A DNA stretch of 64,000 nucleotides from a virus, in IMG/VR virus record IMGVR_UViG_3300045988_183539; one strand, written 5' to 3'. Both the position numbers and the translations under genes were made by a program. Below, piece after piece: positions 1-64,000 of this stretch. Below the pieces are notes generated by a model. That model worked only from the letters and a program-made list of their open reading frames with translations, ran no database searches and had not been told where the DNA came from. How positions within the stretch are numbered: position 1 is the stretch's first letter; each line of letters starts with the position of its first letter.

Positions 1-1
1 A

Positions 2-83
2 ATTGTAATGTGTGGTTTAGGTGTAGCAATGGTAAGTGTAATGTTTAAGAGTATTGGTATTGTAAATGATGCTTTTGGTGGTT
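2..83 (+). CDS. C-terminal end of a hydrophobic protein truncated by the window start
   Basis: Open frame from the window edge to TAA at 81-83; hydrophobic residues (IVMCGLGVAMVSVMF...). Confidence 0.3.
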
Positions 84-102
84 AATTATAGATAATAAAA
101 AA

Positions 103-327
103 ATGGAGGAAATAAAGAAAATGGATAAAGACCTTCGTAAAGATAAAGATATTTTAGTGTGTAAGATAACTAAAGATATATTAAATAAAAATATTTGTAC
201 TTTTGATGATTTAGTTTTAGATGTTTCTAAAATATATGGAGATGAAGGTATTAATATTGTTGCAATGAAGACAACATATTTTAAAGAATTAATAGATAGT
301 AATTTTTCTAAGAAGATTACAAAATAG
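103..327 (+). CDS. hypothetical 74-aa protein
   Basis: ORF track; RBS-like GGAGG before ATG. Confidence 0.4.
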   Translation: MEEIKKMDKDLRKDKDILVCKITKDILNKNICTFDDLVLDVSKIYGDEGINIVAMKTTYFKELIDSNFSKKITK

Positions 328-338
328 GGGAGTTTGTT

Positions 339-728
339 ATGATTGGTATTCCTATAACACAAGACATTTTAAAATATGAAGCTAAATTTGCTCTTAATCT
401 AACAACAAGAAAATGTATTTTTTATGGATTAGGAGCTACAGCTGTATTAACAAGTTTCTTTTTATTATTTAAAGATTTTAGTTTTACATTTAGAGCGTGT
501 GCTTCTATTTGTATAGGAATTCCTTTATTTCTTTGGGGTGCAGTAAAACCTTTTGGTGTTAACCCAGAAAAGATTATAAGCCCTATAATTTTTGATAATT
601 TTATTGCACCTTCTGTACGAATTAAAGAAATCCATATGACAGTATATGATGATAAGAAAAAAATAGTAAAAGAAACAAAAAAGAAAAATAGAGCAAAAAT
701 AAGTAAAGAGTATAAACCTATATATTAA
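339..728 (+). CDS. small two-TM membrane protein directly upstream of the VirB4-like gene (TcpE/Orf17-like position)
   Basis: 129 aa with two hydrophobic helices and GGGGAG RBS. Its position before the VirB4-like ATPase is typical of Gram-positive conjugation loci. Confidence 0.45.
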   Translation: MIGIPITQDILKYEAKFALNLTTRKCIFYGLGATAVLTSFFLLFKDFSFTFRACASICIGIPLFLWGAVKPFGVNPEKIISPIIFDNFIAPSVRIKEIHMTVYDDKKKIVKETKKKNRAKISKEYKPIY

Positions 729-748
729 TATTACGAAAGGATATATTT

Positions 749-3217
749 ATGGGATTTGGTAAAAAAAATAAAAATAATATAAATACTGTTGATAATGAAC
801 AGAATAAAAATAAAAAGAAAACTAATAAAAAGAAGATTAAAATACCTAAAACAGTTCAAGATACTTTAGATTGGGAATGTGTTTTTGAAAATGGTGTTTT
901 TCAAATAGGTCCTAAAAGATTTTCTAAAACTTTTTATTTTGAAGATATTGCTTTTAAAACAAAATCTGATGAAGACCAGATGGCTATTTATCAGGCATAT
1001 TTAAGATTTCTTAATTCTATAAATCCTGATGAAGATTTATTTATTACTTTTGTTAATTATAAAGATGATGAAAATGCTAAGTTAGCGGCAATCCTTCCTA
1101 TAAATAAAGATGATGGCTTTAATAATTATAGAAAAGAATTAGGAACTATTTTAAGAAATAATATTAAATTAAGTAGAAATGCTATATCTACAAAAAGATA
1201 TATTACTGTTTATGTAAATGCAGATACAGTTGATAATGCAATGTTGAGACTAAATGAATTAGAAACAACTTTAGAAAATGCTTTTAAAAAAATATGTGGT
1301 GCAAAATTAACAGCCATATCTTTAGAAGAAAGATTAGAAGTTATTAATAATATTTTAAATGGCACAGATGAAGCAAACTATTGGTTTGTACACGATAAAA
1401 CAGGAAAAACAACTATAGATTTTAAAGAAATGGCAAGACAAAAGCTTACTACTAAAGATATTATAGCTCCTCAGTCTATGAAATTTTATAGTAATCGTTT
1501 TGAAATTAATGAAAGAATAGGACAGGGAATGTATCTTGATAATTTAGCAAACTGGATGGATACTAATTTTTTACCTAGTCTGATAGCTGTTAATTTTGAG
1601 TCAGTTTTTACTATTCATATATCTGCATTAGAGCAGACAGAAGCAATAAAGAAGGTACATAATAAATCTATTAATATAAATGCTGAAATAGAAGATAAAA
1701 TGGATGCAAGAGCAGCAAAAGGCAAAGACCCTACTTTTATTAATGCAGATTTAAGAAAAGCACAGGCTGAAATAGAAGATTTACAAAATGATATTCAAAA
1801 CAGAGACCAGAAATATTTCTTTATGGATATGTCTATTATTCATTTTGCAGAAAATAAGCAGATTTTAAAAGAACAAGAAAAAATAATAAAAAATAGTGCA
1901 AATAAATATATGTGTTCGATAAAACCAGCTTTAGAACAGCAGGAAAGATGTCTTATTAGTACATTACCTTTGGGTCATAACAAAATGTTCCAGACAAGAG
2001 GTCTTACTACAGAAAATTTAGGAGTTTTCTTACCTTTCGATGAGATAAACCAGTTTGATGTTAATGGTATTTATTATGGAGTAAATGCTATTAATAAATC
2101 TTTAATAGTTTATGACAGAACAAAAGGTATGAATTATAATGGTTTAATTTTTGGTGCTTCTGGTTCTGGTAAATCTTTTAGTGCTAAACGTGAAATAACA
2201 AGTGTTCTTCTTAATAAAAATGCAAATTGTTATATCATAGACCCAGATGATGAATATACACCTATTGCAGATGCATTTGGTGGAACTATAATTAAAATAT
2301 CACCTGGTAATGGTGTTTATATAAATCCCTTCGATTTAGATATAGATACATCTGCTGATAGTGATTTAAACCCTATTACTATGAAGATAGATTTTATTTG
2401 TGGTTTGCTGGAAACAATGATAGGAAATAATGCTAAATTATCTCCAACACAAATTTCTATTGTTACTAGATGTGTACAACAGATATATAGACCTTATTTA
2501 GAGCATTTACAGGAACTCCCTCCAGACGAAAATGGTAGAAAACGTACTATAGATAGAGATTATTGTCCTACAATGCAGAATTTATTTGATGCTTTAATTA
2601 ACCAGCCTCAATCAGAAGCTCAAAACCTTGCCTTAATTATGGAAACATATACAGCAGGAGCATTTGATACATTTGCTCATAGAACAAATGTAGATATAGA
2701 TAATAAGTTTATTATTTTTAATATATCTAACATTGGTACAAACTTAAAAGAATTAGGTCTTAAAATTTGTGTAAACCACGTCTGGAATAAAATGGTAGAA
2801 AACAGAAGAAATAAGAAATGGACTTGGTTTTATATAGATGAATTCCATTTACTTCTTAAGAGCCATTCGACATCAGATTTCATAATGTCTATTTTTAAGA
2901 GAGCTAGAAAGTTCTTAGGAGTTACTACAGGTATTACGCAAAATGTTGGAGATTTACTTAGAACAGAAGATGGACAAGCTATTATTAATAATACATCTTT
3001 CATTTATATGTTAAATCAATCAGCAATGGATAGATATGATTTACAAAAATTATTAAAACTGTCTGATGGAGATGTTGAATATGTTACAAATGTAGAACAA
3101 GGTCACGGTCTTATTTATACAGGAACACAGACAATACCATTTTCTGATGATTTCCCAGAAGATACTAAGTTATATGATATTATGACAACTAAACCTAAAC
3201 AAGAGGAAGTTGCGTAA
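749..3217 (+). CDS. VirB4-like conjugative transfer ATPase (TcpF/Orf16/TrsE class)
   Basis: 822 aa; Walker A GASGSGKSF, Walker B WFYIDEFHLLL, with size and domain order of Gram-positive VirB4 homologs. AAAGGA RBS. Confidence 0.8.
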   Translation: MGFGKKNKNNINTVDNEQNKNKKKTNKKKIKIPKTVQDTLDWECVFENGVFQIGPKRFSKTFYFEDIAFKTKSDEDQMAIYQAYLRFLNSINPDEDLFITFVNYKDDENAKLAAILPINKDDGFNNYRKELGTILRNNIKLSRNAISTKRYITVYVNADTVDNAMLRLNELETTLENAFKKICGAKLTAISLEERLEVINNILNGTDEANYWFVHDKTGKTTIDFKEMARQKLTTKDIIAPQSMKFYSNRFEINERIGQGMYLDNLANWMDTNFLPSLIAVNFESVFTIHISALEQTEAIKKVHNKSININAEIEDKMDARAAKGKDPTFINADLRKAQAEIEDLQNDIQNRDQKYFFMDMSIIHFAENKQILKEQEKIIKNSANKYMCSIKPALEQQERCLISTLPLGHNKMFQTRGLTTENLGVFLPFDEINQFDVNGIYYGVNAINKSLIVYDRTKGMNYNGLIFGASGSGKSFSAKREITSVLLNKNANCYIIDPDDEYTPIADAFGGTIIKISPGNGVYINPFDLDIDTSADSDLNPITMKIDFICGLLETMIGNNAKLSPTQISIVTRCVQQIYRPYLEHLQELPPDENGRKRTIDRDYCPTMQNLFDALINQPQSEAQNLALIMETYTAGAFDTFAHRTNVDIDNKFIIFNISNIGTNLKELGLKICVNHVWNKMVENRRNKKWTWFYIDEFHLLLKSHSTSDFIMSIFKRARKFLGVTTGITQNVGDLLRTEDGQAIINNTSFIYMLNQSAMDRYDLQKLLKLSDGDVEYVTNVEQGHGLIYTGTQTIPFSDDFPEDTKLYDIMTTKPKQEEVA

Positions 3218-3246
3218 TTATAAAATTATATATTTGTTTTAAAGAT

Positions 3247-3281
3247 TGTCACATTAAGGAATTAGTGTGACATCTTTTTTT
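3247..3281 (+). terminator. rho-independent terminator after the VirB4-like gene
   Basis: tgtcaca...tgtgaca hairpin followed by a T-run. Confidence 0.55.
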
Positions 3282-3365
3282 ATAGAATAAACATTTATTT
3301 ACAATTAATAAAAAAATAATAGGACATTATTCTATATATATAGTTTTTTTTGAAAGGAAGTTTTT

Positions 3366-4175
3366 ATGGAAAATTGGAATAAATATTTTAACGAAAATAC
3401 AGATGATGATAACAATATTGCAAGCAATGTTTATGCAAATAATGTTTCAGAAAACAATGTTACAAATGATTATGAACTTGAAGATAATTTAGAAATAAAT
3501 CAAAATAATGATAATATAGATGATAATGAGTTAGATAAATATTTAGAAAATGAGAATGATAATTTTAGTTTAACAGTAAGTGAGTATAAAACATTTTGTG
3601 ACAGATTATCTGGATTTAATGAAATAGATGAAACTAAAGCAGCTATAACATATCAGTCTTATAATATAAATCCACAAGATGTTAATGAAAATACAACAAA
3701 TGATATTGTATATAATTTAAATAATGCTGTAGCTGAAATTGCTTATGATGAGTTACATCCAGATTTAGCAGTATTATCTATTAAGTTTAAAAGTTTTGAT
3801 GACCCTGAACTTAGACTTTTCTGGTCAAGAATACAAAAATGGAGAACTTCTTTAAGTAGACCACAAGATAATGATGAAATTCCTGTTTTTGTTATTACTC
3901 TTATAGAAAAAGATAGTGTGAATTCTGTAAAAGATAAAGAGCATTATACAATATTATCTGCAAATATTGTAAATCCCTTAATTTGTTATATCACAAGAGA
4001 AATTCCTACAATTTCTGCTGAAAATATAATTAATGAGCGTGATGAAATTATGGGAGGAAATGTTATAAAAATGCTTTTAGCTACAGATTTTTTAACATTT
4101 GAAGTAAGAGATGATATTGATATTTTAAATGTAAAAGCAGAAGTTTTAAGAGAAAATGAAGAAGAAGCTTTATAG
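3366..4175 (+). CDS. hypothetical protein with acidic Asn/Asp/Glu-rich N-terminus
   Basis: 269 aa; GAAAGGAAG RBS. Confidence 0.5.
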   Translation: MENWNKYFNENTDDDNNIASNVYANNVSENNVTNDYELEDNLEINQNNDNIDDNELDKYLENENDNFSLTVSEYKTFCDRLSGFNEIDETKAAITYQSYNINPQDVNENTTNDIVYNLNNAVAEIAYDELHPDLAVLSIKFKSFDDPELRLFWSRIQKWRTSLSRPQDNDEIPVFVITLIEKDSVNSVKDKEHYTILSANIVNPLICYITREIPTISAENIINERDEIMGGNVIKMLLATDFLTFEVRDDIDILNVKAEVLRENEEEAL

Positions 4176-4201
4176 TTTCTTCTTAAAATATAGGAGAAAT
4201 T

Positions 4202-7200
4202 ATGAATAGTAAGGCAAATAATAGTAGTAATAATACAAAAAATCAGACACGACAGCAAAAAACTACTAATCAGAATAATACATCAAAATCATCAAATAAT
4301 AGTAATAATAGTAAACCATCTGCATCACAGACACAAAATAATGAAACAAAGACTTCAACTTCGTCTTCAACAAATTATAATACAAGACAGGCTGTAAATA
4401 CTATTGGCAGAGATATTTACAATTTAACAGATGGACGAATAAAATTAGGTTCATTTCAAGAAGGTGGAGGACGTGCTGGAGCTAGACAGGCTTTAGCTGA
4501 AACTGTATATAATTATACAACACAAGGTACAAGAGATAGAGAAAACAATTCCTTTTTTGATAATAAAATGAGGTTTAATAAAACAATAGCAGTTATGTCT
4601 GCTGTTGGTCATACAGCTAAAGAGAATGCTGTTATAAATACATATAATAATATTGATTGGAATAGTTCTAAAATACAGACCCAAATGACAAAAATGGGTA
4701 TCCTTTCTAATAACAGCCAGCAATACCTTAATAGCTTTTTAAGTTCTAATACTGTAGTTGTTCCTAATAATGAAATAAAGAATGTAAATGAAGACAAAAT
4801 TACATTAGGTGATTTAAAATTAAATAATTCACAAAAGGCTAGTTTAATAAATACAGGTAAGTTTACTTTTGAAGGACAAGAATATCATATAAAAGATAAA
4901 GAGTTGTCAGAAGTAAGAAAAGCCTATAATGCTGCAAAAATAGAAATAAAAAATAATAATAATATTACTAAAGCTCTTACAGGTAAAGATAAAGAATTAG
5001 TAATGCAGCAGATAAAAAGCAAACAGACAGATTATCTTAAAAAAATTAGTGTTACAGGTGGATTTAATGGTAGTTTAGCTTCTACTAAGAAAGAAATTAA
5101 AGCTATAGATTATAAGTTAGAGATATTAGAATGTAAATTAAAATCTGCTAATAATGCAACAGACTTACATAACTTTAAAAGCCAGATTGCAGAATTAAAA
5201 GATTATAAAGAGTCATTTATGTTATATAAAGAAACAGGAGCTATAACAGAAGACTTTGATAGAGGTGCTGGAAGAAAAAAATATGGCCGTTCTATAATTG
5301 CTCAAAATATCATTGGCAGTGATATGTATAGAGGAACTAAATTTATTCAAAATAGTAGTAAAGCTATTATTAGTGGTGCAAGATTAACAATTAAGACAAC
5401 AACAAAGGCTAGTGCTGGATTAGTTAGTGCAGCAACATATATTCCAAGAAAAACAAGTCCAAATTCTAAAGCAGGAATAATAAGCAATAATATTAATAAT
5501 AATGCACAGAAATATAAGAATAATATTAACGATAAGATAAGACATAAGACAAAAGAAGAAAAAAAAGCTCAGGCAAAAGAAAGAAAAGTTACTCATAAAG
5601 CAGAAGCTTTAGAAAAAAGAGAGAAAAGACTTGAAAGAACAGAAGCTAGAATTAATATTTTAAAAACAGGTAAATTAACTGATGCAGAAGAAAAAAGACT
5701 TCAAAAATTAACAGAAAAGATAAATAGTAAAAAAATAGTATCTAATAAAGAATTAAACGAATATAATGAGTTATTAAATAAAAAAGAAAAAGGTGTTTTA
5801 ACAAGAAAAGACCAGAAAGCTTTAACAAAACAGCAAAAAGTTTATAAAGCAAGAACAACATTATATAGTACTCCAGATAAAGTAAAAGAAACAGTAAAAG
5901 ATGGTTTAAAAAAATCTAAAGGTGTTGTTGTAAAAAAGGTAAAAACAACAAAGGCATATGATAAATATACACAGTTTAAAAATGGCAAATTCTATGGAAA
6001 TGCGATGAAAGTAAAAGGAAAGGTAAGAAATAGTAAGATTGGAAAAGCAAGTAAAGATATAAAATATACTATTTTACATCCTTTTAAAACTGTAAAAAAA
6101 ATAAAAGATATGATAATAGATAAGCCATTAATGTTCATTAAAAAGTATTTATTAAAAATCATTGGAACTGTTATAGCTTTATATCTTTTATTAATAGGTT
6201 TTGCTTTTATTATGTTATTACCTATATTAGGTATAGGTTCATTTTTTGACTCATTACCATCATCAACAATTTCTAATGAATTAGCACAAATAAATTATAT
6301 TCAATTAATTGTTAATGATACAGCTAATAATTTAGGTAAAGAACTTACAAAGACAGCAATAAAAGATGCGGAAACTCATTTTATATCAGAAAATGGAGCA
6401 GTTTCTTCTACAAAATATGATTGGAAGAAGAGTGTATCAGAAGGAAGTATAAAGCATATATGGGCTACAGAAGATTTAAATAAAGATGTCTGGGATAGAA
6501 CAGAACTTGCAGGAGTATCTGCTAATCTTTTACCTATTACAAGTATGATGCATTATAGATATAATCAATCAATTGATTTTGATAATTATTTAACTGCAAA
6601 AGCATATATATATTATATGTATGTAAGGTCACACGATACAGCCGCAGATGAAAATGGCAATATATATAGTTATGATACATTAGCAGATTGTTCAAACGAT
6701 AGTTTATATGTAACAAAACCTACATATGATATTGATAATAGTAAAGTAACAAGAGGAGTGGAAAGCTGTACTAATGTATATGTACACGGATATTCTTCCG
6801 ATTATAATAAAGCTATTAACAAAGCAAGGGCTGAATTAGGTGATTTTTTAAATATGGTTCAGAGTGCTTTAGGTATAGGACATCCAGATGGAACTAATGA
6901 AGATAATGGTGTATTTATAGACAAAAAACCTTATGATAGTAAAGGGGAATGTGACAACTATGAAGCATTTCAAGCTGGTGTAGGAAATAATTATACTAAT
7001 TGTGGAAAAGAAGAACACGACCATAATAAAGAAGGTTGTAGCAAAGCTTGGTATAATGGTGATGATATATGTACTATTGAGGAACATATACATAATGATG
7101 ATTGCTATATTCATAACAAAACATTTTTAGGTTATGATAATTGTGAATTTGGTGATATACACGAAGAAACAGCTGATTGTTATGAACTTCAATTTTTACC

Positions 7201-8647
7201 ACAGAAAACAAGAGTTTATTTTAATGAATGTTCACATAGTATCTTAATAGATATTAATGATTACAAGGAAAATGATGAATATTATTGTGAAGAATGTGAA
7301 CAGTATAGAACAGAAAACCGACATTTTGATGGTTATTTTGAGTGGGTAAATGTTCAAGTATGTAATGGACATCACGAACACAATGAAAATTGTGCTAAAT
7401 ATGATGAATATACTGAATTAATATGTACAAAAGAAGAGCATAGTCACGAAGCTAATGGAGAAACCTTAAATTGGACTTGTGGTAAAGAAGGTCATATACA
7501 TAATGCTTGGCATTCAGAAAATGACCCAGGCTGTTATAAGACAGCTTACATTTGTATGGGTCATTGTGGAGGACATATATCTCCAACAATAAATATATCA
7601 CAGGATATGAGCTATACTACATTAAGCAAATTAGATAATTTTAAAACACCAAAATTAATCACACAATCAGATTTTTCTCTTTGTCAAATTAAAGAAACAT
7701 ATAAAACTATAGATGCTTGGCAGAACCATTGGATAACAACATTTAATTCTTGGTATTATTTTCCACTTAGAGGACCAATACAATCTATAGAATGGAAAGC
7801 TAAAAAACTTACACAAGGAACTTTAACTTTTGCTAATTGGGCTGTAGGTAAAATAAATGGTTCAGAAATATCTTATAAAGATGATGATAAATATAAGATG
7901 GAAGGATATGATTTATTTGAATTTGAAGGCTGGACAAAAGAACAGAATGGTGATTGGGTAATTAAACAAGAAGTATTAGATGATTTAAAATTATTATATG
8001 GTGATTACTATGATGACAAATATGCAATGGGTATACAAAATTGGGATGCTTTTCAAGTAAGTTTTCCATCAGCAGTTAATGAAAGTCTTAGCAGTACACA
8101 GATAGATGATACTTTAACTAAGATAAAGAAAGAAAATTCATTAACTCCAAAACAAGAAGCTATAATAAAAGAAGGATTAAATGCAGTTGGAAATTATTAT
8201 TATTCTGAAAGCAAAAACAGTCCTAATGCACATCTTAATGCTGTGTATGGCAGAAAGATTGATGGACAGGATACTTATAATGGACCAGCAGATGCATCAG
8301 GATTTTTAATAGGTATAATCAGAAGAGGAATAATTTCTGTTAATGGTTATAATGGCTTAATAGATGAAAATACAGATTTTTATGGACAAGGATTTGTTAC
8401 TACAGATTATAAAGTAGGAGATATATTAAGTAGTGCTGATGGCAAATGTGCTATGTATTTAGGAGCATTGGAGAAAGGAATAGATAATTATTCTGTTTTA
8501 ACAATGAAATCACATAGTAGTAGTGATAAACAAAATAAAACAGGTTTTTATGTTTTAGAATGTTCTAAAGATTATGGTGGAGTTGTTGTCAGAAAAGTAA
8601 CAAAAAGTGAATTAGAAGCATCGTACACACATTGTTATAGAATTTAA
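4202..8647 (+). CDS. large multidomain surface/cell-wall protein: low-complexity N-terminus, Lys-rich coiled-coil, TM segment, Cys/His-rich repeat region, C-terminal NlpC/P60-like domain
   Basis: 1481 aa with AGGAG RBS. Central hydrophobic segment IIGTVIALYLLLIGFAFIMLLPILGIGSFF. Repeated C-x-x-EEH-x-H motifs. C-terminus resembles NlpC/P60 (VYGRKIDGQ...DASGFL...GDIL...GKCAMYLG). Position matches cell-wall hydrolases of Gram-positive T4SS. Confidence 0.65.
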   Translation: MNSKANNSSNNTKNQTRQQKTTNQNNTSKSSNNSNNSKPSASQTQNNETKTSTSSSTNYNTRQAVNTIGRDIYNLTDGRIKLGSFQEGGGRAGARQALAETVYNYTTQGTRDRENNSFFDNKMRFNKTIAVMSAVGHTAKENAVINTYNNIDWNSSKIQTQMTKMGILSNNSQQYLNSFLSSNTVVVPNNEIKNVNEDKITLGDLKLNNSQKASLINTGKFTFEGQEYHIKDKELSEVRKAYNAAKIEIKNNNNITKALTGKDKELVMQQIKSKQTDYLKKISVTGGFNGSLASTKKEIKAIDYKLEILECKLKSANNATDLHNFKSQIAELKDYKESFMLYKETGAITEDFDRGAGRKKYGRSIIAQNIIGSDMYRGTKFIQNSSKAIISGARLTIKTTTKASAGLVSAATYIPRKTSPNSKAGIISNNINNNAQKYKNNINDKIRHKTKEEKKAQAKERKVTHKAEALEKREKRLERTEARINILKTGKLTDAEEKRLQKLTEKINSKKIVSNKELNEYNELLNKKEKGVLTRKDQKALTKQQKVYKARTTLYSTPDKVKETVKDGLKKSKGVVVKKVKTTKAYDKYTQFKNGKFYGNAMKVKGKVRNSKIGKASKDIKYTILHPFKTVKKIKDMIIDKPLMFIKKYLLKIIGTVIALYLLLIGFAFIMLLPILGIGSFFDSLPSSTISNELAQINYIQLIVNDTANNLGKELTKTAIKDAETHFISENGAVSSTKYDWKKSVSEGSIKHIWATEDLNKDVWDRTELAGVSANLLPITSMMHYRYNQSIDFDNYLTAKAYIYYMYVRSHDTAADENGNIYSYDTLADCSNDSLYVTKPTYDIDNSKVTRGVESCTNVYVHGYSSDYNKAINKARAELGDFLNMVQSALGIGHPDGTNEDNGVFIDKKPYDSKGECDNYEAFQAGVGNNYTNCGKEEHDHNKEGCSKAWYNGDDICTIEEHIHNDDCYIHNKTFLGYDNCEFGDIHEETADCYELQFLPQKTRVYFNECSHSILIDINDYKENDEYYCEECEQYRTENRHFDGYFEWVNVQVCNGHHEHNENCAKYDEYTELICTKEEHSHEANGETLNWTCGKEGHIHNAWHSENDPGCYKTAYICMGHCGGHISPTINISQDMSYTTLSKLDNFKTPKLITQSDFSLCQIKETYKTIDAWQNHWITTFNSWYYFPLRGPIQSIEWKAKKLTQGTLTFANWAVGKINGSEISYKDDDKYKMEGYDLFEFEGWTKEQNGDWVIKQEVLDDLKLLYGDYYDDKYAMGIQNWDAFQVSFPSAVNESLSSTQIDDTLTKIKKENSLTPKQEAIIKEGLNAVGNYYYSESKNSPNAHLNAVYGRKIDGQDTYNGPADASGFLIGIIRRGIISVNGYNGLIDENTDFYGQGFVTTDYKVGDILSSADGKCAMYLGALEKGIDNYSVLTMKSHSSSDKQNKTGFYVLECSKDYGGVVVRKVTKSELEASYTHCYRI

Positions 8648-8664
8648 AATAAATTTTATTTTTA

Positions 8665-8703
8665 AAGAACCATTTTTAGTAGAGATACTAAGGTGGTTCT
8701 TTT
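8665..8703 (+). terminator. rho-independent terminator
   Basis: aagaacca...tggttctt hairpin plus T-run. Confidence 0.5.
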
Positions 8704-8869
8704 CTAATGTTGTTTTTAATAAAAACACTTATATTAAAAAAATAAATGGATTTTATATATTTTTAAATCTATATTTTTACTTTTCTACATTATTATTTTA
8801 TCTCTTAAAAATATTAAAAATAAACATTTTATTTACAATATTTATAATGTTTATAGAAAGGTAAAAAGA

Positions 8870-10468
8870 ATGAATAATGTAGAAATAAAGAAATATGATG
8901 CTAAAATCAAGGAAATTGATAAAATAATAAACACATATTCTGAGAGTAAAAATTTAGGTATAAAGTTATACTATGTTCCTGAAATATATTCAGAAAATAA
9001 GATTGATTATATAGCAATAAAATCTAATAATGAGTTTTATAAAATTCCTACGATTAAATACAATGATAATCCATTGTATTTAATGAATGTAATTACAAGA
9101 GATTTATGTAATCTGGACTTATTAGAAGTCTTAACAGATGATAAAGTAATAGATGCAATCAAATCTATTTATAAACAGGATATAACATTAAATGAAGCAT
9201 TAAACAACAAAAAAATTGAAAGATTTATAACTCCTATTAAAGAAAGATTAGATGATGTTTTGGAACATATAACATTACCTGCAAGAAGTAATAAGAAAGG
9301 TTTTTATGACAGAACAAAATTAGATGCAATAAAAAGATATGTTGCAGAAAATAGTAATTTTAAACCTGTTTATGAAAACGAATACTGTTTAATTTTTGGG
9401 AAAAAGATGCCAAGAAGTGATGAAAATATATTAATAAGCAGTCATTCTGATATTGTAAATACGATAACAAATGTAAACAGTTCTTATAAGAACGGATTTT
9501 ATCACGGAACATATGATAATTTAGGTACTAATGCGGCAGCAGTATCTATTATGTGTATGAATGAAAATAACTTATCAGATAATGTTTTTTTTGCTTTTAC
9601 TGCTGAAGAAGAGACAGGTAGATGTTTAGGAGCAAAATCAGCTTATCAATTTATGGAAAGAAATTCAAAATATCCAACATTATATGTATCTTTAGATGTA
9701 ACAGATGAAGGATATGATGATAATAGATTATGTTCAATAGAAGGATTACACGCTAACAATGATATTAAAAGTAAAATCGCAGATAGTATGATGATAACTG
9801 AAGGAGAAGAGCAATCATTCTGTGTTATAAAAGCAAAACATAAAGATAGTTCTCCTTTTAATAAAGATTATATTGATGGAAATTATACTGTTTTTGATGA
9901 AGGTGTTTATTATGGTCAGACTTTAAACCAAAATGCATTAAGCTTTTGTTTACCTACTGATGGAAGTATGCATAGTAATACAGGTTTAGATGTTAAAGAT
10001 AGTATATTTACAGGATATATTTTATCGCTTGATACTTTTATACACCAATACACTAATACTAAAAACTTTGAAATTGAAGATATAAAAGATTATAAGGATT
10101 ATCTTGTAAATAAAGCAAAAGAAACAAAGAAAGTCTATGCTTTTGATAATCTTAATTATAGACCTGATTTTAGTTATACGCTAGATGATTATTATGAAGA
10201 AGATGAAGATTTATATGCGGATTCTTTTAGTATTGCTGAATTATATGGAATTGATTTAGATGAAAAAGGAAAAATATCTTCAGATGATATACCATATGAA
10301 TTAGAATCAACATTATCAGAACTTGCAGAAGGATATGGTGCAACTGAAATATATGAATATTTAGCAGATATGGATTGTGAGTTTGGGGGAATTATACCTG
10401 AAGAAGTTTTAGTTCCGATTTTTAATAAATATCACGAACAGGAAGAGGAATTAGATTATACATCCTAA
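8870..10468 (+). CDS. M20/M28/M42-family dinuclear zinc peptidase-like protein with acidic C-terminal tail
   Basis: Motif order H-x-D (SSHSDIV), D-N-x-G (YDNLGTNAAAV), EE (FTAEEETG), D (SLDVTDEG), H (GSMHSNTG), as in M28/M42 aminopeptidases. Confidence 0.5.
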   Translation: MNNVEIKKYDAKIKEIDKIINTYSESKNLGIKLYYVPEIYSENKIDYIAIKSNNEFYKIPTIKYNDNPLYLMNVITRDLCNLDLLEVLTDDKVIDAIKSIYKQDITLNEALNNKKIERFITPIKERLDDVLEHITLPARSNKKGFYDRTKLDAIKRYVAENSNFKPVYENEYCLIFGKKMPRSDENILISSHSDIVNTITNVNSSYKNGFYHGTYDNLGTNAAAVSIMCMNENNLSDNVFFAFTAEEETGRCLGAKSAYQFMERNSKYPTLYVSLDVTDEGYDDNRLCSIEGLHANNDIKSKIADSMMITEGEEQSFCVIKAKHKDSSPFNKDYIDGNYTVFDEGVYYGQTLNQNALSFCLPTDGSMHSNTGLDVKDSIFTGYILSLDTFIHQYTNTKNFEIEDIKDYKDYLVNKAKETKKVYAFDNLNYRPDFSYTLDDYYEEDEDLYADSFSIAELYGIDLDEKGKISSDDIPYELESTLSELAEGYGATEIYEYLADMDCEFGGIIPEEVLVPIFNKYHEQEEELDYTS

Positions 10469-10576
10469 TATAATAAAAAAACAATATATCTTATAAAAAA
10501 TAATATTTTATAAGATATAAATAAAACACCTTAAATAATTTTAGACACCATTATTATTATTTGAGGTGATTTTTTT

Positions 10577-11443
10577 ATGAGAAAAATAATAAATAATTTT
10601 GTACAAATATCTATTCTGTTATGTTTTATTGTAATTTTTAGTTCAAATAAAATAAATGTATATGCTTCAGATGATATTCCAACAGTAACACTTGATGCTG
10701 GACACGATAGCTTTCATACAGGAGCAACAGCAAATGAATTATATGAAGAAAAATTAAATTTAATAATTACAAATTATTGTAAAGATTATTTAGAAAAACA
10801 TTCTAATATTATTGTGTATTTATCAAGGGATAATTTTACCTGTCCTTATCCAGACACACCATATAAAGATTGTAATTATGAAAGGTTAATAAAAGCAAAA
10901 GAAGTAAATACAGACCTTTTTTATAGCATTCATTGTAATTATAGTCCACACGAATATATGAATGGAGCTAGTGTTATAATTCCAAATACAAATTTTAAAC
11001 CATATTTTTATGAAGAAGGAAATATATTAGCAAATATTATAAAAAATAATTATAGTAATTTAATTCCTGTTACAGAAATATATACAAGAAATTCAGATGA
11101 AGATGAAGAAACAATAGATAATTTCTATCCAGATGAAACAAGGGCTGATTATTATAATGTAAATAGAACAAGTAAATATAATGATTTTTTAGGAATTATT
11201 GTTGAACACGGATTTCTTTCTAATACAAATAATGCAGAAATTTTAAAGAATACAGATATTTTAAAACAAATAGGTGAAGCTGATGCAAAGTCTATAATAG
11301 AGTATTTTAAAAATAAAGGATATGATTGTGAATTAGAATATATAGAACAAAAAACAACACCCGATATTGATAAAGTAAAAGATTTATTTATAAAAGAAAG
11401 ATACAAAAAATTCAAATTTTTTATAGAATTTTTAAATAAATAA
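10577..11443 (+). CDS. N-acetylmuramoyl-L-alanine amidase (Amidase_3/CwlD-like) with signal peptide
   Basis: N-terminal hydrophobic signal; motifs TLDAGHDSFHTGAT, SIHCNY, EHGFLSN typical of the Amidase_3 fold. Confidence 0.7.
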   Translation: MRKIINNFVQISILLCFIVIFSSNKINVYASDDIPTVTLDAGHDSFHTGATANELYEEKLNLIITNYCKDYLEKHSNIIVYLSRDNFTCPYPDTPYKDCNYERLIKAKEVNTDLFYSIHCNYSPHEYMNGASVIIPNTNFKPYFYEEGNILANIIKNNYSNLIPVTEIYTRNSDEDEETIDNFYPDETRADYYNVNRTSKYNDFLGIIVEHGFLSNTNNAEILKNTDILKQIGEADAKSIIEYFKNKGYDCELEYIEQKTTPDIDKVKDLFIKERYKKFKFFIEFLNK

Positions 11444-11526
11444 CAACGCTTTTTTACACTTAACTACATTATTATTATAAAACTGTTTAATGGTTTTATA
11501 TTTTAATGAATAAAGGAGTAAAATAT

Positions 11527-13353
11527 ATGAACAAAAATGAGTATGTATCATATTTTTTAGAGGACATTGAAGAACTTTTGGTAGATAACGCTAAAAGCTT
11601 TTATAATATTAGTGCAGCTAAGACATATGATGATGACAAAAGTCCAATATTATTAGTAGGTTATCCTAATTCTGCAATGAGAGCATATGAAATCCCATAT
11701 ATAAAAAGAGATATTAAAAATGCTAATGATTATAGAGATATTTTAACAATTTATAGAGATAAAATAAGAGATTTAAAAACAAATATTATTCTTGATATAG
11801 AAAATTATGAAAATACTCTTGATAATATTAATAATTTTAGGAATACTCCAACAAATGTAGAAAATACAGAAATAGCAGAGGAAATTCCTAGAACAAGATT
11901 ACATTCAGATGAATATTATGAAGAGTACGATACAGATTATTATTCTGAATTTATTGATACAGTAAAAGATTGGATTAGAGATTATGAAGTAGAACATAAT
12001 TGTCATATTGATGATGGTGATTATGGAGCATTGTATAATGATTACAATAATAATGATGATAGCTTTTTAGAAACTATGCTTAGTAATCTTGATAAATTTA
12101 ATATAACTTATAATACTGTTTCAGAAGATAGGCAGGAAGAATTTGATAATGCTGTTCAGGACTTAACAAGTACAGAGGAACAGGAGAGTGAAAATCCTTT
12201 AGATACTGATGAAAGAATAGTTCTTAATCATACAGAAGATTATTATGAAGACTTTGACCCTTATGATTTTGAAGAATTTAAGGATGTTGTAAATGATTAT
12301 ATTGAAGATTACAATAAAACAGTTAGTGAAGACAAAAAAGTTCAGAGAGAATCTATTAGTGAATTTATATTAGAAGACCTTTATGAAAATGATTATTTAG
12401 ATGAGCCATTAAGCTTTTATCATTCTTTTTTAGAAGTTATGGAAGATAATATTGGAAAAATTGATTTTGAAGCAATAGAAAGACATAATTTAATTCCAGA
12501 TGAAAATGAATATATACCTCATCATACAAGAGATTATTATGAAGATTATGATACAGATTATTTAGATGAATTCATTGAAACAGCTAAAGAATGGATTGAA
12601 GATTATGAGCATCTAAATAGTGTGACTATAATAATAGATGATGAGGAATTTGAAGACTTAAATGCTATTTATCAGGATAATGATTATAGTTTTAATGCAA
12701 CAATGCTTGATAATATGGGTAAAGTATTCTATGTTATTAATCATCCAGAAGAATATTATAATAGATTAGATGGACTTATTAGCAATAAAGAACATTTTGA
12801 AAAAAATGCTAAGGAATGGATTAATGATAATTTTAAATACTTAGTTATTTTGTCTAAATCTGATATAGATAATATAGATTATAGTGAGATATATAATAAT
12901 TATTGTAATAATGGTATATCATTTGTTGATACAATGCTTAATAGTATGATTAATTATGATTATTTGATAGAAGACCCAAGAGAAGGTATGGTCTTTACTC
13001 AACCTATTAGCCATATTGTAACACAGCAAAATACTATAAATGAAACTGTAAGCACAAATAGAAGAACTCCACAAGAGCTTAGAGAACTTTATAATCAGGC
13101 AAAAGATTTTGAAAATGTAAGAAATAATCTTGAAAAATTCTTACTAACAGATGAAGATAAAACTAATAATAATATTTATGAAAATTCTGACGGGTTTGGT
13201 TATAGAATTATTTTTGATGATAATACTAAATTAAAAGTACCTAAGTCTATGATTACTAAATGGATAGATGATTATGGTATTGATTATATTGAAGAAAACT
13301 TGTTTAATAAGTCATTTGAATGTCAAGATAATGACGAAATATCTTTAGATTAA
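11527..13353 (+). CDS. highly acidic protein with three internal repeats (possible DNA-mimic/anti-restriction-like)
   Basis: AAAGGAG RBS 7 nt before ATG 11527 (the track ORF starts at 11506). Repeats of YYE-[ED]-[YF]D-x-DY...EFI-x-T-x-K-[DE]WI-x-DYE. Very high Asp/Glu/Tyr content. Confidence 0.55.
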   Translation: MNKNEYVSYFLEDIEELLVDNAKSFYNISAAKTYDDDKSPILLVGYPNSAMRAYEIPYIKRDIKNANDYRDILTIYRDKIRDLKTNIILDIENYENTLDNINNFRNTPTNVENTEIAEEIPRTRLHSDEYYEEYDTDYYSEFIDTVKDWIRDYEVEHNCHIDDGDYGALYNDYNNNDDSFLETMLSNLDKFNITYNTVSEDRQEEFDNAVQDLTSTEEQESENPLDTDERIVLNHTEDYYEDFDPYDFEEFKDVVNDYIEDYNKTVSEDKKVQRESISEFILEDLYENDYLDEPLSFYHSFLEVMEDNIGKIDFEAIERHNLIPDENEYIPHHTRDYYEDYDTDYLDEFIETAKEWIEDYEHLNSVTIIIDDEEFEDLNAIYQDNDYSFNATMLDNMGKVFYVINHPEEYYNRLDGLISNKEHFEKNAKEWINDNFKYLVILSKSDIDNIDYSEIYNNYCNNGISFVDTMLNSMINYDYLIEDPREGMVFTQPISHIVTQQNTINETVSTNRRTPQELRELYNQAKDFENVRNNLEKFLLTDEDKTNNNIYENSDGFGYRIIFDDNTKLKVPKSMITKWIDDYGIDYIEENLFNKSFECQDNDEISLD

Positions 13354-13435
13354 AAAATAATAATATAAAGTCCTTTAAAGTAATAATAATTGCATTATTT
13401 TAAAGGGCTTATATTTATATATAGTACAATAATAA

Positions 13436-13495
13436 ATCGAACATCTGTTGGGTGTCGAAATTGACTAAACTAGGAAAGAAATTTTTAGGTATTTA
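13436..13495 (+). repeat. copy A of the conserved ~55-nt noncoding element (ATCGAAC...GGTGYCGAAA-N-TGACTAAACTAG-rAAAr-TTTTTAGG)
   Basis: Near-identity to 29661-29725 and 58285-58341 seen directly in the sequence. Confidence 0.7.
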
Positions 13496-13529
13496 ATCAA
13501 TAAAAAGACAGATTATAAGGAGAGAAAAT

Positions 13530-14300
13530 ATGTATTGGGAAAATATAGAAGAACAAGTATGGAATAATGCTAGTTTTGTAAATAGTAAAGAAATACAAGA
13601 GATTAGAAGTAAACAATTTAAAAATCCTGTTATTTATGTTGATATGGATGGTACATTGTTTCAATGGAATAGATTAAAAAGTAAAGAATACCCAGATGGT
13701 GTTACTTTAGAAATGGTTTATTCACCTGGTTATTTTAGAAATTTAAAACCTAATTTAGGTATTTTAGAATTAGTAAATGCTTTACACGATAAAGGATATG
13801 ATATAAAGATAGCATCTAAATCTAGTTATACAGCTATAAAAGAAAAATTTGATAGCTTAATGGAATATTTACCTTTTTTAAACAAAAATGATATTTATTT
13901 TATTCCTTTAAATGCAAATAAGTCAGATTTTCTTCCAAATATAAAATCTAATGATATTTTAATAGATGACTATAATCCTAATTTAGATGAATTTAAAGGA
14001 AGTGTTATAAAATGTGTTACAGATATTAATACAATAAATCCTAAATACCCTTGGATTGAAAATAATGCTCCAGTTTATAAAAATATAGATAAAATAACTT
14101 GGACTTTAATAAGAGAATGGAAGTTTTCACAAAATTCAGAAAATCCTTTAAACTTTACAGATTTAAAATACATTTTTGATAAAAGTGTTATGTCTTTTGA
14201 AGATTTTTATAATATATGTAATGGTTTTAATATTAATTTAGATGAGTTTGCTTTTTTAAAAACAGAAAATGAAAAAGATGAAGAAGAAATAGAAATATAA
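13530..14300 (+). CDS. HAD-superfamily 5'(3')-deoxyribonucleotidase-like protein
   Basis: N-terminal VIYVDMDGTLFQW (DxDGT HAD motif I in the NT5C-like context); 256 aa. Confidence 0.55.
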   Translation: MYWENIEEQVWNNASFVNSKEIQEIRSKQFKNPVIYVDMDGTLFQWNRLKSKEYPDGVTLEMVYSPGYFRNLKPNLGILELVNALHDKGYDIKIASKSSYTAIKEKFDSLMEYLPFLNKNDIYFIPLNANKSDFLPNIKSNDILIDDYNPNLDEFKGSVIKCVTDINTINPKYPWIENNAPVYKNIDKITWTLIREWKFSQNSENPLNFTDLKYIFDKSVMSFEDFYNICNGFNINLDEFAFLKTENEKDEEEIEI

Positions 14301-14329
14301 AATAACAAAAATATATAATTTGATTTTTA

Positions 14330-14363
14330 AGTAAGAAATATTATAAAATTTCTTACTTTTTTT
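14330..14363 (+). terminator. rho-independent terminator
   Basis: agtaagaaat...atttcttact hairpin followed by TTTTTTT. Confidence 0.6.
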
Positions 14364-14374
14364 ATACATTTTTT

Positions 14375-14420
14375 TAATGAATTTGTCTTACATTTTCGCA
14401 TTATTATTATAAATAAAAAA
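14375..14420 (+). promoter_or_regulatory. terminator-proximal promoter cassette (family member)
   Basis: cattttcgcaTTATTATTATAAATAAAA matches the recurrent TTtACTTT-n-CACAyTATTATT-rTAtAAA module. Confidence 0.4.
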
Positions 14421-14477
14421 TTAGAAAAATAGGAATGTCATTTGACACTACCATAATAAATTAGGAGATATAAAAAT

Positions 14478-14693
14478 ATGACAAAAACAGAAGCGGTTAT
14501 TCTTGGTATTGATATTTATGATGTTTGTAAGAAAAGTAAGAATGAAACAGAAGCAATAAATAAAATCATTAATTTATTAAAACAAGAGAAATTAATAAAA
14601 ATAGATAAAGAAAATCTTTATGAATGTAAAGGACAAATGAGTATAACAGATTATCCAGAATATTTACCAGATGGTTATGAAATGGATAGATAA
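14478..14693 (+). CDS. hypothetical 71-aa protein
   Basis: ORF track; AGGAG RBS. Confidence 0.45.
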   Translation: MTKTEAVILGIDIYDVCKKSKNETEAINKIINLLKQEKLIKIDKENLYECKGQMSITDYPEYLPDGYEMDR

Positions 14694-14704
14694 GGAAGGT
14701 AAAA

Positions 14705-15802
14705 ATGGGGAAAATAATATACACAAATATAAATGAGATTAATAGTAAAATAAAAAATATGACATATAGTTGTTGCGTTGGTAATTATATTTCGGATAGC
14801 TGGAATAATATAATATGTGCTTACGCTAAAAATGATAATAATATTCCTGTTAATTGGCTTAATGATTTAAGACGTATTAATAATATTTTAGAAAATAGTA
14901 TTTTAGAAAAAATGTTAGAAGATAAACATAGTTGTGGTTTATATGAGAAATGTAAAGATAATAAAGATAAATTGTTAGGAGTAATCTATAATAATTTTTT
15001 ATATATGCCTATAAATAAAGATAATACATATTATATTGAAACTATTTGTAAGAATAATAAATTAAATACAGCAGAAGATATTGAAATGAAAGAGTACAAA
15101 TGGAAAGATATAGAATTAAGTCTTAAAGTGTTAGATGATTTTAAGGAATATGGTTTTAATATTGATTTGGCTCAAAAATATTATAATTTAAAAGGTAAAG
15201 ATAAAAACTTACTTATTAAAATATTAGATAGTAAAACAATAAGATATAGTAAGAATAACAAACCATATATAAATAATGTTAAATTATATAAGGTTATTTA
15301 TGAATGTATAAATAAGAATGAATTAGAATTAGCTGTCTCTGTAAAAGATAGTTTTAATAAATTACATTTTCTGCCTAATTACATTAAAAAAGATAGTAAA
15401 GATTATATAGCAGACATATCTTTTATAACAAGTAATGTTTATGATAAAATATCACACTTTTATGGAGAAAATGGAAAGCAAATCTTTTTTGATAATATTA
15501 AATTTAATACATTTTTAGAACAATTTAGCCCTTATTATTTTGAAAATCCTATAACTAAGGAAAGAACATATTTACCTATAACAAAAGATATTAATACGAA
15601 TAAGTTTATTACTTTTAATGAGTTAAATGAAATAATTAAGGAAAATTTCTACATTAAAAGATATAGTAAAGATTTTAAACATTACGAATGTGTACATAAT
15701 TTAGAAGATATTATTGATATTGATATAAATGATTATATAGATTTAAAAGGATATTCTTATTATAAAGACAAAGAAAAAATAGATTATGAATTAGATAAGT
15801 AA
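14705..15802 (+). CDS. hypothetical 365-aa protein
   Basis: ORF track; GGAAGG RBS; no recognisable motifs. Confidence 0.5.
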   Translation: MGKIIYTNINEINSKIKNMTYSCCVGNYISDSWNNIICAYAKNDNNIPVNWLNDLRRINNILENSILEKMLEDKHSCGLYEKCKDNKDKLLGVIYNNFLYMPINKDNTYYIETICKNNKLNTAEDIEMKEYKWKDIELSLKVLDDFKEYGFNIDLAQKYYNLKGKDKNLLIKILDSKTIRYSKNNKPYINNVKLYKVIYECINKNELELAVSVKDSFNKLHFLPNYIKKDSKDYIADISFITSNVYDKISHFYGENGKQIFFDNIKFNTFLEQFSPYYFENPITKERTYLPITKDINTNKFITFNELNEIIKENFYIKRYSKDFKHYECVHNLEDIIDIDINDYIDLKGYSYYKDKEKIDYELDK

Positions 15803-15920
15803 TGATAAAAGGTAGTCTATATAATAGATTACCTTTACTTTTTGTAATAAATAGGATTATAATACAAACATTAAAAGTTTTTAGATAAAGTCGTAAATAT
15901 TAAATTAAGGAGAGTGAATT

Positions 15921-17450
15921 ATGTTATTTAAAAAAAGAAATAGAGGTTATTATGAACATTTAAAAGGCTTATATGAAGAGTCAGATGAAGCCTTAAAGGA
16001 AAGAAAAAGAAAAGAAGAAGAGCAATTAAAAAAGTTAGAACTATATGGACTTAGTGCAAAACCACCAGAACCAGAAAAATTTAAGCCAAAGTATTTTGAT
16101 ATGCCTAAAAGTATAGCTTGTAATTTTAATCCTAATAATTTTGCTATTGATTATTGGAGAAATATTGAAAAAGAAAAATTTGATGACCAAGCTTATGGGT
16201 TAATTGAAGACAAATTTATGGGAGATGCAGCTTATATTTCTGCGGATTATATAAAAGATGCAATATATTACATAATTAAAACGTATTGGCTTCGTCCTAA
16301 AGTAGCCAAGAAATATAAAAAAGAAATAGAATGGGCTAATTATTTTATTTCTGAAGATTTACCTCGTGTTTTAAATAACCAGCATATGTATGTAGACCAT
16401 TTAAATAAAGAAATTTATGCGGCAGATATAAATACTATCTATGAAGAAATGGAACGTAGGTTTAGGTATAATCCAATTTTAATTCCTAAAGATAGAAATG
16501 TAATAGATGATACCTATGAACATAAGGCTTTTTACAACAAATGTATTTTTAAAGATTATGTAAATCTTCAAAAATATAATGGTTATGACCCATATTATTT
16601 TGATTACATCAAATTTGGATATTCTATTGAAACAGCATTTATGCTTTTAAAAGATGCAGGAAGATATGGTTATGACCCAGGTCTTCAGGGAGTATATCTT
16701 GAAAGTGATTTAAGAGCTATATTAAGATATAGAGATACATTAAAAATAACCAAAGAAGAATTCTTAGCTTTAGATGATTTAGGTAAATCTCTTGTAATGA
16801 GAGCTGCAATAGAAAGTGATATAGGGTTATTTATGTTTCCTGCACCAATAAAAATAGAATACGAAAAAGCGAAAATATGGTTGTATAATGAATATGCGAA
16901 TACAATTAAAAAAGGTCGTAGAAAAATTAATGAAGAAATGTATTTAGAAGAGATATTTGAAACAAATTTTGGAGAAAATCCTATGATTTCAGACCTCATA
17001 CATCCTATTTTTTATTATGATGAAAATAATCATTTTAAAGAACTGCCAGGTTATTTTTTCCAAGATAAAGAAGGAAATATTGATAAACGAAGTTTTACTA
17101 CATTAGCGGAGATGAATTATGAAACAGCAAATACTATGGTATTTGTTCCAAAACCAAATTATGAAGATATAAAAGAGCCTGGTGTTAGTAAAAAAATAGG
17201 TACTCATATATGTGAAATGGAAAAAGATAAGCCAGTTAATACAGGAAAAGTATTTTCTATTAAGGATTTTTTTAATTATGAAAGATTATATGAAGACTTG
17301 ATGTATTATTACAATGATAAATTTAGAAAAGAAAAAGGAACAAATTACAAAGGTATAAAATGTCCTTCAGTAAAAATGACAAAAGAAGATGGTTATAAGG
17401 AAACTGACAACCAATATGGAAAAGTATTAGATTTGGATTTAAGATTATAA
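15921..17450 (+). CDS. hypothetical 509-aa protein
   Basis: ORF track; AAGGAG RBS. Confidence 0.5.
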   Translation: MLFKKRNRGYYEHLKGLYEESDEALKERKRKEEEQLKKLELYGLSAKPPEPEKFKPKYFDMPKSIACNFNPNNFAIDYWRNIEKEKFDDQAYGLIEDKFMGDAAYISADYIKDAIYYIIKTYWLRPKVAKKYKKEIEWANYFISEDLPRVLNNQHMYVDHLNKEIYAADINTIYEEMERRFRYNPILIPKDRNVIDDTYEHKAFYNKCIFKDYVNLQKYNGYDPYYFDYIKFGYSIETAFMLLKDAGRYGYDPGLQGVYLESDLRAILRYRDTLKITKEEFLALDDLGKSLVMRAAIESDIGLFMFPAPIKIEYEKAKIWLYNEYANTIKKGRRKINEEMYLEEIFETNFGENPMISDLIHPIFYYDENNHFKELPGYFFQDKEGNIDKRSFTTLAEMNYETANTMVFVPKPNYEDIKEPGVSKKIGTHICEMEKDKPVNTGKVFSIKDFFNYERLYEDLMYYYNDKFRKEKGTNYKGIKCPSVKMTKEDGYKETDNQYGKVLDLDLRL

Positions 17451-17634
17451 AATTAATCAAATTATAGTTAAAACATAAAAAAAGTAATAAAAAATTGTAA
17501 ATACTAAACAAAAAATATTATATTCTGTTAAAAATATTTATAATATTTTCACAAAAGCTATTGATTTTCCTTCATATATGTTATATTATAACACCACAAA
17601 ATATTTGTTAAAATATGGAAAAGAGGTAGGAAAT

Positions 17635-17994
17635 ATGGCTTCAAAAAAAAGGGACATTTATAATTTAAAATCCATAAAAGATGAATTAAATTCCTACAAT
17701 AGTGACGTTTGTAATTTAGTGGAAAAGGAACAAACTATTGTAAATAAGGCATTTTTTTATTTTTTAGAAGAGTACAGAAGAGAAGATTTTATTTCTGAAT
17801 TAGAAAGGACAAAATACAGCAGACTTGAACTTAATGAACTTAAAACACTCTTTAGTATGTATAATGAAGATAATTTCGACTTGAATACGGTAAGAAAGCT
17901 GGTCAGAGCTGTAAACCACATAGATGAAGCAAATAAGTATGAAAAGGAATGTGGAGATACTCTATTTAAAAAGATAGGAAGTAAAGGTTTTTAG
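17635..17994 (+). CDS. hypothetical protein
   Basis: Internal ATG with GAGGTAGG RBS preferred over the track start 17578. Confidence 0.4.
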   Translation: MASKKRDIYNLKSIKDELNSYNSDVCNLVEKEQTIVNKAFFYFLEEYRREDFISELERTKYSRLELNELKTLFSMYNEDNFDLNTVRKLVRAVNHIDEANKYEKECGDTLFKKIGSKGF

Positions 17995-18033
17995 GAATAA
18001 AGTTGTAGAAAGGTCATATAAAAAGGCTAAAAT

Positions 18034-18390
18034 ATGATGAATGAGTTAAATATATATATAAAGTTTGATTACGAAAAGTTCTTAACAAAGGTAAACAATT
18101 ATTTTAATGATAATGAAATAGATAGAAAGGAGTATAAACGGACAGTATTTGCCCCAGAAGATAAAGGGTATGTAATTTCAATAAACAGAAATAATATTTA
18201 TATTACTTATTTTAATGAAGAAGGACTTAATATCGTAAATCAATTTATTAATGAAAATATCGTGAACCAAGTAATAATATTACAATATAATAACCAAGTA
18301 GACGAAGTAATAACAAACCTAAAAAACAGAAATACTGTTATAAAAGAAGAGTGTAGTAATAGTAAAATACTAATAAGTTCAGGTGTATAA
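18034..18390 (+). CDS. hypothetical 118-aa protein
   Basis: ORF track. Confidence 0.45.
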   Translation: MMNELNIYIKFDYEKFLTKVNNYFNDNEIDRKEYKRTVFAPEDKGYVISINRNNIYITYFNEEGLNIVNQFINENIVNQVIILQYNNQVDEVITNLKNRNTVIKEECSNSKILISSGV

Positions 18391-18408
18391 ATATAGCGGA
18401 GTAACGAT

Positions 18409-18816
18409 ATGGATAATAAACAAAACAAAAATCCAATAAATTTATATGATATTTCTGAAATAGCAATCTTTATAATTATAGTTTTTTTAATATTTATCCG
18501 TATATTTTGCAGAGATAAAGACTATATTTGGATATGGGTTGTAAATTTCATAGGGATGATGATTTCTTTTATCAATTTATTTATAAATCGTATTAATTCA
18601 AAAGATGCAGAAAAAGAAAAGAGAATAATACAATCATTAGAAGGATTAATTTTTTGTTTATTATTTGTAGTCATATTTTTTATTTTTGTAGCATATTTTA
18701 ACAAAATTGTATATTCAGATACATTTAATGATGTTATTACATTGTTGGCTGTATTATTTAGTATTGGTAATAAAATATGGAATGTTATATTTAGTATAAT
18801 TGAAGAATATATATAA
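18409..18816 (+). CDS. small integral membrane protein
   Basis: Three or more hydrophobic helices. Confidence 0.45.
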   Translation: MDNKQNKNPINLYDISEIAIFIIIVFLIFIRIFCRDKDYIWIWVVNFIGMMISFINLFINRINSKDAEKEKRIIQSLEGLIFCLLFVVIFFIFVAYFNKIVYSDTFNDVITLLAVLFSIGNKIWNVIFSIIEEYI

Positions 18817-18832
18817 GATAGGAAAACATAAA

Positions 18833-19495
18833 ATGAAGATATTTAGTAAAAGATATACGGTATATGGTAAATTTTCAAAAATAAAATCATCACCTGCTTG
18901 TACAGAAAAAATATTTAATGTATTAAATAAAGATGATTTTTTACCATTTAATATTCAGGTTTTTCAAATAAACAAAGACAAAGACCAAATTGTAAAAACA
19001 TTACAACCAGGCTTTGTAAATAAAGAGAAAAATATAGAAATAACATTTATGCCTGATAAAATTGAGATAACAATAAAAAATAATTTTAGTGATATGCTTT
19101 CTATGGTTATTAATTATATTAATCAATTTAGTGAAATTTTTAATATAAAAATAGAAGCTTTTTCACTAGAAACAGTTTTACAGTTAAGAAATATTGATTT
19201 AAATTTAAGCAACTCAATAAAAAACAAAATAATACCTTCTAATTCATTATTTTATGAAGCAGATGATATAGTATGGCAGGTTGCACATAAAAAGAAAATA
19301 CACAAACAGGACAATGACATTATTATGTCTGAAAGAATAAATTGTTCAGAAGAAAGTGAAAGTTTAGCTAAGATAGAATATGATATAATTATGAATGTCA
19401 AGAAAAATAAAGATATATCAAATGAAGAACATCTTAAAGAATTAGATAGTATGACAAATACAAATATTTCTGATATAGAAAGGGTGTTAGGATAG
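18833..19495 (+). CDS. hypothetical protein
   Basis: Second ATG with AGGAAAA RBS; the track start 18800 overlaps the previous gene. Confidence 0.45.
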   Translation: MKIFSKRYTVYGKFSKIKSSPACTEKIFNVLNKDDFLPFNIQVFQINKDKDQIVKTLQPGFVNKEKNIEITFMPDKIEITIKNNFSDMLSMVINYINQFSEIFNIKIEAFSLETVLQLRNIDLNLSNSIKNKIIPSNSLFYEADDIVWQVAHKKKIHKQDNDIIMSERINCSEESESLAKIEYDIIMNVKKNKDISNEEHLKELDSMTNTNISDIERVLG

Positions 19496-20082
19496 TGATT
19501 TATATTTCAGAAGGTGACTTAAAAGTTATAAAGCCTACAGATATAATATTTTGTAGAAAACCAGATAAAGATTTAGAAAAATATTATATTTCTGTAGAAG
19601 AAAATGAGAAATTAACTATTATTTTTGAAAGAGCTGCACAAGAGATAATATCTTCTTTAAACTGGAATGATTTAAAGATAGGTGAGATTAATGAAATGGA
19701 AAATATTGTTCGTGAATTAATCTCAGCTACATCATATTCAAAGGTATTAGAATGGTTAAATCGTTTATATTTAGAGTATAATGAAAATAACTTATTCTTA
19801 TGCACATTATTTCATACATTATCACATATGGATTATGATGATATATACCCTACAGCACCAACAATGGCAATGTCAGCATTAAATAATAATAATGATATTG
19901 TTGTTAGATATGCCGTTAAAGCTTTTTCAAATTGGAACTCAAAAGATTGTATTAAATATATGCGTAATAATACGCCTAAACAAGATTGGGTTAGAAAAGA
20001 ATGGCAACAAGTAATAGACTATATAAAAATAAATGGTGATGAAGTAGATGAGTTACTTAATAAGGATGATTGGTCAGAATAA
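19495..20082 (+). CDS. hypothetical 195-aa protein
   Basis: ORF track; GTG-ATT overlap with the previous stop. Confidence 0.45.
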   Translation: MIYISEGDLKVIKPTDIIFCRKPDKDLEKYYISVEENEKLTIIFERAAQEIISSLNWNDLKIGEINEMENIVRELISATSYSKVLEWLNRLYLEYNENNLFLCTLFHTLSHMDYDDIYPTAPTMAMSALNNNNDIVVRYAVKAFSNWNSKDCIKYMRNNTPKQDWVRKEWQQVIDYIKINGDEVDELLNKDDWSE

Positions 20083-20701
20083 AGAGTGGGTTCAGACCGC
20101 AAAACAAATAAATAATTTAGGTTCAATCTCTGCTGATGCAATAAGTGATTTACATTCAACAGATAACTGTATATCAACGTGGGATGTTAATAATAAAAAT
20201 AAAGATGATGTAAAGAAAGGAATACAAGCTTTAACATCTGGATTTAGGGCATTAGAAGATATAAAAATAGTATATTTAGATTTTGATAAATTAATAACTT
20301 CAGGATTTAATATAATACAAACTAATGGTTTAACCAAAATAAAAAATTATGAAAAACTACATAGAGATATTTCAGATTTGAATTCTGATAAATTACAAAA
20401 TTTAGCAAAAATTATTTTAGAAGAAGTATGGAGCAAAAATACTGAAATAATACACAAACAGGATATTATTTGTTATTTAATAGAAGCTTTAAATGATGGG
20501 TTATTAGAATTTAATAGTTTAGAAAAAAATGTAAAACAGGAATTAGCTTCAAATATAAATAAACAGTTAAAAAAAGGTAAATTAAAAGAAAGTGATTTTG
20601 ATAAAAAGGTATTAGATGATATAAAAGAACAGATTAAAAAACAAAATAAAAAGACAAATTGTCGTTATGAAGAATTTTGTGAAAGATATAATAAAAAATA
20701 A
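20048..20701 (+). CDS. hypothetical 217-aa protein
   Basis: ORF track. Confidence 0.4.
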   Translation: MSYLIRMIGQNKEWVQTAKQINNLGSISADAISDLHSTDNCISTWDVNNKNKDDVKKGIQALTSGFRALEDIKIVYLDFDKLITSGFNIIQTNGLTKIKNYEKLHRDISDLNSDKLQNLAKIILEEVWSKNTEIIHKQDIICYLIEALNDGLLEFNSLEKNVKQELASNINKQLKKGKLKESDFDKKVLDDIKEQIKKQNKKTNCRYEEFCERYNKK

Positions 20702-20788
20702 TTTATGTACCATTTAACATCTATTAAGAATGAGTTTAAAAAACTATTTTCTTAATAGGTGTTTTTTTGTTGTTAAAAAAGTGTACAT

Positions 20789-20822
20789 TATTTTTACTTT
20801 TCCACATTACTAGATATAGAAA
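20789..20822 (+). promoter_or_regulatory. promoter cassette family member
   Basis: TTTTTACTTTTCCACATTACTAGATATAGAA. Confidence 0.35.
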
Positions 20823-20877
20823 CAAAAAAAATAAAACAACTATATATTGTTTTTTTATAGAAAGTGATGTGATTAGT

Positions 20878-21408
20878 ATGATGGGAAAACAGCATTTAAC
20901 ATTTGGATTAGCTACAGGAGTAATAACAATATTTACACTAAAAGAATTAGGTTTTACAGAAGTCTGGAATAATTCCTTTTGTTTATTAACACTTACAGGA
21001 TTAGGTTCATTACTTCCAGATATAGATTACCCTTACACAACATTAGGAAAGAAAGTAAAACCTATCAGTAATCTTTTATATAAGACTATAGGACATAGAA
21101 CTTATACCCACGACTTATTTTTAATGATAATAATAATGGCTTTAAGTATATATAAGTATAATAATATATTTATGTATTTTTTATGGCTTGGAATATTAGG
21201 ACATTTATTTTTAGATAGTCTTACAGCAAAGGGTATTCCTTTTTTATATCTTTTTAATAAGAAAAACATACATCTAACACCATACAGATTTAGATTTAAT
21301 TCAAACAGTTTTAGGGCAAAAATAATAACAATATTTTTTTGCTTTTTATATGGTTACATAAATTATTGTATTTTAAAATATTTAGATATTCCTTTAAGTA
21401 TTACTTAA
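20878..21408 (+). CDS. YdjM/DUF457-family membrane-bound metal-dependent hydrolase
   Basis: MMGKQHLTFGLATG start, HRTYTHDLF and GHLFLDSLT His motifs between TM helices. ATG at 20878 chosen over the TTG track start 20767. Confidence 0.55.
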   Translation: MMGKQHLTFGLATGVITIFTLKELGFTEVWNNSFCLLTLTGLGSLLPDIDYPYTTLGKKVKPISNLLYKTIGHRTYTHDLFLMIIIMALSIYKYNNIFMYFLWLGILGHLFLDSLTAKGIPFLYLFNKKNIHLTPYRFRFNSNSFRAKIITIFFCFLYGYINYCILKYLDIPLSIT

Positions 21409-21496
21409 GGGAATATTTTTTTTGTAAAAAATATTACTTTTTTTTGCTTAAAAAAAAATCAATTGCATTATTTTTATATAATCATTAATTAAATTA

Positions 21497-21517
21497 ATGA
21501 TTACTCCTTTCTTTTTG
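21497..21517. promoter_or_regulatory. perfect 9-bp inverted repeat ATCATTAAT-TAA-ATTAATGAT
   Basis: Seen directly; lies in the 260-bp intergenic region beside the tRNA-like fragment. Confidence 0.4.
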
Positions 21518-21561
21518 GTATTTTATTTTTAAAACTTTTCTAACTTATATATTAGAAAATA

Positions 21562-21611
21562 CGCACTACTTTTAAATGGAAGATATTTAGGTTCGAGTCC
21601 TAATAGTGTGT
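21562..21611 (+). other. tRNA 3'-half-like fragment (acceptor strand + T-arm GGTTCGAGTCC + 3' acceptor)
   Basis: ttagg-TTCGAGT-cctaa T-arm followed by tagtgtg, which pairs with the upstream cgcacta. D and anticodon arms are absent, so it is not a full tRNA. Confidence 0.45.
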
Positions 21612-21671
21612 TTTAGGTTTTTATTAATAATTTAAAATCTAAAATACAAAGATATTGAAAGGAATAAAAAA

Positions 21672-21878
21672 ATGCACGAAATAGTTGAACATTATGGAAA
21701 GGTTATTTTAGCTCTTTTTGCTATTGCCGCAATTCTTTTATTAGCAGGATATGTAGTTTTTACAATTACAAAGAAGACAAAGACATCTGTAGATAGTATT
21801 GATTACGAAGATGCTAAAACAAAGGTAAGCGAGGCTTGGGGAGACAACACAAATCCAACAACTCCAAATGGAAATTAA
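21672..21878 (+). CDS. Flp/Fap-type pilin-like small protein
   Basis: 68 aa; E-x-YG motif (IVEHYGKVILALFAIAAILLLAG) then a hydrophobic helix; sits upstream of the TadA-like ATPase. Confidence 0.5.
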   Translation: MHEIVEHYGKVILALFAIAAILLLAGYVVFTITKKTKTSVDSIDYEDAKTKVSEAWGDNTNPTTPNGN

Positions 21879-21989
21879 TAAATAACAGAAGACTAAAAAA
21901 AGAAAAAGAGAAAATAATTATATATTAATAAACAATTAGTATATTATTTAATTTTCTCTTTTTTTAAAAATTAAAGGGAGAAAAATTTA

Positions 21990-23105
21990 ATGGAAAATAC
22001 AAATACATCTTTAACATTAGATGAAATAATAGAAAAGAACAGAAAAGATTTATTTTCAGAATTAAATGAATTCTTAGATAATGAAAAGATAACAGATATT
22101 GAATGGGATGGCGAACATTTATGGATAACAGAGTTAGGAAAAGGCTGTTATCCTGTTGATAAAAAATTATCTATAGATTTTGTGAATAATTTAAGTATCA
22201 GATTATCAAATATAATGAAAACTAATTTTAATGCTTTAAACCCTATATTGGAAGCACATACAAAAGAATTAAGAATATCAATCTTTCACGAAAGCAGAAC
22301 TGGGGAAAAATCTATAACTATTAGGAAAATTCCTACAAATATAAGATATAACCACGAAAAATTAGTAAAAGATAATACAATCCCAGAAGAATTATTAAAC
22401 CTATTAGAAAATTGTGTTAAAGCACATTGTAATATAGTTGTTGGAGGAAGACCTCACGCAGGAAAAACAGAATTAGTTAAATACTTATCTAATTTTATAC
22501 CAGCAAATGAGAAAGTAGTGACATTAGAGGATAATGCAGAAATCCATTATAGAGAAATACATCCTAATAGAAAGAGTGTATCATTTTTAGTTGATGATAA
22601 AGTAACATATTCAGATGCTATTAAGGCTTGTTTGAGACATAATGCTGATTGGTTACTATTATCTGAAGCAAGAGGACCAGAGATTATTGAACTTCTTAAT
22701 GCACTTAGTACAGGAAGTTATTGTATGACGACAGTACACGTAGATGGAGCTAAAGACATTCCTGATAGAATGTATAATATGCTTAATAATAGTAGTATAA
22801 ATGAAAGATTTATCAATAACATATATCGTTATATGGATGTAGGAATAATAATAAAAGCTGATAAAAAAGAAAACAGAATTATATCAGAAGTTGGATTTTT
22901 TAACAGAGCAAATGTTAAGAATGAAGATGGAGAATATGAAATGCAGAACATTTATACACCTTTTTATAATACATTTGAAGGGTTAAAAGATAAAGATAAG
23001 TTACCTATAAATATCCAAAGAGCATTTGTAAGAGAAAATATTAAAAATCCATTTGAAAAACCAGAAATTACTGATGAAATAAAGGAAGTTTCTGTAAATG
23101 GTTAA
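21990..23105 (+). CDS. TadA/CpaF/VirB11-family secretion ATPase
   Basis: Walker A VVGGRPHAGKTE, Walker B/Asp box WLLLSEARGPE, 371 aa. Confidence 0.7.
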   Translation: MENTNTSLTLDEIIEKNRKDLFSELNEFLDNEKITDIEWDGEHLWITELGKGCYPVDKKLSIDFVNNLSIRLSNIMKTNFNALNPILEAHTKELRISIFHESRTGEKSITIRKIPTNIRYNHEKLVKDNTIPEELLNLLENCVKAHCNIVVGGRPHAGKTELVKYLSNFIPANEKVVTLEDNAEIHYREIHPNRKSVSFLVDDKVTYSDAIKACLRHNADWLLLSEARGPEIIELLNALSTGSYCMTTVHVDGAKDIPDRMYNMLNNSSINERFINNIYRYMDVGIIIKADKKENRIISEVGFFNRANVKNEDGEYEMQNIYTPFYNTFEGLKDKDKLPINIQRAFVRENIKNPFEKPEITDEIKEVSVNG

Positions 23106-24597
23106 TACATTTAATAAAATAAAAGATTATTTCTCTTTAAAGCAGATGAAAAAAGAAATCTATGGTTATGGTTATACTGTATCAGGAATAAAATATTTAT
23201 TAATGACAATTATAAGTATATTAATAACAATAGGTTTTAGCTTATTATATCAAATGCAGATTGGCTATACAATAATAGTTGCGTTCCTATCTTTTGCTGT
23301 TATTCCTTTACTAATAAGAGCAAAATTTATTAATTTATATCAGAAAAAACGATTTAATGAAGTAGATATATATTTACATCAGATGGTTTATTCATTTCAG
23401 AAAAAACCTAAGATATTAACAGCTCTTGAAGATACAGTAAAAGTAAGTACAGGTAAATTAAAAAAGACCTTAGAAATAGCTATTGAAAACTTATATACAA
23501 GTTCTTCTGAAAGTTTGTATGAAGAGTCATTTAAAATAATAGAAAAAGAATATAATAATTCCAGAGTAAAAGCGTTAAACAAATATATGTTAAATATAGA
23601 AAAAACAGGTGGAGAGTATTCTAATTCTATTAATATTATGCTTGTAGATATTGATAGCTGGATAAATAGAACATATATGGAACAAGCAGAAGTAGAACGT
23701 ATTAAATTTACCAATATGATAGGTTTATTAATAGGCTTTATAATGGGTAGCGTTTGTTCAATTTTTTCTTATTATATGAACCATAGCCAATATGTATCTG
23801 TAAATGGAAGTGTAGCTGATGATGTATTATATCAGATTGGATGTTTAGTATTTTTAGTTGTATGTGTATTATTTTATACATATACACAAGTTGGATATAA
23901 CAGAGATTGGGTATCCAAAGAATTAAATAAAAAAACAGTAATGAAAGATTATAAAACAGCAACAGAATTTAATCCTAACAAGCTTAGAATAATGAGTATA
24001 CCAATATATATATTTTTCATTATTTTAGCAATAGTTATATATTTTATAAAGGCAATTCCTTTTAGAGGATTTATTTCTATAGGTCTTATAGCTTTTGATA
24101 TATATTTAATAATATCACCTAAATTACAAAAAAATGGAGCTGTTGCAAGAACCAAAAAGAACATTCAGAATAGTTTCTCAGAATGGTTAAGAGATGTTTC
24201 ATTGAATTTACAAAAAGAACCATTGTTGTCTGCTATTCAGGATACATATGATGAATGTCCTGTAGTATTAAAACCAGAATTAGAATTATTTTTAACAAGA
24301 ATAGAAGAAAATCCAACAGCAGTAGAACCATATTATGAATTTTTAGCAAGATTTCGTATTTTAGATATAAGTTCTGCCATTAGAAATTTATATTCTATCT
24401 CAGACAATAATTCAGAAGATATGGATAAACAGTTAAATTCTTTAATAGAAAGAAATTATAGTATTATAAATAAAAATGAAATAGCATCATATGAAGATAG
24501 AAATGCAGCACTGCATTTTTCTGAAAACATTCCTATAATTATAGCCAGTATTAAGTTGGGAATTGATATGTTAGCTTTAATTTCAATATTTATTTAA
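23098..24597 (+). CDS. TadB/TadC (GspF-like) polytopic membrane protein
   Basis: 499 aa with two clusters of TM helices separated by cytoplasmic domains; overlaps the ATPase stop by 8 nt. Confidence 0.5.
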   Translation: MVNTFNKIKDYFSLKQMKKEIYGYGYTVSGIKYLLMTIISILITIGFSLLYQMQIGYTIIVAFLSFAVIPLLIRAKFINLYQKKRFNEVDIYLHQMVYSFQKKPKILTALEDTVKVSTGKLKKTLEIAIENLYTSSSESLYEESFKIIEKEYNNSRVKALNKYMLNIEKTGGEYSNSINIMLVDIDSWINRTYMEQAEVERIKFTNMIGLLIGFIMGSVCSIFSYYMNHSQYVSVNGSVADDVLYQIGCLVFLVVCVLFYTYTQVGYNRDWVSKELNKKTVMKDYKTATEFNPNKLRIMSIPIYIFFIILAIVIYFIKAIPFRGFISIGLIAFDIYLIISPKLQKNGAVARTKKNIQNSFSEWLRDVSLNLQKEPLLSAIQDTYDECPVVLKPELELFLTRIEENPTAVEPYYEFLARFRILDISSAIRNLYSISDNNSEDMDKQLNSLIERNYSIINKNEIASYEDRNAALHFSENIPIIIASIKLGIDMLALISIFI

Positions 24598-24674
24598 TGA
24601 TTTTATTATATTACTAACATAGTTATAAAATAGCTGTGTTAGTAATTATTATAAATAGAAAAGAGGAAAAATAA

Positions 24675-24785
24675 ATGCATACATTAATAGATAATTTTTC
24701 AGACATATTAGTTGCTTTAATAGTAAATAGTGGAGTAATAATAATATTTTTATATTGTTTATTTAAGGTTATGGGAGGTTTTTAG
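24675..24785 (+). CDS. 36-aa hydrophobic peptide (minor pilin-like)
   Basis: AAGAGGAAAA RBS; not in the ORF track because it is under 60 aa. Confidence 0.3.
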   Translation: MHTLIDNFSDILVALIVNSGVIIIFLYCLFKVMGGF

Positions 24786-24791
24786 AATTAT

Positions 24792-24929
24792 ATGAATGAA
24801 ATATTAGAAGTTTATGGAGAAAATTTAATAGAAATGCTGGGAGTTATTGCTGGAATTTCATTAGTTATTGTATTAATGATAAATTATGGGGAAACAATCC
24901 AGCAGATATTAAATGGCATTTTTATATAA
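24792..24929 (+). CDS. 45-aa Flp-type pilin-like peptide
   Basis: ILEVYGENLIEMLGVIAGISLVIVLMI repeats the E-x-YG plus hydrophobic pattern of 21672. Confidence 0.4.
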   Translation: MNEILEVYGENLIEMLGVIAGISLVIVLMINYGETIQQILNGIFI

Positions 24930-24950
24930 AAATAAAAGGATAAATGAAAT

Positions 24951-25442
24951 ATGAAAAGTATTATAGAAAGCAGTATTTATTTATTTCTTATGGCATTAAT
25001 TTGTGGTATCTCAGTACAATTTATTTTGATGAATGAAAGAGTAACAAAAGTAAATGAAGTAGCTTCATATATTGAAAATTATACAGAAGCTAATGGAATA
25101 TGTGAAACAGAAGAAGTAGAAATAGATGGTAAAAAGATAAATAAAATAATATATTACAAATATGATAATGCAAACAATATAGTAAAAGCAACAGAAGAAG
25201 AAATAAATAATAAGGATATTTTAACATTTCCTAAAATACAAGATGATAAAATAGAAGCATTAAAAAATATAACTAAAGATTATGGTTTTAAAATAGATTT
25301 TAAATATATTTCCCCAACAAGCAACTATGGATATATGGATTATACAGTAACATACTATTTAGGTAATAGCTTATTAGGATTTGGAAAAACACACACATAT
25401 TCAGGTTTAGCAAGATTTTCATTAGTAGAGCAGGGAGTGTGA
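24951..25442 (+). CDS. TadE/pseudopilin-like protein with N-terminal TM segment
   Basis: 163 aa with an N-terminal hydrophobic helix and a position after the Tad core. Confidence 0.4.
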   Translation: MKSIIESSIYLFLMALICGISVQFILMNERVTKVNEVASYIENYTEANGICETEEVEIDGKKINKIIYYKYDNANNIVKATEEEINNKDILTFPKIQDDKIEALKNITKDYGFKIDFKYISPTSNYGYMDYTVTYYLGNSLLGFGKTHTYSGLARFSLVEQGV

Positions 25443-25446
25443 TTTT

Positions 25447-25905
25447 ATGAGAACAACAATTACAACCTCTACTTTATTAGTATCATTAGTTATAATAGTA
25501 TTAATTCATTGTACATTAATAGGACATAATGCTAGAGAAAATGAAATATCATCTGGATTAAATAGTTCAATAGATTATGCTTATGGGAAAATGATGGACT
25601 ATTATGAGGATAAAGAGTTTATAGATAAATATGTAGAAACAGACCCTTTTGGGTTTGCTAAATATGATGAAAATAATAAGTTAATATTTAAAATAGATGT
25701 AGAAACTGTAAAGAAAGAATTAGTAAACAAATTCTGTGAAATCTTGCAACAAAGATTAGGTTCAGATGGAAAAATAAAAGTACAAGTATTATATATGGAT
25801 TTAGATGAAGGTACTTTTCAAGTAAATGTTACTGAATATTATGCTTATCCATTATCAAGTAAAACAGGAGCTTGTATGTACGAAAAAACATATACTTTAT
25901 ATTAA
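25447..25905 (+). CDS. pseudopilin-like protein with N-terminal TM segment
   Basis: 152 aa, N-terminal hydrophobic helix, 4-nt gap from the previous gene. Confidence 0.4.
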   Translation: MRTTITTSTLLVSLVIIVLIHCTLIGHNARENEISSGLNSSIDYAYGKMMDYYEDKEFIDKYVETDPFGFAKYDENNKLIFKIDVETVKKELVNKFCEILQQRLGSDGKIKVQVLYMDLDEGTFQVNVTEYYAYPLSSKTGACMYEKTYTLY

Positions 25906-26017
25906 GATTAGGAGTAATTAACTCTTAATCTTTTTTTATAATTTATTGTTAAAAGTCGCAATAATTAAATAAAACTACATTATTATATTTATATTAAAAA
26001 TAAAGAAAGGTGTAAAA

Positions 26018-27286
26018 ATGGAAAAAATAAAATATTCAGCTAGTGAAAAAAAGAATAGACATTTGTTATTTGAAACTAATAAAAATTTATTTATTACAGG
26101 AGCAGGAGGTACAGGAAAATCTACTTTTCTAAATGAATTTATAGAAAAGAACCCTAATACAATAGTAACAGCTCCAACAGGAATAGCGGCTGTAAATATA
26201 GGAGGAGTAACAACTTTTAATGCTTTTAGTATACCAATACCTTGTTTTGGAGCTACAACAAATAAACTGACTGAAGCAAAATTAAAGAAGATAATTATGG
26301 TTGATAATGTAATTATTGATGAAATAAGTATGTGCAGAGTAGATGCTTTTGTTTATATCACAAAGGTAATTAAAAAAGCTGAAAAGATAAAAGGTAAGAA
26401 GATAAGAATTATTGTTAGTGGGGATTTCTCACAGCTTCCTCCTGTAATTACAGATGAAGATGCTAAAATGTTAAAAAAATTTGGTTTTCATAAGTCTGGG
26501 TTGCCTTTTACTTGTAAAGAGTGGGAAAATTGTCATTTTACTACTATAGAGCTTACAGAAGTTAAAAGACAGGATAATCTTGAATTTATAGAAAACTTAA
26601 ATAAAGCCAGATTAGCAGATAAAAAATGTATAACATATTTTAATCAGTTTGTAACAGATGAAATTCCAGATGATTGTATTCATATATGTGGAACTAACGC
26701 AGAAAGTTCTAAACTTAATAAAGAATATTTGGACTCATTAGAGGGTATGCCATATGCGTATCAGGCAGTAAAACAAGGAAGAACTACAGGAGCATATGTA
26801 GATGATATTATTATTCTTAAAGATGGAGCAAATGTATATTTTACAGTCAATGATATATACGAGCATAAATATGTTAATGGAACATTTGGAAAAATACATA
26901 AATGTTTTAATGACCATATAGAAGTAGAAGTTGATGAAGAAATAATAGATGTTTACCCACACAGATATTCGGTTTATAATTATAAAATTATAAATGGAGT
27001 ATTAAAGAAAGAAGAAATTGGTTCAGTTTTACAAATGCCTTTAAAATTAGCTAAAGCAATTACTGTGCATAAATCCCAAGGCAAAACTTTTAATAAAGAA
27101 GTGTTTACACCTAAAATATTCGCAGCAGGACAGGCTTATGTTGCATTAAGCAGAGTAAGAAATCCTGAAGGTTTATTTTTAACAGAACCTTTACTTCCAG
27201 AACAATTAATGTCAGACAGAACAGTACTTAAATTTTATAAAAATAATTATAAATTTGAAAGTAATCGTAAAAAAACAGAAAAATAA
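26018..27286 (+). CDS. Pif1/RecD-family (AAA_30 + UvrD_C_2) DNA helicase
   Basis: ITGAGGTGKST Walker A, APTGIAAVNIGG, IIDEISM Walker B, TVHKSQGKTF, AAGQAYVALSRVRNPEGLF C-terminal motif. Confidence 0.75.
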   Translation: MEKIKYSASEKKNRHLLFETNKNLFITGAGGTGKSTFLNEFIEKNPNTIVTAPTGIAAVNIGGVTTFNAFSIPIPCFGATTNKLTEAKLKKIIMVDNVIIDEISMCRVDAFVYITKVIKKAEKIKGKKIRIIVSGDFSQLPPVITDEDAKMLKKFGFHKSGLPFTCKEWENCHFTTIELTEVKRQDNLEFIENLNKARLADKKCITYFNQFVTDEIPDDCIHICGTNAESSKLNKEYLDSLEGMPYAYQAVKQGRTTGAYVDDIIILKDGANVYFTVNDIYEHKYVNGTFGKIHKCFNDHIEVEVDEEIIDVYPHRYSVYNYKIINGVLKKEEIGSVLQMPLKLAKAITVHKSQGKTFNKEVFTPKIFAAGQAYVALSRVRNPEGLFLTEPLLPEQLMSDRTVLKFYKNNYKFESNRKKTEK

Positions 27287-27312
27287 TACAAATATATTGA
27301 TGAAAATTATAA

Positions 27313-27355
27313 AAGACCTTTAAAGTATATTTAACTTTAGAGGTCTTATTTTTTA
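27313..27355. terminator. bidirectional hairpin terminator between convergent genes
   Basis: aagacct...aggtctt stem with a T-run. Confidence 0.5.
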
Positions 27356-27363
27356 ATAAGTTT

Positions 27364-27507
27364 TTAATGTGTATTTTTAAGATATAGCTTAATATATTCT
27401 CTTGTTTTAGGGTCACAATGTAATTCATCAATAGATTTCTTTCCTGATTTTACATCTTCAACAGCTTGTTTGAAAAATTCATCTTTAATTAAATCATTAT
27501 TATCCAT
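27364..27507 (-). CDS. hypothetical 47-aa protein
   Basis: GGAGA RBS 8 nt upstream on the - strand; not in the track (under 60 aa). Confidence 0.3.
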   Translation of the reverse strand: MDNNDLIKDEFFKQAVEDVKSGKKSIDELHCDPKTREYIKLYLKNTH

Positions 27508-27526
27508 ATAAAAAATCTCCTTATTT

Positions 27527-28558
27527 TTACTCTAATTCATAATTACAATCATCATTATGAGTAATATTTATATCTATAATATTGTTATTACAATTTTTTT
27601 TAGCTGTTTTTTGGTCTTGTAACAATTTTTTTGCTTTATATAAAAACGTAGGATTATTTTTAATTTGAGCTTTATTCATATTGTTAATTATATCATTAAT
27701 TTCATTCATAGATAGTATAGTAATATCATATTTTTTACTAAAGCTATTGTTAGGTATAAAATTAGGATTGTATGTATTATATTCTTGTGTTTCTAATATT
27801 TCCTGTTTCGTTTCTTTATTAAGATATTTTGATACTTCTTTTTCGTTAAGGGATTTTCCCTGATATAATGCTAATATACATATATCATACATAATAGTAG
27901 CTTCTAAGTCATTAGCTGGCTTTATATGGTCATATATATTAAGATAACAAGTATCTATTAAAGTAAATATTTCTTTGTCAGATAAGGATATATTATATAA
28001 TTCTCGAAAGTTTTGTAATTTAATTTGAACTATGTCATCATATTTTTCTGTTATTTTTAAAACATTTTCATAGGCATAGTTAAAAGCTTCACGTTCTAAT
28101 GAACATAAAACATAAAAACATAAAGCAATTTCTTTACTCTTTATATATAGATTGTTATAATCATTTATATATAAATATGCTTTTTTAGACTGTATATAAA
28201 ATACATCATTAAATTGTATTATTTTGTTAAGTTTAAAAAACGAATTAGTTTCTATTAATTTATTTTGATGACTGTGATATAATTCGTGATATAAGGTGTT
28301 ATATAATACATAACAATTGTCATCTCTATTAGATGTTAAAAGGTCTGCATTAATTTTTATAATCTTATCATCATAAGAAAAAAATCCATTTATATCTGGA
28401 GAATTAAAGTTTTTAATAATAAGTTTAGAACAGTTATTTGGAATATTTTTCTTTATTTTATCAAAAAGGGAAAAAGTTATTTTTTCTTTACGATTAATAG
28501 ATAATATTTTCCAATTTTTAGAAGTGAAATAATCTTCAAGCTTACGTTTAAAAAACAT
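27527..28558 (-). CDS. hypothetical protein with HExxH motif (possible zinc metalloprotease-like)
   Basis: 343 aa; YHELYHSHQN contains HELYH. Confidence 0.45.
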   Translation of the reverse strand: MFFKRKLEDYFTSKNWKILSINRKEKITFSLFDKIKKNIPNNCSKLIIKNFNSPDINGFFSYDDKIIKINADLLTSNRDDNCYVLYNTLYHELYHSHQNKLIETNSFFKLNKIIQFNDVFYIQSKKAYLYINDYNNLYIKSKEIALCFYVLCSLEREAFNYAYENVLKITEKYDDIVQIKLQNFRELYNISLSDKEIFTLIDTCYLNIYDHIKPANDLEATIMYDICILALYQGKSLNEKEVSKYLNKETKQEILETQEYNTYNPNFIPNNSFSKKYDITILSMNEINDIINNMNKAQIKNNPTFLYKAKKLLQDQKTAKKNCNNNIIDINITHNDDCNYELE

Positions 28559-28570
28559 AATAGTTCTCCT

Positions 28571-28912
28571 TTATACATATAAATAAAAAAACGAATGTAA
28601 ATATTTTTCTTTATCTTTGTAATTATTTTTACAATAATCATTAAAATAAGGCAAACACATTATAAAATCGTGAATTTGGTTAAAATTATAATCTGAATAC
28701 ATTATATCCCTAATAGATAATCCTTTCACCTTAATATCACTAATATTTTTATTATTTAGCCATTCATAAAAATTAGGAAGGCATTTATCTGGTATATATT
28801 CAGTTCTATTTTTTATAAGCCTTATGGCTTCATCTTCATCATAATCATATCCATCATCATAGGATTGTAATTTTAATATCATTCTTTCTTTTAAATCTTT
28901 AGGTATGGTCAT
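28571..28912 (-). CDS. hypothetical 113-aa protein
   Basis: ORF track. Confidence 0.45.
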   Translation of the reverse strand: MTIPKDLKERMILKLQSYDDGYDYDEDEAIRLIKNRTEYIPDKCLPNFYEWLNNKNISDIKVKGLSIRDIMYSDYNFNQIHDFIMCLPYFNDYCKNNYKDKEKYLHSFFYLYV

Positions 28913-29013
28913 AATTTTTATTTCTCCTTTTATTTTTTATTAAATTGTTTATATGTCTGGTATTATTTTTTCTGTATTTTGTTATCATAATATCTTGATT
29001 AAAATATAAATAA

Positions 29014-29580
29014 TTACTTATTATTGATTTCCTTTTCTTTATTAAAAAATGCTAACCCTATACAAATACTGTCAGCAATATCGTCACTAACATCTATATC
29101 GTATATTTGTTTTACTAATTCGATAGCTCTATTTTTTAATTCTTTTCTTTTTAATTTTACTTTATTTTCTGAATTAGGTATTCCTACAGCTTTTCTCCAA
29201 ACAGTAGGAGAGTAGAAATATATCAAACATCTCTTATGTTCTATTGAATAACTAAGAACTAAGCCTTGTATATGACATAACTTTTTATAAGCATATCCAT
29301 CTTTTCCCATATAAGTATCTTCAATAACTATTACTTTAGGTTTATATTTTTTTAGATAAATATTAATTCCTTTTATCATTTCAATTATTCGATAATCCAT
29401 ATTTTTCTTTTTTATTTCATTTTCCTCTTGTTTATTCATATTTTTATTTGTTTCATAAGGATTATCTGGTTTAATATAAGTGTAATCTATAAGTTCTTTT
29501 GTATTATAATCAAAAACAGCAATACCAGTATTTGTTGTACTTCCATCTATGCTGATTAAATATTGCTTTATTTTATTCAT
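29014..29580 (-). CDS. RuvC-family Holliday junction resolvase-like protein
   Basis: N-terminal ISIDGSTTNTGIAVFD (RNase H-like first Asp motif), C-terminal DIADSICIGLAF. Confidence 0.6.
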   Translation of the reverse strand: MNKIKQYLISIDGSTTNTGIAVFDYNTKELIDYTYIKPDNPYETNKNMNKQEENEIKKKNMDYRIIEMIKGINIYLKKYKPKVIVIEDTYMGKDGYAYKKLCHIQGLVLSYSIEHKRCLIYFYSPTVWRKAVGIPNSENKVKLKRKELKNRAIELVKQIYDIDVSDDIADSICIGLAFFNKEKEINNK

Positions 29581-29660
29581 TTGTTTTTATTCCTTTTTTA
29601 ATAATATATATTATCTTTTTTATTTTTAATTTAATGAAAATCAAAAGTAATTTTATATAA

Positions 29661-29725
29661 ATCGAACGGTTGTTCCGGTGCCGAAAATGACTAAACTAGA
29701 TAAAAAGTTTTTAGGGTTTATTTAG
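29661..29725 (+). repeat. copy B of the conserved ~55-nt element
   Basis: ATCGAACggttgttccGGTGCCGAAAaTGACTAAACTAGaTAAAAAGTTTTTAGGG; overlaps the stop of the - strand gene 29711-30001. Confidence 0.7.
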
Positions 29726-30001
29726 AAATAATTCTATAGTATTAATAGCACTACCATTTATAGATATAATTTCTAATTCTTCTAATTCTTTTTTTATATC
29801 AGTAGACATTCTTTTACTAAAAAAATCTTTTGTTCTAAAATCAATAGGATTGTTTAAATATTGCTCTATTTCAATAATACCTAACCTTTTATTGGTTTCT
29901 ATTTCATATAAAACAATATGTGTTGGAGCTATTCTTGAATATGATGAACCATATTTTATTATTAAATTTTCTAAAAATACTATATAATCTTTTAATTTCA
30001 T
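29711..30001 (-). CDS. hypothetical 96-aa protein
   Basis: ORF track. Confidence 0.45.
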   Translation of the reverse strand: MKLKDYIVFLENLIIKYGSSYSRIAPTHIVLYEIETNKRLGIIEIEQYLNNPIDFRTKDFFSKRMSTDIKKELEELEIISINGSAINTIELFLNKP

Positions 30002-30303
30002 ATTAATAAAATACCTTTCTTTGTGTAATAAATATATGTATATGTATGTTTTATATATTTTAAATTATAATAATAATGTCTTTTATTTTATAAATTGTTT
30101 AAATTTTGATGTATATTTTTTGACATTTTTACATTATTATTAAAAACAAAAAATATGATATAAAATATTATTATTTAATTAAGAAAGAAAAATATTATAA
30201 TTATATTTGACAGTAGTAAAATACAGATTTATAAATATAATTAAAGATATTTAATATAAAAATATCCCAAACTATTAATTATATAAAAAGAAAGGAAAAT
30301 ATT

Positions 30304-30783
30304 ATGAGACCTTTTTATGAAATAGAACAAATGATTATTGCTCATTATAATAATGATGATGATAGTTTTAATAGTTTTGCAAGAGCAGTAATAGACTATT
30401 ATAGAAAAGATGGAAATATATTAGGTGCAGAAGAATTAGAAGAAATTATGACAACAGGTCATTTAGAACCAAGAACTAACAGACCTAAATTTTTACAAGA
30501 GACAACTCCTATTTATCCAGAAAAAGATAATAGTGTTTCTGACAATACAAATGATGTTTCTAACATAGAAACAGTAGAAGAAAAGAAAAATGATATTACA
30601 GAAAGTATAGAAGATAATGATATTCAAGAAAAACCTAAAAGGCATAGAAGAACAAAGGCTGAAATGTTATTAGCAAAACAGCAGGAAGAAAATTCTGTTA
30701 AACAAGATAGTACTGTTAAAACTAAGAGACATAGACGTACTAAATCCGAATTACTAGCTGCTGGATATTATAATAATAAATAA
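30304..30783 (+). CDS. hypothetical protein with duplicated KRHRRTK-[AS]E-[ML]L segment
   Basis: 159 aa; AAAGGAAAA RBS; internal direct repeat. Confidence 0.45.
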   Translation: MRPFYEIEQMIIAHYNNDDDSFNSFARAVIDYYRKDGNILGAEELEEIMTTGHLEPRTNRPKFLQETTPIYPEKDNSVSDNTNDVSNIETVEEKKNDITESIEDNDIQEKPKRHRRTKAEMLLAKQQEENSVKQDSTVKTKRHRRTKSELLAAGYYNNK

Positions 30784-30889
30784 ATATCTTTATAAAGAAA
30801 GACTGTATATTGATTATTTAAATAAAATCAATAACACAGTCTTTTTATTATTTTTACAAAAAAGTGGTTTTTATTATCTTAAAAGTGTG

Positions 30890-30930
30890 CTTTTTTTTCA
30901 CTTTAGCACAATATTATTTTATATTAAAAA
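30890..30930 (+). promoter_or_regulatory. promoter cassette family member
   Basis: TTTTTTTTCACTTTAGCACAATATTATTTTATATTA. Confidence 0.4.
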
Positions 30931-30945
30931 TGAAAGGAGCAAACA

Positions 30946-31197
30946 GTGAATGAGGTACTAAAAATAAAAAAAGAATATAATACGCTTAAAGAAAAATTTT
31001 TAAGCAATGGGATTGGAGAATATAAAATATTATTAGAAGAAATATGGGATAAAATGATAATAGGAGATGAAAATATTATACAAGTTCCATTCAGATATAA
31101 TAAATATATATCCTCTTTATCTCATATAGGTTTTAATGCAACTTTAACAATGGATTTAGATTGTTTAGTTGTGCAGATTACTATGCAGGAAAATTAA
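30946..31197 (+). CDS. hypothetical 83-aa protein
   Basis: AAAGGAG RBS. Confidence 0.45.
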   Translation: MNEVLKIKKEYNTLKEKFLSNGIGEYKILLEEIWDKMIIGDENIIQVPFRYNKYISSLSHIGFNATLTMDLDCLVVQITMQEN

Positions 31198-31219
31198 AAA
31201 AAAGAAAGGTAATTAAAGA

Positions 31220-32788
31220 ATGAGTATTGGAATATTTATAGCTGTAGTAGTTGTAGCTTTATTATTAATGAGTTATATAAAAGCACCAACAGATAAGGCT
31301 TTTATTGTATCAGGCTTAAGGAAGAAGCCTAAGTATGTAATAGGAAGGTCAGCACTTCGTATTCCATTTTTACAGAGAGTAGATAAGCTTGATTTAAAAA
31401 TGATTAGTGTTGATGTAAAAACTAAAGAGTCAGTTCCTACAAATGAATATATTAATGTAAATATTGATTCAGCAGTTAAAATTAAGGTTGGTTTATCACC
31501 AGATATGTTAGAAAAGGCAGCTAATAACTTCTTAAATAAAAATGATTTATATATTAGAGACCAGGTTGTTGATGTACTTGAAGGTAATGTTCGTGAAATT
31601 ATTGGGCAGATGAAGCTTGAAGAAATTGTTCAGGATAGAAAGTTATTTGCTGAAAAGGTACAGGAAAACGCTGCTCCAGATATGGAAAAGATGGGTCTTG
31701 AAATAGTAAGTTTTAATGTACAGAATGTTACTGATGAAGGCAATGTTATTGAAAACTTAGGTATTGATAGAGTAGTAAGTATTTCTAAGTCAGCACAGAT
31801 TTCAAGAGCAGAAAGTGAAAGAGATATTGCTGTTGCTAAAGCTAATGCTGAAAAACAGGCTAATGATGCAAGAATTGAAGCAGAAACAGCTATTGCAGAA
31901 AGAAATAACGAACTTGAAATTAAAAAGCAGGAGTTAAAGAAGGCTGCTGATATTAGAAAAGCTGAAGCAGATGCCGCTTATGAAATTCAGGAACAGGAAC
32001 AACGAAAGACTATTGAAATCACAACTGCAAATGCTAATATAGCAAAGCAGGAAAAGGAGATTGAACTTAGAGAAAAGGAAATTGCTGTTAAGGAAAAGAC
32101 ACTTGATGCTGAAATCCGTAAACAGGCAGAAGCAGAAAAGTATGCCGCACAGCAGAAGGCAGATGCAGACCTTTATTTAAGACAGAAGGAAGCAGAAGCA
32201 AAGCAGTTTGAAATTGTTAAACAAGCTGAGGCTAAGAAATCACAGGCAGAAGCAGATAGATTTGCTAAGGAACAGGAAGCAGAAGCTATTAAGGCACAGG
32301 GATTAGCAGAAGCAGAGAGCATTAAGGCTAAAGGTGTTGCTGATGCTGAAAGTATTAAGGCAAAGGGTATGGCAGAAGCAGAAGCTATGGAAAAGAAGGC
32401 AACTGCCTATGAGAAGTATGGTAAGGCTGCTATGACTGATATGATTATTAAGATACTTCCAGAAATGGCAGGACAGATTGCTAAACCTCTTGAAGCCATT
32501 GATAAGGTTACTATTATTGATGGTGGTAATGGTGAAACAGGGGTAGGTTCATTTAGTGGTAATGTTCCTTCAGTACTTGCAAAGACTATTGAATCTGTTA
32601 AGGAAACAACAGGATTTGACCTTACAGAGGTTATGAAAGCTAATACATATGATGCTAAAACAACTAAGAATGTTAATTTTACAGGACTTCCTAATGAAGT
32701 TAATGTAGATGCTTCTAATGTTTCTGATATAGAAGATGTGTTTGAAAATACTGATTTTGATAAGGCTATGAAAAAGCTTTCTGATTAA
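31220..32788 (+). CDS. flotillin-like SPFH/band-7 protein
   Basis: N-terminal TM helix, SPFH-like region, long Ala/Glu/Lys coiled-coil with EA repeats typical of FloT/YqiK. Confidence 0.7.
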   Translation: MSIGIFIAVVVVALLLMSYIKAPTDKAFIVSGLRKKPKYVIGRSALRIPFLQRVDKLDLKMISVDVKTKESVPTNEYINVNIDSAVKIKVGLSPDMLEKAANNFLNKNDLYIRDQVVDVLEGNVREIIGQMKLEEIVQDRKLFAEKVQENAAPDMEKMGLEIVSFNVQNVTDEGNVIENLGIDRVVSISKSAQISRAESERDIAVAKANAEKQANDARIEAETAIAERNNELEIKKQELKKAADIRKAEADAAYEIQEQEQRKTIEITTANANIAKQEKEIELREKEIAVKEKTLDAEIRKQAEAEKYAAQQKADADLYLRQKEAEAKQFEIVKQAEAKKSQAEADRFAKEQEAEAIKAQGLAEAESIKAKGVADAESIKAKGMAEAEAMEKKATAYEKYGKAAMTDMIIKILPEMAGQIAKPLEAIDKVTIIDGGNGETGVGSFSGNVPSVLAKTIESVKETTGFDLTEVMKANTYDAKTTKNVNFTGLPNEVNVDASNVSDIEDVFENTDFDKAMKKLSD

Positions 32789-32904
32789 TATTAAATATAT
32801 AATTTTGATTATAGGCACTAATTAATATTTTAGTTAGTGTCTATTTTTATATTTATATAAAAGATTGAAAATTTTTTTTACTTTAGAAAAATTAAAATAT
32901 ACTA

Positions 32905-32940
32905 TTTTTTATCTTTTTTACACTATTATATAAAACAATA
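32905..32940 (+). promoter_or_regulatory. promoter cassette family member
   Basis: TCTTTTTTACACTATTATATAAAACAATA. Confidence 0.4.
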
Positions 32941-32959
32941 AAAATTGAGGATTTATATT

Positions 32960-33847
32960 ATGAAAGATTGGATAAAAAATATTCATACCATTGATAAGAC
33001 TTGTGTAAATTCTGAAGGGGAATATTATAAATATACAGAATTTAACAGAAAGCCAATATCTTTATATATCGTTGTAACAAGAGATTGTAATGCCAGATGT
33101 CCTTTTTGTGAATATAGAGGAAAACTAAAAAAAATCAATATCAATAAATTTGAAGAAATTTTTATTGAGTTAAGTAAATATTATGATATTACAACAGTTC
33201 ATTTTACAGGTGGAGAACCTACCTTAGAATTAGATACAATTAATGTATTAAGCAAAGTCATAAAAGAAATTTCTCCTTTAACTAAAACAAGCGTTAACAC
33301 CAATGGAATATTCTTAAATGAATTGTCTAATATAGATACAATAGATAATATTGCTTTAAGCAGACACACTATTATAGATAAAGATAATTTTAATATTTTT
33401 AGAACCAATAATATCGCTACATATGAAAATATTTATAATAATAATTATAAGGAAAAAATTCATTTAAGCTGTAATCTTATAAAAGGATATATAGATAGTA
33501 GTGATAAAATATTAGAATATCTTGAAATGGCATCTAAATTAGATATTAATGATGTAGGTTTTGTTAGTCTTATGCATATAAATAATTATTGTGAAGAAAA
33601 TTTTGTAGAATTTAGTAATATAATTCCAAAGGAAAAGGATTTTTTTAATAAAACAAGAGATTATAAATGTATTAATAATAAAAATATAATTACTTGCAAG
33701 TGTGAAAATTATCTTTATAGAGCTAAAAATATGAATTTTATATCAATGTATCATAGATATGCTATTAAGAATAATGAAAAAGCAGATTTTCTTGTTTATG
33801 AAAACAATCATTTAAAACAAGGCTTTAATGGAAATATATTAATATAA
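32960..33847 (+). CDS. radical SAM enzyme
   Basis: CNARCPFCEY (CxxxCxxC) near the N-terminus and a GGEP motif (HFTGGEPTL). GAGGA RBS before ATG 32960 (track start 32945). Confidence 0.6.
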   Translation: MKDWIKNIHTIDKTCVNSEGEYYKYTEFNRKPISLYIVVTRDCNARCPFCEYRGKLKKININKFEEIFIELSKYYDITTVHFTGGEPTLELDTINVLSKVIKEISPLTKTSVNTNGIFLNELSNIDTIDNIALSRHTIIDKDNFNIFRTNNIATYENIYNNNYKEKIHLSCNLIKGYIDSSDKILEYLEMASKLDINDVGFVSLMHINNYCEENFVEFSNIIPKEKDFFNKTRDYKCINNKNIITCKCENYLYRAKNMNFISMYHRYAIKNNEKADFLVYENNHLKQGFNGNILI

Positions 33848-33862
33848 AATAAGGAGATAATA

Positions 33863-34201
33863 ATGAATAATATAAGAGAATATTTTTATGAGGTATATAA
33901 GAGAGATTGGATTAATACACATATATCCAATGAAAGATATATAGGGACTATGAATGAATATTATAAGGAAAAGAAAGATAATATAAATTATCCTGATTTT
34001 CCTTCATTTAAAGACTATATAGAAGAAAATGGTTTTGATTTTGGAGAAATTTATTGTAGTTATGATGAATTTTTGGATTTTGAATATCAACAGAAAAATT
34101 ATTGGAAAAGTTTAATTAATGATGAAGAGATTTATGGTGAATATTTAGAAGATTTAGAGATATTAAAAGAAGAAGAAAAAACGGATAATTTAGAAATATA
34201 G
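33863..34201 (+). CDS. hypothetical 112-aa protein
   Basis: AAGGAG RBS. Confidence 0.45.
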   Translation: MNNIREYFYEVYKRDWINTHISNERYIGTMNEYYKEKKDNINYPDFPSFKDYIEENGFDFGEIYCSYDEFLDFEYQQKNYWKSLINDEEIYGEYLEDLEILKEEEKTDNLEI

Positions 34202-34213
34202 AAAGGAAAAGAT

Positions 34214-34426
34214 ATGGAAGAAAATGTAACAGAAGAAATGATAGACCTGTTAAAAAAAGTAGCTGATTTATGTTGCAAGGCAAGTGAAGAAGTTTATGAT
34301 GATGATAAAGAAAATGGAACAGCAAATATATTAAATTTATGTGATAAGTTACAGGAAGCTATAGATGAATATGTTTTAGATTATGACTGTAAAAAAATAT
34401 TAGAAAATAATGAATTAGAGTATTAA
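34214..34426 (+). CDS. small acidic Cys-containing protein, paralog of 40936-41160
   Basis: EEMIDLLKKVADLCCKASEEVYDDDKENGTANILNLCDKLQEAIDEY aligns with QEMIDILKNISDLCYKASNEVYEDDDKEKGTAKILILCDNLNEVIDDY. Confidence 0.5.
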   Translation: MEENVTEEMIDLLKKVADLCCKASEEVYDDDKENGTANILNLCDKLQEAIDEYVLDYDCKKILENNELEY

Positions 34427-34454
34427 ACAATATATTATTACAAGGAGAAAAAAT

Positions 34455-34601
34455 ATGGAAAAGATTATTAAGGAATTAAAAGAAGCAGGATATGATTATG
34501 GAGTAGCTATTGCAACTAAAGCAGAAATTAAAGCTGGAGCTGATTGTGGTCAATTAAGTTTAATAGTTGAAAAGAGTTCAGACAAAGTGATGAACTATTA
34601 A
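34455..34601 (+). CDS. hypothetical 48-aa protein
   Basis: AAGGAGAAAAAATATG RBS; absent from the track because of size. Confidence 0.3.
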   Translation: MEKIIKELKEAGYDYGVAIATKAEIKAGADCGQLSLIVEKSSDKVMNY

Positions 34602-34617
34602 GATAAGGAGTTTTAAT

Positions 34618-35319
34618 ATGAAACATAATTCAAAAATGATTAATTTAGCACATAGCATATTAGGGACTGATAATAAAAACATTAATTGGAAAAAAATAGA
34701 CAAGCATTTAGATGAATATATAAAAACAATAAATAAAGTTCACACCATTAAAAATAAAGAAACAATTTTTTATATTGTAGATGATTTAAGGAATACTAAT
34801 TCAATTTCGGAAAAAACTAAGAAGATTGTATTAGAAACTTTAGATATAGATGAAAGTCTTTATAAAAATAGTATAACTAAAGACACTAATGATTTTGAAA
34901 GTTATACTTTTGATAGAAATACAAATATAAGTGATTCTGAAATAGATAAATATAAAGAGATAATTGAAGGTAATAATCATTCGGATATAAGAATTAAAAA
35001 TGAAGATATTCAGTCTGCTCATAATAAAAAATATTATGAATATGAATTAAAAGATTTTTTAAATGTATTTACTGATAATATAGAAGGAAATAATGCATTA
35101 AAAGCTTTAAGAGATGGTGATTTCGTTATAGGCGAAAATAAATATGAATGTAAGACAGGAAATATTTGCGGCACACTTTCAAAAGATTTTGTTGTAAAGT
35201 TTAAAAAAGATGATGAGCTTAGAGCTAAATTTTTAACTATCAATTGGACTAAAATAATTAACGAAGTAAACAGTATAAATAAAGAAAAACACAATGATGA
35301 TTTTGATTATGATTATTAA
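34618..35319 (+). CDS. hypothetical protein, paralog of 35361-35801
   Basis: Shared segment INWKKIDKHLDEYIKTINKVHTIKNKETIFYIVDDL...KKIVLETLDI versus IDWIKLNKNLNEYIETMSKVVNIKNKDSVYYLLTD...KKVIFRTLDI. Confidence 0.5.
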   Translation: MKHNSKMINLAHSILGTDNKNINWKKIDKHLDEYIKTINKVHTIKNKETIFYIVDDLRNTNSISEKTKKIVLETLDIDESLYKNSITKDTNDFESYTFDRNTNISDSEIDKYKEIIEGNNHSDIRIKNEDIQSAHNKKYYEYELKDFLNVFTDNIEGNNALKALRDGDFVIGENKYECKTGNICGTLSKDFVVKFKKDDELRAKFLTINWTKIINEVNSINKEKHNDDFDYDY

Positions 35320-35360
35320 TTATTTTATAAAAATAATTATATTAATATAAGGAGTTTGAT

Positions 35361-35801
35361 ATGAAACATAATATAAAGCAAATATCTTTTATGATAGCGT
35401 CTTTTAAAGATATTACTGATTCTTTTGGAGAAAATAAGAAATCTATAGAATTTTTTAAAAGGCAGGTTGAAGGTCTTGTTAATATAGGTCAGTTAAATTA
35501 TTTAGATGTTATTTTATTCTATAATATATTAGATATATATAATACTAATTTAGAAGAAATAGACTGGATTAAATTAAATAAGAATTTAAACGAATACATA
35601 GAAACTATGAGTAAGGTTGTAAATATAAAAAATAAAGATAGCGTGTATTATTTATTAACAGATAATAATAATATATCTAAGCAGACTAAAAAAGTTATAT
35701 TTAGGACATTAGATATAAAAGATGAAGATTATAAAATAAGTTCAAAGGATAATGATATATCTTTTGGTAGTTATGAAAAGAATAATTCATTTTTATATTA
35801 G
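35361..35801 (+). CDS. hypothetical protein, paralog of 34618-35319
   Basis: See above; GGAG RBS. Confidence 0.5.
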   Translation: MKHNIKQISFMIASFKDITDSFGENKKSIEFFKRQVEGLVNIGQLNYLDVILFYNILDIYNTNLEEIDWIKLNKNLNEYIETMSKVVNIKNKDSVYYLLTDNNNISKQTKKVIFRTLDIKDEDYKISSKDNDISFGSYEKNNSFLY

Positions 35802-36489
35802 AGATTGTATTAATGAACATACTAATGAATTAAGAGAAGATATTTTAGGTTCAAGAAAAGAAAGATGGATGATTGGTGTTAGTTGTATGAGTGGTTGTCC
35901 TGTAAGATGCCAGTTTTGTAATACTGGAAAATTAAAAAGGTATAGAAATCTATCTGCAAAAGAGATATATGAACAGGTTGTTTTTATATTAGACAAGCAT
36001 CCAGAGATAAAAGAGATTGATAGTAAGGAATTTAAGATTAATTATACAAGAATGGGAGAACCTTTTCTTAATATTGAAGCTGTAAAAGAAGCTATCACTC
36101 TTATAGACAATGAGCCAAGATTAAAGAATGTCAAGATACATCATTATATAAGCACAATAGGACTTAAAGGTAGTGATTTTAGTTTTGTAAAGGATAATAT
36201 TACTTTACAAATTAGCTTACATAGTCTTAATGAAGATAGAAGACACAATCTTATTCCTATAGATGGACTTATGAGTATAAAAGAACTTGGCGAAATAAGA
36301 ACAGAAAGTAATCTTAAGACAACTGTTAATATGACGCTTGTAGACACAAAAGACTTTGATATTGATATTATGAAAAAGTATTTTGACCCTAAGTATTTTT
36401 TTATTAAGCTTAGTCCTATTAATGAGAATGAGGTTAGTAAGGAACATAATATGGGTAAAGGTATTATTCATAGAGAAAATTTAATATAA
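35773..36489 (+). CDS. RlmN/Cfr-family radical SAM protein, trimmed form lacking the N-terminal domain and the C-terminal Cys-bearing tail
   Basis: GVSCMSGCPVRCQFCNTG...RNLSAKEIYEQV, TRMGEPFLN, ISTIGL and LQISLHSLNEDRRHNLIPI align with the RlmN core. No Cys after the cluster. Start uncertain (35752, 35773 or 35866). Confidence 0.6.
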   Translation: MKRIIHFYIRDCINEHTNELREDILGSRKERWMIGVSCMSGCPVRCQFCNTGKLKRYRNLSAKEIYEQVVFILDKHPEIKEIDSKEFKINYTRMGEPFLNIEAVKEAITLIDNEPRLKNVKIHHYISTIGLKGSDFSFVKDNITLQISLHSLNEDRRHNLIPIDGLMSIKELGEIRTESNLKTTVNMTLVDTKDFDIDIMKKYFDPKYFFIKLSPINENEVSKEHNMGKGIIHRENLI

Positions 36490-36608
36490 CATTTTTTTAT
36501 TATATCTTCTTAAGTTCTTATTTTTAGGATTTAAGAAGATATTTTTTTATATTCTTTTATTGTATTCTATCCCATAAATAGGGTATAATTAATTATAAGA
36601 GATTGAAT

Positions 36609-36698
36609 ATGAATAAATATATATTAATGCATAAAAATATTGAAGTAGCTTTAATGGATTTAGATGAAAATGATAGAAATGCAAAACCAATAAAATAG
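36609..36698 (+). pseudogene. truncated duplicate of the hipA-like N-terminus
   Basis: MNKYILMHKNIEVALMDLDENDRNAKPIK* versus the N-terminus of 39528 (MKDYILMHKNIEVALMKLDENDANSKPSK). Confidence 0.55.
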
Positions 36699-36750
36699 AA
36701 AATATTATTAATTTAGATTAAAAGTAAAAGAACTCTTGAAAAAAAGGGTT

Positions 36751-36790
36751 CTTTTTTTTACTTTTACCACACTATTATAGTATAGATAAA
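36751..36790 (+). promoter_or_regulatory. promoter cassette family member after a hairpin terminator
   Basis: TTTTTTTTACTTTTACCACACTATTATAGTATAGATAAA. Confidence 0.4.
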
Positions 36791-37003
36791 ACTTAATGAA
36801 AAAGTAGAAATATGTGTTTCACTAGAAAGGAGACATAACAATGTATAGAGTCGAATGGTTAGATATGGATGGAGAAATTAAGATAGTTAGAGGGTTTAAA
36901 ACAAGTGGAAAAATGGATTAGAACACACTGTTTTGATTTAGATTTTGAACATCCTATGGTGCTTTATGACGAAAAATAATGAAATGTCTTTGATTGGAAA
37001 GGA

Positions 37004-37192
37004 ATGATAAAAATGGATATTAGAATTTATGATATTGAAAATCTTCCATTAGGTACAAGGGTGACTTTAGTTACTTGTGATGGATTAAAATATCCAGCAG
37101 TTGTATTTGGAAATAGATTTGGATTTGGAAATGGAAGTTATATGGAAATGGAAATTTGCAAAGAAAAAAATATGGCTGTATTTCTGTCTTAG
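37004..37192 (+). CDS. hypothetical 62-aa protein
   Basis: ORF track. Confidence 0.35.
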   Translation: MIKMDIRIYDIENLPLGTRVTLVTCDGLKYPAVVFGNRFGFGNGSYMEMEICKEKNMAVFLS

Positions 37193-37213
37193 AATACATA
37201 TTCCATAGGAGGA

Positions 37214-37420
37214 TTGGAGGAAATCATTATGGTATGGGAAGTAATTATTCACAATACAAAAACTGATAAAATTTATATTGGTGGCATTTTTTCAACATCA
37301 GAAGAAGCAAGACAGATTGTTGAATTATGGAACAAGAAATATCAAACTTCAGAGAAATGGGCTGATTCCATTGGAGTAACGATTGGGGATAGATATATTC
37401 TTGATTGTAAATGCGATTAG
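37214..37420 (+). CDS. hypothetical 68-aa protein
   Basis: AGGAGG RBS. Confidence 0.4.
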   Translation: MEEIIMVWEVIIHNTKTDKIYIGGIFSTSEEARQIVELWNKKYQTSEKWADSIGVTIGDRYILDCKCD

Positions 37421-37524
37421 AATGAAACTAAGATTTACAAGGAAGGAGCAAAAGTAAATGTATAAATATCTATTAGACCGCATAAGAGATGGTAGAGATT
37501 AATAACAGAAAAGGAATAAACAGT

Positions 37525-37914
37525 ATGAATATTTTAACTTTTGAGAATATTGCATTAATAATTATTGTCTGTAGCGTACTTCTTGCTATAGGAATGACAG
37601 TATTTAACCTGCCTAAAATATTAAGCAAAATTTTCTTTATAATACTTATAGTATTAGTATTAGTATTAGTATCTTCTGAAGCATTATTTAAAAATGCAGT
37701 TCCAACAGAAAGCAGGACTGAAATACAGGAAATAATAAGTAAAGAAAGCATAACAACTGTAGAATATAAGGACTTAGAGGGTAATACCCAAAAGACTTTT
37801 ATCAGTGGAATAAAGACCTCTGATGAATATATTCCTTATTCGTATATAGAAACTAAAACTTATAGCATAGGATTCTTCTATAAAGATGTAAATACACTGT
37901 GTCTTAAAAAGTGA
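37525..37914 (+). CDS. membrane protein (two TM helices)
   Basis: AAAAGGAAT RBS before the second ATG; contains the short TATTAG hexamer tandem repeat. Confidence 0.4.
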   Translation: MNILTFENIALIIIVCSVLLAIGMTVFNLPKILSKIFFIILIVLVLVLVSSEALFKNAVPTESRTEIQEIISKESITTVEYKDLEGNTQKTFISGIKTSDEYIPYSYIETKTYSIGFFYKDVNTLCLKK

Positions 37915-38114
37915 AAATAAAGGAGAAATATTTATCCTAGTACTAATAATTTTAGCAGTAATCATCTTAATTATTATAGGAATTATTTATAATCCTAATA
38001 TACCTACTTTAGTAAAAGTGTGGTTATTATCTTAAGTCATTAATATTAATAGAAATTATATAAAATAAAGCAAAATATATTAAAAATAAAAGATTAAAAT
38101 AGGAGAATACGATT

Positions 38115-38357
38115 ATGGATGGCCAAAAATTAATGAATAAATTAAATTACTTAGGTATGGATAATAAAATTAGATTATTAGCTTTAAAGGATAAGTTAGC
38201 AACAGCAAATGATTTAGCTGTTATGAATGAATTAGAAGTATGCAATCTTATTGTTACAAAATATACACTTGTTTATGCTGAAGATGAAGAAATTGGTTTA
38301 GTAGAAACAGAAAAGTTAGATGAATATAAAACCCTGGTAAAAGTAATCAGTAGATAG
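38115..38357 (+). CDS. hypothetical 80-aa protein
   Basis: AGGAGAA RBS. Confidence 0.45.
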   Translation: MDGQKLMNKLNYLGMDNKIRLLALKDKLATANDLAVMNELEVCNLIVTKYTLVYAEDEEIGLVETEKLDEYKTLVKVISR

Positions 38358-38374
38358 AAAGGAAAGTATCTATA

Positions 38375-38911
38375 ATGGGAAGATTAGTAGATATAGATGA
38401 TGTAAAAGCACTTATTGATGATATTTATAAAAGAGAAAAAGACATTATAAATATGGATTATAAAAGAAATGTTATTAAAGACAGAATAGATGAATTAGAT
38501 ACATCTGTTGATATAAATAGTATTGTAAGTCAATTAGAAGATTATGGTAATGAAGAATGTTCTTATTATGAAGGTACTCCATATAAGGGTGTTATTACAG
38601 AATGTATTGGGAAAGCACTTGAAATTGTAAAATCTAATACAAATAGAATTGTTAAAAAAGATAAAAATATTAATAATAATAATAATTCTAAAACTATGAC
38701 TAAAGAGTATATGATGTCTGTAGATGAATTAAAGATGAAATTCCCTATTGGGAGTAAACAGACTATTAATGATAAGGATTATATTGTTAAGAGTATTAAT
38801 GAACCAGTATCATCTAATTGTATGGCATCATTTCCAACAATTACATATGAAGAATGCAATAATAAAGAAATAGATAATGAAACGGATATTGAGGAATATT
38901 TTAGTTTATAA
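38375..38911 (+). CDS. hypothetical 178-aa protein
   Basis: ORF track. Confidence 0.45.
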   Translation: MGRLVDIDDVKALIDDIYKREKDIINMDYKRNVIKDRIDELDTSVDINSIVSQLEDYGNEECSYYEGTPYKGVITECIGKALEIVKSNTNRIVKKDKNINNNNNSKTMTKEYMMSVDELKMKFPIGSKQTINDKDYIVKSINEPVSSNCMASFPTITYEECNNKEIDNETDIEEYFSL

Positions 38912-39075
38912 ATGGATTAATTTATATGAAGGAATGAAATCAAAACGACAGAAATAATTTACATATCACATCAAAAAATGATTGGTGTGGTATTTTTTTA
39001 CTTGTAATGCATCTCCAATTTGGATATAATATAATAAAGAATAGATTATAGTATAAAAGAAAAAGAGGGATTTTT

Positions 39076-39510
39076 ATGTGTAATAATATTTCAAATAATA
39101 TAAAAGAATTAAGAGAAATGACAGGATTATCACAAAGTGAATTTGCTTCTAAATATAAAATACAAAAGAGAACCTTACAAAATTGGGAGCAAGGTATATC
39201 AAAAGCACCAGAATATTTTATAGACCTATTATCAAAAGATATTCTAAAGGCAAATGATATAGAAAAAATATACTCTATTATTGGAAAAAAAGGAAAATAT
39301 ATCTATAATGATTGTAAAGAATGTCTTATAGACGATAAAGGAAACGATATTAATATAAAAATACCTGATTTTGATAAGATAAACAAACATAACTTAGGTT
39401 TATATTGTGACTTTTTATTTGAAGACTATAAAAATAGTGTTGAAGATTTTATAAATCAATGTAAGGGAGATATTAAATCAGATATGATATGGACTACATT
39501 TGATGATTAA
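39076..39510 (+). CDS. XRE-family HTH protein (HipB-like antitoxin position)
   Basis: IKELREMTGLSQSEFASKYKIQKRTLQNWEQG HTH; immediately upstream of the HipA-like kinase. Confidence 0.6.
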   Translation: MCNNISNNIKELREMTGLSQSEFASKYKIQKRTLQNWEQGISKAPEYFIDLLSKDILKANDIEKIYSIIGKKGKYIYNDCKECLIDDKGNDINIKIPDFDKINKHNLGLYCDFLFEDYKNSVEDFINQCKGDIKSDMIWTTFDD

Positions 39511-39527
39511 TTGATGAAAGGAAGAAT

Positions 39528-40781
39528 ATGAAAGATTATATATTAATGCATAAAAATATTGAAGTGGCATTAATGAAGTTAGATGAAAATGATGCTAATT
39601 CAAAGCCATCAAAGATATATTTGAATGAAAAAGAACAAGACCATATTCCTATCGGAGCAAGAATGAATAATATTAAATTCATTAACTGGTGGCAGGATAG
39701 GGCAATCCCTAAAACAAGGCAGGGAGCAAGAACAGCTTTACAAAGATTAGGATATAGTTCAGTTACAAATGCTATGATAAATAATCTGGCTTTAAGTCTT
39801 AATGATTGTTATTGGATAAAACCCAGATATTCAGAATTAACTTGGGAAGAAGTTAATTTATTTTCAAATAATTTTGTTGATGCTTTTGGAGAACTCACCT
39901 TTAACCAAACAGAGGATTTAGATTTAAGAAAATATACTAAGTTTTTAAGTGCTGTTTCACAAGGAGAAGTTCAAAAGAAATGGTGTATAGATAAGGATAA
40001 TCATAGGTATCTTGTAAAAGGTAATTATGGCAATTCTTATCAACAAAGCATTAATGAAGTATTTGCCAGCAATTTTCATAAAGACCAAAATTTTAATAAT
40101 TACACACCTTATTATTTTTGCAATATTGAACTTACAAATAACAGAAAAGGATTAGGATGTTTTTCTTATAACTTTTGTAATGAAAATATTGAAAGTATTT
40201 CAGCTTGGGAATTATTACAAACTAGAAAGATTAAACAAAATGAAAGCTTATACTATCCTTTCAAAGATATATGCTTATCGCTAGGAATCAAAGAAGATGA
40301 TTTTGATAATTTTATTGATTATGAGATTTGTAGTGATTTTTTATTTACAAATTTAGATAGACATATGAATAATATAAGTATTTTAAGAAATCCAGACACA
40401 TTAGAAATATTAGGGTTCGCTCCTATATATGATACTGGAAATAGTATGTTTTATAATGTTTCTACTAATGAATTAAATAATGTTAAGTTAGGACAAGATA
40501 AAACACATTCATTTATAACATCAAAAGAAAATAGATTGCTAAAGTATGTTAGAAATAAAGAGATTATAAACATAGATAAAATTAATACTGATTTCTCAAT
40601 ATACGAAAAGGATATTTATGATGATTTAAGGATTTCTTTATTAAAAGAAAAATTTGAAAGAAAAATAGATTTGTTGCTGTCTTTTCAAAAAGGCAATAAT
40701 ATCTGGGAAGATAATTATAATAAAATATATATACAGAATTATAATAATTCAATAGAAACTGATGAAATAGACTTAGATTAA
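39528..40781 (+). CDS. HipA-family Ser/Thr kinase-like toxin
   Basis: C-terminal catalytic motif LDRHMNN (D-x-H-x-x-N) and FAPIYDTGNS (DFG-like) as in the HipA fold; 417 aa. Confidence 0.65.
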   Translation: MKDYILMHKNIEVALMKLDENDANSKPSKIYLNEKEQDHIPIGARMNNIKFINWWQDRAIPKTRQGARTALQRLGYSSVTNAMINNLALSLNDCYWIKPRYSELTWEEVNLFSNNFVDAFGELTFNQTEDLDLRKYTKFLSAVSQGEVQKKWCIDKDNHRYLVKGNYGNSYQQSINEVFASNFHKDQNFNNYTPYYFCNIELTNNRKGLGCFSYNFCNENIESISAWELLQTRKIKQNESLYYPFKDICLSLGIKEDDFDNFIDYEICSDFLFTNLDRHMNNISILRNPDTLEILGFAPIYDTGNSMFYNVSTNELNNVKLGQDKTHSFITSKENRLLKYVRNKEIINIDKINTDFSIYEKDIYDDLRISLLKEKFERKIDLLLSFQKGNNIWEDNYNKIYIQNYNNSIETDEIDLD

Positions 40782-40792
40782 ATATAAAGAGA

Positions 40793-40832
40793 GCTTATTT
40801 TTTTATAAATAGGCTCTTTTTTTTATATTTAA
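40793..40832 (+). terminator. rho-independent terminator (same hairpin sequence as 44004-44042)
   Basis: gagcttat...ataggctc + T8. Confidence 0.55.
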
Positions 40833-40935
40833 TTTATTTTAAGGAAATTTTAAAATAATGATTAAAAATAAGAATTCTATATATCCATTATTATTATATA
40901 TTTCAATTGTATAAAAAAAGGAGTGAACTTTAATT

Positions 40936-41160
40936 ATGTTTAAAAAAAATGAAAATTTAAGAGAAAATAATAATAATATGACACAAGAAATGATAGATAT
41001 ATTAAAAAATATATCAGATTTATGTTATAAGGCAAGTAATGAAGTCTATGAGGATGATGATAAAGAAAAAGGAACTGCAAAGATATTAATTTTATGTGAT
41101 AATCTAAATGAAGTTATTGATGATTATATAGATAATTATGAAGATATAGAATTAGATTAA
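40936..41160 (+). CDS. small acidic Cys-containing protein, paralog of 34214-34426
   Basis: See 34214. Confidence 0.5.
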   Translation: MFKKNENLRENNNNMTQEMIDILKNISDLCYKASNEVYEDDDKEKGTAKILILCDNLNEVIDDYIDNYEDIELD

Positions 41161-41180
41161 GTAGTAGGTGATATAGATAT

Positions 41181-41645
41181 ATGTTTGATAGATATAAAAG
41201 AAAAAAATATCCTGCTGGATATGTTGATTTATGTAAGTTTGTAAGATTTTATGATGACTGTAGTTATAATGAAAACGGCATAACAAATAAAGATAAATAT
41301 CATTATGAATATCGTAGTTTTTATTTACAAGGCGTTTCAAATGAAGATTGGACTGTTATTAGTCTTAGTCAAGAAAGAGCAATGGATAAAATTTTAAAAT
41401 TTATGTCTGAACATCCAGAAGCAAGAAAAACAGGTTACATAATAGACGAAGAAAGTAAAGAAAAAGATATTCGTTTAACGAAGGCACTTCATAAACTTAA
41501 TATAAATTATAAAGAAGCTTATGAATACAATAAATATTTGGATAATCAAATAATAGCTGCACTAGATATGGCACTAGAACGACAATATTCTTCTGATAAT
41601 GAGAATAATATGAAAGATAATGATGAATATGATTATGATAGATAA
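41181..41645 (+). CDS. hypothetical 154-aa protein
   Basis: ORF track. Confidence 0.45.
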   Translation: MFDRYKRKKYPAGYVDLCKFVRFYDDCSYNENGITNKDKYHYEYRSFYLQGVSNEDWTVISLSQERAMDKILKFMSEHPEARKTGYIIDEESKEKDIRLTKALHKLNINYKEAYEYNKYLDNQIIAALDMALERQYSSDNENNMKDNDEYDYDR

Positions 41646-41727
41646 ATTTAGATAATAATATTTAAAGCAAATAACAATAAAATAAAAACTTATAAAAGAC
41701 ATCTATAAAAAATATAGATGTTTTTTT

Positions 41728-41770
41728 GTATTTTTTTTAACTTTTTCCCATTATTATTATAAGAATTTTT
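41728..41770 (+). promoter_or_regulatory. promoter cassette family member after a hairpin terminator
   Basis: TTTTTTTTAACTTTTTCCCATTATTATTATAAGAATTTT; a second extended -10 TGGTATAAT lies at 41806. Confidence 0.4.
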
Positions 41771-41827
41771 ACAGAAAAAGAGAATATTTGTATTTTTGTT
41801 TTAATATGGTATAATGGAGGAAAGTTT

Positions 41828-43972
41828 ATGTTTAGTAAAAGAGAGACAGAACTTAATAAAAGGTATATATATACAGAAAGAGGATATATGCACTTAAATG
41901 ATGTACTTAGTAAAATAAATCAAAAAGGTCAGATATTTTCATTAAATCCTAATTTTACAACAATAAGATATATAGATAAAAACGAATATGATAATGATGT
42001 ATATGAATATGTTGAACCAACATTTTTTGAGGAAAATGAAGATAATAGTAATGAAGACAATCCTAAATTTATAATTATTTCAGCTCCAGGAGCAACAGGT
42101 AAAACTGCATTAGCAAAACATATATGTCGTAAATATAATGGAATATATTGGGATTTGCCAGATACAAAAGTAGCTGAATATAGTTTTCAGGGAACAATTA
42201 TGGAAGCTGTTGGCAATGATAAAATTAGTTCCTTTATTCAAAGCTTAATAGATGGTTCTAGTTTTCTGGTTATAGATGCATTTGATGAAGCCGAAACAGG
42301 TTCAGGAAGAACAGGTATTGAATTTTTTTTAAGAGATTTTAATAATATTACTATAAATAATAAAGAAACTTGTGCTGTATTATTAGCAAGAACCGAAAGT
42401 GCATTATTTATAAAGAAATATTTTCAGGATAATAATATCTCTTATAATCATTATGAGGTAAGTTATTTTGAAGAAGATAATGCAAAAACATATATAAAAA
42501 ATGGATTAAAAAAGAGAAATATTCCAATTACTAATATTGTAAATGAATGTATAGAAGCTCAGTTTGAAGAAATTAAACGAATATTAATGAATAAAAATAC
42601 TAATTCATTTTTAGGGTATGCTCCAGTATTAAATGCTTTGTCAGCTTCATATGATGAAGAAAGAAATACTTTAAATTTACTTAAAAATACATATAATTCA
42701 GAAAGTAACTGTCATTTATTAAAAGCTATTATGGACTCTTTATTAACAAGAGAACGTGACAAATTTATAAAATCTTTAAAAATAAAGCTATCTAATGAAA
42801 TAAATAATTTTTCTGATGAAGTTTATGGCCCTAAAGAACAGATTTTAAGAATTTTTGGACAGGTTTTGTATAATGATAGTAATTTCTTCATAGAGTCTCA
42901 TAAGGAAATACCTGCTCAATATTATGAAGAATATTTAGAAGCTGTTAATGCACAATTACCTCAACACCCATTCATAAAATCAAAAGACAAAAATGGTCAG
43001 ATTAATTATGAATTTACAGGAATTGTTTTTAGTGATTACATAATATCTTATATGTTGTCATTAGATGATTATAAAGATTTTGCAGAAGAATATGTTTCAG
43101 AAAGAAAATATAATCCTTCTCCATTATTGATAGAGTTTTATACTATTTTTTCTAAAAATACAATATCAGGTAAAAATATAGCTCTTATGTATAATTCATT
43201 AAAAGCACATACACAGACAGGAGATAAAACATATATTTATATAAATGGTGATAAAAATGATTGTTCTGTTGAATTTTTGCTTGAAAGAAAAAATGTAAAA
43301 TACCTTTCTATTGAATTTAATATATATGATATTCAAAAAGGAATTTATATAAATCAGTTATCAAATTGTTATATTGATATTGGGTCTGATGTTTATGTAG
43401 GAGCTGTTAATAGTGAGTCACGTATTTGCAATTCAATAATTAATTGTAATAGAATAATATGGGGTAGTGAGTATGTCTCAATTGAAGCTTACTCTCCAGG
43501 AGAGACTTCTTTAATCTGTGAAGAAATGGGCTATATAACCCAGACTATTCCTAAATTTGAAATAAAAACAGATTATGATAAGAATTTTAAAGTGTATTGT
43601 CCATCATTAAAAGGATATTATAGATTATTACCTTATCTTAATGAAGAAAACAATAATGATAATACTGATGATTTTATTGTTTTTGCAAATGTACTTAGAA
43701 GAATTTTTAGTTGCTTGCGTTCTCATAGTAAAGATGCTCCTGCAAGAAAAATGGATTTCATTGATAATCGTATTATTAATAATAATGAAGCAAAATTAAA
43801 CATTTTAAAATTCCTTATAAATATAGGTTTATTATATACAGATGAACAGGATTGGCTTTATAAACTAAAAACAGATGAATTATCAACATATTCTATAAAA
43901 TGGAATAATGTTCGTGATGGAGATTTTGCTTCTTTGGAGACATTATATAATAAGTATACTGCTAATAAATAA
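41828..43972 (+). CDS. P-loop NTPase, NACHT/STAND-like
   Basis: Walker A ISAPGATGKTA, Walker B LVIDAFDEAETG (hhhhD[GA]hDE pattern of NACHT), long C-terminal region, 714 aa. Confidence 0.5.
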   Translation: MFSKRETELNKRYIYTERGYMHLNDVLSKINQKGQIFSLNPNFTTIRYIDKNEYDNDVYEYVEPTFFEENEDNSNEDNPKFIIISAPGATGKTALAKHICRKYNGIYWDLPDTKVAEYSFQGTIMEAVGNDKISSFIQSLIDGSSFLVIDAFDEAETGSGRTGIEFFLRDFNNITINNKETCAVLLARTESALFIKKYFQDNNISYNHYEVSYFEEDNAKTYIKNGLKKRNIPITNIVNECIEAQFEEIKRILMNKNTNSFLGYAPVLNALSASYDEERNTLNLLKNTYNSESNCHLLKAIMDSLLTRERDKFIKSLKIKLSNEINNFSDEVYGPKEQILRIFGQVLYNDSNFFIESHKEIPAQYYEEYLEAVNAQLPQHPFIKSKDKNGQINYEFTGIVFSDYIISYMLSLDDYKDFAEEYVSERKYNPSPLLIEFYTIFSKNTISGKNIALMYNSLKAHTQTGDKTYIYINGDKNDCSVEFLLERKNVKYLSIEFNIYDIQKGIYINQLSNCYIDIGSDVYVGAVNSESRICNSIINCNRIIWGSEYVSIEAYSPGETSLICEEMGYITQTIPKFEIKTDYDKNFKVYCPSLKGYYRLLPYLNEENNNDNTDDFIVFANVLRRIFSCLRSHSKDAPARKMDFIDNRIINNNEAKLNILKFLINIGLLYTDEQDWLYKLKTDELSTYSIKWNNVRDGDFASLETLYNKYTANK

Positions 43973-44003
43973 TGATAATATAAATAATACAATTGTGAGC
44001 TTA

Positions 44004-44042
44004 TTTTTATAAAAAAATAGGCTCTTTTTTTATATTTGCAAC
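44004..44042 (+). terminator. rho-independent terminator
   Basis: gagcttat...ataggctc + T7. Confidence 0.55.
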
Positions 44043-44098
44043 AATATTATTATATAAATTAATTATTTAAATATGTCTAATGGAAAGGAAGATATAAT

Positions 44099-44449
44099 AT
44101 GTTTAATAGTGTTCCTTTAACATTATTTACAAATACATATAATAGAAAATCAAATAATAAGAGCTTTTTTAATAATGAAAAAAAGATTAACAAAAATATC
44201 AAAAATTTTATATTAGAAGGAGATATTTATATGGATATAAAGACAGATGAAACAGTATTAATGTTTATTGCTGACAATAAATATAGTACTTGGATTTTAC
44301 GAAAGAATGAAGAAACAATAAGTACTGGAGATATATCTGAATGCTTACAGACAATTTTTTCAAATTATGATGTAAAGGGAATTGATTTAGTCCCAACACA
44401 ATTTAGTGAAAGTTGTGTATTGCAGTATTTAATTATGGCTAAAATCTAA
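44099..44449 (+). CDS. hypothetical protein (alternative start at 44231 with AGGAG RBS)
   Basis: ORF track; two candidate starts. Confidence 0.4.
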   Translation: MFNSVPLTLFTNTYNRKSNNKSFFNNEKKINKNIKNFILEGDIYMDIKTDETVLMFIADNKYSTWILRKNEETISTGDISECLQTIFSNYDVKGIDLVPTQFSESCVLQYLIMAKI

Positions 44450-44545
44450 ATGGAGAATACTATGCATACTAACATATAAGCTTTTTATGTTTAAGTATGC
44501 CATATATAAACAGATAAAATAATTTTATTAGAGAGATGAAAAATA

Positions 44546-45136
44546 ATGAATATCGAATATAATATTACTCTAAAATACACAAAAAACAATATTATAGATT
44601 TTTTGTGTAGAGAGGATGATAAAAAATGGTTTTTACATAAGAATGATTTAAAAAATTATATAGAAAAATATATTTCAAAAATTCCTGAACCAATATTAAA
44701 AGCTTTTGATAAAGAAGGATGGAAAATAATTTTAACAAATGAAAACTTAGAAGATAAGTTTGGTTATGATTTTGAAATATATGGAGTTACAGATAAAAAT
44801 TACAAAACAATATATACTTATGCATATCCTGTAGCAATAACTTACGGTTTGGGTCACGAAATAGGCCATTTTGTTGATATATTTTTAGGAAATATTTCAA
44901 GAACTAACCAATGGAAGAATATATGTAAACAACATAAAGAATTATCAGATATGCCAATATATTATTTTACATTAAATAAATGCGAATTTTATGATGAAGA
45001 ATATTTTGCAGATAGCTTTTTATTATTTCTTAATGACAAGACATTGCTTAAAAGATGTAATGAAAGTGCATATAATTTATTTGATAGGTTATTTAATAAT
45101 ATAGATATAATTATAGATATAATATCAAAAGGTTAA
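44546..45136 (+). CDS. HExxH zinc-metalloprotease-like protein
   Basis: GLGHEIGHFVD contains HEIGH; 196 aa. Confidence 0.5.
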   Translation: MNIEYNITLKYTKNNIIDFLCREDDKKWFLHKNDLKNYIEKYISKIPEPILKAFDKEGWKIILTNENLEDKFGYDFEIYGVTDKNYKTIYTYAYPVAITYGLGHEIGHFVDIFLGNISRTNQWKNICKQHKELSDMPIYYFTLNKCEFYDEEYFADSFLLFLNDKTLLKRCNESAYNLFDRLFNNIDIIIDIISKG

Positions 45137-45153
45137 TAAAAAAAGGAGAAAAT

Positions 45154-45684
45154 ATGAACTATAATATTATTATTACTTTAATGTTAATTATTCCTATACT
45201 AATGTTTTGTATTTATTATTGTTTTGCAGGAATAAAAGAAGAAAATATATGGGATAATCCATCAATAGATAGAGGATGTATATGTGCAATTATTGGTTTT
45301 ATTAACTTTGTATGTTTTGTAGCATTTGAGATTAATAATAGTATTTTTACAACCATACTGATTATTATTGAAGTTCCTATTTTAATATGGACTGTATTTA
45401 CAAAATGTTTTAATAAATTTGAAAATAAAAAAAGGTTATATAACGAATTGTTATATATATATAATCAGGAAGATTTAACTGATTTTAAAAAGCATATGAC
45501 ACGAAAAGAACAAATAGAGTTTCTTAAAAGTATTAAGATTGAATGTTTGGATAGAACCAGAGAAGAAAATATAAATAGTGATGGAGAAAAAGTTGTTACA
45601 ACTAAGGATATTTACCAATATATCCCATTAATCGAAAATGAAGAAGATTTAGAATATTGGGAAGATATTTTAAGAAAGGAATAA
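45154..45684 (+). CDS. membrane protein (three TM helices) with soluble C-terminal domain
   Basis: AAAGGAG RBS. Confidence 0.45.
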   Translation: MNYNIIITLMLIIPILMFCIYYCFAGIKEENIWDNPSIDRGCICAIIGFINFVCFVAFEINNSIFTTILIIIEVPILIWTVFTKCFNKFENKKRLYNELLYIYNQEDLTDFKKHMTRKEQIEFLKSIKIECLDRTREENINSDGEKVVTTKDIYQYIPLIENEEDLEYWEDILRKE

Positions 45685-45687
45685 CTT

Positions 45688-45981
45688 ATGACTTTTAAAG
45701 AAGCAAGAAAACAAGCAAGAGAAATAGCTATCAAAATAGACCATTGGTGTTATATGTATAAAGATAGTGGAAAAAATAATTATTACGTTTCAAAGAATGT
45801 AGATTATAGTGCTGACCCCAAAACAAGTTATTATGTACATAAAAGCGGAAAAATTATAAATATGTATCTTTATGAAAAAATAAATAAAAACCTTAAAAAA
45901 AGAGGTATATACACTTATCCATTCTCTCCTGTAATTATGTATCAAGTAAAAAGCTTTAGAAAAGAAGTTTTAGGTAAGTGA
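45688..45981 (+). CDS. hypothetical 97-aa protein
   Basis: ORF track. Confidence 0.45.
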   Translation: MTFKEARKQAREIAIKIDHWCYMYKDSGKNNYYVSKNVDYSADPKTSYYVHKSGKIINMYLYEKINKNLKKRGIYTYPFSPVIMYQVKSFRKEVLGK

Positions 45982-46256
45982 AGGAGCGTTTTATGATAAA
46001 AGACAAAATAGAAGAAATTATAAAAAAATATTATCATTTATCAGATGATTATTATAGTGAATATAGATATGATAAGAATAATATAGAATATAATATTAAA
46101 GATGAATTAGAACAGTTTTGTATTAAAAATAGACTTCTATATAAAGTTAAAAAATGTGTTGACCCAGATAAAGAAGCATATAGTAGTGATTTACTTATAT
46201 TAACATTTATAGATAAAAATAATGAACTTCAATTATATACTATTTATATAATTTAG
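45978..46256 (+). CDS. hypothetical 92-aa protein
   Basis: 4-nt overlap with the previous gene. Confidence 0.4.
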   Translation: MKERFMIKDKIEEIIKKYYHLSDDYYSEYRYDKNNIEYNIKDELEQFCIKNRLLYKVKKCVDPDKEAYSSDLLILTFIDKNNELQLYTIYII

Positions 46257-46743
46257 AAAAATTTTTACAAAAAAGAAAAAATTATGAATAAAAATGATAT
46301 AAAAAAGTACTACATACTACAGTGTGTTTTATTGTATATGGTTTATTAGAGAAAATGGATAATGATTATGTAAGAATTTACGAAAATTCAAAAGATGATA
46401 AATATAGTTTTAAAGGTTCTTATTGGATACATTTTAAAGACATATATAAAACTCAAGATGAGTGTATTAAGGGGTATTAAAATTAAAGATAATATTATTG
46501 TTGATAAATATAAAGCTGAAATTGTTGATTTATATAGTTTTATTAAATTTCCACTTGAATATTCTTTTAAAAATGAAGAATTTACTGATTATAATGCTAT
46601 CAGAGCTTATAAGAAAAGAGCTGCTGGTTTTATATGAGTAATTATATAAGTAAAGATGACAAAAAATATATTTATATCTATTTTATAGAAGAGATGTGTT
46701 ATTAGTAGATTTATGGTTTATTTTTGAAAGGAAAATATAATTT

Positions 46744-47051
46744 ATGAAAGATGAAAATAATAAAAAGATATTGGTTATTTTAATAATTATATTATAAGCA
46801 GCATAATAGGGTTTACTTATTTTATTTATAACTCAAAGAAAACAGCTAAAGAGAATGCTATAAAATATGAAGAAGAAAAAGACAAACCAGAATTTAACGC
46901 TCTTACTAAAGAAAATATTTCTATTTATAAATTATCAGATACAGAAAATACAGAATATTTTATAAAATTCTCTGATACATATTTTGGCTCTAGTAATTAT
47001 TATCCAATAGGTACAAAATTGCCTGAAGATATTATTTTATCAAAAAATTAA
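46744..47051 (+). pseudogene. small secreted/membrane-anchored protein gene disrupted by a frameshift near 46790-46800
   Basis: MKDENNKKILVILIIIL* continues in the +1 frame as SIIGFTYFIYNSKKTAKENAIKYEEEKDKPEF...ILSKN*. Confidence 0.35.
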
Positions 47052-47069
47052 AAAAATAAAGCTCAATTA

Positions 47070-47285
47070 ATGATTATTAATGACAAAGTATTTATGATTG
47101 AAAGTAGAAGAATATCTGGTAGTGCAGGTGATGGTCATAATTGTAGTGTTGGATTATGGAATATAACTGAAATAATAAATGAAACAGATAAGAATAATAT
47201 TATCAATGAATTATTAAAAGATAATAATAATTATTATAAAATAAATACATCTGATTTAGTAAAAGATGAAACATTATTAAAATAA
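47070..47285 (+). CDS. hypothetical 71-aa protein
   Basis: ORF track. Confidence 0.35.
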   Translation: MIINDKVFMIESRRISGSAGDGHNCSVGLWNITEIINETDKNNIINELLKDNNNYYKINTSDLVKDETLLK

Positions 47286-47330
47286 TTATAATACATTTTT
47301 AGAAAGGGATTATTATTAAAAATAATCTCT

Positions 47331-47365
47331 TTTTTTATACTTTAATACACTATTATTAAAAGATG
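47331..47365 (+). promoter_or_regulatory. promoter cassette family member
   Basis: TTTTTTTATACTTTAATACACTATTATTAAAAGAT. Confidence 0.4.
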
Positions 47366-47393
47366 AAAAACTTATTTAAGGAGAAGTTAAGAT

Positions 47394-47603
47394 ATGAATT
47401 TATTAGAGTGTTATGTTGAAAAGATATATTCAAAAACAGATATTACAGAAGAATATCGTAAAAAGGTAAATAACGCTATTACAGAAAAATATTATCTTGT
47501 TGATATGACTTATAATAGTTATGGTTCAGTTACCAGAACAAAAAAGATGATGAGTGAAAGTGAGTATAATAAGATGATAGAAAAAGGATATTTTATAGGA
47601 TAA
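47394..47603 (+). CDS. hypothetical 69-aa protein (first gene of a 4-gene operon)
   Basis: AAGGAGAAG RBS. Confidence 0.45.
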   Translation: MNLLECYVEKIYSKTDITEEYRKKVNNAITEKYYLVDMTYNSYGSVTRTKKMMSESEYNKMIEKGYFIG

Positions 47604-47613
47604 GGAGAAAAAT

Positions 47614-47865
47614 ATGGAATTTAATAACGAAATAGTAGAATTTATTAACAGATATAGCAATATAAAAGTAGAGTACAATAATACAGAAAATGTAATTAAA
47701 AATATAGATATGTTGCATAAAGATATTTTAAAAAATTTAGATTTACAGAAAGAAATTTCAAGAGAAGAAAGAAATATTATTTGCGATGAAATAATTCTTG
47801 CTACAGGAGCTTTGGAAAGAATTAAGAATATATTAAATGATAATTTAAATGATAGTATAGATTAA
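47614..47865 (+). CDS. hypothetical 83-aa protein
   Basis: AAGGAGAAAAATATG RBS. Confidence 0.45.
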   Translation: MEFNNEIVEFINRYSNIKVEYNNTENVIKNIDMLHKDILKNLDLQKEISREERNIICDEIILATGALERIKNILNDNLNDSID

Positions 47866-47882
47866 AAGGAATATATAATTTT

Positions 47883-48362
47883 ATGAAAACTAAGAAAACA
47901 CTAAAATTAGAACAAGATATATATAATGCTACAAAGAAAGTGGGAGTCTTTGGATGTTTTGAAGTGACAATAGGTTTCTTTGGTAAAGAAAGAGTAGATT
48001 ATATGACATATGATACAAAAGGTATTTTTAGATGTTATGAAATAAAAGTAAGTAAGTCTGATTTTCATAGCAATGCTAAATTAAGTTTTGTAGGTCATTA
48101 TAATTATTATGTCCTTACAAGAAAATTATACGAAGAGGTTAAAGATGAAATACCTGATTGGGTTGGTGTTTATGTAGGAGAGAACCTTGTAAAATCACCT
48201 AAAAAGCAAGATATAGACGAAAAGGTATATAAATATAGAAGAACAATAAATGGTCGCTCTAGTGAGCTTACAATACCTTATAAAGAGATGTTAAAAGAAA
48301 GTATTATTAGGTCTCTATACAGAGATGCAAATAAATGGTATATTTATAATTATCAATTATAA
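47883..48362 (+). CDS. PD-(D/E)xK nuclease-fold protein (VRR-NUC/Hjc-like)
   Basis: GVFGCFEVTIGFFGKERVDYMTYD...FRCYEIKVSKSDF has the core beta-strand order with D...E-x-K. Confidence 0.45.
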   Translation: MKTKKTLKLEQDIYNATKKVGVFGCFEVTIGFFGKERVDYMTYDTKGIFRCYEIKVSKSDFHSNAKLSFVGHYNYYVLTRKLYEEVKDEIPDWVGVYVGENLVKSPKKQDIDEKVYKYRRTINGRSSELTIPYKEMLKESIIRSLYRDANKWYIYNYQL

Positions 48363-48378
48363 AGGTGGTATATATACT

Positions 48379-49176
48379 ATGATGATAGCTTTAACATATA
48401 GATGTAATATGGGATGCACTCATTGTATTTCAGATTGCAAACCAGATGGAATAGATATGAGTAAAGACACTCTTATTGATAGTCTTGATTTTATAAATAA
48501 ACATAAAATAAAAGCAATATTGTTTTCTGGCGGTGAACCATTTGAGCATCCAGATATTATATCTTTACTTGATGTTATAGAAGAAAAATTAGATAAGAAT
48601 ACCCCTATTACCTTTGCTACAAATGGAAGAGTTTTAGCAGATAATATTGAAATTTATGAAAAAGTATCTGAATTAGTTAAGAAGAATAAGAAAAGAATAA
48701 TCATACAGGTAACAGATGATGATAGATTTTACCCTACTAAACTTAATGAAAAGCAAAGATATAGACTAGAAAAGATAGGTGCTGTTATAGAAGGTGTTCC
48801 TAGCTATGTTTCTGATAGAAATAAATGTTTATATCCACAAGGTAGAGCTTTAGATAATTTTGATGAATCTTTTTATTATACTATTGCACCTAAATGCGTT
48901 AATATACGATTATTAGTAAGACAGAATATAAATAAAATATCTAATATATGTGATACATTGCTTATGAGAGGAAAGATGTGTACTCCAGTAATTGCTCCTA
49001 ATGGTATGCTAAAAATAGGAGAGTCAGCCTTGTGTCCTGAAGTAGCTTCAATTTATGATAATGAAAAAGATATTATAAATAAAATATCTCATTTTAATTG
49101 TAATAAATGTACATATGCACTTGAACAATTAAAGAAAAATAATCTACCTGCTTATAATCTATTAATAAAGGAGTAA
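48379..49176 (+). CDS. radical SAM enzyme with Cys-rich SPASM/twitch-like C-terminal domain
   Basis: CNMGCTHC (CxxxCxxC), FSGGEPFEHPD, C-terminal CVNIRLL...CDTLLMRGKMCTPV...ALCPEV...NCNKCTYA. AAAGGTGG RBS before ATG 48379. Confidence 0.6.
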   Translation: MMIALTYRCNMGCTHCISDCKPDGIDMSKDTLIDSLDFINKHKIKAILFSGGEPFEHPDIISLLDVIEEKLDKNTPITFATNGRVLADNIEIYEKVSELVKKNKKRIIIQVTDDDRFYPTKLNEKQRYRLEKIGAVIEGVPSYVSDRNKCLYPQGRALDNFDESFYYTIAPKCVNIRLLVRQNINKISNICDTLLMRGKMCTPVIAPNGMLKIGESALCPEVASIYDNEKDIINKISHFNCNKCTYALEQLKKNNLPAYNLLIKE

Positions 49177-49178
49177 TT

Positions 49179-49700
49179 ATGGGAAATTATTATAAAGGAA
49201 ACATCCGATTTATATTAAGAAAAGATTTACCAGAGTTTATAATAGATGCTTTATTATTTATACAAGATAAAGATTTTAAAATGCCTAAAAAATAATCAGG
49301 AATAGATATTTTTAATGAAGAAAATAGAAATAAGGTCAATATTGATTTTTCTGCTATAATAGATGATATAGATAATACTATGTTTATAGATAAAGATAAT
49401 TATAAATATATTACTAATATATATAAAAATCAAATTGTTGGATATGAATTATTTGTTTCAGTAATACTCAATGGTAAAAATAATTATAATGATTTAATTG
49501 ACAAATGGTATTCTTTCTTTAAAGATTACATAGATATTTCTTTAAGCAAAGAATGCTTTACAGTTAAAAATGATAATATTCTATTAGGAGAAGTTCACGA
49601 TGAAGATGGTACTTATGATAGATATTATCTTCTAAATACCCCATATATTATTTCAAATTTACAAAAATATATAAATTATGAAAATGATTATGAGGTATAA
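49179..49700 (+). pseudogene. gene with strong RBS interrupted by an in-frame TAA at 49293-49295
   Basis: AAGGAG RBS before ATG 49179. 49179 and the track ORF 49380-49700 share a frame (difference 201 nt). Only one stop separates MGNYYKGNIRFILRKD...KMPKK from SGIDIFNEEN... Confidence 0.4.
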
Positions 49701-49719
49701 ATAAGCTTAAAATATGTCT

Positions 49720-49760
49720 TTTTTTTCACTCTTTCGCATTATTATTGTATAAATAAAAAA
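49720..49760 (+). promoter_or_regulatory. promoter cassette family member (clearest copy: TTCACT-17-TGTATAAAT)
   Basis: TTTTTTTCACTCTTTCGCATTATTATTGTATAAATAAAAAAGGAG. Confidence 0.45.
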
Positions 49761-49772
49761 GGAGATAAAAAG

Positions 49773-49952
49773 ATGAAAAAGATTAGATATGCGATTGAAA
49801 AAGTAATAGAAGTTCCTGAAACAGAAGGGGAAGAGTCAATTAATAATATAATCCGCAGAAGATGTGAAGAAGAAGGTGGATTAGATTATATTTATACAAC
49901 AGAAGATGATATGAAGAAAAATAGATGTAAAAGTTTGTTTGATAATATTTAA
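49773..49952 (+). CDS. hypothetical 59-aa protein
   Basis: AAGGAG RBS; just under the track cutoff. Confidence 0.4.
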   Translation: MKKIRYAIEKVIEVPETEGEESINNIIRRRCEEEGGLDYIYTTEDDMKKNRCKSLFDNI

Positions 49953-50005
49953 GAATTGTTTTACAAAAAGCCGCAGGAATAAGAATAAAAAAAGGAATAT
50001 AAAAA

Positions 50006-50284
50006 ATGATAAAATTAAAAATAGGTAGAAAAATCTATGAATTAGATAGTAAAGATATAATTTTAGACAATGGTGTCAGCTATCAGATTATTACTCAAAA
50101 AGATACAAAAGGATTTAGTTGGTCTTATCCTGTAATGAGTAAGAAACTTTTCAATAATTTAAAAAAATCTGAATTGATTTTTACAAATGAAGAGTTACAA
50201 CAGGCAGCTATAGAAGAATATAATACTCAAATTATAACTTATTGGAAATTCAATATAACCAAAATGAAAGAATTAGGTTATTAA
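50006..50284 (+). CDS. hypothetical 92-aa protein
   Basis: AAAGGAATAT RBS. Confidence 0.45.
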   Translation: MIKLKIGRKIYELDSKDIILDNGVSYQIITQKDTKGFSWSYPVMSKKLFNNLKKSELIFTNEELQQAAIEEYNTQIITYWKFNITKMKELGY

Positions 50285-50313
50285 AAAATCACTTTTTAAT
50301 GAAAGGAAAATAT

Positions 50314-50706
50314 ATGACATTAAAAGAATTAGAGTTTCTTAAGAATATAAATAAAATCAATGAATTAATAACAGCAAAGGATTTACTAAATACAAAAGAC
50401 AGAACATTACTTTATGGCTATATGTGTACAAGAGAAACATTTCACGTATATTTAAAAAATAATGAAATTCATACTGTTATATACAGTAGAGATTATAGTG
50501 AAAATAGTATAAAACCTAAAAATATGAGAGAAATATCAATAAAATCAAACGATAATTATATACCAGATAAAAGGCTATACCCTGAAACTTGTGATTATGA
50601 ATTTTGTGTATTATTAAAAGAAAGAGATATTTATTTACCATTCACTACCTACGATGAAAAAAGACCTTTGCGTAACTACTATGGATTTACTTTAGAGGAT
50701 ATATAA
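50314..50706 (+). CDS. hypothetical protein
   Basis: AAAGGAAAATATATG RBS; track start 50242 lacks an RBS. Confidence 0.45.
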   Translation: MTLKELEFLKNINKINELITAKDLLNTKDRTLLYGYMCTRETFHVYLKNNEIHTVIYSRDYSENSIKPKNMREISIKSNDNYIPDKRLYPETCDYEFCVLLKERDIYLPFTTYDEKRPLRNYYGFTLEDI

Positions 50707-50811
50707 TGAAAGATTGTTTTTAATAACAGAGTGAAGAAATAAAATAGGCAATATTCAAAAAATAGAAGAGTTATGTTATTAAAAAATTATTTTTAATAGG
50801 AGGTTTGTATT

Positions 50812-51108
50812 ATGAATATATTATTATCTGATGATGAAATTATACAAAAAATAAAAATGTATCCTGTTCCTAACTGGATATGGATTGAAATATGGGAAAT
50901 GTCTCAATATGAGATACAAGTTGTAATTACTGTGAACAAAGAAGAAATGTGTCATCTGGCAGACCATATAGTTATTCATACTTGTTCGGCTCAAACAGAT
51001 AATGAGAATGATATAATTGAATTAAAAACATATGGAGGATTAATAGTAAAACTAATAAGAAAGAATTTTCCGAATAGTAATGTTCATAGCAGACTTTATT
51101 ATAGATAA
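50812..51108 (+). CDS. hypothetical 98-aa protein
   Basis: GGAGG RBS. Confidence 0.45.
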   Translation: MNILLSDDEIIQKIKMYPVPNWIWIEIWEMSQYEIQVVITVNKEEMCHLADHIVIHTCSAQTDNENDIIELKTYGGLIVKLIRKNFPNSNVHSRLYYR

Positions 51109-51585
51109 AAAATGTTTTTATATAAAATAGTAGAAGGCGATAAATATGAAATGTAAATGTGTAAAAAACTCACATAATAATAGTAATTTTAATTTAGAGC
51201 ATATTTATAAAGTTGAAGAAAATATTGGCATATAGCCTCCAATATTATGCAGATTTAGGTATTGAGATAATCCCAGCACATTATTTAAAAGAATGATTTT
51301 TGAATTTGCTATGTGTAAATTTGAAGTAATATAATAATATTTATGATATTTTATGAATATTATACATTAAATAAAGTAAGGAATGATTTATATATAGAGT
51401 AATTTATAAATTTTACAGTGGTGGTTATAAAATAAGTGATAAAATGAGCTTAGAAGATGCCAGAATTTTTAAACTAAAATGTTTAGAAATGTATTATAAA
51501 GAAGATGAAGTTTATATTATACAAATAATAGAATAAAAATATATTAAAAATCCAGTTTTATACGAAAAGGAGAACTAAAAATAAA

Positions 51586-51924
51586 ATGAATAAACCTCCA
51601 ATATATGAATGTTCAAATTGTTATAATGAATTTTCAGAACAATTATATCCTGTAAATATATCGAATGTCAGATGGGTGAATCTGATATGCGACAAATACC
51701 CAAACGGTTGTATTCAGATAAGCTGTTATGATGCTCAAGAAAATGCTTATTATGCAACGAAACTTTTAAAATGTTATGTGAGTAAGAAAGGCAGATATGC
51801 AATTTGGGGTAAACATAGATTTTATGAAGGATATAGCGGTGGTCTTATATTGAGAGGTGTTCCGTATAAGTCTATTGAAACTATAAGAGATGCGGCTAAA
51901 CCGTATGGAACGATAGTAGAATGA
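51586..51924 (+). CDS. hypothetical 112-aa protein with N-terminal CxxC...C pattern
   Basis: AAAGGAGAA RBS; YECSNCYNEF. Confidence 0.45.
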   Translation: MNKPPIYECSNCYNEFSEQLYPVNISNVRWVNLICDKYPNGCIQISCYDAQENAYYATKLLKCYVSKKGRYAIWGKHRFYEGYSGGLILRGVPYKSIETIRDAAKPYGTIVE

Positions 51925-51943
51925 AAGAATGATTTAAAAGAAG

Positions 51944-52258
51944 GTGTTTAAAATTAGAACAGAAACAAAAGTAATAAAGTTATTATTAAAAGAATTATAT
52001 CCAAATGAAACATTTTCAGTACATCTAAAACAACCTTATTCATATATTAGTAACTCAGACAAAATAAAAATAAAATGTCCTAAATCAACAAATAAAAAAG
52101 ATGTAATTAGTATATTGAAAAAATATGTATATGGTATTGATGTTTATGAAAAAGGAAGTTTTGGGTATATAAAACATATTGATAATACACCATATATCAT
52201 CTTAATGAATGGTGAAAAAATAGATATGGATATGGTTGAATTTATTGAAGTAGAGTAA
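51944..52258 (+). CDS. hypothetical 104-aa protein
   Basis: ORF track. Confidence 0.4.
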   Translation: MFKIRTETKVIKLLLKELYPNETFSVHLKQPYSYISNSDKIKIKCPKSTNKKDVISILKKYVYGIDVYEKGSFGYIKHIDNTPYIILMNGEKIDMDMVEFIEVE

Positions 52259-52281
52259 GGCAATAAAAGAGGTGATTAAAA

Positions 52282-52569
52282 TTGTGGAAAAGGTCTTTAG
52301 ATATTTTTCCTAGTGAATACATTAATCCAGAACACGAAAACGAATTAAATAACGAATTAGAGCTTGGAGATTTTGCAAAAGTTATAGTTGACTCTCAATT
52401 TCAAGATAAATATGAAGATGGTTCTCAATTTCCAAGATTTTTAGGATTAATAGGAAAGGTGATTAATATTAATATATCTGATGAATGGTCTTATCAATTA
52501 TTATTTGAAGATGGATTAACAAATTGGTTTAAAAGATATATTTTAGAAAAACAAATAATAGATGTTTAA
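52282..52569 (+). CDS. hypothetical 95-aa protein (TTG start); truncated paralog at 53083-53184
   Basis: AGAGGTGA RBS. KRSLDIFPSEYI is repeated as KRPLDIFPEEWI in the 33-aa ORF at 53083. Confidence 0.4.
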   Translation: MWKRSLDIFPSEYINPEHENELNNELELGDFAKVIVDSQFQDKYEDGSQFPRFLGLIGKVININISDEWSYQLLFEDGLTNWFKRYILEKQIIDV

Positions 52570-52639
52570 AATAAAAATAGAAGTAAAGATATTGTTAAAA
52601 TAACCTTTATTTTATGTTTTTTAAAATAAAAGGATGATA

Positions 52640-52887
52640 TATGAAAATTATAGAGACAGATTTGAAAGATTTTTCAGATAATGATACTAAAGCCTTTTAT
52701 TTAGAAAAAAGAAGGACAATATACAATCTCTGAATTCATAGAGCTTTTACAGGCGGCTAAAGAAAAATTTGGTGATAAAGAAATTTTAATCCACGATATG
52801 AATGATGGATGTTTATACGGATTTTCTCATATATATTTAAATAAAGGAAATAATGAAGAAGATAGTGCTATATGTATATATGCATAA
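52640..52887 (+). pseudogene. small gene disrupted by a frameshift in an A6 run near 52700
   Basis: MKIIETDLKDFSDNDTKAFYLEK... stops, then continues in the +1 frame as GQYTISEFIELLQAAKEKFGDKEILIHDMNDGCLYGFSHIYLNKGNNEE... Confidence 0.3.
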
Positions 52888-53249
52888 ATTAAAAAGGAGA
52901 AAAAAATGGATTTATAGATATATTATAAAATAGATAATGATTTATATTTTGATAAATATGAAGTGACTTGTTCTTGTTCTGATAATTTGTATTACGCATC
53001 TAATATAAATGATAATCAGTATCGTATAAAAACATAATAATATTGATTTAGACTAATAGTTTGGTTAAGATTGGAGTATCATATGGATAAGTTAGATAAA
53101 AAAACATACATAAATATTGTTAGAAAAATTATGAAAAGACCTTTAGATATTTTCCCTGAAGAATGGATAATAAGTGTTTTATAATAAGCTGATGATAAGA
53201 TTTATAATAAAAAGTGATAAAGAGAGATTTAATACAGGTTTCTCTTTAT

Positions 53250-53285
53250 TTTTTTTTACTTTTTCACACTATTATATATAGATTA
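53250..53285 (+). promoter_or_regulatory. promoter cassette family member
   Basis: TTTTTTTTTACTTTTTCACACTATTATATATAGATT. Confidence 0.4.
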
Positions 53286-53407
53286 AGAAAATTAAGATTT
53301 ATGGAGAGTCAAAAGTAAGCCAGCAATTTAGATTTGAAAGATATTTCGGATGATAATAATAATAAATTAAATAAAAACTGAAACTATTAGAAACAAGAAA
53401 ATCTTAT

Positions 53408-53470
53408 CTAACAGAAAGGAGAATCGCTTCTCCCCTCAGCTAAAGCTAAGGGGTTTCAGCGATTAATTGA
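53408..53470 (+). ncRNA. GC-rich nested hairpin element in the 5' leader of 53478
   Basis: GGAGAATCGCTTCTCCCCTCAGCTAAAGCTAAGGGGTTTCAGCGATT holds mutually exclusive stems (ggagaa/ttctcc; cccct/agggg; aatcgct/agcgatt) in 28% GC DNA. Confidence 0.35.
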
Positions 53471-53477
53471 TGGAGTT

Positions 53478-54146
53478 ATGAAAAATATAAGTAAAAAGAA
53501 ATCATTCTGGAAGGAATTTTTTAATGAGTGTTATGGAGTGATAGCATTCGGAGCAATTACGATATCTATTGTTTTATCTGCCATTGTAGGAAATCTGATA
53601 TTGCCATGTATAAATAATGGAGAGGCAATAAATCCGTATATAGAAGATGTAAGCGGTAAGTTTACATTATTTGTAATAAAAACAGCCATAGGCGGTTTGT
53701 ATTTATTTGGTGTTATTTTCATACTATTAACTGCTTTTTCTATTATAGGCATAATTGTAATAAACTTAGTAACTGGAATAACGCATATACTAGCTGTAAA
53801 AAGATATACATACCTGCCATTAACAATAGATGAAGTAAAAGAAGCTATAAATGTAGGATTATTTGAAGATACTCCTGAAAGCTATACAGATTATCTTGCA
53901 AAACAGATGAAGTATTTTGGTGGCAGTGTAACCTTTTCAGTTGATGATATGAAAATGATAATAAAAACAATAAAAGCAATATGGAATCAATCCTTTAAGC
54001 TTAATAAAGATTTTCTTATTAGAAATAAAATAGAAAGTTATCATCAGCTTCCATTTGGACTTAAGGATGACAGAGCCGATTTATTTTGCAAATTAGAGAA
54101 AAACCAAACAGTATCTTTTGATATGAACGACGTTTATTTCATTTAG
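53478..54146 (+). CDS. polytopic membrane protein
   Basis: 222 aa, four or more TM helices. Confidence 0.5.
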   Translation: MKNISKKKSFWKEFFNECYGVIAFGAITISIVLSAIVGNLILPCINNGEAINPYIEDVSGKFTLFVIKTAIGGLYLFGVIFILLTAFSIIGIIVINLVTGITHILAVKRYTYLPLTIDEVKEAINVGLFEDTPESYTDYLAKQMKYFGGSVTFSVDDMKMIIKTIKAIWNQSFKLNKDFLIRNKIESYHQLPFGLKDDRADLFCKLEKNQTVSFDMNDVYFI

Positions 54147-54237
54147 AACATCAGGTGAAAAGCTGTTTGCATTTAGGCATGAAATTAAGGAAGTTCGTGC
54201 TTTTGTTGCTAGTAAGAGAAAGGAGAAACAATATAAA

Positions 54238-54624
54238 ATGATACATACTTTATCAAAGATATTTATGAATTATGGAGAATCTAATTGGACCGTAGGCGTA
54301 TTAATAGGATTTTTAATGATTACAGCATGCATTATTTTATTTGCAATAGGAATATGTAGTAAAGGAAAGTTAAATATTGCTCTAATAGGACTAATGTTAA
54401 TTATAATTGGAGCAATAATTCTTATTATATCCTCTGTAAATTGTGAAAATGATAATACAAAAAATATAAATGAAGCAATTAGAAAAGAATATGAAGACGC
54501 TTCCTTTATTAAGAGAGACAACAAGTTTACAAGCAATAATATAACATATATTTATTACGTTAAAAATAGAAAAATAGTAGTGTATTCATTATCAAATAAT
54601 GAGAATATTAAAATTATTGAATAA
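54238..54624 (+). CDS. membrane protein (two TM helices)
   Basis: ORF track. Confidence 0.45.
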   Translation: MIHTLSKIFMNYGESNWTVGVLIGFLMITACIILFAIGICSKGKLNIALIGLMLIIIGAIILIISSVNCENDNTKNINEAIRKEYEDASFIKRDNKFTSNNITYIYYVKNRKIVVYSLSNNENIKIIE

Positions 54625-54721
54625 TTTGTATAAAGAGAAAGAAACTATGATTTTTGCAACAGGAGAAAATAATACTCTTATAGATAATATAACCATAGAT
54701 TAATAGAAAGGTAAAACTATT

Positions 54722-55109
54722 ATGACCAGGAATAAAAAGATAGAAATTTGTAAGATTAATTATAATGCTATAAAAAAATCATATAAACATGAACAAATAA
54801 TGAAAATTATATTTATAATTTTATGTTTGATATTATTTTCTTTATTTTTATGCTTGATATATAAAGAAAACGAAAAAGTTCCTTTTTAAAGCAGGACTAA
54901 TATTAGCTATATTCTTTATTTTCCTTTTAGCAATAATAATAACAAGTATTATAGTAGATAAAAAAGTATTAGGAATCGTTAAAGATAGTATTAATAATAA
55001 CGATTATGACATAATTTTAAAAGATGATAATAAGTATTATACATCTATAGACAATGGATTAATTTTATTTACATATGATGGAATAGTTCACAATAATGTA
55101 AAAATATAA
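54722..55109 (+). pseudogene. two-TM membrane protein gene disrupted by a frameshift in a T5 run near 54870
   Basis: MTRNKK...FSLFLCLIYKENEKVPF* then -1 frame KFLFKAGLILAIFFIFLLAIIITSIIVDKK...NVKI*. Confidence 0.3.
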
Positions 55110-55130
55110 GATAGAAAAGGAAAAATAAAT

Positions 55131-55610
55131 ATGAATACGAAAACATTAAAGAAAGAAATATTAAAATTTATCATAAAAGATGGATTATATATAATAATAG
55201 GGTTTATGATTATAGCTATATTTACTTATTTTGTAGTGAAAGATATATTCTCACCAACAATGATAATTCTTAGTATAGTAGGTTTTTTTGTAATATTTGT
55301 AATACTTCAATCATTTTTGTTATATAATGATGAGATAGATGAAATAGATGAAATAGATACAAGGCTTTATATTAAAGAGTTAATAGATAAGGATATACCT
55401 TTAGATATACAATTATGTCCAGATAATTTTAATCAATGTATTGAAATTAAACATTTTGCTATTGACTATTATGGTGAATTAAAGTTAAGAATAGATACTT
55501 TATATGATTATGGTACTGAGTTATCAATTATAATGAAACCTATTGATAAAGATAATAAGAAAATAGAAATAGATAATGAATTAAATGTTTATGTTTATTT
55601 AAAAATATGA
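55131..55610 (+). CDS. membrane protein (two TM helices) with EIDEIDEID repeat
   Basis: ORF track; AAAGGAAAAATAAATATG RBS. Confidence 0.45.
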   Translation: MNTKTLKKEILKFIIKDGLYIIIGFMIIAIFTYFVVKDIFSPTMIILSIVGFFVIFVILQSFLLYNDEIDEIDEIDTRLYIKELIDKDIPLDIQLCPDNFNQCIEIKHFAIDYYGELKLRIDTLYDYGTELSIIMKPIDKDNKKIEIDNELNVYVYLKI

Positions 55611-55814
55611 TAGGATTAAGATAATATGAATATAAAAGTGAGGAAGAAGACATATGACAGATATATTAAAATTAAGATGTTATATGGATGAAACATCTAC
55701 TCCTTATAATGAAAATGAAATTCAAACATTAAATATTAAAGAAGATGATTAATTTAAAAATTTTATCAATATAATTTTAAAGCTGGTGTAAAAGATATAT
55801 ACATCAGCTTTTAT

Positions 55815-55850
55815 TTTATTTTTATACACTATTATTATAAAGATATAAAT
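55815..55850 (+). promoter_or_regulatory. promoter cassette family member
   Basis: TTTTATTTTATTTTTATACACTATTATTATAAAGATAT after the agctggtg...catcagct hairpin. Confidence 0.4.
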
Positions 55851-55872
55851 TTGAAAAATGAAAGGAAAAATA

Positions 55873-56019
55873 ATGTTTGGTAATATTTTATATGTTCTAT
55901 TAATATTATCTTTGATATCTTTTGTTATAAAAGGTATTAGAGATAAAGATATTATTATTTGTTTGTTTAATGTGATGGTCGCTTTTATGATAAGCGTTAT
56001 ATACTTTTGTATATTTTAA
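55873..56019 (+). CDS. 48-aa highly hydrophobic peptide (small membrane protein; type I toxin-like)
   Basis: AAAGGAAAAATAATG RBS; MFGNILYVLLILSLISFVIKGIRDKDIIICLFNVMVAFMISVIYFCIF. Confidence 0.4.
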   Translation: MFGNILYVLLILSLISFVIKGIRDKDIIICLFNVMVAFMISVIYFCIF

Positions 56020-56039
56020 TAATAGGGGTAAGAATAATA

Positions 56040-56328
56040 AATGCAAAAATTTGTAAAAATTAATAACGAAGTGGACACGCCTGTAAGAATAAGGATTGCC
56101 TGAGTTGCCAGGTGGAAACTTAAATATCAAACTTCTTAAATAGGGGCACAGCCCCTTAGAAGCCCATTACCTTTAGGTGATGGGGAGTTCACATGTAATC
56201 TATTTTGTTGCAGAAGACTGTTTAAGCCAGAAAACTTTTGTAAAAAATATGGCTGGAATAAAACTTGTAGAACTTGCCAGCAAAAAGGAAGTTATAAATT
56301 ATTTGAATAATAGTATGAATGATAAAAG
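56040..56328 (+). ncRNA. candidate structured RNA / long structured 3' region ending at a terminator
   Basis: Locally GC-enriched with GGGGCACAGCCCC and CCCAT...ATGGG hairpins and a repeated TTGCCAG. No convincing + strand ORF. Ends at the intrinsic terminator 56329-56358. Confidence 0.3.
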
Positions 56329-56358
56329 ATGTTCTTAAGAATAAGGACATCTTTTTTT
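56329..56358 (+). terminator. rho-independent terminator
   Basis: gatgttctta-agaa-taaggacatc + T7. Confidence 0.55.
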
Positions 56359-56685
56359 ATGACCTTATTTTTATAAAGTACTTTATAAGAAATTATTCAT
56401 TAAAATATAAAAAATTATAGCATAAAGATACTAACTTTTTGTTATTAGGATAAAAAATAATATATATTTTTTGTAAAAATCTATATGTAAATTTAAAATT
56501 TATTACACAAAAGGTTATTTTTAATATAATCACAAAAATTATTAAACACGCTAAATAAAACATAAGGGATTTTATAAATAGACATACTTTAAAATCTATT
56601 ATATTAAACATTTAAGGCTACTAAAATTTCAACAATATAATATCTATTTGTGTAATAAATTAATAATATATACTCTTTATTTTTA

Positions 56686-56745
56686 TTTCTAAAAAAATTT
56701 CTAAAATTCTAAAAAAGTCTAATAAATACTCTAAAAAGATTTCAC
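56686..56745. repeat. iteron-like direct repeats (TCTAAAA(A) x4) upstream of the primase-helicase gene; candidate replication origin
   Basis: TTTCTAAAAAAATTTCTAAAATTCTAAAAAAGTCTAATAAATACTCTAAAAAG. Confidence 0.4.
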
Positions 56746-56812
56746 TTTATAACATTATTTTTATAAAAGAAAAAATAACAGAAGTAAAAAAATAAGAAAG
56801 GAAAGATTTATT

Positions 56813-56956
56813 ATGATTGATTTAAATAATATGCCAATAGATGAACTTAAAAAATATTTATCAGAAAATAATTTATCTATCGTATGTGAAGATGGAAAGA
56901 TTGTTTCTACTGTTTTAGAAAAAGAAGCTGATTTTGAAGACGAAAAAGAAATTTAA
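56813..56956 (+). CDS. hypothetical 47-aa acidic protein
   Basis: AAGAAAGGAAAG RBS; absent from the track because of size. Confidence 0.3.
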   Translation: MIDLNNMPIDELKKYLSENNLSIVCEDGKIVSTVLEKEADFEDEKEI

Positions 56957-57001
56957 CAACATTATTATTAAAAAAAATACAAATGAGAGGAGTATCTGCT
57001 A

Positions 57002-59674
57002 ATGAATAGTAATAATATTGTTGAATGTATGTTTTTTGGTCAGAGATTTAATGAAAAGCCTTCTAAAATGGAAACAGGATATATACAGAAGAATATAACG
57101 ATTGCAAACATAACAATAGAAAATTTAGCAGAAGCTCTTGTTAATGGTGCTTCTTTTAGACCAAGCATATTAATAGGGGGACGTACAAAAGATGATTGGA
57201 AAAGACAACAGCTTTTTGGTTTAGATTTTGATAGTGGTGTTTCTATTGATGCATCATACAATAAAGCTATATCATTAGGTCTTATTCCTGTATTTATGTA
57301 TACTACATTTAGTCATACTCCAGAACATCACAAATATAGAATGATTTTTTGTACAGATAAAGTCATTACAGATATGGCTTTAAGAGACAAATTCCAAGCT
57401 ACTCTTATGGGTTTAATGGGAGATATAGATAAAGTATGTTTTAACAGAGATAGATTATTTTTTGGAGGAAAAGGTAAAGAAATACTTTTTCCTAATTTCA
57501 ATGCAAAACTTAATGCAGAAGAAATTATAGATAAGTATTGGAAAGATGATTTTGAAGTATATATAAAAGGACAAACTAAGTCAAAAAAAAGAAAATTAAA
57601 GAAAACAACAGAACCTAAGCAAAATAATTCATTTACTGTTATAAATTATGAACCAGATATTGATGAAATACCTTATGCAAGTTATCCAGTAAGATGTGTT
57701 ACCTTAGGTAATTTACGTTGTCTAAAAAAATATTATGATAGTATTATTTGGGCAGAAGGAATGCACAGAGAAAGATTTATTTTTATTTACTACAATTGTG
57801 TTAAATTACTTTATGGTTCAGATAGAGCTTATAAAGAATGTATAGAATTAAATAATAGTATGGAAGAACCATTAACAACATATGAATTAAAATCTGCAAT
57901 AATACATACAGATGAACATATGGAAAATAAAGATTGGTATAGAAAAGCATTACACGGAGATGGATGTTTTATTTTTAGACCTGAAACAATTATTTCAGAT
58001 AAATGGTTAAATATAGATGAAGAAACAGCTATAAAATGTGGATTTTTTGATAATAAAATAAGAAAAGAAAAAATAGAAGAAAATAAAAAGTTAGATACTC
58101 TTAGAGATAAAGAAGTAGCTAGATTATATTTATCTGGATTAGGTTATAAAAAAATAGTTAATAACCTTTCTAAGGAATATAAATGTAGTGCATCTACAGT
58201 TAAAAGAACTATAGAGAGATTAGGAATAAAAGAAAGAAATATTTCTTTAGAAGATATAGAGTTTAATGAAAATAAGAAGTATGCCAAACATTCGTTTGGG
58301 GTGCCGAAAGTGACTAAACTAGAAAAAGAAGTTTTTAAGGTAAAGTCTAAAAAAGAAATATCAGATAATAAAGAAGATAATATAGTATTTTTAAATGAAG
58401 ACTGTAAGAGATTATATGAAACGTCTAAAAATGCAGGGTCAGAAAGTAATATTAATGAACAGGAGATAGCTATTGAAACAATATTAAATAATCCTACAGT
58501 TAATTACTGTTTAAAAGGTAAAGCTGGTACAGGTAAAAGTTATTGTATTAATAGTTTATTACAGAGATTAACAGAAGAAGAAAGAAAAAAGACATTAGTA
58601 GTAGCTCCAACAGGAGTAGCTGCTTCTAATATTACATATACAACAGCTCATACAATACATTCAATATTTGAGTTATATACATTCGTACAAAGACAAGATG
58701 AACATATTAGGATACCTAAGATTTTATTAAATGTAGATAGAATTATCATTGATGAAATAGGTATGGTAAGAAAAGATGTATTTAATCAGTTAGTACGAAT
58801 TATTAATAATGCTCAAAAATTAACAGGTAATAAAATACAGTTAATATTAGCAGGAGATTTTGGACAGATTTCCCCTGTTGTTACAAAAGAAGATAAAACT
58901 GTAATGGATATTTATTACAAGGGAAGTGAAGATAAATATTTCTGTTTTGATAGTCCTTTATGGGATAGTTTAGATATTCATACAATAGTATTAAGAAATA
59001 ATCATAGACATAATAATGATGATTGCGATGAATTACAGAAAGAATTTATTAATATATGTGATGAGATTAAATTTGGAGCTATATCAGGATTAAAATGGTT
59101 AAATAATAACTTAAAACATACTGCTATAGAAGATGGAATATATCTTTGTGCTAATAATAAACAGGTTGATGTTTATAATAAAATGTATACAGATAAATTC
59201 ACAGATAAAAAGACATATAATGCTGTATGTTTTGGAATTACATCTGAAAGAAAATTACCTGTAAAGCTTAGTTTAGAATTAGCAGTAGGTATGAAAATAA
59301 TGACTCTTGTTAATACAAAGAAATACAAGAATGGTAGTTTAGGAGTAATAACAAAGCTTTATAAGGATAAGATTAAAGTAAAGTTAGATAATACAGGAAA
59401 AGAGATTACTGTAAAATATACTGAATTTAAGATAAATGAAGAAACTGATGAAGTATTATATCAGTTACCAATAGCTATAGCATATGCTATTACTGTAAAT
59501 AAAGCACAAGGATTAACATTAGAGAAAGTAAATATTGTTCCTGGCTTTTTTGCGGCAGGACAATTATATACAGCTATAACAAGAATAAAGAATGTACATA
59601 ATATTAGTATTATTGGTGAATTAAAAGAAACTGATTTAGTTGTAGATACAAGAGCATTAAGTTTTATTGCTTAA
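57002..59674 (+). CDS. replication protein: N-terminal AEP-type Prim-Pol + PriCT-like region + HTH, fused to a C-terminal Pif1/RecD-like helicase
   Basis: N-terminal LFGLDFDSG (DxD) and TTFSHTPEHHKY (SxH) primase-polymerase motifs; HTH ASTVKRTIERLG. Helicase motifs LKGKAGTGKSY, VVAPTGVAASNI, IIDEIGMV, ITVNKAQGLT, AAGQLYTAITRIKN. GAGAGGAG RBS. Confidence 0.7.
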   Translation: MNSNNIVECMFFGQRFNEKPSKMETGYIQKNITIANITIENLAEALVNGASFRPSILIGGRTKDDWKRQQLFGLDFDSGVSIDASYNKAISLGLIPVFMYTTFSHTPEHHKYRMIFCTDKVITDMALRDKFQATLMGLMGDIDKVCFNRDRLFFGGKGKEILFPNFNAKLNAEEIIDKYWKDDFEVYIKGQTKSKKRKLKKTTEPKQNNSFTVINYEPDIDEIPYASYPVRCVTLGNLRCLKKYYDSIIWAEGMHRERFIFIYYNCVKLLYGSDRAYKECIELNNSMEEPLTTYELKSAIIHTDEHMENKDWYRKALHGDGCFIFRPETIISDKWLNIDEETAIKCGFFDNKIRKEKIEENKKLDTLRDKEVARLYLSGLGYKKIVNNLSKEYKCSASTVKRTIERLGIKERNISLEDIEFNENKKYAKHSFGVPKVTKLEKEVFKVKSKKEISDNKEDNIVFLNEDCKRLYETSKNAGSESNINEQEIAIETILNNPTVNYCLKGKAGTGKSYCINSLLQRLTEEERKKTLVVAPTGVAASNITYTTAHTIHSIFELYTFVQRQDEHIRIPKILLNVDRIIIDEIGMVRKDVFNQLVRIINNAQKLTGNKIQLILAGDFGQISPVVTKEDKTVMDIYYKGSEDKYFCFDSPLWDSLDIHTIVLRNNHRHNNDDCDELQKEFINICDEIKFGAISGLKWLNNNLKHTAIEDGIYLCANNKQVDVYNKMYTDKFTDKKTYNAVCFGITSERKLPVKLSLELAVGMKIMTLVNTKKYKNGSLGVITKLYKDKIKVKLDNTGKEITVKYTEFKINEETDEVLYQLPIAIAYAITVNKAQGLTLEKVNIVPGFFAAGQLYTAITRIKNVHNISIIGELKETDLVVDTRALSFIA
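58285..58341 (+). repeat. copy C of the conserved ~55-nt element, embedded in the primase-helicase CDS at the linker between HTH and helicase domains
   Basis: AAACATTCGTTTGGGGTGCCGAAAGTGACTAAACTAGAAAAAGAAGTTTTTAAGG; encodes ...KHSFGVPKVTKLEKEVFKV... Confidence 0.7.
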
Positions 59675-59735
59675 ATAAAAAGCAGTTAAAAAATACAATA
59701 CATAAATTAAGATTATATGAAAGGAAATTAAAATT

Positions 59736-60209
59736 ATGGATAAAAGAAAAGTAATGACAGGACATTATCAGGAAAATATGTTTGGAGATTTAATGGATAG
59801 AGAAGATTATTTTCATAAGCTGCCGAACCTTTCAAGAAGACAGGTAGAACTTCCTAAGGAAAAAGAGAAAGTATTTTTTATAAAAGAAGATGAAATTGAT
59901 TGGGGATTAAGAAGCCAAGAGCTATTAGATGAAGAAAAAAATACGATATATGAAGTATATGATTTAACTGAATGTCCAGAAGATGCAACAATATATAGAG
60001 ATTTATTTAACGCTAATGATTATATTGCTGCATTAAAATTAGGAATGAAATTAGCAAAAGAAGGTTACACATCTATAAAAGTTATGGATATAGATAAATT
60101 AAATGAATATCTTGAAAGTAAGAATAAAGAGAAGGCTGTAGAAAATACTAAAGAAACAACAAAAGAAATAGCTGATAAAGAAATAGAAGATTTGTTCATA
60201 TTAGATTAA
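59736..60209 (+). CDS. hypothetical 157-aa protein
   Basis: AAAGGAAAT RBS. Confidence 0.45.
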   Translation: MDKRKVMTGHYQENMFGDLMDREDYFHKLPNLSRRQVELPKEKEKVFFIKEDEIDWGLRSQELLDEEKNTIYEVYDLTECPEDATIYRDLFNANDYIAALKLGMKLAKEGYTSIKVMDIDKLNEYLESKNKEKAVENTKETTKEIADKEIEDLFILD

Positions 60210-60283
60210 AGATATAAATATCTTTTCTGTAATGTTCTTATGTAGATATTAAATTATCAAGAAAAGAAGGAAAGTAAATATTA

Positions 60284-60604
60284 ATGGAGTTTGCAGTACA
60301 AAGCAATGTTATTAGAGGACTTTCAAAACAGCAATATCAGACATTAATGGAATTATGTCAGTATTCAAACAATCTTTACAATGTCGCACTTTACAATATC
60401 AGACAATATTTCTTTAATGAGAAACAGTTTTTAACTTACGAGAGTAATTATCACGAGTGTAAAGAAAATGAAAACTATGCTTTGTTACAAGCAGGAGTTG
60501 CACAACAGACTTTAAAAGTCGCTGATAGAAGTTTTAAATCATTCTTTAATCTGTTAAAGAAATGTAAAACTGGTGATTATCGTTACCATAAAGTTCACAA
60601 GTAG
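60284..60604 (+). pseudogene. N-terminal fragment of an IS200/IS605-family TnpB (OrfB)-like protein
   Basis: 106 aa resembling the TnpB N-terminal helical region (LSKQQYQTLMELCQYSNNLYNVALYN...LLQAGVAQQTLKVADRSFKSFFNLLKK...YHKVHK*), then a stop; RuvC-like and zinc-finger parts are absent. Confidence 0.4.
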
Positions 60605-60633
60605 CAATAGAGATTTCAATTTCTAATAAAAGA

Positions 60634-60855
60634 ATGCGAAATACTAATTTTGATATTTTACCTGACGAATATACAAAAATACTAATAACAAAAGATAATA
60701 AAGATGAAAATAATAATATTGAAAAGCTACCATATTATGATTTCATATATGAGTTATCTAAAGGCAAACAATTATTAGAGTACAAGAGAACTCCTATAAA
60801 AGTAAATGAACCTAATATAGAGCAAGAAAAAATATGTGATATAAAAACACAATAA
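60634..60855 (+). CDS. hypothetical 73-aa protein
   Basis: ORF track. Confidence 0.3.
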   Translation: MRNTNFDILPDEYTKILITKDNKDENNNIEKLPYYDFIYELSKGKQLLEYKRTPIKVNEPNIEQEKICDIKTQ

Positions 60856-60872
60856 TAAAATATTTTTAAAAT

Positions 60873-60909
60873 AAGGGCTGTTTTTTAAGACAGAACCCTT
60901 ATTTTTTTT
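60873..60909 (+). terminator. rho-independent terminator
   Basis: aagggctg...cagaaccctt + T8. Confidence 0.55.
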
Positions 60910-60945
60910 CACTTTGAGACAATATTATTGTATAAAGTGATATTG
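60905..60945 (+). promoter_or_regulatory. promoter cassette family member
   Basis: TTTTTTTTCACTTTGAGACAATATTATTGTATAAAGTGA. Confidence 0.4.
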
Positions 60946-60971
60946 TTGTAATTATAAAAAAGGAGCGAAAA

Positions 60972-61223
60972 ATGTTTAATATTCGTAAAAAGAAACTAAA
61001 AAAGATATTAGATAGACAATATGAGTGTTCTTCATTAAGAGATTATTTAAGAAATATAACACATAAAGAATTACATATACTTGCAGAAGAAATAATATGG
61101 AAAAATTATGATGGTTATAATACAGAAGCTTGTTTATCAAAACAAAAGCATTATGATTATATGGATAGAGATAGTAAAGAATTTTTTATATATGAAAATA
61201 GTTCTCTATTAGGATTATATTAG
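60972..61223 (+). CDS. hypothetical 83-aa protein
   Basis: AAGGAGCGAAAAATG RBS. Confidence 0.45.
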   Translation: MFNIRKKKLKKILDRQYECSSLRDYLRNITHKELHILAEEIIWKNYDGYNTEACLSKQKHYDYMDRDSKEFFIYENSSLLGLY

Positions 61224-61252
61224 TTTTTTATTAATATAAGGAGCATATAACA

Positions 61253-61810
61253 ATGAAAAAGAAAAGTTTTATAAAAGAGTTTATAAAAAGAAATGAAGAA
61301 TATTATGCAGAGTTTCTTGTATTTTTAGATGTTACTATTTCTTTTATTATAGGAGGAGTAATAACATTTTTAACAAATAATCATTCAGAAAATAATTGTT
61401 ATTTTTTTATTAATTTACTTGAAAATATAATTATTGTGTTAATTATAAGTTTTTTAATAATGTATTGTTTATTTTTAGTATTTGTAAAAATAATTCCTAA
61501 TGTTATTAATTTTGTAAATAAACAGAAAGCAATTTATAAATATGTTCGTTTATTTAATGAACTTGAAAATAGAAAATTTTTAGATACAGCTTTAGATGTT
61601 ACAGCATATATTATAAAAATATTAAATTATAAAAAAGCAGATGGTTCTTTTTCAGTTATAAAATTAACAAAGGAAGATACATATAAGTTATCAGATTTTT
61701 ATAAAAAAAGATTTAATGAGCCTATAATGATAGAAGATAAAATGTTTAAGAAAATTGGATATAAAAATCCATTTCCATATAGCGAAGTTATATGGTGTTC
61801 TAATCCTTAA
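61253..61810 (+). CDS. membrane protein (two TM helices)
   Basis: AAGGAGCAT RBS. Confidence 0.45.
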   Translation: MKKKSFIKEFIKRNEEYYAEFLVFLDVTISFIIGGVITFLTNNHSENNCYFFINLLENIIIVLIISFLIMYCLFLVFVKIIPNVINFVNKQKAIYKYVRLFNELENRKFLDTALDVTAYIIKILNYKKADGSFSVIKLTKEDTYKLSDFYKKRFNEPIMIEDKMFKKIGYKNPFPYSEVIWCSNP

Positions 61811-61907
61811 AAAATAAAGCTTCAATATTGTTTTTTATAAAAATATGACAATATATATAAAATAATTAATTTATTTCTTACCAATAAAGAAAAGAGGATA
61901 AAAAGCT

Positions 61908-62798
61908 ATGGATAATACAGCTTTAGCAAAGAGAATGAAAAAATATTATGAAGAAGTACCTAAAACAAGATTAATAAGAAGAATGCCAGTATGTATAAGA
62001 TTAGATGGAAAAGCATTTCATACGTTTTTAAAGGGATTTAAAAAGCCATTTGATGATATATTTATAAAAACAATGCAGGATACTATGAGATACTTATGTC
62101 AGAATATACAGGGATGTGTATTAGGTTATTCACAATCAGATGAAATCAGTTTAATACTTATAGATTATCAAAAACTCACAACAAGTGCCTGGTTTGATTA
62201 TAATGTTCAAAAGATATGTAGTGTGTCATCAAGTATGGCTACATTAACCTTTAATAAGCTATTAAAAAACAATGTTGATAAATATAAGGTTGAAAAATGG
62301 GATGGAGTTTCAAAGTATAAAAATGGAGAAGATGAATATATTGAGACATTATTAAGAGCAGTTGATAAAGGTGCAATGTTTGATAGTAGATGTTTTAATA
62401 TACCAAAGGAAGAGGTTGCTAATTTAATATTCTGGAGACAATTTGATGCAAGCAATAATTCAGTACAAATGGTAGGACAGGCTTATTTTACGCAAGAAGA
62501 ACTTAATAACAAGAATACTAATCAGATACAGGATATGTTAATGACACAGAAAGGCATTAACTGGAATGATTATCCTATTTATCAGAAGAGAGGAAGTTGC
62601 TGTATTAAACGAAAATTCTGGATTGATAAAAATGATGGGTGTGAATTTAGTGAAGAATATTCTTGTGAATTAGAAAAAGCAGGCGTTAATAGTGATAATG
62701 CTATTAAAAAAACAGAATGGATTATAGATAAAAACATTCCTATATTCAAAGGAGAAAACAGAAAATATATAAATGAATTAATACTTTTTAAGGAGTAA
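61908..62798 (+). CDS. Thg1-like protein (TLP): tRNA-His guanylyltransferase-family 3'-5' nucleotidyltransferase
   Basis: PVCIRLDGKAFHTFLKGFKKPFD and VLGYSQSDEISLIL match the Thg1 RLDG-x-FH-x-F and GQSDEYSF catalytic motifs; C-terminal ANLIFWRQFDASNN matches the Thg1 WRQ region; 296 aa. Confidence 0.65.
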   Translation: MDNTALAKRMKKYYEEVPKTRLIRRMPVCIRLDGKAFHTFLKGFKKPFDDIFIKTMQDTMRYLCQNIQGCVLGYSQSDEISLILIDYQKLTTSAWFDYNVQKICSVSSSMATLTFNKLLKNNVDKYKVEKWDGVSKYKNGEDEYIETLLRAVDKGAMFDSRCFNIPKEEVANLIFWRQFDASNNSVQMVGQAYFTQEELNNKNTNQIQDMLMTQKGINWNDYPIYQKRGSCCIKRKFWIDKNDGCEFSEEYSCELEKAGVNSDNAIKKTEWIIDKNIPIFKGENRKYINELILFKE

Positions 62799-62804
62799 AA
62801 ATAA

Positions 62805-63002
62805 ATGGATAATGTGTGGCATATATTTGACAAAGAATATCCAGATAAAAAATTAATAAAAGGGAAAAGATATTTGATTTGCACTTGGAGTAATGAGTAT
62901 TTTTGTGCTGAATTTACAGGTGAAGATTTTTTTGGATATCCATTATTAACAAAAGCTTGGGCTGAATTTGAAAGATTTGAAGAAAAAGAATATAAAAAAT
63001 AA
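62805..63002 (+). CDS. hypothetical 65-aa protein
   Basis: ORF track; 6 nt after the previous gene. Confidence 0.4.
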   Translation: MDNVWHIFDKEYPDKKLIKGKRYLICTWSNEYFCAEFTGEDFFGYPLLTKAWAEFERFEEKEYKK

Positions 63003-63112
63003 GTTTGAAAAATAAAAGGAGAATTTTAGATATGGGAAGTTATACAAATTATAGTATGGAAGTAATAGATATTGATAATTAAGGATATAATGCATATAAA
63101 ATTGCAAAATAT

Positions 63113-63298
63113 ATGTTAGACAAAAATAATGAAGCTGAAAAATATTATGCTTTTTATAATAGTTTAGAAAATTTTATAGAAAATATTGACCCTACATTAA
63201 AAATAGATTATTTCCTGATATACTTTTTAAATTACACGAAGAAGGTGAAAGAAATGAAGATATATTGGATAAAGTATTTTATAAATGGAAAAATGTAA
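63113..63298 (+). CDS. hypothetical 61-aa protein
   Basis: ORF track. Confidence 0.3.
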   Translation: MLDKNNEAEKYYAFYNSLENFIENIDPTLKIDYFLIYFLNYTKKVKEMKIYWIKYFINGKM

Positions 63299-63390
63299 CA
63301 TTGCCCAGCAGAAATACATATTCCAGAATTTGATGGAAACAAATTAGAAGGAATAAGTCAAGATAATATAGAAATGGATAGGTAAAGATT

Positions 63391-63615
63391 ATGGAAAAAG
63401 GAACAGATATATGTTTAGCAGAGATAGCTTTTTTAATATTAAGAAATATTCCTAATGGGTATTCAAAAGAAGAAAAAGACTGTTTTGGAAATGGTGTTAT
63501 TACTATGTTAAACACTTTACAAAGTACACTTGATATATTAAAAGAAAATTCTAATATAAGTATGGAAGATATTGAAAATATTATAAAAAAAGAGATTTTA
63601 TTGGGGAAGGAATAA
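63391..63615 (+). CDS. hypothetical 74-aa protein
   Basis: ORF track. Confidence 0.35.
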   Translation: MEKGTDICLAEIAFLILRNIPNGYSKEEKDCFGNGVITMLNTLQSTLDILKENSNISMEDIENIIKKEILLGKE

Positions 63616-63621
63616 ATATAT

Positions 63622-64000
63622 ATGGTCAAAAAAATAAGATTAATTGGAGACAAAACAACTAATTTATTTTGTATGAATTTAAAACAATATTTTAATTTTA
63701 TAGGTACTTATGTTGAAATAGATTATGTGTATGATTATATTTATAAAAACGATTTTATAGATAAAGAGTTATTAAATGATTTATTTATAATAACAGATAA
63801 TAAAGAAAATAATATAAATATTGAGTATGATTTAGTAATTTCAACAATTAAAAATACAGGTAGTGACATTTATATTATAGAAGACAGTATAAATCAAATA
63901 AAATACAATTATGAAGAAGACATAAATATTATTTTATCTCTATTATTAAAAAATAATTATATTACAGAAGATGAATATGATGTTTTAAATATATTAAATC
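63622..64000 (+). CDS. hypothetical protein, 5' portion (continues beyond the window)
   Basis: GGGGAAGGAATAAATATATATG RBS; open frame to the window end. Confidence 0.35.
   Translation, partial: MVKKIRLIGDKTTNLFCMNLKQYFNFIGTYVEIDYVYDYIYKNDFIDKELLNDLFIITDNKENNINIEYDLVISTIKNTGSDIYIIEDSINQIKYNYEEDINIILSLLLKNNYITEDEYDVLNILN

What the first reader, a model, noticed from the sequence alone, without database searches (positions are those of the whole stretch)
6945..7590. Cys/His-rich repeated metal-binding-like motifs inside the 1481-aa cell-wall protein
Within about 215 residues there are more than 25 Cys and more than 20 His, arranged as recurring C-x-x-EEH-x-H-N units (CGKEEHDHNKEGC, CTIEEHIHNDDC, CTKEEHSHEANG, CGKEGHIHNAWH, CNGHHEHNENC). 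I do not recognise such a domain in known T4SS hydrolases. It could be a metal-binding (Zn/Ni) adhesion or sensing domain.
Basis: seen in the sequence. Interest (0 to 1): 0.6.

Follow-up and report, generated by a model that had tools for sequence, protein, structure and literature searches.

The report
Conserved Cys2His2 repeats in conjugation protein
The Cys/His-rich stretch is real and conserved: it is an array of a small, undescribed C-x4-H-x-H-x3-C module, probably zinc-binding, on the outer part of a conjugation-machine membrane protein, and the same module forms long tandem arrays in Clostridia pilus-tip surface proteins.

Summary
The quoted motifs are all present in ORF 4202-8647 (+, 1481 aa), next to a VirB4 ATPase gene. 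The residue counts were overstated: aa 915-1130 hold 17 Cys and 18 His, not more than 25 and more than 20. The pattern is far from chance. In nine homologs at 35-70% identity, 28 of 35 Cys/His positions are kept in at least 8 of them, against 18% of other positions.

Across about 48 relatives the segment is a hot spot of variable length (55-307 aa, always about 17% Cys+His). It lies between two conserved anchors and ends in an invariant GHCGGH motif.

Its first two units match (hhalign 96%, E 2e-9) a 20-aa C-x4-H-x-H-x3-C repeat. That repeat forms arrays of 5-19 copies in LPXTG surface proteins, one of which is encoded in a sortase-pilus operon. No Pfam, NCBIfam or PDB entry matches the module.

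Best reading: extracellular structural Zn(Cys2His2) beads forming a spacer of variable length. A role in adhesion is the main rival. Metal binding is inferred, not shown, and AlphaFold2 confidence in the variable part is low.

The parts
4202..8647 (+). ORF of the 1481-aa protein that carries the Cys/His region, a member of an unannotated family encoded just downstream of VirB4
   Evidence: ORF list. No Pfam, NCBIfam or PHROGs hit. Homologs P0001-P0006, P0009 and others. Gene order PrgI - VirB4 - ~260-aa gene - this gene is conserved in L001-L007.
4202..6148 (+). N-terminal ~650 aa with no signal peptide, including an N/S/T-rich start and K/E-rich helical stretches. Inferred to be cytoplasmic.
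   Evidence: The only hydrophobic segment is at aa ~650-680. The residues just before it are Lys-rich (about +7) and those just after are acidic, which fits the positive-inside rule (read from the sequence).
6149..6241 (+). Single transmembrane helix (aa ~650-680)
   Evidence: Kyte-Doolittle 19-residue windows above 1.8 occur only at aa 648-685.
6257..6976 (+). Conserved ectodomain D1 (aa 686-~925), fold unknown. It ends in the anchor GVFIDKKPYDSKGECDNY.
   Evidence: AF2 pLDDT 85-94. Family identity 0.4-0.6 per 20-aa block. Invariant motifs NLLPITSMMH and C-x-N-x-Y-x-HGY. No PDB match apart from the NlpC/P60 hits.
6950..7585 (+). The Cys/His-rich region (aa 917-1128): 14 conserved Cys and 14 conserved His
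   Evidence: Residue counts. Subfamily conservation: 28 of 35 Cys/His kept in at least 8 of 9 homologs, mean identity 0.82 against 0.37 for other residues, Mann-Whitney p = 3e-10.
7001..7105 (+). Units U1 (C934, H939, H941, C946) and U2 (C957, H962, H964, C968-Y), a canonical double unit of the C-x4-H-x-H-x3-C module
   Evidence: hhalign of the surface-protein double-unit profile A5 against A2 aligns here with probability 96.2%, E = 2.1e-9. All ligand columns except C946 are invariant in the subfamily.
7142..7357 (+). Degenerate unit (C981, H987, C993) and a subfamily-specific central piece (C1010, CEEC 1029-1032) with a few predicted beta strands
   Evidence: Alignment. H987, C993, C1010 and C1032 are conserved. 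AF2 pLDDT is only about 46-65 here.
7361..7447 (+). Units U3 (C1054, H1058, H1060, C1064) and U4 (C1075, H1080, H1082)
   Evidence: Motif scan. Columns conserved in 8-9 of 9 homologs. AF2 pLDDT below 50.
7478..7585 (+). Family-wide core: last unit U5 (C1093, H1098, H1100 ... W-x-S-x3-PGC1111) followed by the invariant C1118-x-GHCGGHI-x-P
   Evidence: GHCGGH is present in most of the same-architecture hits and is how those proteins were selected and counted here; it is invariant in alignments A3 and A4. AF2 pLDDT 89-93 with beta strands. The smallest relatives keep only this core.
7586..8170 (+). Conserved, mostly helical domain D2 (aa ~1130-1320), function unknown
   Evidence: AF2 secondary structure and pLDDT, mostly 78-91 with a low-confidence loop at aa ~1190-1233. 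Family conservation.
8174..8644 (+). C-terminal domain with an NlpC/P60 fold that lacks the catalytic dyad: A1365 (nt 8294-8296) in place of Cys and K1415 (nt 8444-8446) in place of His
749..3217 (+). Context: VirB4-like conjugal transfer ATPase, CD1110 family
   Evidence: NCBIfam NF045971, 759 bits against a cut-off of 325.
8870..11443 (+). Context: M20-like peptidase gene (8870-10468) and Amidase_3 N-acetylmuramoyl-L-alanine amidase gene (10577-11443). The same neighbours occur in homologous loci, so a wall-cutting activity may be supplied separately.
   Evidence: Pfam PF01546 (E = 2.8e-6) and PF01520 (E = 2.8e-23). Same gene order in L001-L003, L006 and L009-L012.

Best explanation
The region is an array of small Cys2His2 metal-binding modules, most likely each holding one structural Zn2+. 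It sits in the extracellular part of a bitopic membrane protein that belongs to a Gram-positive-type conjugative type IV secretion cluster.

The canonical unit is about 20 aa, L-[IV]-C-G-x-E-E-H-x-H-x-[ED]-x-C-Y, with four invariant ligands (C0, H5, H7, C11). The window protein has five recognisable units, some degenerate ones, and an invariant C-x-GHCGGH end piece. That gives 14 conserved Cys and 14 conserved His, enough for up to seven tetrahedral sites.

The array is inserted between two conserved ectodomain parts and changes length by gain and loss of units. I infer that it acts as a metal-stiffened spacer of adjustable length, placing the distal domains within or beyond the cell wall.

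Shown: the motifs, their conservation, their modularity, their homology to the surface-protein repeat, and the NlpC/P60 fold of the C-terminal domain. Inferred: the outside topology, metal binding, the identity of the metal, and the spacer role.
For: - Real and non-random: 5 C-x(2-4)-H-x-H against 0.036 expected.
- Cys and His are the constrained residues. 28 of 35 are kept in at least 8 of 9 homologs at 35-70% identity and despite many indels. Mean conservation is 0.82 against 0.37 for other residues (p = 3e-10).
- In 444 units from 64 surface proteins, the C at +11 (not part of the search pattern) is present in 97%; C0, H5 and H7 were fixed by the pattern. E precedes H5 in 77%, and the period is 20 aa. 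An invariant C,H,H,C tetrad within 12 residues is the signature of a tetrahedral Zn site. A disulfide alone would not fix both His.
- Units U1-U2 are homologous to that repeat (hhalign 96.2%, E = 2e-9).
- Modularity: P0003 has two extra units relative to P0002. Region length ranges 55-307 aa across the family with a constant ~17% Cys+His (r = 0.92 between length and Cys+His count). The smallest members keep only the last unit plus GHCGGH.
- Extracellular location: one TM helix with a Lys-rich N-side, an NlpC/P60-fold domain downstream, and the same module in proteins carrying LPXTG anchors.
- The last unit and GHCGGH are modelled confidently as beta structure packed into the next domain (pLDDT 89-93).
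Against: - No tool used here detects metals, and model coordinates could not be inspected, so no ligand geometry was checked.
- AF2 confidence is below 50 for aa 943-1001 and 1052-1096, which covers most of the variable units. A single-sequence model of a repeat-only protein scored pLDDT 45.
- U4 lacks the +11 Cys, and U1 and U5 have non-canonical spacing, so not every unit can form a self-contained site. Ligands may be shared between units.
- In the surface proteins the arrays lie at the distal N-terminus. That position fits a binding function better than a stalk.
- The spacer role is inference from anatomy only.
Confidence: 0.5

Rival explanations
1. The array is a contact or adhesion surface. 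Units bind a partner on the recipient cell, or bind each other through shared Zn2+ ions, as in the 'zinc zipper' of staphylococcal Aap/SasG (recalled from general knowledge, not tested here). This would stabilise mating pairs. The pilus-tip proteins would use the same module to attach to cells or surfaces.
For: The module forms long arrays right after the signal sequence, at the distal end, of LPXTG proteins that also carry Cna_B, DUF7601, PA14/fibro-slime or ice-binding-like adhesive domains. One such protein lies in an operon with a signal peptidase, a backbone pilin and a sortase, in the position expected for a tip adhesin. Copy number varies quickly, as is typical of surface-exposed contact proteins. 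The region is strongly acidic: 44 D+E against 13 K+R.
Against: No binding partner is known or predicted. In the T4SS protein the array is internal, between two conserved domains, not at the tip. It is compatible with the structural-Zn reading and is not exclusive of it.
Confidence: 0.2
2. The Cys form disulfides (C0-C11 loops, or cross-strand links between neighbouring units) that rigidify the domain without metal. The His have another role, for example pH sensing or weak metal capture.
For: Two Cys per unit at fixed spacing. The low-confidence model of P0013 places the turn D-x-x-G between C11 of one unit and C0 of the next, which would put them across from each other in a hairpin (weak evidence).
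Against: Both His are found wherever the unit is recognised, and E precedes H5 in 77% of units, which disulfides do not explain. The one genome-assigned relative is a Lachnospiraceae MAG. From general knowledge, such strict anaerobes live in reducing habitats and mostly lack extracytoplasmic disulfide machinery.
Confidence: 0.12
3. The region captures or stores metal for the cell, or senses metal availability, in the manner of streptococcal polyhistidine-triad (Pht) proteins or the C. diphtheriae HxD/HxH cell-wall zinc-binding proteins.
For: Repeated surface His motifs bind Zn in those systems (PMC12445094, read; Pht recalled from general knowledge).
Against: No metal transporter or metal-regulated gene lies nearby; the neighbours are T4SS and wall-enzyme genes. 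The motif differs from HxxHxH and from HxD...HxH, and no Pfam histidine-triad hit was found. The link to conjugation loci is conserved.
Confidence: 0.07
4. It is a lineage-specific low-complexity insertion with no function of its own.
For: Length is hypervariable across the family, 55-307 aa. AF2 confidence is low.
Against: Cys/His columns are conserved far above background within the subfamily. Composition stays at about 17% Cys+His at every length. The unit is homologous to a repeat kept in unrelated surface proteins.
Confidence: 0.03

Closest known systems
Gram-positive T4SS cell-wall hydrolases: PrgK (pCF10), TraG (pIP501), CwlT (ICEBs1), Orf14 (Tn916) and the Tn916-like CTn hydrolases of C. 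difficile (PDB 9ubf, 4hpe)
   Different: It has a ~650-aa cytoplasmic N-terminus. There is no Pfam hit to NLPC_P60, CHAP, SLT or M23. The catalytic Cys and His are replaced in this copy. It carries the Cys/His array and two further conserved domains with no match. tblastn against 72,556 plasmids finds no relative. The domain compositions of PrgK, TraG and CwlT are recalled from general knowledge.
Small Zn-binding Cys/His modules: CCHC zinc knuckle (C-x2-C-x4-H-x4-C), classical C2H2 finger, CHHC finger
   Same: Four Cys/His ligands within 12-14 residues, repeated in tandem, and independent of the surrounding fold.
   Different: The ligand order and spacing are C-x4-H-x-H-x3-C. The location is extracellular and bacterial. 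No Pfam zinc-finger model hits even at E = 10. No PDB sequence matches the unit profile. The known spacings are quoted from memory.
Streptococcal polyhistidine-triad (Pht) proteins and C. diphtheriae ZnuE/F/G and CmrA HxD/HxH proteins
   Same: Surface or cell-wall proteins of Gram-positive bacteria with several repeated His motifs tied to Zn (PMC12445094).
   Different: Those motifs are HxxHxH, or HxD...~150 aa...HxH, without Cys. They serve metal uptake and sit in metal-regulated loci. Here the unit has two Cys and the locus is a conjugation cluster.
Sortase-pilus tip adhesins and LPXTG surface proteins of Clostridia that carry the same repeat (for example P0049, P0010, P0014, P0035; one cluster member is named 'choice-of-anchor A family protein' by NCBI)
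   Same: They share the same 20-aa C-x4-H-x-H-x3-C module.
   Different: They have 5-19 near-canonical tandem copies at the N-terminus, a signal peptide and an LPXTG anchor, and pilin or adhesin domains. They have no T4SS context, no GHCGGH motif and no D1 or D2 domain.

Membership tests
NlpC/P60 (C40) peptidoglycan endopeptidases | Papain-like alpha+beta fold of the catalytic domain | tested here: met
   [not shown]
NlpC/P60 (C40) peptidoglycan endopeptidases | Catalytic Cys in the D-C-S-G-F motif | tested here: not met
   The family profile aligns DCSGF to LytE DCSGF. The window protein has ADASGF (A1365). 23 of 48 relatives keep C-[ST]-G-F and 25 do not.
NlpC/P60 (C40) peptidoglycan endopeptidases | Catalytic His in the G-H-x-x-I-Y-x-G motif | tested here: not met
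   The window protein has GKCAMYLG (K1415) where relatives have GHVxIYxG and LytE has SHMGIYIG.
NlpC/P60 (C40) peptidoglycan endopeptidases | Match to the Pfam NLPC_P60 model | tested here: not met
   No Pfam hit at E up to 1 for the whole protein, nor at E up to 0.01 for the relatives P0008 and P0009 that keep the dyad.
Gram-positive conjugative T4SS wall-associated component (PrgK/TraG/CwlT-like role) | Encoded within the mating-channel gene cluster next to VirB3/VirB4 homologs | tested here: met
   VirB4 CD1110 family at 749-3217. PrgI-VirB4-~260 aa-this gene in L001-L007, with VirD4 upstream in L005.
Gram-positive conjugative T4SS wall-associated component (PrgK/TraG/CwlT-like role) | At least one catalytically competent peptidoglycan hydrolase domain | tested here: inconclusive
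   The NlpC/P60 domain lacks its dyad. D1 and D2 have no recognisable enzyme fold. A separate Amidase_3 gene follows at 10577-11443.
Gram-positive conjugative T4SS wall-associated component (PrgK/TraG/CwlT-like role) | Required for DNA transfer | not testable with these tools
   Needs genetics in the unknown host.
Classical zinc-finger and zinc-knuckle families (C2H2, CCHC, CHHC) | Family-specific ligand order and spacing, and a match to the family model | tested here: not met
   The spacing is C-x4-H-x-H-x3-C. There are no Pfam hits for the region or for repeat-only proteins at E up to 10 beyond noise, and no PDB sequence hit.
Classical zinc-finger and zinc-knuckle families (C2H2, CCHC, CHHC) | Stoichiometric Zn bound by the four ligands | not testable with these tools
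   No metal-aware prediction was available and model coordinates could not be read.
Polyhistidine-triad (Pht) proteins | HxxHxH triads and a match to the Pfam histidine-triad model | tested here: not met
   The motif is E-H-x-H flanked by Cys, and no Pfam hit was found.
The undescribed C-x4-H-x-H-x3-C repeat seen in Clostridia LPXTG and pilus-tip proteins (defined here) | Ligand tetrad C0, H5, H7, C11 with a ~20-aa period and E at position 4 | tested here: met
   U2 is fully canonical. U1, U3 and U5 are variants. hhalign against the double-unit profile gives 96.2%, E = 2.1e-9.

The most novel reading that the evidence does not exclude
The C-x4-H-x-H-x3-C unit is a new family of extracellular bacterial zinc-binding mini-domains. 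Clostridia would use it at pilus tips and in a conjugation-channel protein to make Zn-dependent cell-to-cell contacts. In the T4SS protein, expansion of the array, together with loss of the hydrolase active site, would have turned a wall-cutting enzyme into a metal-dependent mating adhesin or spacer.
Probability: 0.2. Interest if true: 0.75.

Novelty: new variant of a known kind. Interest (0 to 1): 0.55.

Why it matters
Little is known about how conjugation machines of Gram-positive bacteria cross the thick wall and hold on to a recipient. From my own knowledge of the field, the known wall-associated components are enzymes. Here a whole unannotated family next to VirB4 carries a metal-site-like array of variable length, and about half of its members, including this one, have lost the hydrolase active site.

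The repeat itself has no entry in Pfam, NCBIfam or the PDB, yet it builds long arrays in surface and pilus-tip proteins of gut-type Clostridia. If it does bind zinc, it is a compact, easily testable new extracellular zinc module and a candidate determinant of metal-dependent adhesion. The claim can be tested directly with a short recombinant fragment.

Tried and rejected
- Family libraries: Pfam, NCBIfam and PHROGs on the whole protein, on the region alone and on repeat-only proteins gave no hits.
- PDB sequence searches with the protein, the ectodomain profile and the double-unit profile gave only a weak LytE hit for the C-terminal domain. The nanobody His-tag and NKR-P1B hits are noise.
- Annotated records: megablast of the gene against plasmids and of window 1-25000 against phages, and tblastn of the ectodomain and of repeat protein P0013 against plasmids, all found no match.
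- The second word-indexed protein search, with the full-length alignment, returned the same four proteins. The low-complexity N-terminus probably filled the candidate list. A search with the ectodomain only did better, returning 21 proteins.
- AF2 of the ectodomain was confident everywhere except the variable Cys/His part. Single-sequence AF2 of P0013 gave pLDDT 45 and was not used as evidence.
- Fold searches: Foldseek against PDB and BFVD found nothing significant. afdb50 was not available.
- The first genome-contig scan confirmed nothing. The second found a single Lachnospiraceae MAG.
- Literature searches for the motif strings and for Cys-rich or zinc-binding T4SS components found no description.
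- Considered and rejected:
  - c-type heme sites: there is no CxxCH, and CEEC is followed by E-Q.
  - M23/LytM HxH active site: the units are too short and there is no Pfam hit.
  - Substrates of the window's radical SAM enzymes: those genes lie 25-40 kb away and look like nucleotide-modification types.
  - A thioester adhesin domain: there is no such Pfam hit, and the paired His are not explained.

Full report
**Observation**

The finding lies in ORF 4202-8647 (+), which encodes 1481 aa. All five quoted motifs are present, at aa 934, 957, 1054, 1075 and 1093 (nt 7001, 7070, 7361, 7424 and 7478).

The counts were overstated. The 216 residues encoded by 6945-7590 contain 17 Cys and 18 His. These are still 17 of the protein's 24 Cys and 18 of its 34 His: 16.2% Cys+His against 1.8% elsewhere (Fisher p = 2e-16).

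C-x(2-4)-H-x-H occurs five times. Whole-protein shuffles give 0.036 and shuffles of the region alone give 0.33, with about 1 in 10,000 reaching five. In six-frame translation of the whole window, the looser pattern C-x(3-5)-H-x-H lies in a real ORF only in this gene. At the DNA level the units are only 71-82% alike over 17-28 nt, so they are old repeats, not recent duplications.

**The protein and its locus**

- The gene upstream (749-3217) is a VirB4-like ATPase of the CD1110 family (759 bits against a cut-off of 325).
- Downstream lie an M20-like peptidase gene and an Amidase_3 gene.
- Homologous loci from metagenomes keep the order PrgI(VirB3)-VirB4-~260-aa gene-this gene. One of them has VirD4 upstream and ordinary chromosomal genes downstream. 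The protein therefore belongs to a Gram-positive-type conjugative T4SS.
- It has no signal peptide and a single hydrophobic helix at aa ~650-680. The N-side is Lys-rich and the C-side is acidic. I infer that the first 650 aa are cytoplasmic and the last 800 aa are outside.
- Pfam, NCBIfam and PHROGs do not recognise any part of it.

**Homologs**

The word-indexed search found only four relatives (99%, 55%, 55% and 27% identity). The exhaustive HMM search with a profile of the Cys/His region found 108 proteins at E below 1e-3. They fall into two groups.

*Same-architecture relatives.* These are proteins of 1100-1750 aa built like the window protein; most carry GHCGGH, and that motif is how I selected and counted them.

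- Conservation is good over aa 690-920 and 1097-1481 and collapses over 921-1090.
- The Cys/His segment is therefore a variable insert between two anchors. The first is GVFIDxxPYDSKGxCDNY. The second is C-G-K-x-E-H-x-H-x2-W-x-S-x3-PGC-Y-x-T-x-Y-x-C-x-GHCGGHI-x-P.
- Its length runs from 55 to 307 aa. Cys+His content stays near 17% throughout, with r = 0.92 between length and Cys+His count.
- The shortest relatives keep only the last unit and GHCGGH.
- P0003 has two more units than P0002.

*Surface proteins.* These are 64 proteins, many of them 1500-3200 aa, and the several examined carry LPXTG anchors. Individual members also have Cna_B, DUF7601, PA14/fibro-slime or ice-binding-like adhesive domains. 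Each carries 5-19 tandem units directly after the N-terminal hydrophobic segment. One of them, P0049, sits in an operon of signal peptidase, P0049, backbone pilin and sortase, which is the position of a pilus-tip protein.

**The unit**

From 444 units in the 64 surface proteins the consensus is L-[IV]-C-G-[LK]-E-E-H-[T]-H-[TDS]-[ED]-x-C-Y.

- The C at +11, which was not part of the search pattern, is present in 97%; C0, H5 and H7 were fixed by the pattern.
- E is present at +4 in 77%.
- The period is 20 aa.

A profile of double units aligns to aa ~931-970 of the window family with hhalign probability 96.2% and E = 2.1e-9. U1-U2 are therefore true members of this repeat. The unit profile matches no PDB sequence. 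Repeat-only proteins match no Pfam or NCBIfam model. Searches of the literature for the motif found nothing.

**Constraint**

I aligned the region in ten subfamily members (35-70% identity, many indels). Of the window's 35 Cys/His, 28 are kept in at least 8 of the 9 others. Mean conservation is 0.82, against 0.37 for the other 202 residues (Mann-Whitney p = 3e-10).

The conserved set is:
- 14 Cys: 917, 934, 957, 968, 993, 1010, 1032, 1054, 1064, 1075, 1093, 1111, 1118, 1122.
- 14 His: 939, 941, 962, 964, 987, 1057, 1058, 1060, 1080, 1082, 1098, 1100, 1121, 1125.

That is enough for up to seven four-ligand sites.

**Structure**

AF2 of aa 686-1481 with a 23-sequence alignment gave mean pLDDT 73.9.

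| Segment | pLDDT |
|---|---|
| aa 695-935 (domain D1) | 85-94 |
| aa 943-1001 and 1052-1096 (variable units) | below 50 |
| aa ~1002-1051 (central piece, a few strands) | ~46-65 |
| aa 1097 onward, including U5's tail and GHCGGH as beta strands | 89-93 |

**Side result: the hydrolase domain looks inactive**

The family profile aligns DCSGF and GHVVIYLG to the corresponding DCSGF and SHMGIYIG motifs of LytE, which hold the catalytic Cys and His of NlpC/P60 enzymes (the catalytic assignment is from general knowledge of the family). The window protein has ADASGF and GKCAMYLG there.

Among 48 relatives, 23 keep the Cys motif and 25 do not. Those without it have longer Cys/His regions: median 254 against 168 aa between the HGY anchor and GHCGGH (p = 6e-4, not corrected for phylogeny). 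A separate Amidase_3 gene is a conserved neighbour.

**Interpretation**

An invariant C,H,H,C tetrad within 12 residues, a preceding Glu, modular gain and loss of units, and an extracellular setting point most simply to one structural Zn2+ per unit. This rests on general knowledge of zinc knuckles and is not shown here.

Placed between two conserved ectodomain parts, an array of such beads would act as a stiff spacer of adjustable length. The main rival, or complement, is a contact function. It is favoured by the distal position of the arrays in the surface proteins and by analogy with Zn-dependent surface protein association.

The other rivals are less likely for the reasons given under each:
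- disulfide cross-linking;
- metal capture of the Pht or ZnuF type (PMC12445094);
- a neutral insertion.

**Distribution and novelty**

- The exact protein occurs on 13 metagenome contigs, and the longest contigs that carry it fall in the 0.2-1 Mb size class.
- One relative is on a 244-kb IMG/VR contig.
- Only one of 185,579 species genomes has a relative, a Lachnospiraceae MAG.
- PLSDB plasmids and GenBank phages have none.

Both the protein family and the repeat are undescribed in the libraries searched. The kind of thing, a small Cys/His metal module, is known. Its ligand pattern, its extracellular tandem use and its place in a T4SS protein are new. I therefore rate it a new variant of a known kind, of moderate interest, limited by the lack of any direct evidence for metal binding.

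Noticed in passing
window 8174-8644 (aa 1325-1481; A1365 at nt 8294-8296, K1415 at nt 8444-8446): The C-terminal domain has an NlpC/P60 fold, but Ala and Lys replace the catalytic Cys and His. About half of the family (25 of 48 relatives) shows the same loss.
   Followed up: yes
family-wide (proteins P0002-P0142 compared with window aa 860-1120): Relatives that lack the catalytic Cys have longer Cys/His regions: median 254 against 168 aa (Mann-Whitney p = 6e-4, not corrected for phylogeny). The array may have expanded as the enzyme activity was lost.
   Followed up: partly
window 21990-23105, and L004-L006: A T2SSE/VirB11-like ATPase gene accompanies this T4SS cluster, here and in homologous loci. 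From general knowledge, VirB11 homologs are unusual in Gram-positive conjugation systems.
   Followed up: no
window 1-64000: Almost all ORFs of 150 aa or more (38 of 40) are on the + strand. GC is 22-28% with strong positive GC skew and there are no tRNA genes. Most genes have no family match. There is no nucleotide match in phage or plasmid collections for the parts tested. Relatives sit on contigs of 244 kb and 407 kb, and the longest contigs that carry P0005's cluster member P0117 and the window protein itself are larger still (up to 821 kb). It looks like part of a very large, undescribed mobile element.
   Followed up: partly
window 13530-14300, 26018-27286, 57002-59674, 61908-62798, 32945-33847, 35752-36489, 48325-49176: Cargo related to nucleic-acid metabolism: an NT5C-type 5'-nucleotidase, two PIF1-like helicases, a Thg1-like tRNA-His guanylyltransferase and three radical SAM proteins, two of them with a Fer4_12 domain. 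This set is more typical of large phages than of plasmids.
   Followed up: no
window 31220-32788 and 39528-40781: A flotillin/SPFH-domain protein and a protein with a weak HipA C-terminal-like match (E = 1.9e-4, 21.6 bits, below Pfam's 30.5-bit cut-off) are encoded on the element.
   Followed up: no
[not shown]
   Followed up: partly
P0035 and P0029 (surface proteins with the repeat): Some repeat-bearing surface proteins have a sequence right next to the arrays that looks like a CHAP/NlpC-P60-type domain (read by eye, not checked with a model). The repeat may therefore recur alongside wall-hydrolase folds outside T4SS loci.
   Followed up: no

What the first reader, a model, noticed from the sequence alone, without database searches (positions are those of the whole stretch)
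11527..13353. 615-aa hyper-acidic protein built from three divergent repeats
The segment YYE-E-YDTDYY-x-EFI-x-T-x-K-[DE]WI-x-DYE...DD...L-x-x-x-Y-x-DNDYSF-x-x-TML-x-N recurs at about 11905-12100 and 12523-12720. A shorter copy (DYYEDFDPYDFEEFKDVVNDYIEDYN) occurs at about 12235-12330. Extremely acidic proteins placed early in a transfer region are typical of anti-restriction DNA mimics (ArdA/Ocr-like). A triplicated architecture would be unusual.
Basis: partly seen in the sequence, partly recalled or inferred. Interest (0 to 1): 0.55.

Follow-up and report, generated by a model that had tools for sequence, protein, structure and literature searches.

The report
Hyper-acidic four-repeat protein, giant conjugative element
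A real 608-residue, extremely acidic soluble protein carries four (not three) copies of a previously undescribed ~70-residue helical domain; it sits next to the DNA-transfer machinery of an uncultured giant gut mobile element, is unrelated to the known DNA-mimic proteins ArdA and Ocr, and may still act as a polyanionic decoy.

Summary
The ORF is real. Its likely start is 11527, giving 608 aa; 615 aa counts from an upstream ATG with no ribosome-binding site. It is the most negatively charged protein in the window (pI 4.1, 24% D+E, net -94 on the 615-aa reading).

The repeats are real and far above chance, but there are four full units, not three.

The family is tiny: 9 clusters at 50% identity among 1.84 billion representatives. 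All come from 244-822 kb, ~25% GC gut-metagenome contigs, mostly in the same place: after a Gram-positive-type T4SS block and before an NT5C-like nucleotidase. Members share an N-terminal domain, poly-acidic linkers, 1-4 repeats, an optional DUF5688-like domain and an acidic tip with a hydrophobic residue.

My best reading, with no direct evidence, is a polyanionic decoy or adaptor for basic DNA-binding proteins during transfer or establishment.

The parts
11527..13353 (+). ORF for the 608-aa hyper-acidic repeat protein, stop codon included. An alternative in-frame ATG at 11506 would give 615 aa.
   Evidence: AAAGGAG at 11512-11518 lies 8 nt before the ATG at 11527; homologous contigs aa; no TM segment or signal peptide (maximum Kyte-Doolittle 19-residue mean 0.66).
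11527..11838 (+). Conserved N-terminal domain (aa 1-~104): helix, three strands, then long helices. Signature: M-x-K-x-x-Y ... P-[IV]-L-L-V-x-[YF]-P ... R-A-Y-x-I-P-Y.
   Evidence: Alignments A1 and A3: invariant in A1 are M1, K3, Y6, P40, Y46, P47, A53, Y54, Y58. AF2 pLDDT 72-89. Its only fold neighbours are non-significant dsRBD-like/alpha-beta3-alpha hits (E about 1).
11905..12105 (+). Repeat unit R1 (aa 127-193), net charge -17.
   Evidence: HMM E 1.8e-26; z = 17 against R3.
12106..12231 (+). Acidic linker predicted to be disordered (aa 194-235, ...EDRQEEFDNAVQDLTSTEEQESENPLDTDE...).
   Evidence: pLDDT < 50 for aa 197-227; net -10 per 30 aa.
12232..12465 (+). Repeat unit R2 (aa 236-313).
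   Evidence: E 7.7e-20.
12526..12732 (+). Repeat unit R3 (aa 334-402). The copy closest to the family consensus; net charge -18.
   Evidence: E 7e-28. AF2 model of this unit has pLDDT 92.1 and pTM 0.81, with H2-7, H13-31, E34-36, H39-51, H56-62, E68-71.
12748..12963 (+). Repeat unit R4 (aa 408-479).
   Evidence: E 5.2e-24. In one search it aligns with the last unit of every homologue.
13066..13296 (+). C-terminal domain remnant (aa 514-590). It aligns with the first part of the DUF5688-like domain that relatives P0030 and P0032 carry in full.
   Evidence: Alignment A1. PF18941 is significant in P0030 and P0032 but not in the window protein.
13318..13350 (+). Acidic C-terminal tip CQDNDEISLD. 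Family equivalents: QDIPFD, QDISLD, DWDIEF, DDLPFN, EEIPFGNE, DFEVGF, YFPFE, DEYSF.
   Evidence: tails of all 34 relatives. (similar tips on neighbouring proteins).
13370..13408 (+). AT-rich hairpin directly after the stop codon, followed by a U-rich stretch; possibly an intrinsic terminator.
   Evidence: -18.8 kcal/mol, z = -4.4, 0 of 200 shuffles as stable. The consensus scan missed it for lack of G+C. Function is inferred only.

Best explanation
The gene encodes a soluble, cytoplasmic, beads-on-a-string polyanion.

Architecture (shown):
- a conserved N-terminal alpha/beta domain;
- four copies of a new ~70-residue acidic helical domain, with consensus xxx[YFW]YEDYDTDYxxEFxxxAKxWIxD...ID[YF]xxLNxxYQxNDxSFxxTM;
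- disordered D/E-rich linkers between the domains;
- a remnant of a DUF5688-like domain;
- an acidic C-terminal tip with a hydrophobic residue.
Also shown: family conservation and the genomic position.

Function (inferred): it is a conserved accessory of the transfer region of a clade of giant (>=244 kb), ~25% GC gut conjugative elements. It most likely acts as a nucleic-acid-like decoy or adaptor. The acidic domains and linkers would occupy the DNA-binding surfaces of basic proteins, such as restriction or other defence nucleases, nucleoid proteins or SSB-type proteins, during transfer or establishment. The N-terminal domain and the C-terminal tip would provide docking. No binding partner, DNA mimicry or anti-restriction activity has been shown.
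For: 1. Extreme charge is kept across the whole family: net -57 to -120 and D+E 21-35% in every member, against -14 to -27 in the ordinary DUF5688 proteins examined.
2. The repeats are folded modules, not low-complexity filler. The unit model has pLDDT 92 and pTM 0.81. Aromatic core positions and the polar signature D9, D26, Y49, N52, F56 are kept in all 25 aligned units.
3. Copy number varies from 1 to 4 and linker length also varies, while the domain signature is kept. This is what a valency-type binder would show.
4. No TM segment or signal peptide, so the protein is cytoplasmic or exported by a non-Sec route.
5. The position is conserved down to ~30% identity. The order is VirB4, a ~240-270 aa protein, a ~1350-1480 aa protein, up to two hydrolase-like genes, THIS gene, then NT5C, in the window, L001, L004, L013 and L015.
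6. The T4SS is of Gram-positive type: PrgI plus a VirB4 of the CD1110 family.
7. Precedents: acidic DNA mimics on mobile elements (ArdA, PMC2731889; Ocr, 34 acidic against 6 basic side chains in 116 aa, PMC3439906); anti-defence genes near transfer origins (PMC11541004); conjugative T4SSs that deliver plasmid proteins to recipients (PMC8406263).
8. An acidic tip with a hydrophobic residue is conserved in all nine clusters. It resembles docking peptides such as the SSB C-terminus D-D-D-I-P-F (my own knowledge).
Against: - One unit (P0032 unit 2) has net charge 0 yet keeps the signature. The conserved D/N/Q/S cluster may matter more than bulk charge, which fits a specific ligand or metal site.
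- The leading-region position is not established.
- In one relative (L006) the T4SS block upstream is replaced by helicase and methylase genes, so linkage to the T4SS genes is not obligatory.
- At 608 aa it is about 4-5 times the size of ArdA or Ocr.
Confidence: 0.35

Rival explanations
1. T4SS-linked chaperone or adaptor, or itself a translocated substrate. The acidic body would hold basic DNA-processing proteins of the element (relaxase, helicases, SSB-like proteins), much as VirE1 holds VirE2. The acidic tip would dock to a coupling protein or another shared receptor.
For: - Conserved position beside PrgI/VirB4 and upstream of a T2SSE-type ATPase.
- Many neighbouring proteins also end in acidic tips with a hydrophobic residue: Phi-x-L-D-COOH in 4 of 66 window ORFs against about 0.1 expected (my post-hoc estimate), and D+E in the last 10 aa of 0.203 against 0.151 in the body (permutation p = 0.0005).
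- Orthologues in L004, L006 and L013 keep this property with different sequences.
- Precedents: the acidic, Phe-terminated tail of F TraD docks to TraM (my own knowledge; the TraD C-terminus/TraM contact is described in PMC8406263), and conjugative T4SSs translocate plasmid proteins (PMC8406263, PMC11288057).
Against: - No coupling protein or relaxase was identified in the window, and no partner is known.
- The known Agrobacterium VirB/D4 signals are positively charged (cited in PMC8406263).
- The tail enrichment is modest, was found post hoc, and rests on small controls (L008 and L011).
- No signal for a Gram-positive T4SS is defined to compare with.
Confidence: 0.2
2. Divalent-cation (Ca2+/Mg2+) binding or buffering protein. 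Each repeat would hold a metal through the conserved D-x-D ... D ... N-D-x-S cluster.
For: - The positions kept in all or nearly all units are Asp and Asn (D9, D26, N52), with the neighbouring D11 and D53 in most units. They lie in the two loops YDTDY and YQxNDxSF.
- They persist even in the unit with zero net charge.
- DYDTDYLDEFIE can be written on the 1-3-5-9-12 spacing of an EF-hand loop (my reading of the sequence).
Against: - No EF-hand or other Pfam family matches the isolated units, even at E <= 10.
- The predicted H1-H2 loop is only about 5 residues long.
- Metal binding gives no obvious rationale for the conserved position in a transfer cluster.
Confidence: 0.12
3. Tandem 'poly-immunity' protein. 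Each acidic helical unit would neutralise a nuclease or other basic toxin, as Im7/Im9 or barstar do.
For: - Small acidic helical domains of ~70-85 aa in tandem resemble arrays of immunity domains (my own knowledge).
Against: - No adjacent toxin gene. The upstream neighbour is a signal-anchored Amidase_3, whose target is outside the cell.
- No match to any Pfam family, which includes the immunity families.
- The units within one protein are paralogues of a single type, not a panel of different specificities.
Confidence: 0.08
4. A true, divergent member of the ArdA or Ocr families.
For: Only the acidity and the mobile-element context.
Against: - No profile match, even at E <= 10 on isolated units.
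- No PDB sequence match.
- Different size and architecture.
Confidence: 0.02

Closest known systems
ArdA (Pfam PF07275; Tn916 Orf18 structure, PMC2731889)
   Same: Very acidic, cytoplasmic, encoded by a conjugative element of Gram-positive type near transfer genes. Modular, built from several small alpha/beta or helical domains in a row.
   Different: No sequence or fold similarity. ArdA has three different domains and works as a dimer that mimics 42 bp of DNA. This protein is 608 aa with four paralogous copies of one domain joined by disordered acidic linkers, plus extra N- and C-terminal domains. No anti-restriction activity has been shown.
Ocr (phage T7 gp0.3; PMC3439906)
   Same: Extreme excess of acidic over basic residues and a pI around 4. 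It is made by an invading element.
   Different: Ocr is 116 aa, a single helical domain, and comes from a phage. No homology or fold match was found.
DUF5688 (Pfam PF18941), function unknown
   Same: Relatives P0030 and P0032 carry a significant DUF5688 match in their C-terminal half. When the repeats are deleted in silico, the match lengthens to profile position 66 and the score rises. This suggests the repeats are inserted into a DUF5688-like frame.
   Different: The window protein keeps only the first part of that domain and does not reach the Pfam threshold. The IIPSSxHE motif, of which I-I-P-S-S, H and E are invariant in the six ordinary DUF5688 proteins aligned, is changed or absent in this family. 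Similarity between the N-terminal domains is not significant by hhalign. Ordinary DUF5688 proteins are ~300 aa, only mildly acidic, and can be chromosomal.
Acidic C-terminal docking tips (SSB D-D-D-[IL]-P-F; F TraD tail binding TraM)
   Same: An acidic run followed by I/L-x-F/L at or next to the C-terminus. Three clusters read D-I-P-F-D, D-L-P-F-N and E-I-P-F-G-N-E.
   Different: The window protein reads E-I-S-L-D. Phe is not the last residue in most members, so the free Phe carboxylate used by SSB partners (my own knowledge) is not kept. No partner is known.
HdeA/HdeB fold (PDB 1bg8, 2myj)

Membership tests
ArdA (PF07275) | Significant match to the ArdA sequence profile. | tested here: not met
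   hmmscan against Pfam-A: no family for the whole protein at E <= 0.01. No ArdA match for the isolated N-terminal domain, three of the four repeat units (R1, R3, R4; R2 not scanned), the C-terminal region or a two-unit tandem at E <= 10.
ArdA (PF07275) | Elongated fold of three different alpha/beta domains, as in the Tn916 ArdA crystal structure. | tested here: not met
ArdA (PF07275) | Inhibits Type I restriction-modification enzymes. | not testable with these tools
   Needs a restriction-alleviation assay.
Ocr (T7 gp0.3) | Sequence profile match or Ocr helical fold. | tested here: not met
DNA-mimic proteins (a functional class, not a homology family) | Low pI and dense acidic residues. | tested here: met
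   pI 4.14, D+E 23.9%, net -94. Repeat units average -14.8 per 66 aa.
DNA-mimic proteins (a functional class, not a homology family) | Surface carboxylates spaced like DNA phosphates, and competition with DNA for a DNA-binding protein. | not testable with these tools
No binding data exist.
DUF5688 (PF18941) | Pfam match above the gathering score (34.5 bits). | tested here: not met
   Window protein: no hit. Relatives: P0030 49.8 bits, P0032 85.5 bits. The window C-terminus (aa 514-590) aligns only with the first part of their domain.
DUF5688 (PF18941) | Conserved IIPSSxHE motif. | tested here: not met
   I-I-P-S-S, H and E are invariant in the six ordinary DUF5688 proteins aligned. The region is absent from the window protein and reads IPSSTSE or IPSSIEE in P0030 and P0032.
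SSB-type C-terminal tip | Acidic run ending in [IL]-P-F as the last residues. | tested here: not met
   The window tip is ...NDEISLD. Relatives have DIPFD, DLPFN and EIPFGNE, where the motif is present but not terminal.
EF-hand calcium-binding motif | Match to EF-hand profiles and a 12-residue loop. | tested here: not met
   No Pfam family of any kind at E <= 10 on the isolated single units. The predicted H1-H2 loop is ~5 residues.
Gram-positive-type conjugative T4SS gene cluster (genomic context) | PrgI/VirB3-like protein, VirB4-like ATPase and a cell-wall hydrolase, in that order. | tested here: met
   PF12666 PrgI (339-728, E 1.9e-12, two TM segments). VirB4-like ATPase with 34-36% identity over 95% of its length to plasmid genes annotated as CD1110 family. 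Amidase_3 with a signal anchor.
Plasmid leading-region anti-defence gene | Located just inside oriT, on the strand that enters the recipient first. | not tested
   No oriT or relaxase was located in the window. Only +/-10 kb of each related contig could be read.

The most novel reading that the evidence does not exclude
The acidic tip of this protein (EISLD, or DIPFD in relatives) is one instance of a shared C-terminal signal. A whole set of soluble proteins of these giant elements carries similar tips: the NT5C-like nucleotidase, the M20-like protein, a HipA_C-like kinase and several small proteins. The signal would mark them for a common receptor, for example as substrates of the Gram-positive-type T4SS delivered into recipients. 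The four-repeat polyanion would be the flagship anti-defence cargo. That would define a first substrate signal for a Gram-positive conjugative T4SS, together with a new DNA-mimic fold.
Probability: 0.1. Interest if true: 0.8.

Novelty: new variant of a known kind. Interest (0 to 1): 0.5.

Why it matters
If the polyanion is a decoy for restriction or other DNA-binding defence proteins, it would be a new fold of DNA mimic. It would be far larger than ArdA or Ocr and multivalent, with a copy number that evolution tunes from 1 to 4.

It belongs to a clade of uncultured gut elements of 244-822 kb that are absent from 185,579 species-representative genomes; one contig of this clade is filed as viral in IMG/VR. 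Understanding how such giant elements establish themselves in new hosts is an open problem.

The shared acidic C-terminal tips, if they are a signal, would make protein delivery by Gram-positive T4SSs directly testable.

Even on the conservative reading, this is a well-defined new domain family that models with high confidence and could be added to the domain databases.

Tried and rejected
- DNA-level search: megablast and tblastn of the gene against the phage and plasmid collections found no match. BLAST's low-complexity filter may mask part of the query.
- Family libraries: Pfam, PHROGs, NCBIfam and PADLOC gave nothing for the protein. Isolated domains against Pfam at E <= 10 gave nothing credible; the SAM_Exu match (18 bits against a cut-off of 28.9) I treat as noise.
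- PDB sequence search with the family profile and the repeat profile: best E 0.19 and 0.017, both short, biased stretches.
- Homology of the N-terminal domain to the DUF5688 N-terminus: hhalign aligned only the first helix (probability 0.3%), so inconclusive.
- Repeat elsewhere in the window: the repeat HMM against the six-frame translation found only this ORF. The Tyr/Asp-rich C-terminus of the M20-like neighbour (DDYYEEDEDLY) is not a copy.
- Stop-codon recoding (Lak-type megaphage idea): the standard code fits, with TAG used as a stop in 7 of 53 stop-to-stop ORFs of at least 100 aa and only small gains under codes 15 or 4. No Lak phage appeared among the organism names of the tblastn hits for VirB4. 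Rejected.
- Identity with the 'Hodor' megaplasmids (PMC12934698): rejected, since those have 44.6-47.1% GC and this element ~25%. They are only a conceptual parallel: conjugative megaplasmids filed among huge phages.
- Species genomes: no relative in 185,579 species-representative genomes, so no host could be assigned.
- Promoter scan: uninformative in this AT-rich DNA, 52 sites against 40 expected.
Full report
**1. The observation**

Searches confirm a + strand ORF ending at 13353. The longest reading starts at the ATG at 11506 and gives 615 aa. The ATG at 11527 is preceded by AAAGGAG (11512-11518) with an 8-nt spacer. Gene callers on near-identical public contigs call a 608-aa product. I therefore use 11527-13353 and 608-aa numbering.

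The protein is extremely acidic. On the 615-aa reading it has pI 4.14, D+E 23.9%, K+R 8.6% and net charge -94, together with 10.9% Asn and 8.3% Tyr. This is the largest net negative charge among the 52 + strand ORFs of at least 100 aa in the window, whose median pI is 5.6 and median D+E 14.5%. It has no hydrophobic segment: the maximum Kyte-Doolittle 19-residue mean is 0.66. So it is soluble and has no Sec signal.

**2. The repeats**

Local alignments of the units against 500 composition-preserving shuffles gave these results:
- R1/R3: score 157 against 37 +/- 7 (z = 17).
- R1/R4: z = 10.
- R1/R2, R2/R3 and R3/R4: z = 6-7.
- R2/R4: z = 2, the only weak pair.

An HMM built from 60 non-identical units of the family finds four domains in the window protein, and nothing else in the six-frame translation of the 64-kb window:

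| Unit | aa (608 numbering) | E-value |
|---|---|---|
| R1 | 127-193 | 2e-26 |
| R2 | 236-313 | 8e-20 |
| R3 | 334-402 | 7e-28 |
| R4 | 408-479 | 5e-24 |

So there are four units, not three. The fourth unit (R4, nt 12748-12963) was missed because its N-terminal motif has decayed to YYNRLDG.

At the DNA level only the first ~86 nt of R1-R3 remain repeated, at 69-79% identity. The duplications are old and are maintained at the protein level.

The unit consensus, from 25 diverse units, is xxx[YFW]YEDYDTDYxxEFxxxAKxWIxD-(15-20)-ID[YF]xxLNxxYQxNDxSFxxTM. D9, F16, D26, Y49 and F56 are invariant; Y5 and N52 are nearly so.

**3. Structure**

The full-length AF2 model (12-sequence alignment) has mean pLDDT 71.6 but pTM only 0.27. 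It shows confident domains (blocks at 72-91) separated by segments below 50, at aa 100-122, 197-227, 322-332, 491-513 and 594-608. This is a beads-on-a-string layout.

Unit R3, modelled with the 25-unit alignment, gives pLDDT 92.1 and pTM 0.81. It is a compact domain: a short helix, a long helix, a short strand, two helices and a final strand. The repeats are therefore folded modules, and the D/E-rich stretches between them are linkers.

**4. Comparison with known families**

- No Pfam, PHROG, NCBIfam or PADLOC family matches the protein.
- The isolated N-terminal domain, single units R1, R3 and R4, the C-terminal region and a two-unit tandem were scanned against Pfam at E <= 10 (R2 was not scanned in isolation). 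Nothing credible appeared, and neither ArdA, Ocr nor EF-hand families.
- Profile searches of PDB sequences gave only short, biased matches, at E 0.19 and 0.017.
- Foldseek of the full model against PDB and BFVD gave no hit at E <= 0.001. The best PDB hits (E about 1) are dsRBD-like alpha-beta3-alpha domains. By their size and topology they presumably match the N-terminal domain, although the output gives no query coordinates; they are not significant.
- The afdb50 library was unavailable.

Membership of ArdA or Ocr is therefore not supported. The functional idea of DNA mimicry is not refuted by this, because DNA mimics do not share a fold.

**5. The family**

A search of 5.8 billion proteins found 30 relatives. 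An exhaustive HMMER profile search of 1.84 billion cluster representatives found only 9 clusters. All members share the following:
- a ~100-aa N-terminal domain with signature PxLLVx[YF]P...RAYxIPY;
- poly-acidic, Tyr-containing linkers;
- between one and four repeat units: four in the window lineage, three in P0018-P0021, two in P0022-P0032 and P0035, one in P0033 and P0034;
- an acidic C-terminal tip with a hydrophobic residue: EISLD, DIPFD, DISLD, DIALD, DVPFD, WDIEF, DLPFN, EIPFGNE, FEVGF, YFPFE or DEYSF.

Net charge is -57 to -120 in every member examined. In alignment A1 the window's R3 and R4 align with the two units of the two-unit proteins. R3-R4 is therefore the ancestral pair, and R2 and R1 were added on the N-terminal side.

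Some members (P0030, P0032) carry a significant DUF5688 (PF18941) domain after the repeats. When the repeats are deleted in silico, the DUF5688 match extends from profile position 77/78 back to 66/67 and the score rises. This suggests the acidic array was inserted into a DUF5688-like frame. However, hhalign does not significantly link the N-terminal domain with the DUF5688 N-terminus.

The window protein keeps only the first part of that C-terminal domain (aa 514-590). It lacks the IIPSSxHE motif, most of which is invariant in the six ordinary DUF5688 proteins aligned. DUF5688 has no known function, and a full-text search found no paper that mentions it. Ordinary members are ~300 aa, mildly acidic, and can be chromosomal.

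**6. Genomic context**

The window has ~25% GC with nearly all genes on one strand. Upstream of the gene lie:
- a PrgI-family (VirB3-like) protein with two TM segments (339-728);
- a VirB4-like ATPase (749-3217), whose closest annotated relatives are "VirB4-like conjugal transfer ATPase, CD1110 family" on Bacillota plasmids (34-36% identity over 95% of its length);
- a 269-aa protein and a 1481-aa protein with no family match;
- an M20-like protein;
- a signal-anchored Amidase_3.

Downstream lie an NT5C-like nucleotidase, several unknown proteins, a YdjM-like protein, a T2SSE-type ATPase with a polytopic 499-aa partner, and a PIF1/Dda-like helicase.

The same gene order recurs around relatives that share only 30-37% identity: L004 and L005 (a Hadza/Nepal gut sample), L007 (by ORF sizes), L013 and L014, and L015 and L016. 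In one relative (L006) the T4SS block upstream is replaced by a UvrD helicase and an intein-containing DNA methylase, while the downstream block is kept.

The contigs are 244-822 kb. No relative exists in 185,579 species-representative genomes. One contig is filed in IMG/VR as viral. The standard genetic code fits. The element resembles in concept the recently described "Hodor" conjugative megaplasmids, which were found among huge-phage collections, but those have 44.6-47.1% GC and are a different group.

A strong AT-rich hairpin follows the stop codon (13370-13408, -18.8 kcal/mol, z = -4.4). The gene may therefore end a transcription unit.

"Transfer region" is thus supported. "Early", in the sense of a leading region, is untested.

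**7. How it most likely works**

Shown:
- a soluble polyanion made of folded acidic modules, acidic disordered linkers and conserved end domains;
- strong conservation of charge and of a specific polar and aromatic signature;
- variable valency;
- a conserved location beside a Gram-positive-type T4SS.

Inferred (confidence about 0.35): the protein acts as a nucleic-acid-like decoy or adaptor for basic DNA-binding proteins during transfer or establishment. This parallels ArdA (PMC2731889) and Ocr (PMC3439906). It also fits the clustering of anti-defence genes near transfer origins (PMC11541004) and the delivery of plasmid proteins through conjugative T4SSs (PMC8406263, PMC11288057).

Against a purely electrostatic mechanism, one unit (P0032 unit 2) has zero net charge but keeps the D/N/Q/S signature. 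This points to a specific site formed by the YDTDY and YQxNDxSF loops. That could be a contact for a basic side chain, or a metal site, which is the third rival.

The rivals are:
- a T4SS chaperone, adaptor or substrate (0.2);
- a metal-binding protein (0.12);
- a poly-immunity protein (0.08);
- a true ArdA or Ocr member (0.02).

**8. A side observation that bears on mechanism**

Acidic C-terminal tips with a hydrophobic residue are not unique to this protein. In the window, Phi-x-L-D-COOH ends 4 of 66 ORFs: EISLD, EIDLD, DIELD and LFILD. From residue frequencies I estimate about 0.1 would be expected, but this is a post-hoc estimate. D+E in the last ten residues is 0.203 against 0.151 in protein bodies (permutation p = 0.0005).

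Orthologues of the neighbours in L004, L006, L007 and L013 keep such tips with different sequences. The enrichment is stronger in the related loci (0.21-0.33) than in the two unrelated control loci (0.17-0.19), but the samples are small. This was found post hoc and needs whole-element statistics. If it is real, it suggests a shared docking or export signal.

**9. Novelty and score**

The repeat is a new domain family with no described relatives. The architecture is unusual for an acidic mobile-element protein. The host element belongs to an undescribed clade of giant conjugative elements.

Function remains inferred. I rate it as a new variant of a known kind (acidic decoy proteins of mobile elements), with interest 0.5.

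Noticed in passing
window 1-64000; L001, L004, L006, L007, L013, L015: The window belongs to a clade of uncultured gut elements with contigs of 244-822 kb and ~25% GC. Nearly all genes are on one strand and the standard genetic code fits. No relative was found in 185,579 species-representative genomes, and one contig is filed as viral in IMG/VR. The element nevertheless carries a Gram-positive-type T4SS (PrgI plus VirB4 of the CD1110 family). It parallels the 'Hodor' megaplasmids (PMC12934698) in concept but is a different group.
   Followed up: partly
window 3366-4175, 8870-10468, 13530-14300, 33863-34201, 38375-38911, 39528-40781, 40936-41160, 59736-60209; orthologues in L004, L006, L007, L013: Many soluble proteins of the element end in acidic tips with a hydrophobic residue: ENEEEAL, EEELDYTS, DEEEIEI, TDNLEI, DIEEYFSL, DEIDLD, EDIELD, DLFILD. 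D+E in the last 10 aa is 0.203 against 0.151 in protein bodies (p = 0.0005). Orthologues keep the property with different sequences. This may be a shared C-terminal signal.
   Followed up: partly
window 13370-13408: A long AT-rich hairpin (-18.8 kcal/mol, z = -4.4) lies just after the stop codon and is followed by a U-rich stretch. It is terminator-like but was missed by the G+C-based scan.
   Followed up: yes
window 21990-24597: A second secretion-type ATPase (T2SSE family, 371 aa) overlaps the start of a 499-aa protein with about 6-7 predicted TM segments. This pair is conserved in all related loci that reach this far, and could be VirB11-like or a pilus-type motor with its platform.
   Followed up: no
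L006 7852-9828: In one related element the gene directly upstream of the acidic-protein homologue is a C5 DNA methylase with intein-related Pfam hits (Intein_splicing weak, Hint_2 faint). It is preceded by a UvrD-type helicase, in place of the T4SS block.
   Followed up: no
window 26018-27286, 57002-59674, 29014-29580 (-), 61908-62798, 31220-32788, 32945-33847, 35752-36489, 44546-45136, 39528-40781: The cargo is unusual for a plasmid-like element. It includes two PIF1/Dda-like helicases, a RuvC-like nuclease on the minus strand, a Thg1-like tRNA-His guanylyltransferase, a flotillin/SPFH protein, two radical-SAM proteins, an anthrax-lethal-factor-like (ATLF) domain protein and a HipA_C-like kinase that matches the PADLOC candidate system PDC-M03A.
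   Followed up: no
P0032 aa 222-292 (L013 10001-11572): One repeat unit in the most divergent relative has net charge 0 yet keeps the FDTD...D...LNxxYQxNN signature. The conserved polar cluster is therefore under selection independently of bulk acidity.
   Followed up: partly
window 10160-10468 (C-terminus of the M20-like protein): The upstream M20-like protein ends in an Asp/Glu/Tyr-rich stretch (…DDYYEEDEDLYADSF…) that looks like the start of a repeat unit. The repeat HMM does not match it.
   Followed up: yes
P0036-P0041; L008 10001-10903; L011 8001-8891: The six ordinary DUF5688 proteins aligned share an IIPSSxHE motif (I-I-P-S-S, H and E invariant), which suggests an active or binding site. 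They occur both in a 119-kb phage- or plasmid-like bovine contig and in a chromosomal context in a Lachnospiraceae genome.
   Followed up: partly

What the first reader, a model, noticed from the sequence alone, without database searches (positions are those of the whole stretch)
13436..13495. A ~55-nt conserved noncoding element present three times (13436-13495, 29661-29725, 58285-58341)
Three same-strand copies share GGTG(C/T)CGAAA-N-TGACTAAACTAG-(A/G)AAA(G/A)A-...TTTTTAGG. Each is preceded by a short hairpin that keeps pairing through compensatory changes (aaca-tc-tgtt, cgg-ttgtt-ccg, aaac-attc-gttt). Copies A and B also share ATAAATCGAAC upstream. The identical core is 22-25 nt, the surrounding positions vary, and the upstream spacer length differs (11/12/13 nt). 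Conservation is therefore at the nucleotide level and not protein-coding, even though copy C lies inside a CDS. Copy A sits in the leader of the deoxyribonucleotidase gene. Copy B overlaps the 3' end of a - strand gene next to the RuvC-like resolvase. Copy C lies inside the primase-helicase gene. Candidate roles are a recombination or resolution site, a primase single-strand initiation or nick site, a small cis-regulatory RNA, or a regulator operator.
Basis: seen in the sequence. Interest (0 to 1): 0.85.

Follow-up and report, generated by a model that had tools for sequence, protein, structure and literature searches.

The report
Dispersed regulatory box of giant plasmid
A roughly 65-base DNA signal found three times in this window is real and is conserved in many human-gut samples. 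It most likely marks the starts of a few co-regulated transcription units on a very large, AT-rich conjugative element, but its exact job is not proven.

Summary
The three copies are real. Core GGTGYCGAAANTGACTAAACTAG matches at 13451, 29677 and 58300, with 0 expected by chance. They belong to a family of at least 25 distinct copies in about 12 genomic contexts. All lie in 22-25% GC human-gut contigs of one replicon lineage, with contigs up to 0.6-0.8 Mb.

Anatomy: an optional RAAC-N4-GTTN palindrome that resembles a clostridial LexA box, then GGGTG, seven variable bases, an invariant TGACTAAACTAG, a hypervariable A/T tract of nearly fixed length, and TAG(G).

The claimed compensatory hairpin is not supported. 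The inner AAC/GTT never varies and the next pair is mismatched in 6 of 16 copies. There is no Rfam match, no consensus RNA fold and no conserved peptide.

Most intergenic copies follow a promoter-like element. Inverted pairs sit back-to-back. One copy is kept in frame at the HTH/helicase linker of an AEP PrimPol–SF1B helicase, down to 56-62% protein identity.

An inversion signature exists between lineages, but 19 of 19 further contigs share one orientation, so active switching was not seen.

Best reading (about 0.42): a dispersed, asymmetric promoter-proximal operator/promoter box, comparable to mycobacteriophage stoperators. Rivals are an RNA leader, a PrimPol-helicase recognition site and a recombination site.

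The parts
13427..13491 (+). Copy A, whole module. It comprises a promoter-like ACAATAATAAAT, a palindrome, GGGTG, 7 nt, the 12-mer, an A/T tract and TAGGTA. It lies 74 nt upstream of the NT5C-like gene.
13439..13450 (.). Copy A palindrome GAAC-ATCT-GTTG (LexA/Cheo-box-like, imperfect).
   Evidence: C. difficile operators GAAC-N4-GTT(T/C) in PMC4234289
13462..13473 (+). Copy A invariant 12-mer TGACTAAACTAG.
29652..29717 (+). Copy B, whole module (TTTTATATAAAT, palindrome, GGTG, 12-mer, A/T tract, TAGGGT). It sits between two - strand genes.
29664..29675 (.). Copy B palindrome GAACGGTTGTTC, the only perfect GAAC-N4-GTTC in the window. It lies 84-95 nt upstream of the RuvC-like start codon on the - strand.
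   Evidence: ruvC is a predicted LexA target in C. difficile (PMC4234289)
29688..29699 (+). Copy B invariant 12-mer.
58284..58341 (+). Copy C, whole module. It comprises CCAAAC-ATTC-GTTTGG, GGGGTG, the 12-mer, an A/T tract and TAAGGT. It is read in frame as KHSFGVPKVTKLEKEVFKV inside the PrimPol-helicase gene.
58311..58322 (+). Copy C invariant 12-mer.
57002..59674 (+). 890-aa PrimPol-helicase. Domains: AEP PrimPol (about aa 1-190), a helical domain, a GerE-like HTH (about aa 355-415), a linker that holds copy C (aa 428-447), and a PIF1/RecD-type SF1B helicase (aa 481-861).
13530..14300 (+). NT5C-family 5'(3')-deoxyribonucleotidase gene downstream of copy A. No other promoter-like element with room for a leader lies between copy A and its Shine-Dalgarno sequence.
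29014..29580 (-). RuvC-like resolvase gene. Its upstream region contains copy B, read on the opposite strand.
29711..30001 (-). 96-aa ORF whose last two codons overlap the TTTTTAGGG tail of copy B. It has no Pfam hit. It shows 3% divergence and no indels between relatives, but substitutions are spread 3/3/3 over the codon positions.

Best explanation
The element, here called the M-box, is a dispersed, asymmetric, promoter-proximal regulatory box. It belongs to one very large, AT-rich conjugative-type replicon lineage from the human gut.

Proposed mechanism, with shown and inferred steps marked:
1. Shown: each copy lies at or just after a promoter-like element at the head of a transcription unit. 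Inverted pairs lie back-to-back between outward-facing promoter-like elements.
2. Inferred: a sequence-specific protein encoded by the replicon binds the bipartite site GGGTG-N7-TGACTAAACTAG on double-stranded DNA. In most copies host LexA, or a LexA-like repressor, binds the adjacent RAAC-N4-GTTN palindrome.
3. Inferred: binding controls transcription that starts just upstream, as an operator or roadblock at about +15 to +45. Alternatively or additionally it controls transcription from the box itself. The box holds a -35-like TTGACT, a 19-20-nt spacer of free sequence but constrained length, and a TAGGGT/TAAGGT -10-like hexamer.
4. Inferred: in this way about 8-10 scattered units are switched together, plausibly on DNA damage or on entry into a new host. 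The units include NT5C, a DNA methyltransferase, nucleases, helicases and the distal part of the PrimPol-helicase gene.

The copy inside the PrimPol-helicase gene would be the same box placed in a tolerant interdomain linker. There it could act as an internal or autoregulatory site.
For: Family and specificity
- Three copies in the window, 0 expected by chance.
- At least 25 distinct copies in about 12 contexts, found only in 22-25% GC gut contigs.
- The same replicon carries the window genes and the inverted pair (contig of 487,840 bp).

Bipartite site
- The 12-mer is identical in 27 of 28 unique copies.
- GGGTG is nearly invariant, with fixed 7-nt spacing whose sequence varies: YCGAAAN, CAAACAT, TCAACTT, TCAAAAA.

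Promoter association
- Five contexts have the replicon's standard promoter motif (ACAATATTCTTATAATA type) about 20 nt upstream of GGGT.
- Copies A, B, the L009 type and both members of the pairs have similar -10-like elements abutting the palindrome.
- The downstream start codon lies 74-147 nt away in 9 of the 13 listed contexts.
- The L008 pair sits between divergent genes, with each box pointing at its own gene.

Spacer behaviour
- The distance from TGACT to TAG(G) is 19-20 nt in most intergenic copies. This is my count from the sequences.
- The intervening A/T tract is the most variable stretch, even between orthologues.

Palindrome
- It matches the clostridial LexA operator form GAAC-N4-GTT(T/C). 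For example, AGAACATTTGTTTG here compares with AGAACAAATGTTTG at C. difficile recA.
- Copy B is a perfect GAAC-N4-GTTC upstream of a RuvC-like gene.

What it is not
- Not a coding feature in the intergenic copies (frame-shifting indels).
- Not a known RNA family.
- No consensus RNA fold.

Precedent
- Cluster A mycobacteriophages carry 20-30 asymmetric repressor sites oriented with transcription. Some of them lie within promoters (PMC6550527).
Against: - No candidate regulator gene was identified. Pfam scans of about 60 ORFs in the window and neighbouring loci found only a HipB-like HTH_3 and the weak GerE-like match (E 0.76) inside the PrimPol-helicase.
- Orientation relative to transcription is weakly tested, because nearly all genes are on the + strand. 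Of the informative cases, one agrees (the L008 left copy). Two do not obviously agree: copy B points against its two flanking - strand genes, and the left copy of the L002/L007 pair faces the 3' end of a convergent gene. That left copy is, however, followed by a conserved structured ~100-nt region.
- Three copies (L008a, L008b, L036) have no convincing -10 upstream.
- A 19-20-nt spacer and a G-rich -10 are poor for a sigma-70-type promoter. The standard scan found no promoter in the box.
- Half of the palindromes read AAAC rather than GAAC, and the palindrome-to-GGTG distance varies by 1-3 nt.
- There are no expression or binding data.
Confidence: 0.42

Rival explanations
1. RNA-level leader. 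The box works after transcription, as the 5' part of the RNA or in the non-template strand of the transcribing polymerase. One version is a nut/ops-like loading site for a processive antiterminator, which would let induced transcripts read through the many terminators of the long one-directional gene array. A second version is a translational operator or gene-start module: a Shine-Dalgarno-like GGGUG, 6 nt, then AUG/GUG/UUG. In copy C this module would yield a helicase-only isoform.
For: - The box lies about +15 to +45 downstream of promoter-like elements.
- It tolerates an in-frame coding position.
- Back-to-back pairs resemble divergent early operons that each begin with a nut site.
- GGGTG-N6-NTG has the geometry of real ribosome-binding sites of this replicon (AAGGGTG-7-ATG, AAGGTG-5-ATG, GAGGTG-8-ATG).
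- N is T, A or G in all 28 copies and never C.
- In L001 the helicase ORF has no start codon upstream of the box.
- A stand-alone PIF1 paralogue of 422 aa exists at 26018-27286.
Against: - There is no consensus RNA structure and no Rfam hit.
- The small ORFs that would start at NTG vary from 6 to more than 47 codons, and change frame between orthologues.
- In most contexts a further standard promoter lies between the box and the gene.
- No NusG-like or other antiterminator gene was seen.
- The absence of C at N is weak evidence, given G>C skew and likely conversion between copies.
Confidence: 0.22
2. The box is the recognition site of the PrimPol-helicase itself, bound through its HTH. It would then be an origin or priming site (ssi-like), or a DnaA-box-like site, embedded once in the protein's own gene and scattered on the lagging-strand template.
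For: - The protein is an AEP PrimPol fused to an SF1B helicase, with an HTH immediately before the residues encoded by copy C.
- The in-gene copy is kept at the same linker in homologues of 56-62% identity, using the rare codons TTG and CTA (L016, L045).
- It is absent from homologues at or below 43% identity (L046).
- The HTH recognition helix (STVKRTIERLG) is shared by the three box-carrying homologues and differs in the box-less homologues.
- All solo copies in the window lie on the G-rich + strand (GC skew +0.2 to +0.37), including copy B, which points against its flanking genes.
- Inverted pairs recall, from my own memory, the two opposed ssi sites of RSF1010 oriV.
Against: - With about 8-10 sites in a replicon of at least 0.5 Mb there are far too few for lagging-strand priming and too many for origins.
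- The hairpin is not conserved across copies.
- The promoter and LexA-box associations are not explained.
- The L002 pair lies between co-oriented genes, not at a strand switch.
- The HTH/box co-variation is confounded by phylogeny (3 versus 7 sequences).
Confidence: 0.15
3. The box is a site-specific recombination site. It would act as an inverton or shufflon repeat, or as a cassette attachment site, with strand exchange in or next to the invariant 12-mer. It would move promoters and gene cassettes around the replicon.
For: - Between the L002/L020 and L007 lineages, the 86-nt segment bounded by the two inverted 12-mers is inverted while both outer flanks stay collinear. Identity is 80% in reverse complement versus 65% forward, and 0 of 500 shuffles reach the observed value.
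- L034 and L040 share the upstream gene, the promoter and the box. Homology ends right after CTAGAAAA.
- A methyltransferase gene is bracketed by two direct copies that share about 55 nt.
- L049 and L051 have identical flanks but a patch-converted box interior.
Against: - All 19 further contigs of the window-type lineage that span the pair, each from a different sample, have the same orientation.
- No serine-recombinase motif was found in any held AT-rich locus, and no recombinase domain was found next to the pairs or in the window.
- Most orthologous comparisons are collinear across the box.
- The events seen could be rare homologous or template-switch recombination at any dispersed repeat.
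Confidence: 0.08
4. The box is a selfish miniature repeat (MITE-, Correia- or BOX-like) that spread through intergenic DNA and has no function of its own. Promoter-like parts would be incidental.
For: - It occurs in solo and inverted-pair forms.
- It sits in unusually long intergenic regions.
- Some contigs break exactly at the box (L061, L066, L074).
- Conversion occurs between copies.
Against: - The copy number is very low for the replicon size.
- The 12-mer is invariant while its flanks diverge.
- One copy is kept in frame in a gene across homologues of 56-62% identity.
- There is no transposase association. Target-site duplications were not examined.
Confidence: 0.05

Closest known systems
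Stoperators/operators of cluster A mycobacteriophages (L5, Bxb1). 20-30 asymmetric 13-bp repressor sites are spread over the genome (PMC6550527).
   Same: Both are asymmetric, high-information sites dispersed in short intergenic spaces. Both are predominantly in one orientation relative to transcription. Some sit within promoters and others inside transcription units. The sequence is lineage-specific.
   Different: - There are far fewer sites per length here: about 8-10 in at least 0.5 Mb, against 20-30 in about 50 kb.
- The site is longer and bipartite (GGGTG-N7-12-mer) and has an added A/T tract plus TAG(G).
- It is often joined to a LexA-like palindrome.
- No cognate repressor has been identified, and no binding has been shown.
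Phage P1 C1 repressor operators. These are asymmetric 17-bp sites scattered over the plasmid prophage that control ban, ssb, dmt, ref and other genes (from my own knowledge, not checked here).
   Same: A large plasmid-like replicon with dispersed asymmetric boxes in front of scattered DNA-metabolism genes. Some boxes occur as inverted pairs.
   Different: The sequence is unrelated and the host group is different. Box position relative to -35/-10 is not established here. No C1-like protein was found.
Gram-positive LexA (DinR) SOS box, or Cheo box: GAAC-N4-GTTC, and GAAC-N4-GTT(T/C) in clostridia (PMC4234289).
   Same: Only the upstream palindrome resembles this family. It has a fixed 4-nt spacer and conserved AAC/GTT. 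Copy B is a perfect GAAC-N4-GTTC in front of a RuvC-like gene. Several copies nearly equal the C. difficile recA and lexA operators.
   Different: About half of the copies read AAAC...GTTT or GTTG. Five copies lack the palindrome. The invariant part of the element (the 12-mer) is not part of any LexA box. LexA binding is untested.
nut sites of lambdoid phages and ops/JUMPstart elements recognised by RfaH-type NusG paralogues (from my own knowledge).
   Same: These are short invariant elements just downstream of the promoters of long operons. They are orientation-dependent, few per replicon, and can lie in transcribed or coding DNA. Divergent pairs occur at divergent early promoters.
   Different: There is no sequence similarity, no conserved hairpin and no antiterminator gene. 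In most contexts another promoter follows the box.
Invertible promoters (invertons) such as the C. difficile flagellar and cwpV switches, and shufflon sfx repeats (from my own knowledge).
   Same: Short inverted repeats flank a segment of about 86 nt that carries an outward promoter-like element. One inversion is seen between lineages.
   Different: No orientation polymorphism was seen in 19 samples. There is no adjacent recombinase. Most copies are solo and in direct orientation.

Membership tests
Any Rfam RNA family | Match to a curated covariance model at or near its gathering score | tested here: not met
   The window gave 0 hits at gathering thresholds. Permissive scans around copies A and C and around the L002 pair gave only far-sub-threshold chance hits.
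   RNAalifold predicts 0 pairs over 25 copies. Single-sequence folds are inconsistent: z = -1.2, +0.2 and -3.3 for A, B and C. In the palindrome the inner pairs never vary and the 4th pair is broken in 6 of 16 copies.
LexA / Cheo (SOS) box | A GAAC-N4-GTT(C/T) palindrome | tested here: inconclusive
   Copy B is perfect. A, the L011/L049 form of the L009-type site, L026, L027 and L008div_m have GAAC on the left. C and 7 others read AAAC. L016 reads GAAA...GTTC. Five copies have no palindrome. The reference operators come from PMC4234289.
LexA / Cheo (SOS) box | Binding by LexA and induction by DNA damage | not testable with these tools
   This needs EMSA or SPR with the host LexA, and expression data.
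Dispersed asymmetric operators (stoperator / P1 C1 type) | An asymmetric site present many times over the replicon, mostly intergenic | tested here: met
   At least 8 sites are assigned to the window-type replicon. Only the L009-type site, A, B, C and the L002 pair are shown by shared contigs. Co-residence of the L017 and L040 types is inferred from sample and coverage, not shown. All are intergenic except the in-gene copy.
Dispersed asymmetric operators (stoperator / P1 C1 type) | Orientation tied to the direction of transcription | tested here: inconclusive
   Most copies are co-oriented with the next gene, but nearly all genes share one strand. The informative cases split: the L008 left copy agrees, while copy B and the L002/L007 left copy do not clearly agree.
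Dispersed asymmetric operators (stoperator / P1 C1 type) | A cognate sequence-specific repressor encoded by the element | tested here: not met
   No candidate was found in about 60 ORFs scanned. Only a small part of the replicon was available, so the gene may lie elsewhere.
Sigma-70-type promoter | -35 TTGACA-like and -10 TATAAT-like hexamers separated by 16-18 nt | tested here: not met
   TTGACT is present, but the nearest TAnnnT-like hexamer (TAGGGT, TAGGTA, TAAGGT) is 19-20 nt away in most copies (my count). The consensus scan reports no promoter within the box.
Small ORF / leader peptide | A conserved peptide product | tested here: not met
   A Shine-Dalgarno-like GGGTG and an NTG start are present. 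However, the ORFs run from 6 to more than 47 codons, and orthologues differ by frame-shifting T-run indels.
Inverton / phase-variable invertible promoter | Both orientations present within populations | tested here: not met
   All 19 additional contigs from different samples share the L002 orientation. The inverted state is seen only in a diverged lineage.
Inverton / phase-variable invertible promoter | An invertase or recombinase gene nearby | tested here: not met
oriT / relaxase nic site (MOBF-like hairpin plus conserved 3' tail) | An HUH relaxase domain fused to the SF1B helicase | tested here: not met
   The N-terminal domain folds as an AEP PrimPol (6zp9_A, E = 6.5e-7). HUH Rep/relaxase folds appear only at E of about 1.
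Primase single-strand initiation site (RSF1010 ssiA/ssiB type) | A conserved hairpin recognised in single-stranded DNA | tested here: not met
   The hairpin is absent or different in 9 of 25 copies. A cognate-type primase is present. Priming itself cannot be tested here.

The most novel reading that the evidence does not exclude
The box is the specific DNA address of the PrimPol-helicase. The enzyme's HTH would read GGGTG-N7-TGACTAAACTAG. The enzyme would be loaded, or would prime, at a handful of fixed sites on a replicon of more than 0.5 Mb, including one site written in frame into its own gene. The same sites would double as breakpoints where cassettes and promoters are exchanged. This would be a site-specific priming and loading system for a giant plasmid, without a described counterpart in Firmicutes.
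Probability: 0.13. Interest if true: 0.8.

Novelty: new member of a known kind. Interest (0 to 1): 0.52.

Why it matters
The carrier is an uncharacterised, very large (contigs of 0.25-0.8 Mb), 24% GC conjugative-type replicon. One of its genes is indexed in 232 blocks of the public assembly collection, and the contigs retrieved came from many human-gut samples. Almost none of its genes have a known function.

A high-information box that marks a small set of transcription units gives a practical handle on it. The box defines a putative regulon of nucleotide and DNA-metabolism, methylation and helicase genes. It suggests a link to the SOS response. It provides a 12-mer probe for fishing out the binding protein, and a marker for recognising this replicon family in metagenomes.

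If the binder turns out to be the PrimPol-helicase, or if the box is a recombination site, the finding would bear on how giant plasmids replicate or shuffle cargo.

Tried and rejected
1. Coding by-product. Rejected for the intergenic copies, because frame-shifting indels occur between orthologues and the peptides are not conserved. Copy C is coding, but it keeps the rare codons TTG and CTA across homologues of 56-62% identity.
2. Known RNA family, tRNA-like element or ribozyme. No hits.
3. Conserved RNA hairpins or an attenuator. Not supported. RNAalifold is empty, and the 2:3 antiterminator pairing I looked for holds only in copy C-type sequences.
4. Antisense partner for the 12-mer in the window. 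None beyond chance.
5. Annotated relatives. There was no megablast hit in the phage or plasmid collections. Viral contigs gave only two unrelated chance hits. Representative genomes gave one MAG contig. About half of the 43 metagenome hits were chance matches in GC-richer contigs and were discarded.
6. Literature search for the 12-mer. It returned only primer tails.
7. Relaxase/oriT reading, prompted by a remembered resemblance to the R388 and F nic regions. Dropped after the fold search showed an AEP PrimPol and not an HUH domain.
8. Active inverton. Not supported.
9. An analogous in-gene repeat in a distant homologue's contig (L046). None found.
10. Sigma-54, sigma-D, Spo0A 0A-box (TGNCGAA) and MerR-type readings of parts of the box. 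The matching parts fall in the variable N7 or do not fit the required spacing. TGNCGAA is only mildly enriched (10 versus 4.5 expected). These remain leads only.
11. Terminus (Ter-like) or origin reading of the pairs. The L002 pair lies between co-oriented genes, so this has no support.
12. 'N is never C' as proof of a start codon. Down-weighted, because G>C skew and conversion between copies can explain it.
Full report
**1. The observation**

The three stretches were read directly. The pattern GGTGYCGAAANTGACTAAACTAG occurs exactly three times, at 13451, 29677 and 58300, all on the + strand. Allowing up to 3 mismatches adds no further copy, and none occurred in 100 dinucleotide-preserving shuffles. 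The repeat finder recovers the same three as a 39-nt family (D10). The alignment shows the shared tail (A-rich, then T-rich, then AGG) and the ATAAATCGAAC shared by A and B. The observation as such is confirmed.

**2. What the window is**

The window is 24% GC. Nearly all genes are on the + strand, and GC skew is strong and uniform at +0.2 to +0.37.

It encodes Gram-positive-type conjugation parts: PrgI, a VirB4/TraG-like ATPase, a T2SSE ATPase and a cell-wall amidase. Its cargo includes NT5C, RuvC, two PIF1-type helicases, HipA-like kinases, radical-SAM proteins, flotillin and Thg1.

There is no close match among annotated phages or plasmids.

Exact-protein look-ups show the same genes on many human-gut contigs of 0.2-0.8 Mb. 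The carrier is therefore a very large replicon and not a small plasmid.

**3. The family**

- A scan of species-representative genomes found one MAG contig, from an uncultured Clostridiaceae bacterium (L001).
- A metagenome scan with CGAAANTGACTAAACTAG gave 43 loci. About half are true relatives: 22-25% GC, with GGGTG upstream. The rest are chance hits in GC-richer contigs.
- A profile search in the true loci added diverged copies. Later loci added more.
- In all there are at least 25 distinct sequences in about 12 genomic contexts.
- A fourth copy lies about 8.4 kb upstream of the window start (L049/L009 type).
- No copy occurs in the 10 kb after the window end.
- An inverted pair lies elsewhere on the same replicon (contig of 487,840 bp).

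**4. Anatomy**

The invariant part is TGACTAAACTAG, identical in 27 of 28 unique copies. GGGTG lies exactly 7 nt upstream. Those 7 nt are usually YCGAAAN but can be CAAACAT, TCAACTT or TCAAAAA.

After CTAG comes an A/G-rich run and then a T run, ending in TAG(G). This tract is the most variable stretch, even between orthologues: L026 and L038 differ by one T, L002 and L059 by one T, and L049 and L051 differ throughout. By my count from those sequences its length is nevertheless held so that TGACT and TAG are 19-20 nt apart in most intergenic copies.

Upstream there are two forms.
- Class I (16 copies, including A, B and C) has the palindrome RAAC-N4-GTTN 1-3 nt before GGTG.
- Class II (L002-, L007, L017/L033, L034, L040) instead has the replicon's standard promoter motif about 20 nt upstream. 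That motif (T-run, TTCACT/TTTACA, then ACAATATTATTNTATAA) precedes many ordinary genes in the window.
- Most class I copies also have a -10-like element abutting the palindrome. In copy A it is a shortened version of the standard motif placed after a terminator-like hairpin.

**5. The hairpin claim**

All three copies carry the same palindrome: GAAC-ATCT-GTTG, GAAC-GGTT-GTTC and AAAC-ATTC-GTTT.

Across the 16 class I copies, AA(C/A)-N4-GTT is present in all (AAC in 15, AAA in L016), so it gives no covariation evidence. The next pair out is mismatched in 6 of 16. RNAalifold on 25 copies predicts no pairs. Single-sequence folds are significant only for copy C.

The palindrome has the form of the clostridial LexA operator. 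C. difficile recA, lexA, ruvC and uvrB carry GAAC-N4-GTT(T/C), for example GAGAACAAATGTTTGT (PMC4234289). Compare TAGAACATTTGTTTGG in L008. Copy B is the only perfect GAAC-N4-GTTC in the window, and it lies 84-95 nt upstream of the RuvC-like start on the other strand.

I therefore read the 'hairpin' as a degenerate palindromic protein-binding site that resembles an SOS box. LexA binding is untested, and half the copies read AAAC.

**6. Not coding, not a known RNA**

In the only open frame, the box reads (M/V/L)TKL(E/D/G/V)K. GGGTG-N6-NTG has the geometry of genuine ribosome-binding sites of this replicon.

However, the resulting small ORFs run from 6 to more than 47 codons, and orthologues differ by frame-shifting indels. 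No peptide is conserved.

N is T, A or G, never C. It is polymorphic between orthologues. With G>C skew and evident conversion between copies, this is weak evidence for a start codon.

Rfam gives nothing. No tRNA was found. No antisense partner exists in the window.

**7. The in-gene copy**

The 890-aa protein has these parts:
- an N-terminal domain that folds as an AEP PrimPol (model pLDDT 85.8; best PDB match cyanophage S-2L PrimPol, E = 6.5e-7);
- a helical domain;
- a weak GerE-like HTH;
- a PIF1/RecD-type helicase.

Copy C encodes residues 428-447, in the linker between the HTH and the helicase.

The whole module (palindrome, GGGTG, 12-mer, A/T tract, TAGGGT) is kept at the same place in a 56%-identical homologue (L016/L031). 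The core (GGGGTGCAAACATTGACTAAACTAGAAAAAG) is kept in a 62%-identical homologue (L045). Both use TTG and CTA, which I expect to be rare leucine codons at this base composition.

Homologues at or below 43% identity, in GC-richer contigs, lack the box and have no analogous repeat. In the MAG contig L001, homology to the window starts just before the HTH, and the first start codon of the ORF is inside the box. L054 has a 637-aa version.

**8. Contexts**

Genes downstream of the box include:
- NT5C;
- a Dcm-type methyltransferase with an intein-like insert;
- a thermonuclease-like protein;
- a T5orf172/MUG113 protein;
- a DUF488-YpsA protein;
- several proteins of unknown function.

The start codon is 74-147 nt downstream in 9 of the 13 listed contexts. 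In most of them a second standard promoter lies between the box and the gene. Copy A is the exception: the box region is the only place with room for a promoter and a leader.

Because almost all genes share one strand, co-orientation with the next gene is weak evidence. The informative cases are as follows.
- The L008 pair lies between divergent genes, with each box pointing at its own gene. This agrees.
- Copy B points against its flanking - strand genes. This disagrees.
- The left copies of the L002/L007 pairs face the 3' end of a convergent gene. They are, however, followed by a conserved ~100-nt region that folds well on the box strand (-28 kcal/mol, z = -3.1).

**9. Recombination signatures**

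Between the L002/L020 lineage and the L007 lineage, both outer flanks are collinear (84% and 72% identity). The 86-nt segment between the two inverted 12-mers matches at 80% in reverse complement against 65% forward, and 0 of 500 shuffles reach this value. The segment contains back-to-back promoter-like elements.

L034 and L040 share the upstream gene, the promoter and the box, and diverge right after CTAGAAAA. The methyltransferase gene in L008 is bracketed by two direct copies. L049 and L051 differ only inside the box.

I tested for active switching. All 19 further contigs that span the pair, each from a different sample, have the L002 orientation. No recombinase was found nearby. These events are therefore rare. 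They fit occasional recombination at a dispersed repeat, and they do not show a dedicated recombination system.

**10. Interpretation**

The features fit best with a DNA-level, promoter-proximal regulatory box:
- a bipartite invariant sequence with fixed spacing;
- a free-sequence but fixed-length tract before a TAnnnT-like hexamer;
- a promoter-like element just upstream;
- back-to-back pairs;
- an adjacent LexA-like palindrome;
- low copy number;
- lineage specificity.

The box would be either an operator or roadblock for the upstream promoter, a regulated promoter in itself (TTGACT, 19-20 nt, TAGGGT), or both. It would define a small regulon.

The closest described concept is the set of asymmetric operators and 'stoperators' of cluster A mycobacteriophages (PMC6550527). 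From my own knowledge, the dispersed C1 operators of phage P1 are also close.

I put this reading at about 0.42. The rivals are:
- RNA-level leader, either nut/ops-like or a translational start module giving a helicase-only isoform: 0.22;
- recognition site of the PrimPol-helicase: 0.15;
- recombination site: 0.08;
- selfish repeat: 0.05.

The remainder is for something not considered. No regulator gene, expression data or binding data are available, so every step beyond the anatomy is inference.

**11. Novelty and score**

The sequence family is undescribed. There is no Rfam hit, no annotated relative and no literature hit for the 12-mer. The most likely kind of element, a regulon box on a mobile replicon, is well known, so I rate it a new member of a known kind.

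Interest is moderate, for two reasons. The element is a clean, testable handle on a widespread but uncharacterised giant gut replicon. The link to an AEP PrimPol-helicase, with one site embedded in frame in that gene, leaves a more unusual reading open.

Noticed in passing
window 8745, 11448, 14363, 30113, 30852, 32902, 41706, 43985, 47329, 49680, 53248, 55808, 60863 (+ strand): A second, more abundant intergenic motif. A T-run is followed by TTCACT/TTTACA/TTGACA, about 17 nt containing ACA(A/T/C)TATTATT, and then TATAA/TGTATA. It often follows a GC-containing terminator hairpin and lies 20-35 nt before a Shine-Dalgarno sequence. It looks like the replicon's standard promoter.
   Followed up: partly
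L002 3160-3290 (- strand); L007 6960-7085 (+ strand): A conserved ~100-nt non-coding region lies just downstream of the 'orphan' member of the inverted M-box pair. It is closed by a 13-bp stem (AAGCUUGUAUUUU/AAAAUACAAGCUU). MFE is -28 kcal/mol with z = -3.1 on the box strand. It may be a small RNA gene. There is no Rfam match.
   Followed up: partly
(contig lengths); whole window: The carrier replicon is very large. Contigs with the same genes reach 245, 488, 639 and 821 kb. Its genes recur on contigs from many samples (one gene is indexed in 232 blocks of the collection), yet almost none have a Pfam domain. No housekeeping genes were seen in about 140 kb examined. It may be a giant plasmid or another extrachromosomal element of an AT-rich clostridial host.
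   Followed up: partly
L008 9290-11266: A Dcm-type DNA cytosine methyltransferase gene appears to be interrupted by an intein-like (Hint) segment (CLIGETKILT...VHNC). This is my reading of the translation; the protein was never scanned against Pfam. The gene is bracketed by two direct M-box copies.
   Followed up: no
window 27619-28910 vs L026: A 1.3-kb segment holding the 343-aa and 113-aa - strand ORFs next to the RuvC-like gene is absent from the otherwise 97%-identical relative L026. It is an indel polymorphism about 0.8 kb from copy B.
   Followed up: no
L001 1-360; L054 4830-7767: Natural variants of the PrimPol-helicase gene. In L001 the region upstream of the HTH is replaced by promoter-like DNA, and no start codon precedes the box. 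In L054 the gene is called as 637 aa behind a different 265-aa gene.
   Followed up: partly
window 34223-34399 vs 40975-41154; 36605-36694 vs 39524-39613; 11902-12608; 32122-32382: Paralogous gene pairs lie near the HipA-like/HTH genes, at 75-84% nucleotide identity. There are also internal tandem protein repeats in ORF 11506-13353 and in the flotillin-like ORF 31220-32788.
   Followed up: no
window 61908-62798; L053-L057: A cluster of RNA-repair or RNA-modification-type genes: a Thg1-like tRNA-His guanylyltransferase, a 2'-phosphotransferase (PTS_2-RNA), an ADP-ribosylglycohydrolase, a CCA-adding/poly(A) polymerase family enzyme and RadC. Together with multiple HipA-like kinases this suggests counter-defence or tRNA-repair cargo.
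   Followed up: no
L049 5926-6534 (about 3.5 kb upstream of window start): An ImmA/IrrE-type M78 peptidase gene. In ICEs and prophages this is the anti-repressor protease that couples induction to RecA. No adjacent HTH repressor was recognised.
   Followed up: no
L061, L066, L074 (contig ends), L072: Four of 20 contigs end inside or exactly 7 nt after the right-hand M-box of the pair. The likely cause is that the 36-nt stretch GGTGCCGAAAATGACTAAACTAGATAAAAAGTTTTT is identical to copy B of the window and breaks the assembly graph.
   Followed up: partly
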